Below the pieces are notes generated by a model. The model worked only from the letters and a program-made list of their open reading frames with translations, was not told the DNA's origin and ran no database searches. Shown here in pieces: positions 1 through 64,000 of a DNA stretch of 64,000 nucleotides. Every line of letters begins with the position of its first letter. The stretch's first letter is position 1. Origin of the DNA: Botryllus schlosseri (Eukaryota); NCBI GenBank assembly GCA_051294905.1, contig CM119371.1, forward strand, positions 10,170,001-10,234,000. The letters run 5' to 3'. Position numbers and translations under genes: made by a program.

Positions 1-2780
1 AGACATGGAGACCCCGTAATGATTTGTTAAGCTAAATTATCTAATGACCGACCGCCGTCCTTCATTTCGTTGCATGGTTTATAGTAGAACAGATGGTTGA
101 TTTTTGCGGCAGTTATGACACACACACCGACTCATGCAGGTCGACGTTTTTTGCGTGTGAGGAAAGATTCTGCTAACATGCATCTGAAGACAAATTCGCG
201 GAGTGTAATAATACGTTTATCATGGATAATTTTTCAAGTTTTTCGGTCCCAGTGTCTCATCGGGATCACATCGCCGCTACCCTAAAATCGTTCTTACATT
301 CCATGATGAATTTTTTTTGCTGGCCAGTGTAATCAATTCGCGACATATTCATAACATTTGGGGATGCGCCCGCATCCCTCGTAACCCACTCTCCTACACC
401 ACTGTACTGAGATGACAAAAAAACGCACTACTTCGCCATGGCGTGCATAAGGCCTTTCACCAAGTCTTTTGTGTAACATATCTAAATAGGTCACAACAAC
501 AGGAAACCATCACGAAATGAAATTTTGCTGAGCAAATCATACACTAGAATGAATGCCAATTCTATGAAATCATAAAGCAAATTGGGTTATTCAAACAATG
601 TAGGCCTATTTGTATGTCATTCTATGAATTGTGGTGGCATCAAGTCAACAGATATCGGCCAGGCATTGCTATGCAGGAGAACAGGTGCAAGGTTACATCT
701 TACTACGTTACATGAATTTTGTCTTCTAGTCAGCAATGGTTAGAAAGTTAAGATTGTGCTTTTCGATTCTCGAACTTTGGTAATTAATTATTAAAGTATA
801 AATGTATTTTCGGTCCCAGTGTTTCATCGGTACCACATCTCCCCTTTCACAAAATCGTTCTTACATTCCATGATGAATTTTTTGCTGGTCAGTGTAATTA
901 ATTTGCGATATATCCATAACATTTGGGGATTGGCCGGCTTCCCTTGCAATCTCCCTCTCATACATCGATGTACTGAGATGACAAAAAAGCGCATCACTTG
1001 GCCATGGCGCGCATTAGTTTAGCCGTTTCACCAAGTTTGTTGTGTAACATACTTGAATACAGCAACAGGGCACCACCACGAAATGAAATTTCGCTGAGTA
1101 GATCATACAGTAAAATGAATGCCTATTCTAGGAAATCAGAAACAAATTTGGTTAATCAAACAATGTATTTATATATGATTCTATGAATTGTGGTGGCATC
1201 AAGTCAAAGGATATCGGCCAGGCATTACTATGCAGGAGAACAGGTGCTAGGTTACATCTTACTACGTTACCTGAAATTTGTCTTCTGGTCAGCAATAGTT
1301 AGTAGAGGTGGTCAGTAACGAAGTACTGCTACCTTTTCGAAGTACTCAAGTAGTTTCGTTCTCTACTTCTGGTACTCACTCAAGTAGGTCTGATTTTAGC
1401 TACTTCCACTTCTACTTCGTAATATTTTGTGATCTACTTACTTTTTTATGTTTTTTTTTTTGGGGGGGGGGTATTCATGGTGTTTGTCGACTACTATGGT
1501 CAATTGGTCATTTACACCAGACCGATATTCTTCTTATTTTTCCGTAACTGCCGACTTACTACTTACTTACTTACTTACTTTCTTTTCGCTATTTTCAGTT
1601 TGTCAAGTAGAAGTAGTTTAATCCTCCAATCAGGATAATAGCCTGGGCAATTTCGGGGCTGTTTTCACGGAGTATCTACATTCAATTTTCATAAAAGTTG
1701 AGTAAAGCCCAGAATTTTCTTCGCGCTTCGCGCTCAGTGTATAAGGCGTAGCCAGTATGATTTCACGAAAGTATCGGTGAATATATATTAGGTAGAGGGT
1801 TGGCGTGGTTCCGTTCACACCGCATTGTGTCACCCTTCGCCGATATGAAATCACTGTATATATGGCTCATCATAACGCTGGAAACTGATGTTCGCAATCT
1901 AGCATTTACTTATCGTATCGTAATCTAGCAGTCCATGGCGTGTCCTAATCTGGAAAAGTGGACTCTGACTTTCTTTTTAGTTTTGGAGCTGTTTTAGCAT
2001 ACCACCTTTAAAAATTTCTGGATAAAGACATGAAATACATTTTTCACTTTTAGAAATAGTCTTTATATTTCACTTTCAATTTCCAGTATCATACACTTTG
2101 AGTTTCAATTAACATCAGTTCTTTTGTCTGGATAACATACACGTTGAGGTATAAAAGCAAGTGCCTTTAATTTCCGGAAATAAAGCTACACAATATGGCA
2201 TTTTTACGGTACACTGTATTTTTTATTAACGTTTGCTAATCGCGCAAAGTGTTTACACCGTATCCTATACAACTTCTACGTATTGCTCTTCGACTAAACT
2301 ACGGGCCTTATAATATGGGGGAGTGCGCCATACCATGATATTTTCTAAATCGTGCTGTTCGATTAAATAGAAGATTAGTATCGCATTTTCATATCAATAC
2401 TATTGTTTTCATCCTATGACGCGGACTAATGCTTATGCTGTCGAAAATTGAATACCTCTTTGTATGCATCAAGCTCGTCACCTTTCGCATAGCTCAATCT
2501 GCACCTATTTACAAGCCATGCGAACGAATTACGATCGTTTTCACAGCTACTTACTTGAGTAGATTTGAAGTTAGCCAATTCTACTTCTACTTCAAGTAGT
2601 TTCAGGTTGCTTATGGAAGAAGTACTTCTACTCGTACTTGAGTAGAGTTTTTTCCTCGCTACTTCTACTTCTACTTGAGTAGCTTTCTTGACTACTTTGA
2701 CCACCTCTGATAGTTAGAAAAGTTAAGATTGTGATTGTCGATTCTCAGACAGTGTTAATTAATTATTAAGTTATATATAT
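1..2780 (-). pseudogene. Tandemly duplicated ~570-bp segment carrying a decayed minus-strand reading frame of unknown family
   Basis: ~240-806 is repeated at ~808-1302 plus ~2710-2780, with the second copy split by a MITE. The minus strand reads as a long frame with scattered stops (..FILLYDLLSEISFRGGALLLYSSMLHNKLGETAKLMRAMAK*CAFLSSQYIDV*EEIAREAGQSPNVMDISQINYTDQQKFIMECKNDF..). No family recognised. Confidence 0.35.
1303..2709. mobile_element. Non-autonomous hAT-type element with AGTAGAAGTA-type subterminal repeats
   Basis: TIRs (t/c)agaggtggtca..tgaccacctctg. Perfect 8-bp TSD atagttag (1295-1302, 2710-2717). The empty site is visible in the paralogous duplicate at ~735. Confidence 0.85.
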
Positions 2781-2956
2781 GTTATCATGGCCTTTCTTAT
2801 AATAATGAGTTCTCGATTTTGAACTTTGAAGCATTGCTATCGTATTGTAGATACACATCAGGTCAGAAGTCGATATAGTAAATAGTACATGTTTTAACGC
2901 CGGTGGGGTTGGTACACTTGCGTAGAACTAGATAGAGTTAAACGAATGGTACATAA

Positions 2957-3940
2957 TAGGGATGGTGTGAACCCCTAAAAGTTCTGGTTTGTGTGAACGC
3001 GAACCTTTTTGTAAGATTCTATGAAACGCGAATGCGAACACGAACCTATGACTTGACGTCATATTGGTAATTCCAATCCTACATTACCGAAAAGTAATAT
3101 ATTTATGTTATAATGCATACGAGACCTAGCGACGGCTCAGGTCACATTATGCCACAATGCTGAAGTAGGCCTACATGCTGACTTTTTAGGCATCACCAAA
3201 TGTGTACCAACATGACCGATCATATGCTATAATAATTCCATAAAATCAAAATGTTCTGTCGCTTTGCCAACAATTTCAATGGAGACTTGTAAGTTAATAT
3301 AAGCCTACGCCTTAACGGTCTATAGACTAGACCGCTATATGTATTCGTGAGGCGTCAGACTATTGCTATTGCTTGCTATCGCTATTGCTTTTGATCATAG
3401 TGAAAAGTGATTTCTATACGGGCCTTCTTGCTACAGATACTTCCTAATAAACAGGTTATACATTAACGAACGCCCCAATCAGACGCCTATGATATAATAA
3501 ACATATCAAGATGGATCCCGCACGCCTGTAGATTTTTTACATTAGACAACGACCCATTCCTTGGTAGAAGAAGCACTATTCGCTGACTCACTTCGTGTAG
3601 TCTAATTCATTCTTGATGCTGTGTGATTTCGCGTCAAGCAAAAAGCTGAATATTTCGAGCAAACTTTTTTAACAAAGCTAATAACTTTTTTTTAAATTGG
3701 CAAGATGCATGTTCATATAGTGTTGTGAATTTTTTTTCATGCTGCAAGCGCCATACGCAGATTGGTCCGAAGTTGAAATACAAAGAATTTTAACCAAAGA
3801 TATTGACGTGAAGAATAGTAATATATGAAAAAGGTTCACCTTGCAGAACTTACCAAAGCTGCTTTGTAAACGGAAACCTCCAAATTTATCAGGTTCGTAC
3901 ACAGAACGCGAACGTGAACCTCACACTCACACCATTCCTA
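2957..3940. mobile_element. hAT-type MITE, TAGGGATGGTGTGAAC family
   Basis: TIR tagggatggtgtga..tcacaccattccta; TSD gtacataa/gaacataa; GAAC-rich subterminal repeats. Homologous to 27513-28492 and 55751-56761. Confidence 0.8.
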
Positions 3941-6790
3941 GAACATAAGCTGACTTCCCACACCACCGATACTGTTATGACGCATGCGTGAATAATCCTC
4001 GTTTGTACTCGATTCTACTCAAATCCCTCCAGCTCCCGGTTTTGCCCTGCGCCAACTATTACCATAGTCGTAATATTATCTATATTCAAAGTTTATTATA
4101 ATCCTATCATAGCTATGTCCGCTCCATCGAAAGTTATACATGAAGATGCATTCAACAGGGAGGAAACGGTGCAGAATTACATTCAAAGTAGACCACGTGC
4201 CTTGATGGATATTCCGGTTCGGATTGTCATTGAGCGACTTAAGCAATTAGGGAAAGTACGTCAACGGTCCGCATGCCTACTTGATGTGGGATGTGGCAGT
4301 GGCAAATTAACCAGATTGTTGGCGAAAAACTTTGACCATACGATCGGAGTAGACGCAAGTGCTCCTATGATATCGTACGCCATTGCTTTCGATAGCGACA
4401 ATTCAGACATTGAGTTTAAAGTAACAAATGCGGAAAAACTGCCTATTGAAGATAATTCTGTGGACGTTATTACAGCCATGTTTGTTGTACACCAAGCCGA
4501 CCTCGAGAAGTTCATTCCCGAATGCAAACGAGTGCTAAAACCAGGTGGTGTCGCACTATTTTACCGGCACCAGATATCAAAAATACTGTCGGCTGAAGAT
4601 GACGCTCTACCCATAATAGAGGGACCGGTAAAAATGATGATTCGACAGCTATTGGAAAAGGCGAGAGAAATGTTGCACCCGACCTTTCACACACATGAGC
4701 TCCATCGAACGCAATTTGACGCGATCAGCTGGGAAAAGAAAAGCAGAGAGATAAATGAGCTGGAATTTGCGCCTGGTTCCCTGTGGACTCTTGGCTCATG
4801 GTCTCGCTTCTATCATACCCTTCCGTTCCATCAAAAATTGCGTGAAAACAGCTTAAATCCACTGGCTGAACTCGTCGAAGCTGTGAAAAATACCTGGTCG
4901 ATGCAGGATCGGGATTCCGACGACATCAAAATTAGAGTGGTGTACAAGACGGTGATGATTGTTTTGGAATAGCAACATGTTAAAACATTCAATGAAAAAT
5001 GGATAATGTCTTGCTTATCTTATAGTGTAAAATCATGAAAATGTTGTTTATAAAGTTACGTGGAAGTGTAATGCGTGAAAAGAGATTAATACCACATCAC
5101 GAAACATCATGTGTCATCACCGGTGGTAGGCAACATGTAGTCCTCCGGCCGTGTCCGATTCACAAGTACTTCGTTACTGGCGAAGTATAAATGCTCGAAT
5201 ACTTGCTTTAAATGTCACGAGAAGATTCGGAATTATAGTGGTCGAGATTGCCTAAAATAATTTAGATTATCTTAAAATTAAAAATTTAAACGGGTGGGCA
5301 ATTCCCTGCACAGACAACCGATGTTCCCACCACTACCTCTCCAAATCTCCTGAAATTTGGTACACGCACAGATGAGCTAATTCGAGCTATTCGAAACATG
5401 TATGTTACTTTTGAAATTTTTATATGGCTCCCTAATGATTGCAATGAAAATAAAGGGTATATGTAAATCATATGCCTCAACTATGCATTTGCATATTGCA
5501 TATGATGATAAAGTACAATTTGCGCGACAATATTGCGAATCGTAACCGTCAGAATTGTCGAATCAACAAAAGTCACAGTTAATTTAAATTTCATATGGTT
5601 ATTTTTCGGTCTTGGTTTAATATTCTGAATAATTTTCTTGTTTCATCAGCAGCCCTATTCATTGAGTAAAATCAGGACCACTAACATGGATCGCGTATTC
5701 TGATTTAATTTGGTAGAGTAAATTCAATGCAGCTCCGTATCGAATAGACAGGAATTGCAATGACGAAGAGTCCTATTCCCATTTCTCAATTAGCTCGTCA
5801 CAACTTCTGTTCCCATTCCTATTTCTATGACCGCAACTTGGAACCGCACCGAAAAAGCGGTTGCGATGGTGTTATTGACTTAATATAGTCGGGTACATGT
5901 GTTGAACTCCAATAATTTTTGATAGCTTTGCGGGATATATTATTCGCTGGAAAGGGAAAGTGTTTTCACCGTAAGAGCTGTTCTGGTTTGGATGGATCCG
6001 AAAGTCTGTTACCAACAACCAATGCCGTAGCAAATATTTTGTATCATATTCTTTATTTACGTACATCGTCATACCATAGTGCTAAGTGACGTGTCCAGTG
6101 GGTTTGATGTTGAGTTTGATTGGATTGCCTTCGTCAAACGAAATCCATGGGTATCCGTTCCTCGTTCTCTCAATCAGGTTTCGCATAAGTCAAGTTAAAT
6201 CGGCGACAAGAATGACAACACCAAATACTGTTGTATGTGCGAGAACTGAAATAAAAATTATGTTTAAATGAAATAACACAAAAAAACCGTTTAACTTATT
6301 CACGTTGGCAGTATAGATTTCCACATATAGTAAACTCCTTCAGAAGTTCGATATTAATAGCATTTGTTTCAGTACGCTACGTTTCGCAACCCATATACGA
6401 TGGCGAGGCCCCGACCGCTCGACCAGCAAATAAAAACAATCCGGTGAGAGTTTGAACATAAAACGCAATCTGTTCCTGGTGTGCCTACTGACTTCGTTGA
6501 TGTTGGCAATATAGGTCGTCGCATTGCAGGTATTTGTGCTCGAGCAGAAAACAGGATGTCGCTATTTCACTCCTCTTTTGGACATCCGGTTTACCGTCAT
6601 AGCATTCAGTAGGGCGGTTATTTTTTTTTACCTAAAAACTCGATATTTACTTCATTATGGCATTTTCGACATTAAAAGACTTGATTTTGACAAATATTTG
6701 CCATGATGTATGTAAATTAGGCGTTTTGCACACAGTGTTAAAATCGTACTACTTTTCTTCGTTTCTGGTGTGAACTGCCTGTTCTTACGA
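3810..6790 (+). repeat. Direct segmental duplication unit (paralog at ~11120-13930) containing the methyltransferase gene
   Basis: Upstream and downstream non-coding flanks align between the two copies, e.g. gtgctaagtgacgtgt..gtgggtttgatgttgagtt at ~6080 and ~13230, and ttcgtttctggtgtgaactg at ~6760 and ~13890. Confidence 0.9.
4115..4972 (+). CDS. Class I SAM-dependent methyltransferase (Methyltransf_11-like, small-molecule type), copy 1, intronless
   Basis: 285-aa intact ORF with motif I LLDVGCGSG, post-I IGVD, AEKLPIEDNSVDVIT and motif III RVLKPGG. N-terminal YxxxRP is typical of the TMT1/Crg1/DDB_G0268948-like group. Confidence 0.92.
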   Translation: MSAPSKVIHEDAFNREETVQNYIQSRPRALMDIPVRIVIERLKQLGKVRQRSACLLDVGCGSGKLTRLLAKNFDHTIGVDASAPMISYAIAFDSDNSDIEFKVTNAEKLPIEDNSVDVITAMFVVHQADLEKFIPECKRVLKPGGVALFYRHQISKILSAEDDALPIIEGPVKMMIRQLLEKAREMLHPTFHTHELHRTQFDAISWEKKSREINELEFAPGSLWTLGSWSRFYHTLPFHQKLRENSLNPLAELVEAVKNTWSMQDRDSDDIKIRVVYKTVMIVLE

Positions 6791-7507
6791 AGTAGCTTGA
6801 CCAGAAAAAACTAGTGTTTCGTTTGAATGTTTTAACGAGACTTGAGTAAAGATGAGTAATTTCATATATTGCAAAATGCTTGATCAATTCAAATGCCGAG
6901 TAACCAAAATATTAAGAATTAGGAGATTACAACATAGCTGAAAGCTCATGTTCAAGCCGAAGTTCTGACGGTACTGCAAAGCGAGCGAATGAAGTCGTGA
7001 CTGAGATAACATGTTAAATAACCTTTTCTGACGTATTTTGAAACATCCACCAAGTAAAATTTAATCAATCTAGTTCGTATTTTGGTATTTTATCGCTTCA
7101 AAACACCATCAAATTGCGATAAGATGGCGTCATTGAGACATCATCATAATTTCGAACGGCACAATGAGAATCTGATGTTATTGAGCTACTGTGAAAATTA
7201 CTTTCGTCTCCGGGTATTGTACATAGACACACACATTTATAACATTGCAGAAAATGTGTTGTTATTGGCAGCGTCACGTCATAGATTCATGTTAAAATTT
7301 CGACTCATATCTAGCCTTTTACCCAAGATCGTGTTCACCAGAATCAGGAGAACCAGGACCTTATCTGAGATTCCCACCATGACCAAGTTCTGACAGTCCT
7401 GCATAATAGCGAGCGACTGAAGTTGTTATTGGGATAGCAAGTTAAAATAACCTTTTCCAACGTCAAGTAAAATTATCATGGTTCTAGTTCGTATTTTCGT
7501 ACTAATT

Positions 7508-7692
7508 GAATAGAAATGCGATATCTTTCAGCTCTCTTTTCATGCTGTAAGTCGGTGATGTCTGCATTAAAGGCATTTTTTAGTTTAGTGCTGGATCATC
7601 AAGTAGCTTAGTTCGCCATGTTCGCAAACAGGCGGCCTGTCACACACAAAGTATATTACTAAAACGCAGCCAAATAAGGGCAATAAAAGATG
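7508..7692 (-). pseudogene. Fragment of the FLVCR/SLC49-like MFS gene (FVCDRPP region)
   Basis: Aligns with ~24975-25155 (shared aacaggcggcctgtcacacacaaa and gaatagaaatgcga..tctttcagctct). Confidence 0.7.
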
Positions 7693-8213
7693 CAACAAAA
7701 AAGGGTAGAGTATAGACAGGTTTGTTTGTTTGTGTGGGTTATTCATGGTGTTTGTCGACTACAATGGCCAATTTTAAATGACTGACAATCAGCAAAATAA
7801 ATATTGCAATACCTAATACATTACTCTGGGTAGGATAATGTTCATACCATTTCTTGTAAGGTATAAGTTTACCTGATATTAACCATTATTATCCAATAGC
7901 TTATACCACGGGTCTCCCGATTTCATAGTTCGGAAGACCCCACGAGCCACAGATATGCTACAACAGGGATGGTCTGCCAAAACGAACACCACAATTGCCG
8001 AGTAAAAGGTGGCTGGTTTAGCTAAACTCGCAGCCTTACTGTCCTCCGTCATCGTAAATATATACATTTAGCGATGTATAGCAAATCGGACGAAGTGCGG
8101 ACGTTGATTCACATTCATGGAATTCGACTAAACTGATGATATTAGAAGAAAGTAATCAGTTTTTAAGTATTAGACACAATGCAGGATGACCAATTGGGCA
8201 TCTTATCGCAAAG

Positions 8214-9872
8214 CAGACTTGGACAACTAGATAATTCTAATAGTTGTCTAATTTCACTAAATTAGAGCGAAATGCCAGTAATCTAATTCTAATCTAATTT
8301 GTGAAATGTCTGTATGATCTAATTCTAATTCTAATCTAATTTGTGAAATCGTCCTATGCTCTATTTCTAATTCTAATCTAATTTGTCAAATGTTCCTATG
8401 CTCTAATGTTAGTTCTAATCTAATTCATTGTTTTCCTGTAAATGCGTCTTTGTCCGCGGCATTTTGCATCGAGAATATCCCTCTCGCACAGGGAAATTCA
8501 GTGCCAAGCCGCAATCGCGGCTTACATACACCGTACAGTCTTATTATAGTTAATATGACGAATAATAGCCATGCTGGCATAGTAGCTTGTTGTCTGCATA
8601 CAACATTCTAGTTTCCATCACAAACAGAACAGCAGCGAAGAAAAAGAGATAGTTAACACGGGCTTGTTCACTTTCATGCCCTTAACTACATCATCTCTAA
8701 CCAAAGAAAATACATTAGAGAATAAATTGGAAAGACATTTCGAAGCAAAGCGTGAGAGCATGGACTGCGATGTTTTAAATTACTGGCGAAGAGAAAATCG
8801 TTTCCTCATCTTAAGGCATCTGCTCGATAACTTGTAGGCATGACTTCAACATGAACTCAACCGGAAAAAATTTTCAGCCATGCAGGAGAACTGCAGTTGT
8901 CGCCAACTCAAAACGGGTCGCTGCCACTTTTAAATTTCGTAGCGGCCGCTGGCCGCAATAATGCAATATCGAGACAAAATGGCCCACACAGTTGAGCAAC
9001 CATGGTTTTAAAACTTTACGTTAATACAACGGCGTGCTCACTAACATGGTCGATTGGTACGGTTAGCACAAAAGAAGTAATATTCTATCAAGGAAGTACA
9101 TATAAAACACGAAATATCATGATCATAAACTTCATTTTATTTTGAACAATGAGCTGCGAACGATACCTGACCAGCCTTTTCAGCAACAAACGAATCGATA
9201 TTGGGGATAGGCAGACATGTTACTCGCTGAAACACTATCTCATCCTGAACACTGATCTTGTGGAAAATCCCTATAGGCCGTTTTCCAAGCGTCTGGGTTT
9301 TGACAGTGTCTTGGCCATTGTAGCCTATGCCAATAAGGCAATATGCCCATATCAGTTTACTCTTCATCGATGTTTCCATGGCCAAAGCTGTTTCAGCTAG
9401 TGAGGAATTGTGTTGTTGAGCACAGGCGAATAGTTATTTTGAAACAACTACAATAATTTGATACTGAAATCAATTTCAGCCTTTCAAAATGCTTTATCGC
9501 GTTCTTCCAAAATCACAAATCAGATCGTCACCCGCATGTGGCCGCGTATTGGTGACTCTGGTATAGTGCAAAACGAGACAAGCTTGATGTACAGACGTTA
9601 ACCATTCTCAAACATATAGGAATGCACATTGATATGACATGAACTGAGCTTAAATTTTGCAGTATTTATTTTTCATTCACAATTTCATTGAATTTCCAAG
9701 TTTTTGCGAAGTCAGAAATTCTGTTGAGCTCTAATTCTAATTCTAATCTAATTTGGAAAAATTCTGTAGCTCTAATTCTAATTCTAATCTAATTTGGAAA
9801 AAACTGTGTAGCTCTAATTCTAATTCTAATCTAATCTGGAAAAGCTGAAAATTTTCTAGTTGTCCAAGTCTG
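8214..9872 (+). mobile_element. Internally deleted hAT element with a transposase C-terminal remnant and a nested insertion (~8894-9560)
   Basis: TIR cagacttggacaactaga..tctagttgtccaagtctg; perfect TSD tcgcaaag; tctaattctaatctaattt subterminal arrays. Decayed hAT dimerisation domain DVLNYWRRENRF/PHLKASAR*LVGMTST*TQPEKIFSHAGEL resumes as YSAKRDKL at ~9562. Confidence 0.88.
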
Positions 9873-10059
9873 TCGCAAAGGCTGAAGGGTGTATAATTTT
9901 AGAGCTAGCTACACTCGATCGGGATTCATGGGAGTGAGAGCGACTGAAGAATGACCTCTAGAGAGATTGGAGGATGTCCACGAGAACGCAAAAAGCAAAG
10001 ACCCAGGGACAATATAAAATTCGTGTCGTGTAGAGCACAAGGCCTAAAAAGACTCGCAA

Positions 10060-10530
10060 GCAATCCTCAATCTCCTCGGTAGACTCGCTAGCGTGGTGGT
10101 GATTTGCGTGATCGGTGGAGGGATCAGCATTCGGCAAATCACTTTGCTAGCCTGCATCTTAAACGGATACCCCACTCTCCTTGTTTCGACGGGAGTGTTC
10201 TTTAAAGTATTCGAACTTTTAGCTGCTGGGATGTTTCTGTCCGGATCCGCTGCCGGAGTTATAATACGGTATTACTAATACCGATAACACAGCTGGTGTC
10301 CGTTAATTGATTTCCGTAACATGATAGAGGAAAGGCGACAGCAATGTCATCGGCTACTAGGCGGATAGCCTCTTTGATGTCTAACTTGGTTGATACAAGA
10401 GCAATAGGGATTCCGTATAGCCATCAATAGTTTCATAATTTATTTTATATTCTCATCAACTTCCGAAAATATAGGTCGCAGATTTAAGATTGTTTTCGCT
10501 TCGACATTTGGGTCATTGTCGTTGATACTG
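10060..10530 (+). pseudogene. Fragment of the FLVCR/SLC49-like MFS gene (N-terminal TM region)
   Basis: ORF 10093-10278 VVICVIGGGISIRQITLLACILNG closely matches 25112-25573 VVVICVIGGWISLRQITLLACVLNG. Frameshift and stops follow. Confidence 0.8.
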
Positions 10531-11431
10531 ATTGCTATAACGGTGGTACATTGCAACTGTATGTACGGACCTACGAATTATGAGATTTGTGTTATCCAAT
10601 TTCAACAGTGAGTATGTTCATTGTTCAATTGTTCTTGTTCTGTTCATGTTCAAGGCGAGAAACATCGAACATTACTATACTGAGGTATCTATGAAACTTA
10701 CAATTATTCCAAATCGTGAGCGCCATCTGGCGTATTCTCGAGAAGTTGTGCAGAAAATCGACACAAAATCGAGCTGCGCCAGAATCGAACACGAGCATAG
10801 CTTATATATGTGAGATGCGGTAGGTTTGTGATGGCATAACATCATAATTATTCTTCGTTGTTAGGTTTTATATCCTAATTGTATTCGATGATGTGATGAC
10901 CTTATTATGAAGAAAACGTTTAAATTAAACAATCACCAAGTTCCATGACGAAATCATTACTGATAGTTAATTCGAATTTAGTGCCTCGTCACAGATTCCC
11001 GGGAATCTATCGCAAATCATTACGGCTGCTGGATAGTAGAAGTGTTTTCAACCACTTTCCATGATCTCAATTTTGCCTTCGAGAACATGCATTCGACGCA
11101 TGTCGGGTACCAACGATGTTATGTTGACATGAAGAATAGTAATATATGAGAAAGGTTCACATTCCAGAACTTGCCAAAGCTCCTTTGTAAACGCAAACCT
11201 CAAATTTATCAGGTTCACACACAAAACGCGAATATGAACTTCACACTTACACCACCCCTAGTACATAATTGACTTCCCACATCACTAATACTGTTATGAC
11301 ATATCCGCGAATAATCCTCGTATACCCAGATCTACTTAAATCACTCCAGCTCCCGGTTTTGCCCAGCGCCAACTAATACAATTGTCGTAATATTCTCTAT
11401 GTTCAAAGTTTAATATAATCCTATCATAGCC

Positions 11432-12289
11432 ATGTCCGCTCCCTCGAAAGTTATACCCGAAGATGCCTTCAACAGGGAGGAAACGGTGCAAAATTACATT
11501 CAAAGTAGACCGCGTGCAATGATGGATATTCCGGTTCGGCTTACCATTGAGCGACTCGGGCAATTAGGGAAACTAGATCAACGGTCCGGATGCCTACTTG
11601 ATGTGGGGTGTGGCAGTGGCAAATCAACCAGATTGTTGGCGAAAAACTTCCACCATACGATCGGAGTAGACCCAAGTGCTGCTATGATATCGTATGCCAT
11701 CGCTTTCGATAATGACATGGCAGGCGTTGAGTTTAAAGTTGCAAATGCGGAAAAACTGCCTATTGAAGATAGTTTTGTCGACGTGATTACAGCGATGTTT
11801 GTTGTGCACTACGCCGACCTCGCGAAGTTCATTCCCGAATGCAAAAGAGTGCTAAAACCAGGTGGCATCGCACTATTTTACCGGCACCAGATATCAAAAA
11901 TATTGTCTGCTGAAGATGACGCTTTACCCGTTATAGACGGACCGGTGAAAATGATGATTCGACAGCTATTGGAAAAGGCGAGAGAAATGTCGCACCCGAG
12001 CTTTCACACATATGAGCTCCATCGAACGCAATTTGACGCAATCAGCTGGGAAAAGAAAAGCAGAGAGATAAATGAGCTGGAATTTGCGCCTGATGCCTTG
12101 TGGACTCTTGGCTCATGGTCTCGCTTCTATCATAACCTCCCGTTCCATCAAAAAGTGCGTGAAAGCGGCGTAAATCCACTGAGCGAACTCGTGCAAACTG
12201 TGAAAAATACCTGGTCGATGCAGGATAGGGATTCCGACGACATCAAAATTAGAGTGGTGTATACGACGGCGATGATTCTTTTAGAATAG
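11432..12289 (+). CDS. Class I SAM-dependent methyltransferase, copy 2, intronless
   Basis: 285-aa intact ORF with the same motifs as copy 1. About 41 substitutions by manual count (~86% identity) and no indels. Confidence 0.92.
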   Translation: MSAPSKVIPEDAFNREETVQNYIQSRPRAMMDIPVRLTIERLGQLGKLDQRSGCLLDVGCGSGKSTRLLAKNFHHTIGVDPSAAMISYAIAFDNDMAGVEFKVANAEKLPIEDSFVDVITAMFVVHYADLAKFIPECKRVLKPGGIALFYRHQISKILSAEDDALPVIDGPVKMMIRQLLEKAREMSHPSFHTYELHRTQFDAISWEKKSREINELEFAPDALWTLGSWSRFYHNLPFHQKVRESGVNPLSELVQTVKNTWSMQDRDSDDIKIRVVYTTAMILLE

Positions 12290-14143
12290 CAACATGTTAA
12301 AACATTCAATGATAAATTGATAATGTCTTGCTCATCTTATAGTGTGAAATCATGAAAATGTTGTTTAAAAAGTTACGTTGAAGTGTGATGCGTGAAAATA
12401 AATGAATACCTCACCACGAAACATTATGTGTCATCATTTAAATAGGTGCGAGGCAACATGTAGTTCTCTGTTTCGGCCTGGTTCACAAATACTTCGTTAA
12501 AGCTCGATTACTTCCTTCAAATATCACGACGAGCTTCTTCTTATAGTAGTCGAGATCGCCGAAAATATTTCAGAATATTTTTATAATAAAAATTTTAACG
12601 GGTGTCATCGGTATTCGAAACATGTATGTTACTTTTGGCATTTTTATATGAATCCTTAATGACTGCAATTAGAAATATAGGGCCAATGTAACTCGTATGC
12701 CTCTACTATACATTTGTATATTGCATTTAATGATAAAGTACAGTTTGCGCGACAATATTGCGAATCGAAACTTTCAAAATTGTCGAATTAATGAGATTAA
12801 CAGTAAATTTCAATTTCATAAGGTCCGTTTTCTGTCTTGGTTTACTATTATAAATAGTTTTTTTGTCTGCTCAGAAGCCCTATACACGCATAAGAGAAAA
12901 ATCAGGAATATTAACATGGATCGCGTATTCTGATATGACTTGGTTGGTTAAATTCAAGACAGCGCCTTGGCGATGAATAAACAAGAATAACTATCGTGAA
13001 GAGTCTTATCCCCAGTTAATAATAAACTTTTCACAACTTCTGTCACATTCCTAGCGGCTGCGATGATGATATTGACTAATTAGACGCGTACATATGCTGA
13101 ACTCCAATATCGTTTGACGGATTTGGGGATTTATTATTCGCTGAAAATTGTGTTTTCACCGTAATAGATGTTCTGGTTTGGATAGATTTTGTATCATATT
13201 CGTTCGTAACGTAAATCGTCATATCACAGTGCTAAGTGACGTGTGCAGTGGGTTTGATGTTGAGTTCGATTGGATTGCCTCTGTCAAACGAAATCCATGA
13301 GTATCCATTCCTCGTTCTTTCAATCATATTTCGCATAAGTCATGTTTAATAAGTGACAAGAATGACAATACAAAATGCTGTTGTATGTTCGAGAACTGAA
13401 ATAAAAATAATTTTTAAATGAAATAACAGAAATAAACACTTTTACCTAATACACGTTGGCAGCATGAATTTCCTGATCTAGTAAATTCCTACAGAAATTC
13501 GATATTATTAGCATTTGTTTCAGCACGCCATTTTCGCAACCGCTCGACCGGCAAATAAAAATAATCCGGTGAGAGTGTGAACATAAACCGCGATCTGTAC
13601 CTTGTTGCCTACTGAATTCGTTGATAATGGCAATATCGGTCGTCGTTTTGCAAGTGTTTGTGCTAGAGAGGAAAACAGTCCCATGTCACTTCTCATTTGA
13701 ATAGCCGCATTACCTTCATCACTAATCAGTAGGGCGGTTATTTAGCTGAGAAAAAAAAAACCTAATCATTGTACCCTCAAAATGATTATTTTGACATTTT
13801 TGAAATTAAAAAATTACATTTTTACAAAATGTTACCCTCATATTTGCAGATTAGACGTTTTCGCACATAATGTTAAATTACAATCCTTTACTTCGTTTCT
13901 GGTGTGAACTGTTAACTGCCTGTCCTTACGAAGGCGCTTCACTGCTAAATTACGCAAGCAGCATCATAGTCCCAATCATTAAAAATGGAAGATAAATCAC
14001 GAAACCTTAGAAAGTTTTAAAAAGATATGAGGGAATACCCATCCCTACCCACCACCTTCATATCCATGATATACAATTATAAACATATGAGCGATATTCA
14101 TTGGATTTAAATCTTACAAGAGTGTTGGTTAAAGTATAGACAC

Positions 14144-15076
14144 CAGTGTTGGGATGACTCGAGTCCTGACTTGACTCGAGTCAGACTCGAGTCACCTTTT
14201 TCGTATGACTTGACTTGACTCGAGTCACTTTGCTAAAATGACTTGACTTGACTTGACTTGACGTATCAGAAATGTGAATTGACTCGTGACTCGGAGGAAA
14301 ATTCACGAGTCAATTTCAAGTCATCAAGTAATCGGTAATCGATAAAAATCACAGTATCTTGCATATGTTCGGATTGTTCGCGAAACGCTGGTGTAACCCG
14401 TGAGAGCGACCAATCATTCAATGATCGTATTTTTTGCTGAGCCTCCATTGTTATCTGCCAAATAAATTGACATCAAATGAAATGATCGAAGCTTACAGCT
14501 TATGTTGTCGTAAAATAGTAGTAAAGTAATTTAATAGCAACATATATATTTCTGTAATCGGGTCTCACCTTAACCAAACCTCTTGATTTATTGAAATTGA
14601 ATTTGGATAGAGTTTATATAGTTCTCAACCATCGGCACCGGCTCGAATTGTATCATATCCATTTGTAAATGGGTAATTTATTGCATCTTATCAATTCGTT
14701 TTTCTATTCTCTATTTTGGCTGGTAACTGTATAAACTGAGGCTACACAATTCCTTGGATATAGTTTATCGGTTCTACGTAGGCCTACCTGTGAGCGATAC
14801 AGCTGCTTCCTGCGTGTATATTTAACTCTATATTCGTTCATTGGTTTAGAATTAATGACCACTCAATTATGTATTTCAGACAGCTAGCAAAATGCAATGA
14901 CGTAATCATGCCTTTTACGTCGAAAAGGCAACATGACTTGAATTGTGACTGGACTCGTGACTTGACTTGACTCGAGTCACCTTCGAAAATCGATTGACTT
15001 GACTTGACTCGAGTCAAAATGTACAATGACTCGAAGTGACTCGTGACTCGAAGGCAGTGACTTGATCCAAACACTG
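14144..15076. mobile_element. hAT-type MITE, GACTCGAGTC family A (TIR CAGTGTTGGGAT)
   Basis: TIRs cagtgttgggat..atccaaacactg; imperfect TSD atagacac/gttgacac; gactt/gactcgagtc arrays at both ends. A partial inverted relative follows at ~15110-15452. Confidence 0.85.
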
Positions 15077-15542
15077 GTTGACACCGGGCACTGTTAGCAA
15101 TTTATACAGCAGATATACATTACGAGATTATTACTTTACCACTAGTTTACGACAGCGTAATCTGTAAGCTCCGATCATTGCGTTGGCGATCAATTTATTT
15201 GTGATATAACAATTGAGGCTCCGTAACACGCACATGTTGCACAATCATTGAGTGATTGGTTGCTCTCACAAGTCAAATCACCGCATCGTTAACAATCCGA
15301 GCTTTTAAAAGATACAGCGATTTAGTCGACATCGATTACTTGACGAGTCTATCCGCATTTCTGAAACGTCGAGTCGAGTCAAGTCATTTTGGAAAGTGAT
15401 TCGAGTCAAGTCAAGTCCCACGAATAAGATGACTCGAGTTATTCCAACACTGAATCCCAGCTACTAAAATTCGAGTACTTTAAACAAAACTTCCATCGAA
15501 ACACGCAGAATGGCGAATCCGTTCAAGATGCAGGCAAGCAAA

Positions 15543-15823
15543 GTTTGTTTGCTTGTTTTGAAGTATTCATGGTGTTTGTCGACTACTACAGTCATCTACA
15601 CCAGGCCGATATTATTCATTTTTATTCCGTAACTGTCGACTTATAGCATGGCCCACTTGTAGGACTTTTGTAGGACACCGCTTACGCGAATGAGCAGACC
15701 AAGAGGAGCCCGGAAAAAACTCCAGCACTTAGGAGAAGGATTTCTGATGTCGACCTCGGTCGGACTCGAACCCACAACACATAGATATTGCAGCTGCGGA
15801 TTATACCACTGCACTATCTGGCC
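15543..15823 (-). mobile_element. tRNA-derived SINE (tRNA-Cys-like head) inserted into an FLVCR-like fragment
   Basis: Minus strand GGCCAGATAGTGCAGTGGTATAATCCGCAGCTGCAATATCTATGTGTTGTGGGTTCGAGTCC has an A box, a B box and a ctGCAa loop. It ends in a (CAAA)n-like tail. 3'-end fragments occur at ~1470-1560, ~7720-7770, ~17810-17860 and ~39280-39395. FLVCR sequence continues on both sides (15508-15542, 15830-15920). Confidence 0.8.
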
Positions 15824-16419
15824 GTTAGACTAGCAAATTGATTTGCCGAAAGCTGATCCATCCCCCGACCACGCAAATCTCCAAAACGCTAGCGGGTCTA
15901 CCGAGGATATCAAGATTGCTTGCTAGTCATTTTAGGCCTTGTGCACAACACGTCACGAATTTCATAATGCCAATGGTTCTTCGCTTTTTGCATTCCCGTG
16001 GACAGCTTTCAATCTCTCTCGAGGTCATTCTCTCCAGTCGCTCTCACTCCCATGAGTCCCGATCGAGTATATAGCTATAGCTCTAAAATTATACATCCCA
16101 CAGCCTTTGTGATAAGATCCCCATTGGTCTTCCTGCCTTGTGTATATATCTAATGCCTAAAAAATGGTTACTTTCCTCTAGGAACAGCAGTTTAATCGAA
16201 TTCCATGAATAAATCCATTTATTAACATTGCCGGAGGACAGCAACGATGCGAGATTAGCTGAACGAGCCACCTTCTACTCGACAATCGTGGCATTCGTCT
16301 TGGCAGACCATACAGCATATCTGCAGCTCGTGGCGTCTTCCAATTTTTTTTAAATCGGTAGACCCATTGTATAAACTATTTATAGTGGATAATAATCGTT
16401 GATATCAGGTAAACGTACT

Positions 16420-17705
16420 CAGGGCCGTAACAGCACTTCGCCAGCCCCCCTAAACGTTGGTTCTGGGCCCCCCATAGGGTGATAAACCTAACTTCTGGGG
16501 GGCCAGACCCCCCTCAGTCTGTCCGTTGTGTATCGCTGCTTATCATCTATGTTGGGTGTCCGTTTCGTGAGTCAGTTTTTATCGCATTAACGCGCGAAGC
16601 GCGAAAAATTTCTATAATTCATGACTGAATCGGGCAATATGATCGGGGATTGCATATATATTGCTATCAATTTTTATCCAAATTTACCGGTAGAGCAGAG
16701 TGAGGTGTGTTTGAAAGGGTAGGACCCCTCCATAATAAATAAACATCTCCGGGTGTATTGTATACCCGTTGGCAGGAAAGAAACAGCACTTCGTCAGGCC
16801 CCAAAAACTGGAGTCTTGGGCTCCCATAGGGTGACAAGCCGACCCGCCAGGCCGCCACCACGTTGTTCACGAAATTACAGATGCACTGCGTAGTAAGCCA
16901 GCGCGAAGCGCGAATATTTTTGATAATTCATGATAAAATCGGTCAATAAGATCGGGAATTGCATATATATTGCTATCAATTTCTTGTCCTCTATGCTCAG
17001 TTGCTCACGTAATCAGATTTACCGGTACAGCTGAGTCAGGTGTTGTCTTGGAAAATGTAGAGCCCGTAAATAATAATTAAACATCTTCGGGCAGGTAGAC
17101 CCATTGGTATGACTTCGTTACATGCTGTCTGCTATATCAAAAATATACAATCGCCCAAACGTACTAAACTAAAAGATCACACGATTTCAAATTGGTATTT
17201 CTTCACTGGTATGTGATTTTTCCCTGCGGGGTGGTATTTGTCTTGTGAAGCTCAGATTTCCAAGACAGGAACATTTAGGTGCCAGTCATTTAGATGCCTA
17301 TGGACTATTAAACCCACATGTATTTTGTATATATAACGAAGTTTTCGGTCAGCATAATTTTCGGCCAAGGTTTTCTCGCTGCCGATCGTTCTGGCACACT
17401 TTTTGCAGTCGCATATTACATGGCCTAAAACTTTATATGTCTTGGTGCGTCGTGGCGAGGTAATGGCCAACGCTGATATGCCCATTTCTATAAATCTTGC
17501 GTATTTTTTCTTGTGGGAAGAGTACCCAATATTCAAGATACTTGGCAACTTGAAATCGCGCGCAGCGCGAAAAATTCTTGATAAAATTGCTTAAATTTTC
17601 AAAAAATACTCTATAATTTATGCTAATTCACGAAATAATTTTTGGCCCCCTTCGAGCTCGGGCCCCCCCAGTTGGGGGGTTCGGGGTGCGGCAGTTACGG
17701 CCCTG
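16420..17705. mobile_element. Non-autonomous hAT-type element (TIR CAGGGCCGTAAC)
   Basis: cagggccgtaac..gttacggccctg; TSD aacgtact/aacgtacc; internal ~300-bp duplication. Absent from the inverted paralog near 7865. Partial relative at ~53920-54718. Confidence 0.85.
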
Positions 17706-20034
17706 AACGTACCTTACAAGAGATGATATGAGCATTGTGCTACCCGGAGGAATGTATTAGGTATTGCAATATTCATTTTGCTGATCGTCAGTTATTAAAA
17801 ACTGACCATTGTAGGGCTACTCGACAAACACCGTGAATACCCAACACAAACCAACAAACCTTTTTATGCCCTACCCTCTTTCGTTGCATCTCTTAATACT
17901 GATTGCTATAAACAGGGTTGCAATACCGTCCTTATTTCTAAGATTTGCCCTTATTTTAAAGGGCCACGTCTTAGTAAACTCAACTGTCCTTATATCTAAG
18001 AAATGTCCTTATTTTCGAATTACGTCCTCATTTTGTCTTATTTTCAACAACTACAGAACTTTGATGGTCTCCCTCTGGTATCCGTGCGGTATAATATTCT
18101 AAAATTATGCCCCCGCGTCGAGATTTTATGACATCATAAATGAAAGGAGCTCCCGTGGCGTGCGTACCACAGGATTGGACTTCGAAGTGGTGAGATAGCT
18201 ACGGAAGTGAGTGGTATATTAGTTTCGGCTGTACCAACCTACCGCAGCGGACGTCATTTTAGCAGTAAACAGCAATGCCAGGTTACTGGTGTTTGGTCCA
18301 CAGCAGAATAAGTTGAAGCTGTCGGGAAAGCCGCATTTACTGCGTAGTGGAAAAAGGCGCAGTGCAGTCGACACATTGGTTAAAAAGAAGTAAAGCTATA
18401 AATCATTGATAAATTTCTCCAAATTATATTGCACTTGCGCATATAGTTTTAGCTACAAAAAAGACTAAATCTGATTAGTGAAATAAACAGGCGTAAAAAC
18501 GTTTTTGATTGAAGGGCTATTGTTTCGCACGTAGCAATATCTGCAATTGTGACATTAACCTGGAGGCCATAGGAGAGACCGCTACTTCAACTTACACTGA
18601 TACCCCAAAACACAAGAAGTGTGTCATCATGATTAATTTGAGCCAGTCAATGAATAATTTTTCCACAAGTCGATCAGCACCAACGACCTCAGACTACAAG
18701 GCAGCAGCTGCAGCTGCAACGATTACACATCGCAATTGTTCAAAGCACCTACTCCGATTCCAACATTGCAAATAAGTTTTCTTCGACCAGGACCAAGACA
18801 ACAAGAATTGTTACTGGAGTTGTTGCTCCATACCCTCAAAAATGATTTGTCTAAACTTGGTGTGCGGCCTTTTTCCATCTTGGTTGACGCCTCGTCTTAA
18901 CGAGGAGACCAAATTTGGTTTATCGCACCTGGGGCAACACCAACGGTCTTTTTTTTTGGGGGGGAGGGGGGCTGACGAAGTGCTGTTTCGGCCCTAAATA
19001 AAGGTAAACCTAGAACTGAGCTGTCGCGAGATCCATGAAGCACTTTCTAATAACAGGGAGTTGCTGGAGCAGGTTCTGGTGAAAAGTATGGAATGTGATA
19101 TGCTACGGCTCGTATGAATACAGTATATGTACATTGTACAAAAACGCTTTTTCATGCTAATTTAATTTTTCGACTGTCCTTATTTTTTGGTCCATGTCGA
19201 TGACAACCCTGCGTATATCGCATTGATCATTGTGTATGTGTCTGCGCAGATGAAAATATAATCCGGCGATGATCGATTATAATGCGACTAATGTTAATAA
19301 TTGTCTGCATGGGAAGCATAAAACTCACTGCTATTCGCTATGATTGATTGATTTACCTTAAATCATTATTTCCATGAATCATCAATTAAGGTAAGTATTT
19401 TTAAACAGCTGTCGAAGTATCAGTCGGATGAATCTCGAAGCATTGCTAGTTGTTTTCCTTGATTTTCAACATGGCTTAGATCATGAGCATTATCTTGAAT
19501 ATTTGAATGACGGAACCAGCAGTTATTATCCGCTGTGCAGCGACTGCTCAGGAGCGTCGCGAAAAAATGAGGTAAAGCTGTATGCCGTCGACATATAACA
19601 ATTATGAAAGGGGTACCACCTATAGATATGGTGTGATATCAAATTCAAGTTGGAAGTGTGAAAACAATTTTATAAACAGCCTCTTTCCTGTGACAGTCGT
19701 AACTATAAACAACAGACGCAGCTTCTTCATGATCTCGGTTGGCAACTAATGATTTTTAGATACATTGAAAACTGCAACAGTGATTAAGTGCTTGCCGGGA
19801 ATTTGGCCAAGGGTTAAGGAGTGATGCGGCATTTCGACATCACATATAGATCAGAGGTCGGAAACCTATGGCTCGTTAGCCATATATGATTCTTTTGATG
19901 ATGAATTATGTCTCTTTGGCATATTTCCAATTCTGCACATTATTCCCATCTTCTTTATCAAAATTATGTTTAGTACATTTTTCTCCACGACTATGGCATT
20001 ATTATTCTTGTGGTTGACGAGACAGTTTTGAGAT

Positions 20035-21395
20035 CACTCGAGTCACCTTTTTCGTATGAATTGACTTGACTCGAGTCACTTTGCAAAGATGACCTGACTT
20101 GACTTGACTCGGCGCATCAGAAATGGGGATTGGCTCGTGACTCGGAGCAAAATTCACGAGTCAATTTCCAGTCATCATGTAATCGGTGTCGATAAAAATC
20201 AGTGATCTTGGATATTTTCGGATTGTTTACGAAACTCTGGTGTAACGCGTGAGAGCGACCCCTCAATGGCCCTCATTCAATGATCGTGCGTTTTATTCAG
20301 CCTTCATTGTTCCCTCGCAAATACATTGACCACAAACGAAGTGATCGGAGCTTACGGCTTACGTTGTCGAAAACTAGTAGTAAAATAATTTATTACCAAA
20401 ATATCTTTCTCTGTTTTCTGTTCTTATCTTAACCAAACCTCTTGTTTTATTCAAATTGAATTCGAATATCGCTTATATACTCGTTAACCATTGGCTCGGG
20501 CACGAATTGTAGGTATGTAATGTATTGCATCTTATCAATTCGTTTCTCTATTTTGACTGGTAGCTATATCAACTGAGGCTATGCAATCACTTACGTAGTC
20601 TTACAGTTTTACGTATATGTGAGCGATCCAACGCTTACCTGCATGTATACTTGACTCTATATCCGTTCATCGGTTCAAAATCAATGACCACTCACTCAAC
20701 CTGTATTTCAAACAGCTAGCAAAATGCAATGACGTAATCATGCCTCATATACTTCGAAAAGGAAACTTGACTTCACTCGAGTCACATCCAAAAATCGAGT
20801 GACTTGACTTGACTCGAGTCACCTTCGAAAATCGATTGACTTAAAGGGGCACTGCGCTCTAAAAATGATGTGGTCTCAAATTGAAGGTAAAAACGAACGA
20901 AACTTTTTGGCCGCAGCCATTTCCTTCAGAGCGCCACCGTAATGGAGCTGCAATTTATTGAAATTTCTACAAGACCAGCTGCCGCGGCAGCTTAACCCGT
21001 TGCATGGCACGATGTCTTCCTCGTCGCACTTGCTCGACGCGATAAGGCAGTCACGCAGAGAACGAAATTCAGACACATTTCCTTCATAATATCGGCTGAC
21101 AACTATCTAAAATTCGTTCTCTGCGTGACTGCCTAATCGCGTCGAGCAAGTGCGACGGTGAAGATATCGTGCCATGTAACGGGTTAAGCAGCCGCGGCAG
21201 CTGGTCTTGTAGAAATTTCAATAAATTGCAGCTCCATTACGGTGGCGTTCTGAAGGAAATGGCCGCGGCCAAAAATTTTTGTTCGTTTCTACCTTCAATT
21301 TGAGACCACATCATTTTTAGAGCGCAGTGCCCCTTTAACTTAACTCGAGTCAATATGTGCAATGACTCGAAGGTAGTGACTTGATCCCAATACCG
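20035..21395. mobile_element. GACTCGAGTC family A MITE (5'-truncated), interrupted by a fold-back MITE
   Basis: Aligns with 14185-15076 on both sides of the 20845-21334 insertion. Confidence 0.8.
20845..21334. mobile_element. Fold-back MITE with TTAA TSD (Kolobok-like termini)
   Basis: ttaa|aggggcactgcgctctaaaaatgatgtggtctcaaattgaagg ... ccttcaatttgagaccacatcatttttagagcgcagtgcccct|ttaa. Arms are ~225 bp with a ~40-bp spacer. A one-armed relative lies at ~42520-42716. Confidence 0.85.
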
Positions 21396-22234
21396 GGACG
21401 AGAGGGGTCTTTCTAAAGTCAAAACAGTGATGTATATCCTGAAGTGTGATGTAAGAGCTCAGAAGCTAAAATTCTTGAAATTTTTATGATAACAAATATT
21501 GGCTGTTGATAATTTCTCATTATTATCAATCCAATAAAGAGGTGGACAATATTAATCGCGTATTTATCCACATATATGGAAACGGACCACAATATCATGT
21601 AAGGCCGGAAACTATGTATGGGCCGCTCAAAATCCCGTCGCGGGCTGTATGTTGCTTGCCCCTGGACGAATATAATAGATTTTTCGATAATAGCGTAAAT
21701 TCCCGGCCTTAAAGTTATTCAGTGAAATTTATCCGACAAATGTTATCCCTCCATTTCGATAAGAAGGATCATAATGACCATAACACAGTCGCTGCCAATA
21801 TCTTATCTGATATCAAATTTCCTTGCACCTAATACTGCACTGCACCTAATAATATCACCCGCGGTCACAGTCTGCCGCAATTCTCCACTATGCTTGCTTT
21901 TTACGTCAGGGTCAAATTATAGCGTATGTTAGTTATTCTGCCTTTTTGCGGACAGAAATGATAGTGATTGTTAATTATTATTTAGCTCTTTGTTTTCTTT
22001 GTGCCATACATGCAGTCAGAGTTCAAAGAACCTTTCCACAATTTTGATCGACAACAGATGTCTCATTGACTTCAACAGCTATTGAAATACATTTCATTTA
22101 TAAATCCATTGATCATTGTCTTGGTGGCCATAGGCATATGCCTAAAGGTTGAAGTTTACATTAAATAGCCTACGATTAATTCTATAGAGGTGGATAAATA
22201 CGCGTTTAATGTATCGATTTGTTGGCATGATTTG

Positions 22235-24508
22235 CCCTGCAGACAACTTCCAGGATGTACATGGAAGAGTTTCCGGCATTGCCAGTATAAGGAAGAGTGA
22301 AGATGAAGAGGTGCCACCGGGTGAAGCGAAGTCCTATTTAGATGAAGAATCGAAATCGCAAACGGGCGAATTTCCTGGTCATCTGAGTTTCATGTTAGAT
22401 GGAGTTCAGGACTTAACGGGGGAGCAGCAGTCGGCAGTGCGGGATCTCTTGACTGAATTCCAGGATGTTTTCATTGGGCCGGATGGGAAACTCGGACAGA
22501 CGCAAGTTTTGCAGCATAGAATCACTCTCACCACTGAACAACCTGTCAAAGTACGTCCCCGGCGCATGGGCTGGGAGAAACGCAAGTTGGCTATTCAAGA
22601 AGTGGAAAAGCTGAGAGAACAGAACGTGATAGAGGAGTCTGATTCACCTTTCAATGCACCAATTATGCTGGTTCCTAAAAAAGATAATTCCTGGAGAATT
22701 GTCCTGAATTACAGGAAACTGAATAGCGTAAGATATTCTCGATTCGTTGGGAGGCGCCTCGTGGTTTTCATGTTTGGACTTGGCAAGCGGTTTTTTCCAA
22801 GTCACAATAGATCCTAAGGATCGCCCCAAAACAGCCTTCAGTGTTCCAGGTCATAACCATTACCAATTTACTGTACTTCCCATGGGATTTGCAAATTCGC
22901 CAGCTCTGTTTCAGAGATTGATGGAGAAAGTTCTTGCTGACGTATTGTGGTCGCGAGCCCCGGTTTTCCTGGATGATGTTATGGTTTTTGAAAAAACTTT
23001 TGAGCACGAAATGGAGAACCTCCGACACGTTTTCTCCAGGATACGCACGGCGGGACTAAAGTTCAGACCAACTAAATGCAGGTTGTTTCAAAGACGTGTG
23101 GAATATCTTGGCCATGAAATTTCAGACGAAGGGGGTAGCTGCAGTGAGACAAAGATATCGTCGATTCGTGACTGGCCGGTTCCTGGGAAGTTGAAGGATC
23201 TCCAAGCTTTCCTGGGCACCGCAAACTATTATCGGCAGTATGTGAAGTCATTCGCGTCCATTGCTTACCCACTGACACATCTAACAATGAAGAATGTGCC
23301 TTTCAACTGGGACAATCAGTGTCAAAATGCCTTTGACACCTTGAAGGAGTTATTGACGAAATCTCCGATACTGTCTTACCCACGTGAAGATGGTGAAGTG
23401 TTCATTCCTGACACTGATTGCAGCGCTTTTGGTGTGGGTGCGGTTCTCTCTCAGAAGCAAGAGGGTCTTGAGAGGGTAATCGCTTATGCAAGTACTACTC
23501 TTAACAAATCACAGAGGAATTACTGTGCTACATATCGAGAGCTTTATGCTGCAAGATGGGCAATTGAGCATTTCAGGCATTACCTTTGGGGGAGACCATT
23601 TATTTTGAGGACTGATCATTCTTCGTTGCGTTGGCTTCTCACTTCGAGCGAACCCCATGGGCCTTTGGTGGCAAGGTGGATTGCGTTTCTGAGCAGCTAT
23701 GATTATACGGTGGAACATCGTCCAGGCGTGTTGCATGGGAATGCTGATGGTCTCTCCAGGAAGTACCGTAGACGCTGTGAGCGAGAGGAATGCTCGGACT
23801 GTTGTGATTTTGCAGAACCTCCAGCAACAAGATGTGCTGCGGTGATTGTAGGGAGCGTATGCCCATGAGCAACTGAGTAAGTCTGCTATCCGCCAGTCCA
23901 GAAATTTCGATCCATCTGTTAAACCCTTGATTTTGGAAACTGGTAGTTTGTGCTGGTACTTCCATCCACCCGCAAAGTCAAAACTGAGGTCGGGTTGGAC
24001 CGGCCCACGGCTAGTGTCAGAGCGAATCGAACAATTCCTTTATCGGATAAAACATGTGGACTCCGAACGATATCGCATTGTGCATGTGGATAATTTACAT
24101 CCTTACATAGATGATGTTAACTCACTTCCAGCTCTGGAAAACGATTCAGTCAGTGACACCGACATTGCTGTGTCGGAAGAGATACCGAGTGTCCTGCCCG
24201 ATCGTAGCAGACAAATGCCCTCACGATTTAATGACTAAGTTATGTGAAAGTGTTCTTTTTTTACTCGCTTACTGCTTGTTGCTTGGTTATTGCTTGTATT
24301 TTGTTGTGAGAGTCTACTTGAGTAGCACCTCTCAAAATTGATGGGAGGGTGATGTAGCAGCCCTCGTGCGCCCCCTATCTGGGTTGGCGCCCTTGGGATG
24401 CTTGAGTGATTTCATGGAGCAGCTTCCTCTTTGTGTTTGTCACGTCGCTGCTGGGTTGTTGAGTACGACTGAGTGAATAAACTTCCTATCTGAGCAAAGG
24501 CCTCTACA
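22235..24508 (+). mobile_element. 5'-truncated, internally deleted Ty3/Gypsy LTR retrotransposon (RT, RNase H, integrase C-terminus, PPT, short 3' LTR)
   Basis: RT motifs PIMLVPKKDNSWR, LDLASGFFQ, LPMGFANSP and FLDD; RNase H motifs DTDCSAFGVGAVL, RELYA, TDHSSL and NADGLSR; GPY/F-like tail WTGP..RIVHVDNLHPY. Purine tract gggagggtga precedes a putative LTR tgtag..aataaa..ctaca (24353-24508). Frameshift at ~22745; integrase core absent. Confidence 0.92.
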
Positions 24509-25817
24509 CAGGCAATGCTAAATGTCATGAACACAACTCCACCTGCCGTCAGGATGCTATACGATTTTGATCGAATGGGACTAGTCAGGTTGGCAGTTAT
24601 TCCCAATCCGCGGTGTTTCAGACAAATCATCAATGCAGAACGGGTGGACGTTAAAGTCAAATACGATGAGTAAACACCAGCTAGTTTTTTTTTAATGGAA
24701 GCTAGCTACTGAATCAGTGAAGCTTAGGATCAGCAGTGACGAAACGCGAAGTATTGTCAGTCTCGGTTTGGAAAATCTGTCAAGAATTTGACCAACTATA
24801 GGCCCCACAGCAGTTGCGGTTACGATTCCAATGATAAACAGCAACCCCACAAACTGATCGTTCAAATAGGGAAATTGTTTCAAAATCAATTAAGATATAA
24901 GGGTGGCGCCGTACGCTCTGTCGGACATCGTGAAAGCGTACAGTATAAAAAATATCGCGTGTGGGCGATAGGAGAATAGAAATGCGACCTCTTTCAGCTC
25001 TATTGACAGGCTTTAGGTCGGAGATGTCAGGACTAAAGGGCTATTTTCGTTTAATGTTTAATCATCAAGTAATTCGCGGAACTCGCCAACAGGCGGCCTG
25101 TCACACACAAATCATAATACTACAACAACGCAACAAAATAAGGACATTAACGATAATGACCCGAATGTCGAAGCGAAAACAATCTTAAATCTGCGATCAA
25201 TATTTTCGGAAGTCGTAGAGAATATCGATGTTTGCTCAAGCTGTTGATGACTATACAGAATTTTCATTGCTCTCGTAGCAACCAAGTTCGACACCAAAGA
25301 TGCTAGCCGCCTTGTAGCCGATGACATTGCTGTCGCCTTTCCTCTTTCATGCAAAAATAACCAATTCACGGACACTAGCTGTGCTATCGGTATTATAACT
25401 CCGGCAGCGGAACCGGATAGAAACATCTTAGCAACTAAGAGTCCGAATATTCTTAACAAAACTCCCATTGTAACCAGTAGAGTGGCGAATCCGTTTAAGA
25501 CGCAGGCTAGCAAAGTGATTTGCCGAAGGCTGATCCAACCACCGATCACGCAAATCACTACAACGCTTGCCAATCCAGCGAAGAGATTGGCGATTGCTTG
25601 TAGGTCGGTTATGGCTGGCTGGATCGATTACGAAATATCTCGACGTGATATCGTTGACAAATGAGAATGATCCGAAACCGAAGACATCCAATACGGCGAT
25701 GAAACACACTATCGATGAAATGCCCCATCTTTTCATCACGACGCGGTGCCTTTCCCCCTGCAACGGGAATGTCTTGTCGGATTCTGAATCATAACCGCTG
25801 CCATTCGATTTCGGCAA
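24509..25817 (-). pseudogene. Intronless FLVCR/SLC49-like major facilitator superfamily transporter pseudogene
   Basis: Consecutive minus-strand ORFs with TM segments and family-like motifs: VVMKRWGIS, SLRQITLLACVLNG, WLFLHERGKATA, FVCDRPP, GPIVGQILDRF. Several stops and frameshifts. The 3' end is cut at the Gypsy LTR. Confidence 0.75.
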
Positions 25818-26115
25818 ATACTCGACCTGCCGTCTCTAACTCGGTTCCGTTTCAATTTATTTTCCGTACTGGCTTATCAATTCAGGAAACAACAACAACA
25901 ACAACAACAACAACACTGCAATTACTTGAGCAACGACCGCGAGAAGGATCATTCGTGCCGATACGGAAGGAAGAAACACAGAGAGAGATGCGCCGTGAAT
26001 ACCTATTTCTGAGAAAATAGGGGATGATATAATGCGACAAATTCTATTTATTTACTGACTGAGAAGCATAAACTTCACTGCTGTCATCATTTACCAGTTG
26101 CTGTACAATGCACAT

Positions 26116-26734
26116 TAGGGCTGTTCAAAAATAACTTTTTTTCCTGAATCTTGCTGGTTACTTGATTAAATCGTTAGGTTGCCTTAAAAAACGACGCACA
26201 CCAAATTTGAATTCATTCCGACAAATATTCGCGGTTTACGTAGAGTTTGAAAATTTTGGATTTGCCCATAAACGCAAAAAAAAAAATTTCTCAAATTTTT
26301 TTGCCAACCCCATGAAATTGTTGGGCTGTCTTCAAAAACTATGCAAAACAAATTTGACTCAATTCCAAGCCGTAGAAGCGGAGTTATTCCAGTTTTTCGG
26401 TGATAATTCTTGGATTATCCACCAATCAAGGATAATCCCAGAATTATCGAATAAAAACTGAAATAACTCCGCTTCTACGGCTTGGAATTGAGTCAAATTT
26501 GTTTTGCATAGTTTTTGAAGACAGCCCAACAATTTCATGGGGTTGGCAGAAAAATTTGAAAAAAAAAATTTTTTGCGTTTTTAGGCAAATCCAAAATTTT
26601 CAAACTCTACGTAACCCGCGAATATTTGTCGGAATGAATTCAAATTTGGTATGCGTCGTTTTTTAAGGCAACCTAACGATTTAATCAAGTAACCAGCAAG
26701 ATTCAGGAAAAAAAGTTATTTTTGAACAGCCCTA
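26116..26734. mobile_element. 619-bp near-perfect palindromic (fold-back) MITE with hATm-like termini
   Basis: tagggctgttcaaaa..ttttgaacagcccta; perfect TSD atgcacat (26108-26115, 26735-26742). Arms are ~305 bp and meet near 26425. Confidence 0.92.
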
Positions 26735-27512
26735 ATGCACATATTTCAAACGGTTACCATTGTATCAGTTAAGGATGCATCTTTAAGTACTAGTAGTCGC
26801 TTTCTTTAATTTTCAGCTTGGCGTTGATCAGAGGCACGATATTGGTTAGTAGAATTGCGGGATGAATGATTAGTAGAATGACTAAATCATTTGAATTTTA
26901 GGTTATAGCATTTGTTTTACCCACAAGTAGCCCGCCTATATATAGTAAGTCACTGCATGTCTTCATTGCCTATACGTCTCATGACATTCATAAAACACAG
27001 CATCAGCAACCGCTCATTGAACATCTGTGAGCTACAGTATGATATGTATCTCATACATCTTACATATACTCATATTATATCAGTGGTTCCCAAACTGTGG
27101 TGTGCGTACCACCAGTCTTTCTCAAAATTCTCTCAGGTCGTACGCGATAAGCATCAATTCAGCGGATCGAGATATTAATGAATTTTACAATTCGATGAAG
27201 TCAGATCTGTACTAAATATGAAGGCTGCAAAATCAAGCATAACAAAGCTTACTTGATTAGGCTGTCGATGTAAAATCGGACAACGTCATATATCCCCAAA
27301 TTTTAAGACCCTTGCATTGATCTATCATAGAGTGGAGCATGGACTGGAGTCGGGCTGGATATCCGGCTTAATTTTCGACCAGAGCTGGTTCGGAGCCGGT
27401 TCAGTACTTTTTTCGATACGGCCGAAGTCGGATCGGGGCCGGAACAGTACCTTTTACTAAGAATATGATAGCCTTACCCTCGTCTGCCCTAGGATCCGTG
27501 GTTGAAGTACGC

Positions 27513-28492
27513 TTGGGATGGTGTGAACGCGAACCTTTTTCAAAGGTTCTGTGTGAACGCGAACGTGAACCTCATGACGTCACGTGACGTCATATTGCTA
27601 ATTACAACCCTACATTTCAGTAAAGTGATAGCCCATACTAATGCGCACGATAACTAACGACTCGGGCCACATGATGCCACAATGCCGACGTTTTAAACGT
27701 CGCCATAGGTATCAACTGCGGGGGCAATAAAATGATACAATAATCCCATAAAATCAATATCTTCCGTCGTTTAGCAAACAATTTGGACGAGGACTTACAA
27801 GGGGATATAAGCTTTCGCCTTAACGGTCCAGACCAGACGGGACAATACATTGGGCGTCTGAGTATTGCTACGTTAATATTGAGCAGAGTGTAAAACTGGT
27901 TTCTATATTTGCTAACGATATGACCTCATTAACAAGTTATGCAGCAGTAGCCAACACCCAAATTGCACGGAATTGGTTTTTATGATACAATAAACATATG
28001 AATTCAATATTGACCCTGGCCCCGTATGCCTGCTAAATTTGTTAAATCAGACCACAATATCAATTTCATTGATTGGTTGAATAAGCATCATTCACTGACT
28101 ACCTAGAGGTAGTGGATTTCACTCTTGATGTTGTGTCATTTTGGGTCAAGCTCACAGCTAGAAGAGAGTCACTAAATATTCACAAACGGAAAGCTGTATA
28201 TTTCGAGCGAACTTTTGTAGCAAAGCAAGCAAAATATTCAAGATTGTCAAGGTCCATAATCGTTTAGTGTTGATATTGTTATGCTTCTATCGACATGCAC
28301 AGAGTGGCCCGCAGTCGAAATGCAATAAATTTCAACCAAAGATGTTACAATGTTCAAAGTGAAAATATTAATATGTGAAAAAGGTTCACAGTCCAGAACC
28401 TATACCAAGGTTGATTTGTGAACGTGATCCTCTAAATGTCTGAGGTTCACACAGAGAACGCGAACGTGAACCTCACGTACACACCATCCCTA
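27513..28492. mobile_element. hAT-type MITE, TAGGGATGGTGTGAAC family
   Basis: ttgggatggtgtgaac..acaccatcccta; internal homology to 2957-3940 and 55751-56761. Confidence 0.8.
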
Positions 28493-28529
28493 GTACCTCA
28501 GCAAACACTAGATGTCTTTTGAACCTGTC

Positions 28530-28938
28530 AGGATATCTTTTTCTTGTCCAGCCAGGTTCAAATCATATCTTGTGCATGCTTTGTGCTGAAGCACGACTTA
28601 AATATATCTTTTTCATCTCCAGTCATGTTCAAATCATATCTTTGTGCAAACCTTGTGCTGAAGCACGACTTAAATATATCTTGTTCTTGTCCAGTCAAGT
28701 CCAAATCGTATCTTGTCCATACCTTGTGCTGAAGCACGAATTAAACTATATCTTTTCTTGTCCAGACAAGTCCAAATCATATCTTGTCCATACCTTGTGT
28801 GCTGAAGCACGACATCAATATATCTTGTTCTTGTCCAGTCAAGTCCAAATCATATCTTGTCCATACCTTGTGCTGAAGCACGACTTAAATATATCTTGTT
28901 CTTGTCCAGTCAAGTCCAAATCATATCCTGTTTATACC
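28530..28938 (+). repeat. ~71-bp tandem repeat, ~5.5 copies (left subterminal array)
   Basis: Unit catatcttgtccataccttgtgctgaagcacgacttaaatatatcttgttcttgtccagtcaagtccaaat. One more partial unit (cataccttgtgctgaa) lies at ~32325, beyond the BEL insertion. Confidence 0.9.
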
Positions 28939-28943
28939 ATAGC

Positions 28944-31900
28944 TGTAAATGTCTGTCCCGATTCCGTTGTGCGTGAAAGCGTAAATAGGTCACTCTCGAA
29001 GCCACGAGCTGTGACGGCACAGTTAGTCTGCGACGCACGTGTTCTCAGAGCCCGCATATCGAGGTCGGCGCGCTCGCGCAGCAGACGTAAGATAGACAAT
29101 TGGCTCCATTTCGCTTCATTTATTCTTTCTATTTCTTATTGAACCGCAGTATCATTGAACCTGGTAAATCTACAAGTTTCTGACCACTATTACTACTATT
29201 TGGCTGTTCTGTGCTAGTAAAGAAAGCTCCTTGGATCTGCGTGTGTGATCAGGATTGCAAGTGTACTCAGAGCGGTCATTAGTCAGTGACTAGTGCGTAC
29301 AACAGGAACTGTAAGCTGTAGCGTCGACTCCAATCAAGCACTATACCAGCGTGTCTTGCAACAAGTCGTTGCAGCGACCGCTACAGTCAGAAACTTTACC
29401 AGTTACAAAGTTGAAAGTCGGAGAAGTTGAAAGTAATGGAAGCTGCAGCAACGCCAGAGAAAGCTGACTGCTCAGCCGTACCAAGTCAAACTGTGGCAAC
29501 GTCTGAGACGAGTGCTGACTGCCCAGCTCCACCAAGTTCGGAATATGTTGAAGACGTACGTGGAAGTGTCAAAAATGAAGTTGTGGACCAGAGCCCCGCG
29601 GAAAGCAAGTCAGTGGGTTCTGATGATCCAACCAGTAGTGTCAGCACTTTGTTCCACGGATTCGATCAGAGATTGACTGAACTTGGCAACCAGTTCCGTG
29701 AAACAAAAGGTGAAGTTGAAAGATGCATTGACGCAACTCAGAATGTTATGGCGCTATTCACAAATAAAGAAGAAGTGCGCGAAGCAATGAAACGAGTTAT
29801 ATGCCATCGAGATGAATTGAAGAAAATTACTGGAGAGATTGTTTCGAAGTTCGCCAAGAATACGGAAACAAATGAATTCGCCAATAGCATGAGGTCGGTT
29901 GAAATGAAATTTGAAAAAGTCCGGCAAGCCGTTACGGATTTCATCTGAAAATGGATCCGTCCGTAGCCGCGCGAGATCTGGAGCCGGCTCGAGATCGAGT
30001 TGCCATACACAAAACAGTCGCACCAGTCACAAACAGCAAATTCACGATCACCAAAAAGAAACAGCCGCTTTGAAAGCAAGACTTCAATTTTCGGAGCAAG
30101 AAGCTGAAATGAAAAAAGGTTAGTTAAAGATGAAGCGGAGATGAAAAAAAAAAGTTATTTGAAGATGAAGCAGAGATGAAAAGAAAGTTATTTGAAGATG
30201 AAGCAGAGATGAAAAGAAAGTTGGTTGAAGATGAAGCAAAGTTGTCGCAATTGGCTCTGAAGAGTCAAATTGCTGAAAAGGAAGCCGTGATCGCAGTTTG
30301 TGAGCGAATTGAAAGGGAGGAGAACCCCTTTGGTTGTGATGACGATGAAGATGTCGTACGTGAAGAACCAAGTTATACAGATATACGGTGTAAGGTTCCC
30401 GTATTGAATTCGGAAGAAAAGGTACAAAACTTCGTTATTAGTAACCCACACGTGTGTCCTGAAGTTGGGCAATGTAATGTCAAATCTAGTGAACCCGTAT
30501 CCTACGGCCCAGTTATTGATAAAACTCCCGTGCAAATGAACAATTTCCCACGTACCGAACCGGAAGAAACCGGCCGAAACACGTTTGTAAAGATGCCCGT
30601 TAATCATTCTATAGATATACCAATTGATCGTCAATACAACATGAAACCGTTGACGCGAATACCTGATATAAAAGTTTGTGTTTTTGATGGTGATGAAACT
30701 AATTATATGGAATGGGAAAATTCGTTTAAAGCCTTAGTTGAAGATAGAGTGTATTGTGTTCATGAAAAGATGAATTTGTTGAAACAACATCTTGGTCCGG
30801 GCCCGTTGAAAGTTGTGAAATGTTATTTTTTGTGTGGTACCGAGGAATCTTATCGAAAAGCAATAAGTGACTTGCGAAGTAGATATGGAAGTCCTGTCGT
30901 TGTTGGGCAGGCCTTTCTAGATAAATTGAAAGGTTGGCGTCATATAAAGGAAAATGATAGACTTCGGCTGCAAGAATTCTCTGATTTCTTGGAGCAAGTT
31001 TTTGTGAACAAACGGTTTGTGCCAGAGTTAGGCACTCTTGATTACTCGTCAAATCATGTTTACGTTGTGAAAAAGTTACCTCCGTCACTTATTGATAAGT
31101 GGCGTTGTAAAGTGTCAAAGTACAAGGCACAGATGAATGATGTAAATTGCTACCCCCCATTTGAGTATTTTGTGTTATTTGTGAGAGATCAGTCTGAACG
31201 TCGAAATATGCCAGAATTCAGAATGTTGGATGAAAACCGAAATAGTAATATCACGCAATCTGCTCAAAAGTATGGCCGTGATAGGCCATGTGTTTCATTT
31301 GGAACTAATGTTATGTCAGGCGAATATAATTGCATGTTTTGTGGAAGAAATGACCACCATATCCGAGATTGTGTGGATTTTGAGAATTTACCGTATTCTG
31401 AACGAATATCGTTTATGCGTGACAAGTTTTTATGTTACGGATGTGGTGAAAAGTTGTACTAGAACGCACCATGGTAAAGATTGTCCAAAACGCGTAATTT
31501 GTGTGAAATGTGGAAAGTTACATTTGACTAGCTTGCATCCATGCTCTGCTCCCGCTGTTTCGAATTGTATTGAAGTGTCCGAGTATAAGACTGTGGATGA
31601 TTGATGTTGTATAATTGGTGCTTTGGTCTCAGATTATCCCTGTCTGTTTTGCATTATTGCTATATGTTGTATGTTATTAGCATTTGCCTGTCTTTGTTGC
31701 CTGTTAGGGTCTATTTCTCCTTTGGTGTTCGATGTAGGCTAATGTTTGTAAGAGTCCGACACCCCGACGTGGAGCCACATTGTTTACGAAAATAGTTGTA
31801 AAGACATTTTGTGTTGCACAAAAATGTCCTTAAAAGGGGGAGTGTAAATGTCTGTCCCGATTCCGTTGTGCGCGAAAGCGTAAATAGGTCACTCTCGAAG

Positions 31901-32284
31901 CCACGAGCTGTGACGGCACAGCTAGTCTGCGACGCACGTGTTCTCAGAGCCCGCATATGGAGGTCGGCGCGCTCGCGCAGCAGACGTAAGATAGACAATT
32001 GGCTCCATTTCGCTTCATTTATTCTTTCTATTTCTTATTGAACCGCAGTATCATTGAACCTGGTAAATCTACAAGTTTCTGACCACTATTACTACTATTT
32101 GGCTGTTCTGTGCTAGTAAAGAAAGCTCCTTGGATCTGCGTGTGTGATCAGGATTGCAAGTGTACTCAGAGCGGTCATTAGTCAGTGACTAGTGCGTACA
32201 ACAGGAACTGTAAGCTGTAGCGTCGACTCCAATCAAGCACTATACCAGCGTGTCTTGCAACAAGTCGTTGCAGCGACCGCTACA
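28944..32284 (+). mobile_element. Gag-only BEL/Pao LTR retrotransposon with both LTRs
   Basis: 442-bp LTRs at 28944-29385 and 31843-32284 (TG..CA; I counted 3 differences); 5-bp TSD atagc; PPT aaaagggggag. Gag has DUF1759-like FDGDETNYMEWENSF and three Cys/His knuckles (CMFC..H...C, CYGC..H...C, CVKC..H....H). Frameshifts at ~29945, ~30120-30150 and ~31450. No pol. Confidence 0.93.
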
Positions 32285-33092
32285 ATAGCAATTTGCAACG
32301 TAGCTACGTAGTAAATTGCTATGTGCATACCTTGTGCTGAACCACAACTTTTCTTGGCCAAATTTTGTCGAATGCTGAAAATATATTTGTTAGGAATATC
32401 AAATTCGATTATTGCTTCCTATTATGATAGAGTGGTGTTTATAAATGTACAGTAGATTATATTGAACTTTTACTCTCATGGGACGATTAATCACCTGTGT
32501 CACTACCGTATGTTCCACCTAGTGTCACGCTCTTTCTTGCAATTTTGCAGACTAAAATTAAATATCATATTAGCCCGCATCCTCGCGCTCCGCCACCTCC
32601 GCTGCTTTCGGTTGTTGGGCTGTATTTGATTGGAATTGGTCGGCTCCCAAATTTTGGAAGGAAATTTGAAAGTCCGCAGAATCCGGCTGGAGAATTTCCG
32701 GTTCTGCGTCCAAAAAACTTCTGCCAAAATCATGATATCGTATTTAAGATTATAATTAAGAATGTTGCCAAAATCCGACTGTCGAAATAAATTCAGAATC
32801 CGCATCCAGTCCGGCTGAAATCCTGCTACGACCCCGGCTTCTGATCCGGAGTGTAAACGAGAGGACATTTCTCCCTTGCGAGTTCACATAAGTTTCGGCG
32901 CGAAATACTGGCAGACAAAGCGCTCTCGTAATGGAGGCTTACAGCTACGCAGTCGTATGTTAGGTTTAGTTGCGTTCTGGAATTAATCGTGGTAAATTAA
33001 GGCTCAACCAACCATATTCCTTCAGAGGATTACTGAAAACTGAACTGTAGATGGTAATTTATATATGCTTGATACGAAACATAGGTATATAG

Positions 33093-35682
33093 CAGTGGCG
33101 GCTCGTGACAATATCGGGTGGTGGGGCAAGGGCCGCAAGCGACTTGTTATCAATATGACGTCACAGTAGCGTTTTTCAACGTTCATGATGGCCACATGAA
33201 TTTCCCGTAAACAATGATTTTTAACGTAGGTGCCGCGAGAGGTTTGCCGGTGGCGTGACTTGAAGTGCGGTAACAAATGTTTTATTCATTGTTTTTTATT
33301 CAAATGATTATTTTACAAAATGTACGCGAACTAAGAATCGTTCCCATGCCACGAATCAATCATCAGGTTATCCTTAGTAGCATGCGTTATGATTTCGTGG
33401 TAGAGATTACGCAAGCGCCGAGTAAGACTATACCAAAAATACACAGACCAACTACCTACAAAGAGCATTCGCATGACACCTTGTGGTGTTTAAATCGTTC
33501 CATGCTCAGCAATTATGTAAAGTGCTGCAGCGCCTCCGACCCGATTTGTATATGGATTCTCGTCCCGAAAGCGAGTCAAATCGATTTGCCCTCGTCCGAA
33601 AGTGTTTGGTACACGATCCTGATGCGTTACGACCAGGGGATAGGCAATCAAAGCGGTGGCACCCATAAACGTAAAACATTATAAAAAGCCAGCTGTTATC
33701 CATGGAAGATTAATTACGAGTCTGCCTGCCATCATTCAAGCAGGAATCAAAGCATTGTGTTAAATTGAAATGCGAGCACATATCGCATTAAACAATTTCA
33801 TGAATAAATTATTTCATCTTGATGAATTTTTCACTTTTTTTCCATAGCCATAACAAAATATATCGGTAAATTAACTGTCAGTGTGCCTCGAGTAATAAGG
33901 ATGAAAACCACTCACTTTTCCTTAGCCATAGACATGGTTGAGTTACCTGGGCTCACTTGATTGAAATTATTCGGAAAGAACATGATGTGTACAGTCGTCC
34001 GCCCACACACGAGTGCGCTTTCCTCCGGCGTACGATTGGATCAATGGGCAATTTCTAGGCTGATACGGACCTAGTCGCTTTACCTCTAATTTTTGCTCTA
34101 AAGGCAGCTGGCTAAACGGCGTACGGAGCAAAGATTCAACACGATTCGTGTTCGCACTTGACCTGACTACTTATCTGCAGAAATGGAAATGACTATAAAT
34201 CGAGAGATTGCGTATGCCTAACTGGAAAGGTCAACGAGTTCCGACACATACGCAATTGTTATCTCATAGATTGGACAAGGAAATGTCATATTGAATCCAA
34301 AACATCATTCTGAAGAACTACGGATAGCAGCCTCGGAAATTCGGTCCCGGTACAGCTTGGGAGATTCTGGCCTTGAGGCTGGAGACTGTCACACGACACA
34401 TACGGCTTACGGTCTATAGTGTCTATATGTCTGCTGCAAAATCGCCTTCGGAAAATATATTACCGAATAAATACGTGGATGAAAGCCGAAAACTTGGTAC
34501 ACTGTTACATGAAATCATCGAGAAGTATAGCCTCATGACCGTTTTCGGTATGGTACACTGTCAAAATTAATACGAACAGATCAACGCCGAATTTTGCGTA
34601 ATATTTACTGAGGAATCGGCTGATCAAGCGATCAGCTGTTAGCCGCCATGGAAAACGAAACAGCTATGACAGGGGTTGTAATTGTGAGCAAATGGCCCGA
34701 AGGCCACCATTCCACGGTGAAATTGACATTGGAGAATATAAAATAAAACTAAATATTTGAATGCAAACCGAGGATGTTAGTAAACTGTTTCATGATATCA
34801 TCATCTCATCACCTATCTCAGTATGGAACACAGATACACCGGCTTTTGCGTGAAATCCGCAATGCGTTAGGTAGGCTAAGTGTCAGATCAGCGCACATCT
34901 CTACCATACTCGAACTTAATAACGAAATTGCTGCCCTAATCATTGAGTGTCAACCTTGAGACTTGGCACAGCGTTCGATACTAAAATCAAGACATACCAT
35001 GTAAAAGTTCATGACGGATCTAGCTAAGGAGCATCGTTAAAATCAATGGAGACCAATACCGGCTTTGCGTAAAATATGTTTGCGATACATGACCGATCAG
35101 CACACACTCGACTTTGGAAACGGAATTACTACCCTAAACTTTGAGTAGAAACCCTGAAACTTAGGACAGTGTTAAATACCACCATCACGACATGACATAC
35201 CAAGTTTCAAGAATTATCATGGTGTGAAACACCATCAAAATCGACCTGTACCAGCAACGGTCGACTCAACGCATATCACGGTATCCGAGTTCAGATATAG
35301 ATACGATTGTTACATCACACCTTAGGGGCGAGCAAGCATATTTGCCACGGTTGTTCGGCCATTTTACGAATAGGAGAGAGTAAAGCAACGTTTCTTAATT
35401 GTGCGCAGCTTTGAGAGAATAGATAGTGAAAGCTTGTTATGAGCGCTACCGGGGCAAGCCCCGGCTAGGCATTCACAAAGCGAAAACACAGAAGAGAATT
35501 CGATTTTCGCGGAGACTTCGCTATGTATGGGCATTTGCAAGCGAAAGCACGAGAAGAACGCGGGTTTCGCTGTGATCTCGATATATATTGAGCGCTGTGC
35601 ATCTATAAATGGTTAAATTGTTATTGAACAGAATTTTAGGTGGGGCAATGCCCCAGTTGCCCTATAGGACGAGCCGCCACTG
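33093..35682. mobile_element. 2.6-kb non-autonomous hAT-type element
   Basis: TIR cagtggcggctcgt..acgagccgccactg; perfect TSD gtatatag (33085-33092, 35683-35690). Confidence 0.88.
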
Positions 35683-36155
35683 GTATATAGTGTATGGTAT
35701 AATGTCACAAAGTATAGAACTTGGTTTGCACTTTAGCGAATATCATATAAGCTATATTGTGACAGTGCTGGATTATATAATATCATCAGATGGTGGTCGC
35801 TAAAATCATTCATTGTGATCGAATGTTCTTGTACTTTTGTCTATAATAGTGTAGTGGGAGCTCAGCTACAACGTGGTAATGCCCAGATATAAAATAAGAC
35901 GGGGGAAGCACAGACGTAGGCAGTACCAGAAAGAGTGGCAACGGTTCAAGCGAGCTAGAACCGCCGATTTGACGGGACGGATCGTTTCATCATTATCAAG
36001 TGAAATATGACACAGGCAATTGGACTCTGTACAAAATACGTATCAAATGCTCATCCGGTAAGTCAACTCATAATTTGTGAAGGTTTACCGTTACTCAGCA
36101 CCAGTGTTGGGATGACTTGAATCATGACAAAAATGAGACTAGCATGTAGCTATAC

Positions 36156-36470
36156 CAGTGATTCCCAACCGCGGCCTCGAGCTAGCCGTCTTGCGTCCCC
36201 CACAAAAATTTAAAGAAATCGATTTATGATATAAAATAAAATTTATATTTATAAAATTCTCTTGCTTAGCTTGGAGTCTGGAGTTGTTAATTAGGATTGC
36301 AGAAAAGTTCTGAGTAGAGTGCTAATGTTATGTCATTACAGTATATAGGTATTGATAACTAATCATTGATTAATTATTGATCTAAAGCAGTCACGAATTC
36401 GTGCGGCCCCAACTATATACTCTGAAATTCTAAATTTGGCCCTGACACCGAAAAAGGTTGGGAACCACTA
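36156..36470. mobile_element. hAT Charlie/Buster-type MITE
   Basis: cagtgattcccaacc..ggttgggaaccacta; TSD agctatac/agctatat. Confidence 0.75.
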
Positions 36471-36824
36471 AGCTATATATACAGTTACTTGCGTACAGTA
36501 TTTCATTAGCAGTTCTATGTTTGCGTGTGCGATACAATATTGTTTTTTCAAGTTTGTGCGAGTTTTCAAATTTGAGTAATTCTAGATCTAGTTGCGCTGT
36601 TTACAAATCCAGTAGTTTGATAAATCTGGAAACTTACCATCTATATTATCCATCTGTTTTAGATTTATGGGTCAAGGCCTTTCGTGATATGAGGGCAGTT
36701 GCAGACAATAGTAGCTTGCCCTCCGCTTCAGATAAGGACCTACAACGGCCTAACCGAAAACGTCAGCCGCCAAAAGATTTTTTGACAAGTCCATGTCATC
36801 TGATAATCAAGGTATAGCCTACAC

Positions 36825-38165
36825 CAGGGGTGTCAAACTCAACTTGCGTCGCGGGCCGGATTCAAACCTTCAGAGCACTCGCGGGCCGGACCAGTCAAAT
36901 GATTTTAAAATGACATCTCAAAATCCATTCCATTGTTTTTTACTTGAATACTCAATATCAAACCTATATAGTCTACATATTAATAATTATAATTACGCTA
37001 TATCATGTACCATAGGGTTCTATTCTATTAATGCTACTCAATGGAAGCAGAATCATTTCATACATTATACCTTTACTCAATAAAGACTACAAGTTGCGGC
37101 TTGCTACGAGAGGTCGATTAGTGTTATACTTAATCGACGGTGACAAATCTCGCAACATGCGAAGCTGTCAGGAATAGACAAAAGGAGAACCTTACACTGT
37201 GTTACCGTGATAGGCCGGTGCTATTTAGTACTATCATTACTACGTTTTCACTCTACAGGGGTGTCAAACTCAACTTGCGTCGCTGGCCGGATTCAAACCT
37301 TCAGAGCACTCGCGGGCCAGTCAAATGATTTTAAAATGACATCTCAAAATCCATTCCATTGTTTTTTACTTGAATACTCAATATCAAACCTATATAGTCT
37401 ACATATTAATAATTATAATTACGCTATATATTGTACCAAAGGGTTCTATTCTATTAACACCTTTATTCGAAAACAATGAAATTGGCAAAATTACGATGAT
37501 TGGCCGGTTGAAGAATTATATGAACTGCTAAAATAGCGGTTCTGCCGACAATATATGTTGGCATATTGCTATATGATTACTTTGTTATAGTCGTAATCTG
37601 ACAATATTGTTCTGTATATGCATTGGGAGGAATACAAGCGATTTAACCGTAAACTTAGGCGTTGAAATTCCGTTCATTATTTTTATATCGCGACTCGGTT
37701 TCTCTCGAGGCCGACGGGCTGTTAAGTCATAAGCACAAAATTATATTTTTGTGTCATGATTATATTCTCGATGTAACCTGCATAGACCGATTTCTGACTG
37801 ACGTTTTCACTGCTGCAAATAACTATTTTGTTGTCGATTTCCCCATAAAACACTGAACTTAACTCACTGTGCATTTTTTGTCCTCTCAGAACTGGGTGTC
37901 AATGGGAACGACTTGTTGCTGATGGTGACTACAGTGTAACCACAACACCAATGTCACGTGGTTATAATATAGCCTATGGAACATAGTCAACATTTTCTGT
38001 TTTGAGGGATTATATTAATGAAAGTACTTCGTACTAAAAATCTTGTTGACATTGTTTCGAAATATGCTGGGTATTACAGCCATTTTTTCAGAATCGCGTC
38101 GCGGGCCGAATGAAACCGTCTGGCGGGCCGGATGCGGCCTGCGGGCCGGATGTTTGACACCCCTG
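36825..38165. mobile_element. hAT Charlie/Buster-type MITE with an internally duplicated left end
   Basis: caggggtgtcaaac..gtttgacacccctg; perfect TSD gcctacac; gcgggccgg subterminal motifs. The first ~200 bp repeat at 37256-37457. Confidence 0.9.
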
Positions 38166-39018
38166 GCCTACACTGTTATTCTGCCTAATATGTTATACGC
38201 AGAAGTGACATATGTATAACTTTCATACTTTGTAGATGATGCTGTTCCTTCAAAGAAAAAACGTAATCCAAGTATTCAGACACAAGGCATTCCTATACCA
38301 ACTCCAAGAGTGCGGTGACCTCCTGATTCTGGCGATGAAAGTGTGACAAGCAAGAGTGCTCTTGTTAATGATGCTTCGAATGCAAGTTTGCCATCATCAA
38401 ATGAGGAGAGTGTTCAAGAACAGCATGATCCCAACATTGAATGTAGCGGCCAGTTGCAGGGAATCAACCAATGCAGTAAGCTCCTAACACTTTGATTCAT
38501 TCTCGAATTTAGGCAATAGAGTCGCTCTATTTTCCAGACGATCCTTCATTTGTAAGCAATGTTGAACTGCAAAATTCTGACTGTCAACAACAAGGCCTAT
38601 CACAAAGTAATGGTAAGTTTATCGCATATGATCAATCCAGTTTTCTTGAATTCAAATAATTTTTTAGCTCCTCCATGTTCTTCATCAACTCCAACATCTG
38701 CACACAGTGACCACTCTATATATTTCTCTGATGCGTAAAGACATCAAAGACACCAAGTTGCAGATGAACCAGATGATGGACCTCAGCTCCAAGCAGATGA
38801 ACCAGATGATGGATCTAATTAAAGGTCACATCATCAACGACTCAAAAAATAAACACAGTACAACAGCCCCAATCTTGCTTGAAGATCTTATTGAAAACCC
38901 CTGTCAAACCGTATCTCAGCTTGAACAACTGGAAAAGAACTTGACTGACGGCGATTGCAAGAAATCTGAACTGGTATGATTTTGTCGATTAGAGCAAACT
39001 TAGCCGGAGTATCTAACC

Positions 39019-39694
39019 CAGGGGCAGGCAGCATACGGCTCGCGAAGTGATTTTGTCCGGCCCGCCGGCAGTTTTCTGTCCTACATGATAATGCCCCGCC
39101 CCAGTTTGCCGAGATTCCCCACTAATTCCTTACTACGTCAAATTTTAGTGACTATGTTATTATATTATACGTGTATGCGCAGCGTTGCGAGAGTGGAGCT
39201 TACGCGTAAGTTCGTTGAAGCGAGAAGACTTGCATTATCGGCATTGACGATGCAATCAAACCTAATGTGGTCTGTGGTAATCATGATTTTTGTCGACTAC
39301 AATGGTCAGCAGGCTGATATTTCCTATTTTTGATTCCGTAACCGCCGACTTGTAGCACGGCACACTTCTAGGTTTTTGTAAGGCACCGCTTATGCCAGGG
39401 GCGCCAACTCAAAATGGGTTGCAGGCCACTTTTCGAATTTGGTAGAGGACGCAGGTCGCATGAATTCAGTATCGAGATTGCCTACATGACAATGTTATTC
39501 TCAATTCCACATTGTATTCGCCATTATCGGCGAGAAATGGCTTTGAAGTGACATTGCTGTCGTTAAAATACATTCATTAAATACGATATATTCCTTGTGG
39601 ATAAATGGACGAATAGCATCGATTCAGCAATCCGGTGCCCAAGTATTTAATTTTCCTATATCCGGCCTGCCGACTGGAGAAGTTGCCCACCCTG
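39019..39694. mobile_element. hAT Charlie/Buster-type MITE containing a SINE fragment
   Basis: caggggcaggcagc..gttgcccaccctg; perfect TSD atctaacc. Confidence 0.75.
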
Positions 39695-42179
39695 ATCTAA
39701 CCTCTCGTCAAGATCAACGTTCCATCAAGTTATTTGATGTTCATGCAGGCGCGTAGCCAGAGGGGGGTTTGGGGGTATAATCGTCATTTATGCATGTACT
39801 TTACCATGATGAATTGATGCTATATTAGTGAATTCGAAAAATATCGAAACCCTACTTATTTTTTGAGCTGATCTAGTTATTTTTCATTCTGGTACACACC
39901 ACTATCGTAAGGCAGAGCCATTTGTATTTTGTACTACAGGTATCTGCTTTGAAAGGACATCACGGTGAACAATTGGCTTCAACGGTCAGAAATATCATGA
40001 CAAGCATAGCTGTAAAAGATGTGTGGCAATTGTTCAGCCTAAAAGGTCAAAGAAGCAAAAATGGACAAAAAAGAAGTTTTCAAAATTTTAATATTTACAA
40101 GACTATTACACGTAAGTTGTTACTGATATTACAATCGAGATTACAAAACCCTCGATAACAATGCCTTCGAGAGCATTTTTACTGAGTTAAAGTATTTTGC
40201 TTTCCCTTCTTGTGAAAGATCATCGCAGCTAAATTGCAAATAGTTGCTGACCACACCGCCTTATAAGCCCTCGTTTGAAGTCATCTTCTACTGACATTGC
40301 TGACATGGCAAAATCACAAACAAGTGCGTTGATTGCGCAACTCGGTGTTGAGTCTGGAATGTTTTGAAATACCAATTTTGACACTATGGGGTGATCACAT
40401 TCGAGAGAGATTGTTACCGCTGGCGGAGATTCCGATTTGCCGCATTGTTTTGTAATGCAGCCCCTGATCTACTTATATTATCTTTGAAGGAGCATGTAAA
40501 GTGGCTAATCCTACGGCCGAGAGTACAACAATTACAACCAAAGTGGGACGATTTCTAACTGTTATTGGAGCTTGCAAGGTAATTTTGTTTATGAATCTGA
40601 CGTCTGTGTGACAGCTGCGTTCTTTATCATATCATTTGACAGTAAGTGAATCGTTGCTACCTCCAGGGCCGCTACCATTCATCTTCAGAACACTATACCA
40701 GTGGTTCCCAAACTTTGACGTGATGTAATTTAAAAAAAATTTAGAGTCATTTAATTTTGTCAAAATTGTTGGTCTTGCTTGCATAAATGTTTGATCATCT
40801 AGTTACACTTGCTCAGATTTAGCGGTGGAACCAATGTCTCCTAAACTTTTTTGCCAATAATCCGTCACTCATTTCAAACTCCTTTCAATTCACATTTCTA
40901 CACGGGAAGCAAGTTCATCCTCAACTGGTCGCATTCGTACCGCGTGGGGGGCTCAGATTGCTATTGCCTGACCCATGTTCCCTCAAAGCTGCACTGCGCA
41001 CGTGTGCAATTGCACAGTGCTTAGTTGGTCTCTGCGCACAGAAAAAATCTGAAGTGATGTCATTTTTTTTAGTCGTTATGTACTACTGTGAGTTGGTGAG
41101 TGTGTGCAGAGTCGTCAAAAATTAGAGGGAGCATTGGGTCGGCTATTTCGGTGGCGAACAAGATGCATGGCAAATATGGCTGAATTCCAACGTGTAGATG
41201 TCAAATCATTGAGATACAAAATTAGGGATTTGAAACTTCGCTGGTATATATATTAGGTACATTTTACAGCTAGCTATAGTATCCCGGTCACCAAAGAAAT
41301 GTTTGAAGCTGGCCCAGAACGATAACGATGAGTTATACGATCGTCCAGGGCCATCACACTTCAAACACCCAATTAGAGGAGCTCGACTGAACCCAAAATT
41401 ACTTGGTTTGTCGTTTGTTGAAGTAGATTTTTGTCGTGCTTTGCGCGATTTTTTGTCCCTGTTGGTCTACATTTAAATATGATTAGTAAGATGAAAAGGT
41501 GCTTATAATAGAGAAATATGCAAATTGGTGGTGGCGATTACCACACATTGAAAAGGACTACGACTCTACTCTGTGGTTAGAGATGGGTCTCAAGAACATT
41601 TTCAAACCCGAAAATGGGCCACGGCCAAAAGATGGCTGGGAACCCCTGGTTTATTAGCTTCTATATGTTGGAATTAAGCCAAATTTGGCGCGCAGAGTTA
41701 AATCGACAATTTCGTCGAAGTAGATGGTAAAGTTTGACTTGGCTGTCACACTCCACCAAGTTCGTATTGACTTCCTAAAGACGGTTCGGAATCCTTGGAT
41801 GAATGTGACTTGACATGACCGTCCCACATTACTCACAAACAAACACATATAATGACCATTGCTCTACTGCTAATCAATCAAAGTAATCAATTCATTTATG
41901 TTATAGGACGACGATAAAGGAAAAAACAGGAGCAAGACTGTTATCGAGGAGGCAGAAGTATTGGCTGAAGTGATTGCACAGTTCTGTATCAAGGCCCAAT
42001 TCTTGCTAACATATTTTCTTCATCCATGTTTTTTTTCGTGTTTTGAACTGGTACAATACAGAACAAAAAGCCATACATGATTTGTAAAACTGAGGATTCG
42101 TATTCGTTCATGTGTGAAGTGCAGCATATAGCAGGTTTAGCCAACCAGGGTTCAGGGTCACACAGGGTCGAATTGTACA

Positions 42180-42400
42180 AAAAATATCTTAATAGGATAT
42201 CGTTGAGGATGTTTATCAGGATATCTTTGAGGATCTCCATCAGGATATCTTTGAGGATGTTTATCAGGATGTCTATCAGGATATCTTTGAGGATGTCCTA
42301 CAGGACATCTTATATATATCCATTTCTGTCGACAAATGTATATATTTTGCACTTCATTGAAGGACATCTTTTGAACTCATGGAAGATGTTTAAAAAATAT
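42180..42400 (+). repeat. 12-bp-period aggatatctttg/aggatgtttatc array (right subterminal repeats)
   Basis: Repeated aggat(a/g)t(c/t) units immediately inside the gtgtttgctggg terminus. Confidence 0.85.
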
Positions 42401-42825
42401 CTTTAATAAGTTTTGTGTTTGCTGGGACACGCCAAGGTGGCTTAGATACCGCGTTCAACGGAATATCTTCAGTCAGATTTATGTCAAAATCGGGCTTGGT
42501 GTATTCTATTTCTGTCGTGTACGACATATTTCCTTCAGAACATCGAATGACAATGACCAGTATAAAAAGTACGATCTCTGCGTGATTGCTGGAGCGTGAT
42601 GTGTTTGTGGAAGTTTCATTACGGTGGCGTTCTGAAGAAAACGGCTGCGGCCATTTTTTTTCGTTTTGCCCTTCAATTTGAGATCACATAATTTTTAGAG
42701 TGCAGTGCCCCTTTAAAGTGAAACTTTCCTGGAAATAAACCGCATGCTATTACTAAGTCCAAGTTGGCGTAATTATTTCAGATAATGGAAGGGTTTGATC
42801 ACTGAGTTTTTAATGACATGTTAGC

Positions 42826-42944
42826 TAGGCTTACCATATTTCGGAAATGAAAAAAGAGGACACTTTTTCAGAAATTTCAGTCAAGCATAACTGGAGAAGA
42901 ATTCTCAAAAACAGGTAAATTTCACCCGCTTCATGATCGGATGA

Positions 42945-42979
<35 letters not shown>

Positions 42980-43298
42980 TCATCACTTTCACTCAGAGCT
43001 CAAAAACACGGTTTTCACTCCACATTACCAGGTGGATGACTAAAAAAAAAAAAAAAAAAAAGTCTTCTTTTCGCTCAGAGCTGCAATCACCACTTTTCCC
43101 TCCGAAATACCCGCCGGAGCTTCACTTCTGCGCTAATTTGCGGCATATCACTCGCAATTTCCTCTAAATCTGACCAAAATTTTCAAAAAAGAGGACAAAA
43201 TCTCAAAAAAGAGGACAAAAGGGCGTCCTCCGAGGACACTTTCAAAAAAGTCAAAAAAGAGGACAAATCCTCTTAAAAGAGGACGTATGGTAAGCCTA
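42826..43298. mobile_element. hAT-type MITE (TIR TAGGCTTACCATA, GAGGACA repeats)
   Basis: taggcttaccata..tatggtaagccta; perfect TSD atgttagc; contains two poly-A tracts in a short internal duplication. Confidence 0.88.
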
Positions 43299-44291
43299 AT
43301 GTTAGCATTATTTCAATCAATATTCAATGCAATCTTGTGAGCAGACAACACTGATCAACACAGCCATGGGGCTATTTAGACCAAAATCTCCAATTTTCGC
43401 TGTAATGGCTAGATAGGAAGGCGGCTCAGTCGTACTATAAAGTTTAGAAATTCAATCTACTTGTTATTTTCACAGGGGCACACAGAAGACTCTTTTAAAT
43501 CAAAATACAGCAACAGCACTATATTTAGGGTATCAGATTTATCATAGTTATGGACTTTCACGGATATCGTGTACATAAATAAACTCCAGTCATGTACAGA
43601 AGTATTTACCTGGATACTCAAATAGAGTGGCATTGATTCAATCAGTTTTACGTCCACCATCTATTGTAAATTTGAAATAATCAGTTAGAATATTTTATTA
43701 ATAATTTGTTTTAAAGCACAATTTATTTTGTACGATTTACGCATCTAAGCAATTTAGTGCAGTTTCTCGAAAGGTTCCAGCAATGGTCTGCCATAATATG
43801 TTCATCCCTATCTGTCCCAATATCTTTCTTTTGTTGTTTTGATTTCTTGGGGGATCTTCTCTCCTTACTAATCAACAATATCATCAGGAAAGATGCCAAG
43901 ATGACCGAACAGGAAGTGAACTTTTATGCTCATGTTTGTTCCTAGTTTTCTATATGCAGAAAGGAATTTTCGGACCAGCTATTTATTGCTGGGTGCTTTG
44001 CGATCATCTAAAAAGTTTTATTTACTAGACCTTAGGATATATTCCATGCAAGGAACTCCTTCCTAATATGAAATTGGAATCTTTCATCCGTATTCGAATC
44101 TGAAATCTATCAAATATAGCAGATTTAAGCTTCTCGTTTGATAGGGTTGCAAAAGGTATACCCATTTTGTTGACTCGGCGAAAATTATCTATTTACAAGT
44201 AAAAGGAAATGAGACAAATATGAGTATTTTAGTTAAGCTTTTCAAGGACAAATTTTATAGCTTGATACTCCTCTTTATTCTTGGTAGAATG

Positions 44292-44862
44292 CAGGGTTGT
44301 AATGAATCGAGTTATGACGATTTTGCGATGACTCGACTTGACTCGAGTCATTTTCTCGAAATGCAGTAATGACTCGACTCGACTCGAGTCAATCTGTGTA
44401 TTGACTCGACTTGGACTCGAGTCATTGCGCATGACTCGAACCAAGTCATATGACTGGAGACACAAACGACCAAGACAGATATTCATCATGATTTCGAATA
44501 ATAGTGAAGCAATCACCCTATTGGGACTTCGTGTCTTGGTACTAGTACTTGAAAATGCGTTCAGAAAGTCTTGGAATTGAGGAAAATTAGTATATTATAA
44601 ATACCAACCATTCAATATCACCAAACAGAGTTATAAAAAGTGAGTTAAACAAGATTTTAACTGGAAGCTGAGCAGTCAACACATTTACTCTGACTCGGAC
44701 TCGAGTCATAATACCATGACTCGGATTCGACCCTCAGCTCGATGACTCGGACTCGGACTTGACTCGGTGGTGAGTGGAAAATGACTGGGCTTGATTCGAG
44801 TCAAAACTATTAAAGTGAGATGGACTTGTGACTCGGAGCCTTGTGACTTGGTTACAACCCTG
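44292..44862. mobile_element. hAT-type MITE, GACTCGAGTC family B (TIR CAGGGTTGTAA)
   Basis: cagggttgtaa..ttacaaccctg; perfect TSD gtagaatg; inverted homolog of 53076-53644. Confidence 0.9.
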
Positions 44863-47604
44863 GTAGAATGACTAATTGATACAGGAGAATATGTATTACC
44901 GTTGTGCAAAAGAACAATTTTTAGGCTTGACAAACTGCTTTTTTGAGAAACAAATATTCCGCACCAGGTCATGTTAATATTGATAGAATGACTGAGAATG
45001 ACATGGGGGCTCTTCATCGTCAATTAGCCTATCCATTTATGCGCAGTATAAAATTATAGAAAACTATAATTGTTTCCCATCAAATAAAATATTCAAGGGC
45101 TTTTAGGGGTATAAATATTTTCTGAACAGGCAATCAGGCAAAATGTGATATTCGTAATCAGCAACCTCGAAAACCACAGAAACGGCTCTTTCATTTTTTA
45201 CATTTTGTTAACCAGTGTAATTATTATCGGAGTTTTTCGGACCGGATCAAGGTCATATCTAGGATACGGCCTTGTAGTCGTACCGGAGTCAGACCAGAGC
45301 TTTAAAAACAGGATTGGAGAAGGACCAGAGAATATGTCGATCCACTCCGGGAGTGGCTGAACTTTACTAGTTACTGCACCTTACTTTTCGTGAGCAGTTA
45401 GTATCAAATTCAGGATCCTCCTAATATCAATATCAATTATTCACATGCTGTATATAGGCGAGTGCCATGCATCAGAACAAGAGTCGTGAGACACGTTACA
45501 AATCTATTGGAGGAGTACAACCTCAAATATCCGATTTCCATAAATATTATATTACGACCGATCTGAGAATACTTTTTAGACTCGATTGCACAAAACCGAA
45601 AAATATTTCTCGCTTAGCGCGGTCATTTTAGGCATAAGAGATCCGCGCAACTCGTACGCGAAATATCAAGCGGTATAAACGTATCCAATAGTCAATCACT
45701 GAATAATCTGGTATTCTTGGCAAACGGCGTATGAAGGACACTGACGATTTTTATGCTGTAGATTGTACATCTTAGGTGGTACGGGAACGCTGTATAAAAC
45801 ATTAAAAAATGGAACACGGGTAACCAAAGTTTGGGCAGCACTATATCTAAGGTTGCACTTAAAACAAAAATGAATTCATGGGCCTTGTTTGGAAGATTTT
45901 TTTATTGATTCACGAAACCTTAATTATGGCGTCACAGTGCACTGACATTGCCAATTGAAACTGTAGGGTAAATATGGGGTAAATATCACACCTTACCGGG
46001 GTATGTACCGATGTGGTGACCATGTATGGCTCCACCTACGCATTTTTCTATACCACCTTCCAGACTAACCAACACGCAAAATGGCGAATAGATGCAATTT
46101 TTGAAAGATATTCCGTTACCGTGATACAGGTGTTTCGTTCAGTTTTTATGACAATTTCACTGGTAAAAGTGATACAGACTTATCTTAAACTACGCTATAC
46201 TTTGCACAATACAAGGTTTGTCATGTAAATAGCGTCGCTGGAAAAACTGTTAAGTAGAAGTAATGCAGAGACGTAGCCAGTAAAGTAAGTCGGATTGAGA
46301 ACGTCGAAAAGTAGAAGTAGGCTACTTTGCTACTGTCCAACTTCGAACTCGTAGGGGTGGCTGTTGGAATAAGATTAAGGAAGAGTAATTTGTTGAGACA
46401 AGCCTCCATTCACCCATGATGTCTAGTCTATGCGGCCGTCGGTAAGTGCCAATGGTCGACAACTAGTGACATATTCCTCATATATTCTGTGCTTTTTGCG
46501 TTGTCTGATAGAGAAGCATTTCTTCAACCGATGAGACCAAAACACGTATAAATATGCATTACGAATTACTGACTTGTAAATGATCTAGCAAGGGTTGGAG
46601 ATGGAATCTGAATTTCGAAGGAGGTGGGTTTGAGTTTGAAACGGGACGGCTTCTGACCCGCAAGACCCTGGCAACGTTACTGTTAGTAGTGATGGCTGGA
46701 AGAAAATCACACCACAGAACACAAGTATCACGTTTCATGACAAACGACGATACGTCATGTTCTCTAGTTGTTGCTCTACAACAATATTTCAAGTAAAATG
46801 CGCAAATAGAACTAGAACTGCTTTCCAAACTATGCAACCAGAACTAGTCAAAACCACTTGTTAGTTTACCGTGACATAACTAGATCTAAAATTTGTACAA
46901 GTCTGCTGTGGCCAATTTTTGACTCATACACTGAAAACGACTGTACTGTAGTTTGTCAGCATAAATCAGATACAACTGTCCCGCGTTAGTTCTTGCTCTG
47001 ACAGTTTCAACGAATGTATAACGACATTTGCATCTTTCACACGTATTCATCGAATAAGTGACCGCCATATGTTGTACGAGTCTTAAAAATTTGCACCGAC
47101 GGTACGCAATATTATGTAGCATAATAGTGACAGGCTTGTAGTAAAATAAGAACAATGTTCACGACTAGCAGTGAGATCTGCATAACAAGGTTCCGCTATA
47201 CCAATGCCTCTCGACGGATTTAAGCAGTGCCCGTTTATTTGAGAGAATGTAGTAGTTCATTTCGACGCCTTCCCATCTTACGATTCTATCACAAACTTCT
47301 GCAGTTCTGAAATGATCAATTAACGGAACAGCACATTTCAAACGAAATGAAACTCGATGTAATTCCTGTAAATGTTTTGGCAGGAATGATACAAGCATGG
47401 TTAACGATCCCAGTCTTGATGTTTGAGGTCGGTTTTTCGAGTAAATGATTTCTCTCGGATGTCGCATTCATGATTATAGTTGCCAGCATGTATATCCATA
47501 TGGCACTTGAGATCCCCTTCCCAGTAAATTTTTTCCCAAATATGTCACATTTACGAGTTTTAACGCCGGCATGTGTGTCCATATGACGCGTGAGGCTAGT
47601 CTTC

Positions 47605-49002
47605 TCAGTCAATGCTTTTCCAAACAGCACATTCATGATTTTTGAGGCCAGCATGCATATCCATATGAAGCTTTAAGCTACCTTTCCCAATGAATGCTTT
47701 CCCACAGATAGCACATTTATGATTTTTGATTCCAGCATGCATATACATATGATAGTTCAGGTGATTCTTTCGTGTAAATGTTTTACCACATACATCACAG
47801 TTATAATTCCTAATACCAGCATGTATATCCATATGTACGATGAGGCCTCCCTTTTTAGTAAATGCTTTCCCACATACATCACATTCATGATTTTTGTTTC
47901 CAGCATGCATATCCATATGACACTTCAGGTTACCCTCTTGTGAAAATGTTTTACCACATACATCACAGGTATGATTTTTAACGCCAGCATGGATATCTAA
48001 ATGACGCATGAGACTTCTCTTCTCTGTGAATGCACTCCCACATACGTCACAGGTATGATTTCTGACGCCAATATGGATATCCATATGAAGCTTGAGGTTA
48101 TCTTTCTTAGTAAATGCTTTCCCACATACATCACAGGTGTGATTCTTAATGCCAGCATGGATATCCATATGAAACTTGAGGTGTCCCTTTTGAGAAAATG
48201 CTCTCCCACATACATGACAGGTATGATTTTTGACGCCAGCATGGATATCCATATGACGTTTGAGGCTTCCCGTCATTGTAAATGCTTCACCACATATATC
48301 ACAGTTATGATTCTTAACGCCAGTATGGATAACCATATGAAGCTTGAGGTTTCCCTTTCGAGTAAATGCTCTCCCACATACATGACATGTATGATTTTTG
48401 ACGCCAGCATGGATATGCATATGACGTTTGAGGCTACACGTCATTGTAAATGCTTTACCACATATATCACAGTTATTATTCTTATCGCCAGTATGGATAA
48501 CCATATGAAGCTTGAGGTTGCCCTTCCGTGTAAATGCTTTACCACATACATCACAGTTATGATTCTTAATGCCAGCATGTGTATCCATATGACATTTGAG
48601 GCTACTCGTCATTGTAAATGCTTTGCCACATATATCACAGTTATGATTCTTAACACCAGTATGGATAACCATATGAAGCTTGAGGTGACCTTTCTGTGTA
48701 AATGCTTTACCACATACATCACAGCTATGATTCCTAAGGTCAGCATGTATATCCATCTGTAGCATGAGGTGTTTCTTCTCAGTAAATGCTTTCCCACACA
48801 CATCACAGTCATAATTTTTGAAGCGAGCATGGATATCCATATGGCGCGCGAGGGTGCCCTTCCGTGTAAATGCTTTACCACATATAGAACAGTTATGATT
48901 CTTAACGCCAGTATGGATAACCATATGAAGCTTCAGGCTACCCTTCTTTGTGAAAGTTTTCCCACATAAATCACAGTGGTGATTTCTGCTAACAGCTTGC
49001 AT
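47605..49002 (-). CDS. Tandem C2H2 zinc-finger protein (16 in-frame fingers), possibly a recent pseudogene
   Basis: 28-aa repeats CxxCGKAFxxxxxLxxHMxxH with linker AG(V/I)KNHx. Finger 3 has H->Q. A frameshift at ~47620 leads into 2-3 degenerate fingers (to ~47440). A degenerate finger with an in-frame stop lies just upstream of the ATG. Confidence 0.88.
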   Translation of the reverse strand: MQAVSRNHHCDLCGKTFTKKGSLKLHMVIHTGVKNHNCSICGKAFTRKGTLARHMDIHARFKNYDCDVCGKAFTEKKHLMLQMDIHADLRNHSCDVCGKAFTQKGHLKLHMVIHTGVKNHNCDICGKAFTMTSSLKCHMDTHAGIKNHNCDVCGKAFTRKGNLKLHMVIHTGDKNNNCDICGKAFTMTCSLKRHMHIHAGVKNHTCHVCGRAFTRKGNLKLHMVIHTGVKNHNCDICGEAFTMTGSLKRHMDIHAGVKNHTCHVCGRAFSQKGHLKFHMDIHAGIKNHTCDVCGKAFTKKDNLKLHMDIHIGVRNHTCDVCGSAFTEKRSLMRHLDIHAGVKNHTCDVCGKTFSQEGNLKCHMDMHAGNKNHECDVCGKAFTKKGGLIVHMDIHAGIRNYNCDVCGKTFTRKNHLNYHMYMHAGIKNHKCAICGKAFIGKGSLKLHMDMHAGLKNHECAVWKSID

Positions 49003-50573
49003 ATCAAAATGACGTTTGAAGTCCGACTTTCAAGTTCAAAGTGTTACGAACAAATTTTGAACAAATATTTTAAACTCTATTCAGCATAGCTCATGACAAT
49101 ATGTCCGTATCTGCCATGTATGTATATAGTGTAAAACTAATCAAAACAAAGTGTTTCATTAGATTGTATTGCAATTGCCATACAATATTGTACTACATAC
49201 AAAAATATCAACAGCACAAAAATTCCTGTTCTCATGATAGTTTCGACTAATTCGACAACTTCCTTTTTTTTCATTGTATCGCAATTTTGTGGTGAACCGA
49301 TAATAATTGCTAATAAACTCAACCGAACAACATTTCGCGTGAGTTCTTTGACAGCTTCAACGAATGCACAACGATAGCTACCTCTTTTACGTGTATTCAT
49401 CAGATAAGTATGACCGCAATGGATTAAAGAAGTCTCACAGATGAGCACCTTATATACGTAGGCTACGCCTATACAGCATGTTAGCGAGAGGCATGTAGTA
49501 AAACACGTTCAATGATCAAGACAAGCACTGGGCACAGAGAACGCAAAAGAATTTGGTGTGTACGACACGCACAGGTATCGTTGCAAAAATCCGTTTCGAC
49601 GGAGCGTTCGATTTGTGGTTGGTGCCCCCAATTTGCCGAATGGTTACGTGCAATGTTTCGCATCTGAATAGAACATTAATCCTAGTTATTCGAGTCAAGT
49701 AGTGAGAGACGATTTTTCTGTGGACTGTGACGAAGCATTCCTTTTCACAAAGAGTTATAGTTTTGATCTTATTTTCCACTAGGGAAGGTTGTGAATCTTG
49801 GTCGTGTCGCTGCATACGAAAAATGGAGTACAAAGCTACGCATTGAAATCGCTCAGACGTACTATAGAAGCCGTCATTCGTGAGACACACACCATTCCAA
49901 CTTTGTGTTTCTTAACCGAGAATCAACCGCATCACTTTTCTATGAAGTTTGCATTTGTACGGATGGGCTCAGATTGCAAGGACAGTGCTTTATTAAAATC
50001 GAAATTGCATAGTGACAACAGGCATCACACGCTAATATGAGTATGGGTAGACCGCCGCATAATTATAATTACGGTTTTACGGCTGCACGTTGCCGTACTT
50101 CCACAGGTTGGCCACCCCTGGCCAAATAGACCTAACAATAAGCAAGAGCATCTAACACAGTGGTTCTCAAACCCGACAATGAGACCCCCTGGTTACGCCG
50201 CTGCAATCATGTAGACTGCGGACTGTGCTATTTATAACCATATGGCAGGTGCCAATTCAAAATGTCTAAGCTATCGCGGCGGTTTCATCGAGAAACATTA
50301 TAGACAGCAGTTATCGCAAGCTGAACACATGTTAACTCCAACCTGTTCTACTCCAAGAGGAACCAATATGTCCTCTTACGACTACCAACGGTTAAATGAT
50401 GACGAGTAACATTTGCTGATGACATCCCAAAAGAACTGTAAACATTGTACGATATTGCACATACGGTCATACTGTTCTGAAGCATGAACCAGCATATTTA
50501 TTGAGATAGCTACGGTAGTTATAATGTAATGCGTATCTGGTACACCCCAGTACGATTGGCACATCCTTTGAAC

Positions 50574-51559
50574 CAGGAGTGGCCAACCTTTTCGGCCAAA
50601 AAGACACGTGAGATTTGCGAACCATTGCGTGGGCCACTTGAATGTTGATGAAATCTATTAGTCGTCCAATATGAGTGAACCGGATTAGGAAATAGTGTAA
50701 ACAATATTTTTCTTACTATACTCATCAACATCAATAACAACTAGGTCATGAAAACTCAGTGTGCGAGAGGCGCGAAAATTTTTCAAAGTTTATGAATAAA
50801 TTCGTTCAATAATATTGTTACTTGCATATATTACGTGTAGCCTCCGTATACCTCTGGGCTCATTTGGCAAAGAAAGAATTATTGACACTTGGACGTATCC
50901 CTATCGAAGATTTTGCAAACATGCATTTATCATTTTGTATAAAGGTTTCATCGCCGACGATCTTTTTGCGAGTGCAGACGCGAAGTCTGATGTTGGACGA
51001 CACGGTCTCTCATAGTTGGATACACAGCTAGACTCATTTCCGTAAATGTGGAGTATTTTTAATTTTTAGAAGGAGGTAGCAATACTAAAAGTAAGAAATC
51101 GAGTGACAATCAATCGATCGAAGTGCTTAGAACAATTTCAAGTCAAATAAATCTGCCACGCAATATTCTTCTCCATGGTCATATATGTAGATTTACGAAA
51201 AATATGGCGTTGCCAAAGCGTCGGAACTGATATTTTAGTCATCAACATCCTAAATTTCGTGGTCAGGTTAATCAAATTTCATCTTAAATTGAACTAATTA
51301 TAAGAATTACCTCGCGGGCACTGTTTATTTTAAGCTGCTCATGAGCGCGGCCGCGCACTGCTTTTGAAGTCGCCTCGCACAAGAAAGCCGAAGGGAAAGC
51401 CTTTTATTAGACGTTACCCACTGTTGCCTTAGGGACTGCGCAATGAGTTGGTGATGGCGCGCAGATTCATGAAAAATTAGAGGAAACATTGCTCGCGGGT
51501 CACTCAAAACCTTCTCGAGGGTCACATTTGGCCCTAGGGCCACGAGTTGGCCGTCCCTG
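50574..51559. mobile_element. hAT Charlie/Buster-type MITE
   Basis: caggagtggccaac..gttggccgtccctg; TSD ctttgaac/ctttaagc. Confidence 0.7.
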
Positions 51560-51639
51560 CTTTAAGCATTATGGTACCCCTACCATACCATACCATACAC
51601 CCGGTTGAAGAGCCCTGACATAGTTAGCTATTCAACTGT

Positions 51640-52250
51640 GTGATAATACAGGCTTATGAACAAGCCTAGGTCTCTTAGAATCAACTAGGTCTCTTACAAT
51701 TAAATCAAAAACATCAACATAAGTATTAGGAAACAGCTTGGTATTTTACCCTTTATAAACTTGACATACCCATACTAGAATATGCAAGACTTTGGGAAAC
51801 TTCAAATTTTCGCTAACTCATAAAAAAAAAAGTTCTACCACGTTACACGTCTAATCCGCTACTATCAAATACTTGTGCCTAAAATGAGCTGTGCGGTGTG
51901 CATCAACAACAGTGTTAGAAGGACAAAAACTATTACAACATGATTTTGACATACAGCAAATAGATGCTGATGAATATTTACTGCAAATCAGGTTGAATTC
52001 TGCTGTATGAGTCAGTTGCATGTCTTGACCTTCAGCCGATCAAGGTTTGGTTCTAGATTTGAAATTTCCCCACAAATACTCAAATTTATTTCAAATGGTG
52101 TTCATTCTGAGAGTCACCGCGTACATTTGGCTTTCATTAACACATGCTGCTTCATAACAGTGACATTATACAAAGTATACAGTTCTCAGTTCCAAAAGGC
52201 ATTACATGCATCTTGATTTCATAAGGAATTATCTACCGAGCTTAGGCTTA
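51640..52250 (+). mobile_element. Highly decayed CR1/L2-like LINE 3' fragment
   Basis: ccc ata cta gaa tat gca encodes PILEYA (~51770), the conserved post-RT motif of CR1/L2 ORF2. The remainder is too decayed to read. Confidence 0.4.
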
Positions 52251-53075
52251 GGCTTAAACTCCTGTGTATATTATGATCGTCCGCTGCTCCATTCGCCTCG
52301 CGAAACACAATGATCAAATCCCCGCATCCACTGTATGATTGGGGTTTATAGTTCCACTACTGTAAGGAATATTATATTCGTTATGGGCCAGCTTCAACCA
52401 ATTCATTAATGAATGGGGTGCTAGTACTACAGATTAGTGGAGAAAGAGTTGTTTATTATGCATGCTGTACCATGTACATTGTATGTCTTGTACAAAACCG
52501 ACTGCAAAGATTAATGCACTCTGTGTAATCCTCAATCCATTACGATTCGTTGCGGTCGGGGCAGTATACCTTCACCAGAAGTCACTAATAATTTTCAATT
52601 AGGACTATTTTTGTCTTACAATAATACGATCTGCCGAAGTGCAGTAAATCCATACATCTATTACACTTAATTCCAAGTTTATTGCACACCCCTTTCAACG
52701 GCATACGACATATCACCCTGTCTACATACTTGGTTACTTCAGCATTACCTTCCAGTTATCATATAGTCGAAATTACTTTAGTTGCAGTTGTCCGTAGGTT
52801 GTCATAGCCAGTGGAGAAAACCGCCGACTTGTACATGCTGACTCCATACGTGCCACTACGACTCCTCAGAGTCGGATGAAAAGTTTATGAATATATTTCT
52901 AGCGATTAACTTAACAAATATAACTAAACGTACATTAATTCTAAAATTTTGTAAATAGCTTTGTGGCCCACCTCAAAATGCTCTGTGGCCCACCAGTTGG
53001 CCATGGCCCACCCTTTGAGAACCCCTGGTCTAGTCAGACAACTAGAATTATCTAGTTGTCCAAGTGTGTTTTAGC

Positions 53076-53644
53076 CAGGGTTGTAACCAAGTCACAAGGT
53101 ACCGAGTCACATGTCAATCTCAGTTTTATAGTTTTGACTCGAGTCAAGTCGAGTCATTTTCAATTCACCACCGAGTCAAGCCCGAGTCAAATTCATCGAA
53201 AATAGGGTCGAGTCCGAGTCACGGTATTATGACTCGAGTCGAGTCCAAGTCATTGTGTTGACTGCTCAGATTCCTTTTAATGTCTTGTTAAACCGACCTT
53301 TTATAACTCTGTTTGGTGATATCGACTGGTTCGCATTTATAATATACTAATTTTCCTCACTTTTAGTAGTTTTGGTCGCAACCAGTACCAATAGACGAAA
53401 TCCCAATGGTGTCGTTACTTTACTATTCTTCGAAATTACAATGAAATGTCGGTCTTGGCGGTCTGCGTCTCGAGTCATATGACTTGGCTCGAGTCATGCA
53501 CAATGACTCGAGTCCAAGTCGAGCCAATACAGAAATTGACTCGAGTCGAGTCGAGTCATTTCAATATTTTGAGAAAATGACTCGAGTCAAGTCGAGTCAT
53601 CGAAAAATCGTGACTCGAGTCTTACTTGAGTCATTACAACCCTG
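53076..53644. mobile_element. hAT-type MITE, GACTCGAGTC family B
   Basis: cagggttgtaa..ttacaaccctg; perfect TSD gttttagc. Confidence 0.9.
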
Positions 53645-53709
53645 GTTTTAGCGCTGATAAGCAAGCAGTCACCCAAGTATAGGCCGACCTCATAAGTCGA
53701 GGTTAAGAC

Positions 53710-55213
53710 CAATGTTCCCTCTAATTTTTCACGAGTCTGCGTAAACACGTTAACTCACTGCGCAGGCCCTTGGACAATAGCGCGCACCAGCACCCCACAT
53801 AAGGTGATAAACCGAACTTCTGGGTGGCTGCGCCCCCCATACCCCCATCGGGATCTGCGCTTTTTGCCGATACATATCATCTACATCGGGGGCCGGTTTG
53901 GTGGTTGTGCCGCCTGAACGCGCGTGACGCCAAAATTTTATATGATTCATGATTGAATCGGTCAATATGATCGGCAATTGCATATATCTATTGCTATCCC
54001 TTTTTATCCTCTCTCTGCTCACATAATCAGATTTACCGGTAAGGCTGATCGAGTGCGGTATGTTAGAAAAGGTAGATCCTTAAAAATAATAATAAAACAT
54101 CTTCGGGCGCACCCGTTGGTACAATGACTTCGTTACATGATGCTATTTCGTGACCTCCTATCGGCTATGTCAAAAGACAATGAAATCGCTCAAACGTACT
54201 AAACTAAAACACGAACACGGTTTAAAATTGGTATTTCTCTACTGGCAAATAATGTTCCCTCGACATGGTATTTGTCTTGCTGTGGGACTCGGATCACCAG
54301 CACATGAACATTCAGCGCCAGCTATTTACGCGCCTATGGACAATTAAACTTAAATGTATGAATCGAAGTTTTCGGTCAGCATATAGGGCAGTCCTTTTCT
54401 GCCAAGGTTTTCTCGCTGCTGATCGATTTGGCGCACTTCTCGGAGTCGCAAGTCACATAGCCTATAACTCCATATGTCTTGGTGCGTCGTGGCAAGGTAA
54501 TGGCCGACGCCCAAGTGCCCATTTCTCTTAATCACGCGTATTTTTTGTTGTGGGAAGGGTACCCAATAATCAAGATATTTGACAAAATTAATTCAAAATA
54601 TTTTGAAATATTCCCAAAAAATACACCAGGATTTATGTTAATTCACGAAATAATTTTAGGCTCCCTTCGATCTCGGCCCCCTAATTGAGGGTTTGGGGTG
54701 CGGCAGTTACGGTCCTGAGGAAATCTTACGCAATATTCATGACACGCGGAGAAGACTATGCGCTAGTTTCTCGCAGATTAACTTCGAGCCAGCCCATTGT
54801 TATATATAACTTTGTTAAACCATGTTATTTCGCCATTACAAGAAAATAATGCGTTATTGAAATGATATCAGTATCGCTCACGCGTACGAGACCTTACTAA
54901 AAGAAAATATTTTTCGTTAGGCGCTCGTGATTGCAAAGTCTCATTTCATAATGGAGCGCAATATTTACATTTGCGGGCCGCACTTGTACATCGATCTAAG
55001 ACATCAGCGATAACACTATTTGCCCTTGGCAATGTTCCCTCTAATTTCTCACGAGTTTGCGCGCCTGCGTGGTCCCTTCCTTGGACAACAGTGCGCAACG
55101 ACTTTAGAAAAAAACATCACTTCGGATTTTTGTGCGCAACTTAGATTTTCTGTGCGCAGAGACCGCTTCAGCACTGCACATTTGCGCACGTCCGCAGCTT
55201 AGAGGGAACATTG
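53710..55213. mobile_element. Composite hAT-type element (TIR CAATGTTCCCTCTAA) containing part of the CAGGGCCGTAAC family
   Basis: caatgttccctctaa..ttagagggaacattg; perfect TSD gttaagac. A second left end lies at ~55030. ~53920-54718 matches 16590-17705. Confidence 0.82.
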
Positions 55214-55750
55214 GTTAAGACTCGCTGTGAATGTATTTGCATTTAAATTCAATATTGTTACAATAATGGTCTTGTCAGCATGAAAATTACCATCAAATTA
55301 GACAGATTCATAGTAAGGATCTGTTTGTATTTTGATAGAAATTCTGCTTACAGTTACAATAATAGCTGATTGTGTTACTTGCAACAAATCCAATCACCGG
55401 CATATGGCAGTAATATTAAAACTCTTGGTATCAGAGTGCGTATGATTACAGTATTTGAAACCAACATCTCTCATCACTGGACTTAAACCATTGCGATTGA
55501 TGTTCGATTAGGATACCACTACTCGAGTGATTGTGACCAAACGCACTTGCTACATTAACTAACTGCGAGAGCACACAATAGAACACAGCATCACATTTTC
55601 AGTGTAAAATAACATCACATGTTTCGAGTTCTAGTTCAAGCTGTAGGCTATGTTCGTAGGCGCCGCTATATTTTTCAAATGCGCAACCAGAACATGAACT
55701 GCTCACTATTTAAACTCATTAACTAGAACTACTTGAAAAACGGTATCTAG

Positions 55751-56761
55751 TAGGGATGGTGTGAACGCGAGGTTCACGTTCGCGTTCTGTGTGTGAACCT
55801 CGGAAATTTAGAGGTTCGCGTTCACAACAGAACCTTGGTAGGTTCTGCACTGTGAACCTTTTGGTAAATTGTAATTTTCACTCCATTATAACATCTTTGG
55901 CTCAAATTTATTGCATCTCAACTGCGGGCCAATCCATGCATGGTGCTGCCAGCATAAAAAATCAACGCTAAACGAGCATGCATCATGCACCTCGATAACC
56001 TTAAAAGTTTTACTTGCTTTGTTGCAAAAATTTTCTCGGAAAAACCAGCTTTCCGTTTGTGAATATTTAGTGACTCTCTGCTGTAAGCTTGACCCGCAAT
56101 CACACGACATCACGAGCGATATATACGTAGTCAGTGATAGATGCTTATTCATATTCAATTAATCAATGACATTGATATCGTCTTCTGATGTAAAAAATCG
56201 AACGGGCGTACGGAGTCAATCTTGACTTCATATATTTACTGTATCATTAAAACCAAATCCGTGCGATTAAGATGCTTGTTACTGCTGCATAACCTGTTGT
56301 TGTTGTTTGTGGTATCGGTATAGCGAGTATCGAAACCAGTTGTACACTCTGCTCAATATCAATGTTCAAATATCCAGACTCCGAACACATTGTCCGGTCT
56401 GGCTAAGACCGTTAAGGCGTAAGCTCATATTCCTTGGTAAGTTCCAGTCGAAATTGTTGGCAAAGCGACGGAATGTATTGATTTTATGCAATTATTATAT
56501 CCTTTGATTACCGCGGTTGATACATTTAGCGACGTTTAAAACACCAATATGTACTTCAGCAATGTGGCATTATGTGGACCGAGTCTTCGCTAGGTATCGT
56601 GTACTTTAATATAGGCTATCACTTCATTGGAAGATAGGGTTGGAATTTGCAATATGACATCACGTGACGTCACGAGGTTCACGTTCGTGTTCACACAGAA
56701 CCTTTCAAAAAGGTTCGCGTTCACACGAACCTGAACCTTTCAGAGGTTCACACCATCCCTA
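55751..56761. mobile_element. hAT-type MITE, TAGGGATGGTGTGAAC family (reverse orientation)
   Basis: Perfect TIR tagggatggtgtgaac..gttcacaccatcccta; perfect TSD gtatctag. Confidence 0.92.
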
Positions 56762-57948
56762 GTATCTAGTTGTTGTTGATCATCAACTAACTACATCACT
56801 AGTTTGTATAAGTCTGTTCTCTCTTCAGGTATGCATGGAACAAAATCTGAGGTCGTGGCGAACTCTACAAATTAGCAATCATAGTAAGGCGTTAGTCGTT
56901 ACAACATGAAGATGTCATAGACGCGATTCTAGAATCCTGACAGCTTGAATCATACAAGGCATTATTATTCCAATATAAAACATACCACATACTAAGCTAT
57001 CTAGATAAGCCTGACTAGTTCTGACCGAGAATGTCCCATAATACTCACCTACCAATATAAGTGCTACTGGTATTACTGCGCGCGCGCTTTCGTATCGCAT
57101 CCGGAAGTGCCGCATATCAAGTTAACAATCCGGCACGAACTACAGAAACACCTCCAAAACGCCCATGGGCTACATAATACAGCACTGGAAGGAATACGAG
57201 CGCTCTCTCAGGGGTAGGAAACATGATTTTCAAAGGCACGGAAGTGTGGAAAATTTATGACTGAACTGTCACTAGGCGAGGTAGATATGTCAGAACGAGG
57301 CCCGGTAAATTTGAGACCTGACTAGTATTTATTTAGTCAAAATTACTTGTGTTTCGACCTGAATGTAGACAATGGGCCTGGACGGACATACTTGACGACT
57401 GTCGCATAGCCGGCGAGATCCTGCTCCAAAAATCAGGTCCGGCATAGCTGATGGAGCGATGATCTTTTTTGTCCACCATATGTTGAACGACGTGGACGCG
57501 CGTGTATGGTATTTATGCACTTTCGATACCGAGGTTTTTTACCGAAGTTTTCGGGGCAGTGGCCGCAGTGGAATTGATAGCCCTGCATGGTCTTGGCAAC
57601 TTCTAGTCTCCGCACATCTGTTATGTTTAGGACACCGAATCTTTTGAGCAGCCGTTGTAAAAACTATTCACAGCTCAACTGTACAGTACATATTTTTCGG
57701 AAAAGTAATTAAATTCGGATTTTTTCGGATTTTGGACGGCATTATTCGGATTCGCATCGGTTTCAGTTGAGATTTTCCGGATTTGGATGGATAGTTCCTC
57801 AGAGCATGGAAAACTGAAGAGACTCAAGCTGTCGGACGGATTCGCATTCTAAGAAATCAATATCAGCTCATCACTTGATGAAGACATAGCGACACCTTAC
57901 GGTCGTGCGTCGCCTTCAAAGCATATTTTTGATTTGTGTAGAAATCAG

Positions 57949-57979
<31 letters not shown>

Positions 57980-58334
57980 TCTCACCGAAACCGTCGATAT
58001 TGATATGTCTAGGCCAAATGAGCCCATTGCTATACAGAGGCGACCCCCAATATATGCAAGTAATATATTTATTAATCGACCATGGCATGACTGCATACTG
58101 CACAGTGCACTGCACATATTGTACAGTTGTGCACAGAGTTTTCAAGACATAATTGTTATCAAATTTAAAGCGTAGTTATGTAAGTCTTGTTTTCAATTTC
58201 ACCTAATTCAGTTCGTTTCTATCGGGCGACTAAAAAAAGGTTTTCGACATTCAAGTTGCCCGCGCAATGGTTCGTAAATGTCATGTGGCCTTTTGGACAA
58301 AAAGGTTGGCCACCCCTGGAATGGATAAAATTCT

Positions 58335-58493
58335 ACACTATTTGTAAATTACAATTCAGTTGCATAGAGGAAGAAAGAAGCAATATGCATATTCGCGATG
58401 CAGTCACAAATTGGACACTATTTGTAAATTACAATTCAGTTGCATAGAGGAAGAAAGAAGCAATATGCATCTTCGCGATGCAGTCACAAATTG
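58335..58493 (+). repeat. 80-bp near-perfect tandem duplication
   Basis: acactatttgtaaattacaattcagttgcatagaggaagaaagaagcaatatgcat.ttcgcgatgcagtcacaaattg occurs twice. Confidence 0.9.
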
Positions 58494-58808
58494 ACGCATT
58501 TTTTGGAATTACACCACGATATTGTGACAGAGAAAACATATCATATAGTTCAGCGGGTCCGCGAAGCATTCTCAGTTGGTCCGCGAAGCCTATAACATTA
58601 CATAGTTGATAACGTAATTTATATATTTTTGATTAGGAGCATCAGGAGGCAGTTTCGCTTAATTACTAGTAACACTCCAAACCTCACATCAACAGAATGG
58701 CCGCCTGAGATGAAATATCCTGCTGTGCAGACTCATTTTAATTGCAAAATTGCCAATAGCCTACTGATACATATATTTTGCTGTTTAGAGATGTTTTGTA
58801 GGGGATTG

Positions 58809-59742
58809 CAGTGTTGGGATCAAGTCACTACCTTCGAGTCACGAGTCATTTCGAGTCAATGCACATTTTGACTCGAGTCAAGTCAAGTCAATCGATTTTC
58901 AAAGGTGACTCGAGTCAAGTCAAGTCACTCGATATTTGGAGGTGACTCGAGTCAAGTCGAGTCAAGTCAAGTCAAGTCACGAGTCAAGTCACAATTCAAG
59001 TCAAGTTGTCTTTTCGAAGTATATGAGGCATGGTAACATCATTGCATTTTGCTGCCTGTCTGAAATACAGATTAAGTGGTCATTGATTTAGAACCGATGA
59101 ACGAATATAGTGTTAAATATACACGCAAGAAGGCGCTCTATCGCTCACGTATACTTAGAACTGCTAAACCTCAGTTTATAGTTACCAGCCAAAAAAAGAA
59201 TTGATACGAATTGAGAAGATGCAATACAGCACGCATTTACAAATCGATAGGATACAATTCGAGCCCGCGCCAATGGTTGAGGACTGTATAAACTATATTC
59301 GAATTCAGTTTCAATAAAACAAGAGGTTTGGTTAAGGTAAAAACAGAGAACAGAAATTACTTTACTATACTAGTTTACGACAACGTAAGCTGTAAGCTTC
59401 GATCACTTCGTTTGCGTTCAATTTGTTTGTGAGAGAACAATGGAGGCTCAGATAAACGCACGATCGTTAAATGATTGGTCGCTGTCACGGGTTACACCAG
59501 CGTTTCGCTAACAATCCTAACATATGCAAATACAATGATTTTGATCGACACCGATTACTTGATGACTTGAAATTGACTCGCGAATTTTGCTCCGAGTCAC
59601 GAGTCAATCCACATTTCTGATACGCCGAGTCAAGTCAAGTCAAGTCATTTTAGCAAAGTGACTCGAGTCAAGTCAAGTCATACCAAAAAGGTGACTCAAG
59701 TCTGACTCGAGTCAAGTCATGACTCGAGTCATCCCAACACTG
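58809..59742. mobile_element. hAT-type MITE, GACTCGAGTC family A (reverse orientation)
   Basis: cagtgttgggat..atcccaacactg; perfect TSD ggggattg. Confidence 0.92.
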
Positions 59743-60520
59743 GGGGATTGTCGAAAAAATAAAAAAGTTTAATTAGCAAGATCAATCACGGTGACATAGC
59801 CTTTCTCCCCATTAACATCAAGATGAGCTACTAGAAAGAAATGACCTATTAACCAGGTTTGACGTTTATACTATGTTCAATTTTGGGGCCATATTTGTTG
59901 CGATCATACCCAAATGTGCCGTCGGAAACGTTACACGTTATTATTATTATTATATTCAACACCACCTATCTTTGTGGAATTGGCACTCGTTCATATCGAA
60001 CCGAAGGCGCGGATTTTCAAGACACGAACACGTATTTCAAGAAATGCAGTTGCAGAATTCGCTTTGAAATAATAAAGGTTGACCCGATTTTTACATAAAT
60101 ATGATATACTTTTAGGAAAAGTCATTTTGTTGCTGTTTATCACTAGCCGAGAGTTATCATTTGTTGCACGATAATTGAGCTAAATTTGAACTAAAACTTC
60201 GGGGGTCCGCAGGGGTCCGTGACAGTCCAAAAGGGGTCCGCGAAGACAAAAAGGTTGAGAACCATTGGTCTAGTTGTAAAATAGATATAAATATAACTAA
60301 ACGCTCCTTCCCACTTGACAAAATTAAAAATATGTGTAGTGTATCTTAGCTGTTTGGCTCGAACAAGTGATTAGGAAAGACTGCAAGTCCTAGTCCTTGA
60401 ATACTTGACTAAGTGCATGTAGACTAGACGTATGTTAGTTAACTACTTCCTAAATTTCGTTTATGGCCAATGTCTATTAGTAGTGACAGTATGTGAGCTT
60501 GTCATCAGTACAGTGTGTAA

Positions 60521-63435
60521 TAGGGTTGTTCAAAATTTGGAAAATGTTTGGAATTATGCGTGTCCATCGCTTATTCTGTAGATTATTGTTAAAAAAACAA
60601 TAATGGGCTTGAAAGAAGCTCCCAGGAAAGCCGCTAACATTTGTCTAAATGCGTTTGAAAGTCGTTGTTGAAGAGTGGGCGGGCAACCGACAGCAGAGGC
60701 GGGCAATCACGAATCCACGGTTCTTGATTGGGTAATCGGTTAAGCTTCACTGATTACTGCAACAGCAGACTCGGATTCGGGAGCTTCGCTTTACTAAATT
60801 GAAAGTCTGTTTTGCTGAGGTAGAGTGTGTTAGTAGCGGTTGTGGTTCTGTATAAGCGCGTTGTGGGTTGATGAGTCATTAGTAGTACTGTAACACGTGT
60901 TCTTTGAATGCTTCACAGTCGATAGCAGTAGTTTATGATTTGGAGCAACAATAGTGCAGTCATGGCAGAGGCAAAACGGCGAAAGATTGCACACATGCCG
61001 CAGCGAAGAACAAGATCCAAATCTGAGCAGTACTTGGTCGGATATACTTGCGATTACATCTGTGGCTCGAGATTACGTACTATACGAGAAGTAATGAGTT
61101 ACTTGCTGCATCTGAAATAGCATTGTCCTCAGTCAACCCCTACTCATGAACTATATGTACTGTGGTGGTGGATGATGTAATGACAGTGTGGAAAATGGCG
61201 AGAATTGCGACAATGCAGAAATCACATGTGGTGCGGTCACTTCAAAACCTGCACGAAAGATGGCGTGATCTGAAGAAGAATCCGAAAAAGGAAAGTGATC
61301 CCAAGGGTAAGAGGAGAAAATGCACTGGTAATTTGCACAAGCTGTGGGATATTGGAAGTAGAGATGCCATAACAACAATAGAAAATGACATTTATCTATC
61401 ACATGAAAGAAAGCTTGAAGACATTGCATTTTATGAAGATCAACGGCAATCTCGCCAGTCAATAATGTTGGGAAGAGACAAAATTCTGGCTAAAGACCTC
61501 AAAAAGAAAACAGCAGCCATTGCAGATCAAACTGTTGAAAACGTTTCACACGGTGCAAGTTGATGTACAGGATGCTGTAACAGCTTTGGTTTTTGGCACC
61601 ACAGCAAGCAACAGCGGCTGGAAGAAGGGTGCAGCGAAGATCCTTGAGGACCTTCTAGGAAAGAAGGTTTTTTACCATGCGTGTCGGCACCATGTGAATG
61701 AGCTAGTAGTCAAAGACGTCTGGAAATGTTTATTTGGAAAAGCAACAACCGGACCAGAGAACACATGGTTTGCCCACCTTAAGAAGAGCTGGAGCAGTCT
61801 TGACAGAAAACAGCAATTCAAGACTCTGACTATTCCTATATGCTTTAAAGAACGAGCAGCAATGACAGTTGAGAACTTCAAGCTACTACTCGCCAGAAAA
61901 GATTTCTTCACATGGGATGACTACAAACAATGTGTGACTAATGCTCTTGCTCTTCTCGGTGCAGATGGAGATATACATCATCACAAACCTGGTGCAACAC
62001 ACCATGCAAGGTGGATGGGCACAATTATGTATGCTCAGATGATGTTCATGTGGGCTGATCAGTTACATTACAAATCTGAAGAAGTGGAACTGCTGCATCG
62101 CTTCAATTTATTTTGAGTTCTCTTTTATATCCCTGCCTGGGTTGCATCCAGCATCGGTCGTGATGCAGCCGGTAATGACTTGAGATTCATCCAGGACATG
62201 TTGAGTTACAAGGAACATGATGAACAAGTTTCCAAAGCTGCTTCACAAAAGCTTTTAAAGCATGACTGGTATATCGTGGAGGAAACCGCTGTATATGCCT
62301 TGTTTTCGCCGAGTGAAAGCAATGAAACTCGAGAAAATATGGCAAAGACGCTCCTGCAGGTAGAGCGAACTTCAAGTTTCAGGAGAGGCCCGCCCTCGTT
62401 GAATGCAACTGTACACATCAACAAGGACACTACTTTGTCTGATTTTATTGGGCCACAGTCGTGGTACATATTTGATGTTTTTGAATGCTCTGATGAATGC
62501 CCAGAGCATTCAAAAACATCAAATATCAGATTCCTACACCAGAATGAGCTCCTACATCAGTTCTGTCAAAGTCTTTAATGATGCCGCAGAACGAGGTGTA
62601 AAGCTAAGCACAGACTATGCTGCAATCTTGACTGACATTGAACAACAAAGAGACAGTCTGCTTCAAGATGTGGAACAGCATAGGAAGACAGTTGGAGACA
62701 GCAGGAAGTCAACTCTAATCAAAAGCCTGTAATCTGCAACTTGTGCCTGACAATGCAACACTGATCTGCAACGTACTTTTTTAATGCCTTTTGTAAATAG
62801 TGCTTTTCGCCTTCATTCAATTGTGAATAAAAAGTGTAATATGCGTTCGTTTATGGGTGAGACGTCGACTAGTCATAACAAGTACTACTGAGATGTTGAC
62901 TCCTGGTGGTAAATTTTTGAGTTTCACTCACTGTCAGTAACTTTTGGAAAGGTTGAAGGTAGCAAGATGCATGCATCTAGTTTATTCGTATCTCAACTAG
63001 CGAGAGCACCTGTGCAATACATAGCACTTTCTGCAGGTAGATATTACCTTAGGCGGTTGCAATGTTATACTATAGGCTCTTGATGACAACATTAACAAAG
63101 GCAATATATCATGTCTGTAATGCCACCAAAAGAAACGACTGCACAACAGCACGCAAAAATCGTTACCAGCAGTGTTCAGAAAGTCGGTCTTTCAGCCAAT
63201 CATTAGCTTATTATTACCGGCTTCAACCAATCAGGATTAATGGCTTCTCTTTGCCCGCCCACTTCATCGGTTCCCCGCCCACTCGCCGACAGCTACTTTC
63301 AAACGCATTTAGACAAATATTACCGGCTTTCCTGCGAGCTTCTTTCAAGCCCATTATTGTTTTTTAACAATAATCTACAGAATAAGCGATGGACACGCAG
63401 AATTCCAAACATTTTCCAAATTTTGAACAACCCTA
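60521..63435 (+). mobile_element. hATm-like DNA transposon with a decayed transposase (~60960-62732)
   Basis: TIR tagggttgttcaaaatttggaaaatgtttggaatt.. (~140 bp near-perfect, degenerate to ~200 bp); perfect TSD gtgtgtaa. Transposase motifs WKMARIAT, FYEDQR, F(G)TTASNSG, ACRHH, PGATHHARWM and NDAAERGVKL, broken by stops, frameshifts and an internal deletion at ~61560. Confidence 0.88.
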
Positions 63436-64000
63436 GTGTGTAATGAGAAATTAGTAAGATGCAGCATCTCATAATCTGTTTTTTTGTTATTTTCAAACAA
63501 GTTTTGGAGAAATTTGTCAGAAATATAAAAGACTCAACAACTGGAATGCGGATTCGAACTTACCGTAAGATATACCATATGTATACTATGCTACTCATCT
63601 ACTATGCTATGTGCTCTTCTTTACATGACGATAAGTGCAGGGGTTTCCGGGGCGCAATTTTTTGACCATTGGCAAGGGAGGCGCATGTCAAAAAAAAGTT
63701 GAGAACCGCTGATCTATGTACAATATTTGATACTTTTTTCATACTTTCGCGGTTGCCCAACCTATCAGGGTATGCTGTATTTTTATGTGAGGAATTATTC
63801 TTTTATATTCTGAATATTTTGGATGTAATCATTCATTTAAACTGCCCTGGTGCACAAATTTATTCTCCAAATTTTGTGTTATATGCCAGCGATGTAAGTT
63901 GCCCAATTATCGAAGAGGGTAAGAAAAATATATGCGAGATTATTAGGGAATCACAACTTAAACTCATGTTAAACTAGTGTGGAAAAGTACCGATTGCAGT

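Follow-up and report, generated by a model that had tools for sequence, protein, structure and literature searches.

Two genes, TnpD and TnpA, make up the working set of the maize En/Spm element, and the sites of TnpA are 12-bp sequences in subterminal position. The roles of both genes have been described (PMC1636069). In animals, CCC-type ends combined with a 2-bp duplication of the target site (TSD) have been published for the TRC/EnSpm elements (PMC1636069, PMC4298943); one such element of Hydra, Spongebob_HMa / EnSpm-4N1_HM, measures ~5.8 kb and is present in many copies (PMC4298943).

Here we analysed a 64-kb stretch of Botryllus schlosseri DNA (the window), in which positions 28497-42426 very probably represent a single copy of an animal CACTA/EnSpm transposon (TRC-type, CMC group) that is young, multi-copy and non-autonomous. 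We arrived at this reading because of its ends, the linkage of its gene in relatives, the lack of a transposase and the occurrence of ~99% identical sequence at repeat-like depth. In common with animal elements of this group, it has short terminal inverted repeats (TIRs) starting with CCC, subterminal repeats and a 2-bp TSD, the latter known from one copy. The element would belong to a known kind of animal cut-and-paste transposon, and it carries a second gene, of the DUF4806 family.

Ends of the element and its insertion site

The ends of the 28497-42426 element are real. The original prediction had described two repeat arrays that flank an inverted pair with AC on both outer sides and share a motif, and our analysis agreed: the inverted termini are identical at 11 of 12 positions, the mismatch being position 2 of the left TIR, with AC outside both (Table 1). 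The four occurrences of CAGGATATCTTT in the 64 kb fall one in the left array and three in the right array. With up to two mismatches allowed, AGGATATCTT was matched 16 times in the left 447 bp and 17 times in the right 327 bp, counted as strand-hits in which near-palindromic sites appear twice, compared with 1.6 per kb window-wide. Subterminal repeats are found at both ends, a GATATC-cored motif is common to the 71-bp and the 12/24-bp arrays, and the 71-bp array resumes past the BEL insert with a last partial unit. Exact end patterns had 0 matches in metagenome and genome contigs. A 17-nt end pattern gave seven viral-contig matches, which we read as chance; none had the partner end among the matches listed.

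Table 1. Features of the element and of its insertion site, in window positions.
Feature	Position	Strand	Remarks
Older hAT-type MITE	27513..28492		TAGGGATGG ends; 8-bp TSD family; right target duplication struck by the element
Left 2-bp target duplication AC	28495..28496		
Left TIR	28497..28508	+	CTCAGCAAACAC, preceded by AC; 1 mismatch to right end
Left subterminal array	28509..28943	+	71-bp unit x5.7 (28533-28938); ATATCTT / GATATC-cored motif
BEL/Pao LTR retroelement	28944..32284	+	442-bp LTRs, 3 sites differing; TSD ATAGC; gag-like frames broken
Element remainder	32290..33092	+	Non-coding DNA with the last, partial 71-bp unit at 32319-32350; transposase trace absent
hAT element	33093..35682		TSD GTATATAG; missing from deep contigs of three runs
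Exon 1	35878..36057	+	Start approximate; frame-broken; Tudor-like N-terminal domain family; GT donor
hAT MITE, intron 1	36156..36470		TSD AGCTATAC/AGCTATAT
Exon 2	36663..36811	+	In this copy the frame shifts close to the exon's end
hAT element, intron 2	36825..38165		TSD GCCTACAC; left end duplicated internally at 37256-37457; missing from deep contigs
Exon 3	38236..38475	+	Low-complexity linker; TGA 38316-38318 in this copy only
Exon 4	38538..38612	+	
Exon 5	38708..38973	+	DUF4806 region begins; CAG acceptor keeps frame, TAG acceptor at 38668 does not
hAT MITE, intron 5	39019..39694		TSD ATCTAACC
Exon 6	39940..40111	+	DUF4806/BEN domain core; profile E 2e-6
Exon 7	40490..40578	+	BEN domain end
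hAT-like ends, intron 7	40699..41649		Matching target duplication absent
Last exon, probable	41907..42080	+	In phase with exon 7; passed no homology test
Right subterminal array	42181..42403	+	12/24-bp period (42194-42311); AGGATATCTT motif
Right TIR	42415..42426	-	CCCAGCAAACAC on the minus strand, then AC
Right 2-bp target duplication AC	42427..42428		Then ACGC, completing the 8-bp MITE site

On its left the element abuts an older MITE with 77-82% identity to two other copies in the window, and its right flank completes the 8-bp site of this MITE. Because duplications made by the MITE family are 8 bp long (two copies of CTAGATAC at 55751-56761; GTACATAA/GAACATAA at 2957-3940), the letters are best read as a site GTACACGC on the right and a left copy, (AA)GTACGC, with one AC lost. 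The proposal that the element landed inside the MITE's TSD was thereby upheld and refined to an 8-bp duplication. The left duplication needs a 2-bp loss to fit, which counts against this arrangement.

The TIR match covers just 12 bp with one mismatch, the arrays differ in period, and 128 of 20,000 random 100 x 200 bp pairs from the window likewise matched in inverted orientation at 11 of 12 positions with identical outer 2 bp. Moreover, no contig of the sequencing runs examined spans both ends, a second copy with both ends was not seen in them, and the empty-site joint (28496 to 42429) was absent among the joints listed (best 15 of 1,122). These data could be accommodated if the interior were a real EnSpm-derived repeat and the named ends a chance or chimeric pair, with the true unit ending elsewhere or related fragments joined by a rearrangement. 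We consider this unlikely, as one rare motif is common to both arrays, the right flank completes the MITE site on the left, the spliced gene crosses the inserts and reaches within ~100 bp of the right array, and the contigs of run X16 across the interior have similar depths (39-45).

A damaged gene of the DUF4806 family

Once the nested inserts are excluded, the remainder of the element carries an eight-exon gene of the DUF4806 family that is damaged in this copy. Exons 5-7 scored 32.9 bits on a fish DUF4806-family profile, a value reached by 0 of 500 shuffles, and again by 0 of 500 when exons 5 and 7 only were shuffled; with exon 7 in place the profile score exceeded those of 495 out of 500 versions with that exon shuffled. 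On Pfam PF16064 (DUF4806) the exon 6 frame alone obtained 14.1 bits (E 0.063), below the curated cut-off of 25, and two of its three phmmer relatives, DUF4806 proteins, pass the PF16064 cut-off. One of the three, P0002, was dropped as an unrelated repetitive protein. A word-index search with exon 6 returned no homologue among 2 candidates, and no viral locus matched the DUF4806 alignment. At the other end of the gene, exon 1 scored higher on the N-exon profile (E 0.003) than any other of the 2,856 fragments of the window, and exons 1-2 had a weak profile score of 6.7 bits, which none of 300 shuffles reached. This second gene, the most informative part of the locus, had not been located by the original reader.

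A BEN fold was predicted for the fish homologue P0007, not for the window's own protein: the P0007 model aligned with BEND6 (Z 10.3, rmsd 2.2, 84 aligned), and ranks 1-5 were all BEN domains, with weak Foldseek E-values (0.3). The N-terminal domain had a weak Tudor match (Z 5.5, rmsd 2.4, 46 aligned), and the ESM Atlas clusters pointed to DUF4806 (0.87) and BEN (0.85), both under 0.9; we take these as leads only. On the strength of the homologue's model, the second gene probably encodes a DNA-binding BEN-domain protein. Pan et al. 2023 is reportedly the source for DUF4806 as a BEN subtype. The work citing it calls DUF4806 by that name (10.1101/2023.12.06.570431). The cores to which BEN proteins bind are short and often palindromes (PMC11514455).

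Transposase linkage in related elements

A profile of 41 related transposases found nothing in the window (best E 4.3), and tblastn of transposases against the insert-free remainder gave a best E of 0.046; there is no transposase trace, and the element is therefore non-autonomous. The same profile had no sequence match among solved structures and lent no support to a GLP-like peptide in intron 1, a candidate that was rejected. No viral locus matched the transposase motif. In the EnSpm-like transposases of relatives, D, D, CxxC, HxxxH and E are invariant in 25 aligned sequences, and 15 of 16 match Transposase_21 or DUF4218, below cut-off.

These transposases are followed by a gene of the same family as the one found here. 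Across 121 transposase loci, a fish-only accessory profile gave 26 matches at E<=1, every one of them on the strand of the transposase. The refined N-exon profile, iterated and partly trained on the same loci, matched in 38 of 50 animal-contig loci with at least 1.5 kb downstream (29 of 38 families), and its matches (43 of 43) share the strand of the transposase motif and lie 0.8-2.3 kb behind it. The C-exon profile matched in 8 loci only, 2 of them not behind a transposase. An arrangement with the transposase in intron 1, first suggested by the chimeric protein P0008, was discarded, as the loci place the transposase upstream of exon 1.

Ends of the CCCA(G/A) type upstream of the transposase loci pointed inward in 7 cases and outward in 0, for a motif chosen post hoc, and the motif was present upstream in only 5 of 27 related families with at least 2 kb upstream. 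At loci L021 and L023 the sequences become identical at this motif. From terminus to exon 1 the distance is 2.9-4.2 kb in five relatives versus 1.44 kb here. None of the relatives yielded a right end that convinced us; a candidate in L023 at position 6680 (TA flanks) was rejected, being a weak match with no 8-mers common to the ends and no C exon inside. The candidate palindromes of the subterminal repeats are GATATC here, and GACGTC, CATATG and AACGTT in relatives.

With CCC-type ends, a 2-bp TSD, a gene family found behind EnSpm-like transposases elsewhere and no transposase trace, the locus conforms to the original prediction of one transposase-less CMC/EnSpm-like element. Because the element holds no transposase, its class rests on the ends and the accessory gene, and some Harbinger relatives make 2-bp duplications (PMC12730594); a single unit might thus have been mobilised by another 2-bp-TSD superfamily (e.g. 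a Mirage-like or PHIS-related group), with the BEN gene as cargo. This seems highly improbable to us, given that animal TRC/EnSpm elements are marked, in published work, by CCC ends with a 2-bp TSD (PMC1636069, PMC4298943), and that the gene family lies behind EnSpm-like transposases in relatives, five such loci having CCCA-type left ends.

Nested insertions and copies in sequencing-run contigs

The nested inserts, a BEL retroelement and four hATs each with its own target duplication, occupy 8.3 kb and leave a remainder of 5.6 kb. The BEL/Pao element shows a TG..CA LTR pair, a 5-bp TSD and a DUF1759 gag region (E 9e-8); pol was not seen within 28944-32284. An 8-bp TSD and short TIRs, as in hATs, are present in the four nested elements and the two other MITE copies, and not in the ends at 40699-41649.

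In contigs of three sequencing runs the insert-free remainder was ~99% identical (about 1.2% difference) and at repeat-like depth, contig depth being different from copy count. No loose end at 28497 or 42426 was among the loose ends listed (best 24 of 7,907). Run X21 was uninformative, with matches to short MITE ends only. The element had been predicted to have later absorbed the BEL and at least four hATs. All five inserts do have target duplications, but the hATs are not all late, because one X16 contig crosses from the 36156 hAT over its right junction, by 31 letters, while the deep contigs skip the 33093 and 36825 hATs. The 36156 hAT is probably carried by typical family copies; that at 39019, bridged by 21 letters only, may be in them as well.

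Many X16 contigs, including the BEL interior, have a depth near 40, possibly the single-copy depth, as would be seen if the DUF4806 gene, in single copy, belonged to the host or had been domesticated, and if the hATs that the contigs skip were simple allelic polymorphisms. We regard this as the least credible of the alternatives: in X15 the same interior contigs reach a depth of 2,600-3,100, versus 40-90 for other contigs of the region, and the gene, damaged as it is in this copy, has TIRs, a TSD and subterminal arrays around it.

Discussion

Our data are consistent with a parent laid out as left end, transposase, spliced accessory gene and right end, from which deletion of the transposase segment (about 1.5-2.7 kb) would have produced an element of roughly 6-6.6 kb. 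Such an element would move by cut and paste with transposase supplied in trans. This copy would have inserted at an AC inside the 8-bp target duplication of the old hAT MITE, duplicating the AC, and would then have gained the BEL and two hATs and suffered damage to its accessory gene. The accessory protein, a putative chain of Tudor-like N-terminus, linker, coiled coil and C-terminal BEN domain, would most likely be TnpA-like, binding at either end to the subterminal repeats with their GATATC core, and helping to assemble or regulate the transposition complex.

As transposon archaeology the nested stack is ordinary. What is useful is the second gene: it links DUF4806 proteins, which annotations usually list as uncharacterised host genes, to animal EnSpm transposons and offers, along with a predicted binding motif, a candidate for TnpA's counterpart in animals. 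Lineage expansions of DUF4806 have been reported in Hydra (PMC7642931) and in a beetle (PMC13270666). Tentatively, and with slightly less than even confidence, we propose that DUF4806, an animal domain of unknown function that is widespread and lineage-expanded, is for the most part the helper gene of EnSpm transposons with CCCAG ends; that its Tudor-like and BEN protein reads a family-specific subterminal palindrome and replaces the plant TnpA; and that a transposase-less family spread with the gene kept open, as a trans helper or a repressor of its autonomous parent. If this is true, hosts could draw BEN regulators from such elements as a mobile source. The DUF4806-EnSpm link was not found in the papers searched; Repbase entries may already record the second ORF.

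Among animal TRC/CACTA (EnSpm) elements, SmTRC1 of Schistosoma and those of Aedes and Tribolium have CCC termini (Aedes CCCAGTCAAC) and a 2-bp TSD, and further resemble this element in their internal tandem repeats, truncated copies and spliced non-transposase products (PMC1636069). The 28497-42426 element differs from them in holding no transposase, and whereas the short products of SmTRC1 are described as lacking detectable homologues (PMC1636069), the relatives studied here possess a separate downstream DUF4806/BEN gene. Spongebob_HMa / EnSpm-4N1_HM, likened here by its description, has the TIR CCCAGCCAACATTGAC, a 2-bp TSD and no intact transposase found, and an accessory gene is not among the features described for it (PMC4298943). 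The solved BEN folds of BEND6, Bsg25A, BANP and NACC1 match the model of the fish homologue; these proteins are host regulators, whereas here the BEN domain is transposon-encoded, with a putative binding site. The logic of two genes, the deletion derivatives and the presence of subterminal repeats at each end are shared with maize En/Spm. Plant En/Spm elements have CACTA ends and a 3-bp TSD, in contrast to the CCC-type ends and 2-bp TSD seen here, and the helper, a Tudor-like and BEN protein encoded downstream of the transposase in relatives, would be comparable to maize TnpA by its role.

Element boundaries and insertion site

The element begins at 28497 with CTCAGCAAACAC, preceded by AC, and the right end, the reverse complement of CCCAGCAAACAC, stops at 42426 and is followed by AC; these AC-flanked inverted ends agree with the limits 28497-42426 of the original prediction. 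Since 128 of 20,000 random 100 x 200 bp window pairs also gave an inverted 11/12 match flanked on the outside by identical dinucleotides, the terminal match is by itself suggestive, not decisive. Just inside the ends lie the two expected subterminal arrays (Table), in both of which a common near-palindromic motif, AGGATATCTT, is strongly enriched.

The element had also been proposed to have landed in the target duplication of the MITE at 27513-28492, and excising it in silico with one AC left GTACACGC at the right edge of this MITE, bearing out the proposal given one 2-bp loss. The left flank reads (AA)GTACGC, a mismatch that a single 2-bp loss on that side would explain. As excision restores the MITE site, the six bases past 42426 carry on the sequence before 28497; this match, which is not an empty allele, is in-window evidence arguing that both flanks were contiguous. 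The empty-site joint 28496-42429 was not among the 15 of 1,122 contig joints listed, and none of the contig pieces listed linked both ends. The window holds two further full copies of the MITE (77-82% identical), both flanked by 8-bp duplications, and GTACA at the MITE site is similar to GTACATAA, the site at which another copy sits. Ahead of each of two methyltransferase-like ORFs (87% DNA identity) stands the same hAT MITE end, both times at the same GTACATAA-type site; the MITE is therefore older than the ORF duplication.

Nested insertions and order of events

The BEL/Pao element and four hATs account, with their duplications, for 8,300 bp, leaving a remainder of 5,630 bp. Directly past the BEL insert, which shows a DUF1759 match (E 9e-8), broken gag-like frames and no visible pol, the 71-bp unit of the left array picks up again. 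Additional hAT-like ends at 40699 and 41649 were without a matching duplication; these and the three hATs within the accessory gene are all intronic. Inside the element, 39745-39775, 39396-39420 and 41164-41694 hold lone hAT-like left ends and a 35-nt inverted pair, the latter interleaved with the hAT-like ends 40699-41649.

Feature coordinates in the window
Feature	Position	Duplication	Remarks
Left subterminal array	28533-28938		71-bp unit, 5.7 copies
Right subterminal array	42194-42311		12/24-bp period
BEL/Pao element	28944-32284	ATAGC	LTRs 442 bp, 3 differences
Nested hAT	33093-35682	8 bp	
Nested hAT	36156-36470	8 bp	
Nested hAT	36825-38165	8 bp	
Nested hAT	39019-39694	8 bp	
Small hAT MITE	42826-43298	ATGTTAGC	immediately right of element
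Methyltransferase-like ORF	3992-4972		within 2957-5296
Methyltransferase-like ORF	11414-12289		within 11109-12604
Fold-back element	20832-21348		near-palindrome, 517 bp
LTR retroelement	22188-23868		disrupted frames resembling reverse transcriptase/RNase H; assigned by eye from the translation
Fold-back element	26108-26742		313-nt arms, 94%, 9-nt spacer
C2H2 zinc-finger array	47482-49029 (-)		open; 84-bp unit x18, 474 aa
Transposase-like ORFs	61150-62578		decayed; first, weak Myb/SANT matches only; second, none

Contigs assembled from sequencing runs X1, X15, X16 and X21 were compared with the window over 27000-42900. Joints 33083>35682 and 36816>38166 leave out two hATs exactly (X1, X15, X16). 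The 36156 hAT is probably a family-wide insert, because one X16 contig crosses its right junction (31 letters). The BEL and at least four hATs predicted inside the element are present with target duplications, but their supposed late arrival probably does not extend to all of them. The 39019 hAT was entered by a contig over 21 letters only. Four X16 interior contigs (depth 39-45) carried 21 differences in 1,797 letters, and the matching X15 contigs reached a depth of 2,600-3,100 vs 40-90 for the other X15 contigs compared, a depth that is not a copy count; we infer that the element belongs to a young multi-copy family. The likely order would be the MITE (~20% diverged), the element (~1%), and last the BEL (LTRs 0.7% apart) together with two hATs.

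A damaged accessory gene and a probably lost transposase

The remainder carries a predicted 8-exon gene on the plus strand (~35878 to 42080), with GT-AG junctions of consistent phase provided that exon 5 takes the CAG acceptor at 38707. The DUF4806 match of exon 6 fell below threshold; this exon was the sole significant match among 2,856 window fragments to a profile of six fish relatives (E 2e-6); phmmer against 1.84 billion representatives returned three matches, two of them above the DUF4806 cut-off. Exons 5-7 scored 32.9 bits on the fish profile, a value equalled by none of 500 shuffles, by 4/500 when exon 5 alone was shuffled and by 5/500 for exon 7 alone. The window copy is damaged: exons 1 and 2 have broken frames, and exon 3 contains a TGA. 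This stop is private to the window copy, as position 38317 is C, with full depth, in X1, X15 and X16 alike. Contigs over exon 1 carry four gaps and those over exon 2 carry two; the reading frame of the family is only presumed to be open.

As anticipated, the element lacks a transposase: a profile of 41 related ORFs found no match in the window, nor did tblastn in the remainder. With the BEL and first hAT removed, the left end lies 1.44 kb from accessory exon 1, vs 2.9-4.2 kb in five relatives, a difference that fits the loss of a ~2.1-kb transposase frame.

The gene family behind EnSpm-like transposases

The fish protein P0008 is an annotation fusing the C-terminal half of a transposase with a DUF4806 gene. 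A motif from it led to at least 119 metagenome loci (flanks were taken for 80) and two genome-contig loci. Fifteen of the 16 transposases scanned matched Transposase_21 or DUF4218, all below cut-off; L009 gave no match. The contigs of this locus and of L008, binned in bacterial MAGs, carry animal-type EnSpm transposases and are probably host DNA. The 26 matches (E<=1) that a fish-only DUF4806 profile gave in 12,050 fragments were without exception on the transposase strand. An N-exon profile, built in two rounds on these loci, matched 43 of the 121 listed, always on the transposase strand and 0.8-2.3 kb behind the motif; among listed loci with at least 1.5 kb downstream it matched 38/50 (29/38 families at 85% identity), counts that are partly circular as the profile was refined on the same loci. 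Only eight loci matched the C-exon profile, two of them not behind a transposase. The refined profiles ranked window exon 1 (N-exon, E 0.003) and exon 6 (C-exon, E 2e-5) first.

Upstream of the relatives (1.4-3.5 kb), a CCCA(G/A)-type motif, picked after inspecting the loci, pointed inward seven times and outward never, representing 5/27 families with enough sequence. L021 and L023 differ in their flanks and become identical from such a motif, and family-specific repeated palindromes (GACGTC, CATATG, AACGTT) lie just inside the CCCAG left ends of L012, L018, L057 and L065. None of the relatives yielded a right end that could be relied on.

The predicted model of P0007, a fish protein of the same family (mean pLDDT 57.8, ~75 within the domain), resembled BEND6 (Z 10.3, with 84 residues aligned at an rmsd of 2.2); BEN domains took ranks 1-5 among 48,161 chains and came first in Foldseek, there with weak E-values. 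DUF4806 is termed a BEN subtype in a source crediting Pan et al. 2023 (10.1101/2023.12.06.570431). The N-terminal exon, modelled from 35 loci, gave a confident fold (pLDDT 89.9) with a weak likeness to Tudor domains (Z 5.5).

Mechanism and comparison with known systems

The element is real, well explained and mostly ordinary, its main point of interest being the link of DUF4806 with EnSpm. The accessible portions of the literature on DUF4806, BEN domains and EnSpm/CACTA held no statement of this link; Repbase, Abhiman 2008, subscription papers or supplements may hold one. Movement would most likely proceed by cut-and-paste, with an EnSpm-type transposase acting in trans and recognising the CCCAG ends. 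Maize TnpA has 12-bp subterminal sites. Similarly, the subterminal motifs are the probable binding target of the BEN protein; both this binding and a helper function are predicted by analogy with the roles of TnpA (PMC1636069). The cores recognised by BEN domains are short and often palindromic (PMC11514455). Since animal TRC/CACTA elements are defined by CCC ends and 2-bp duplications (PMC1636069, PMC4298943), and 2-bp duplications are also described for a zebrafish EnSpm with CAC ends (PMC13189230) and for ENS1_Cis (PMC6004678), the element is a previously undescribed non-autonomous member of the known animal TRC/CACTA elements.
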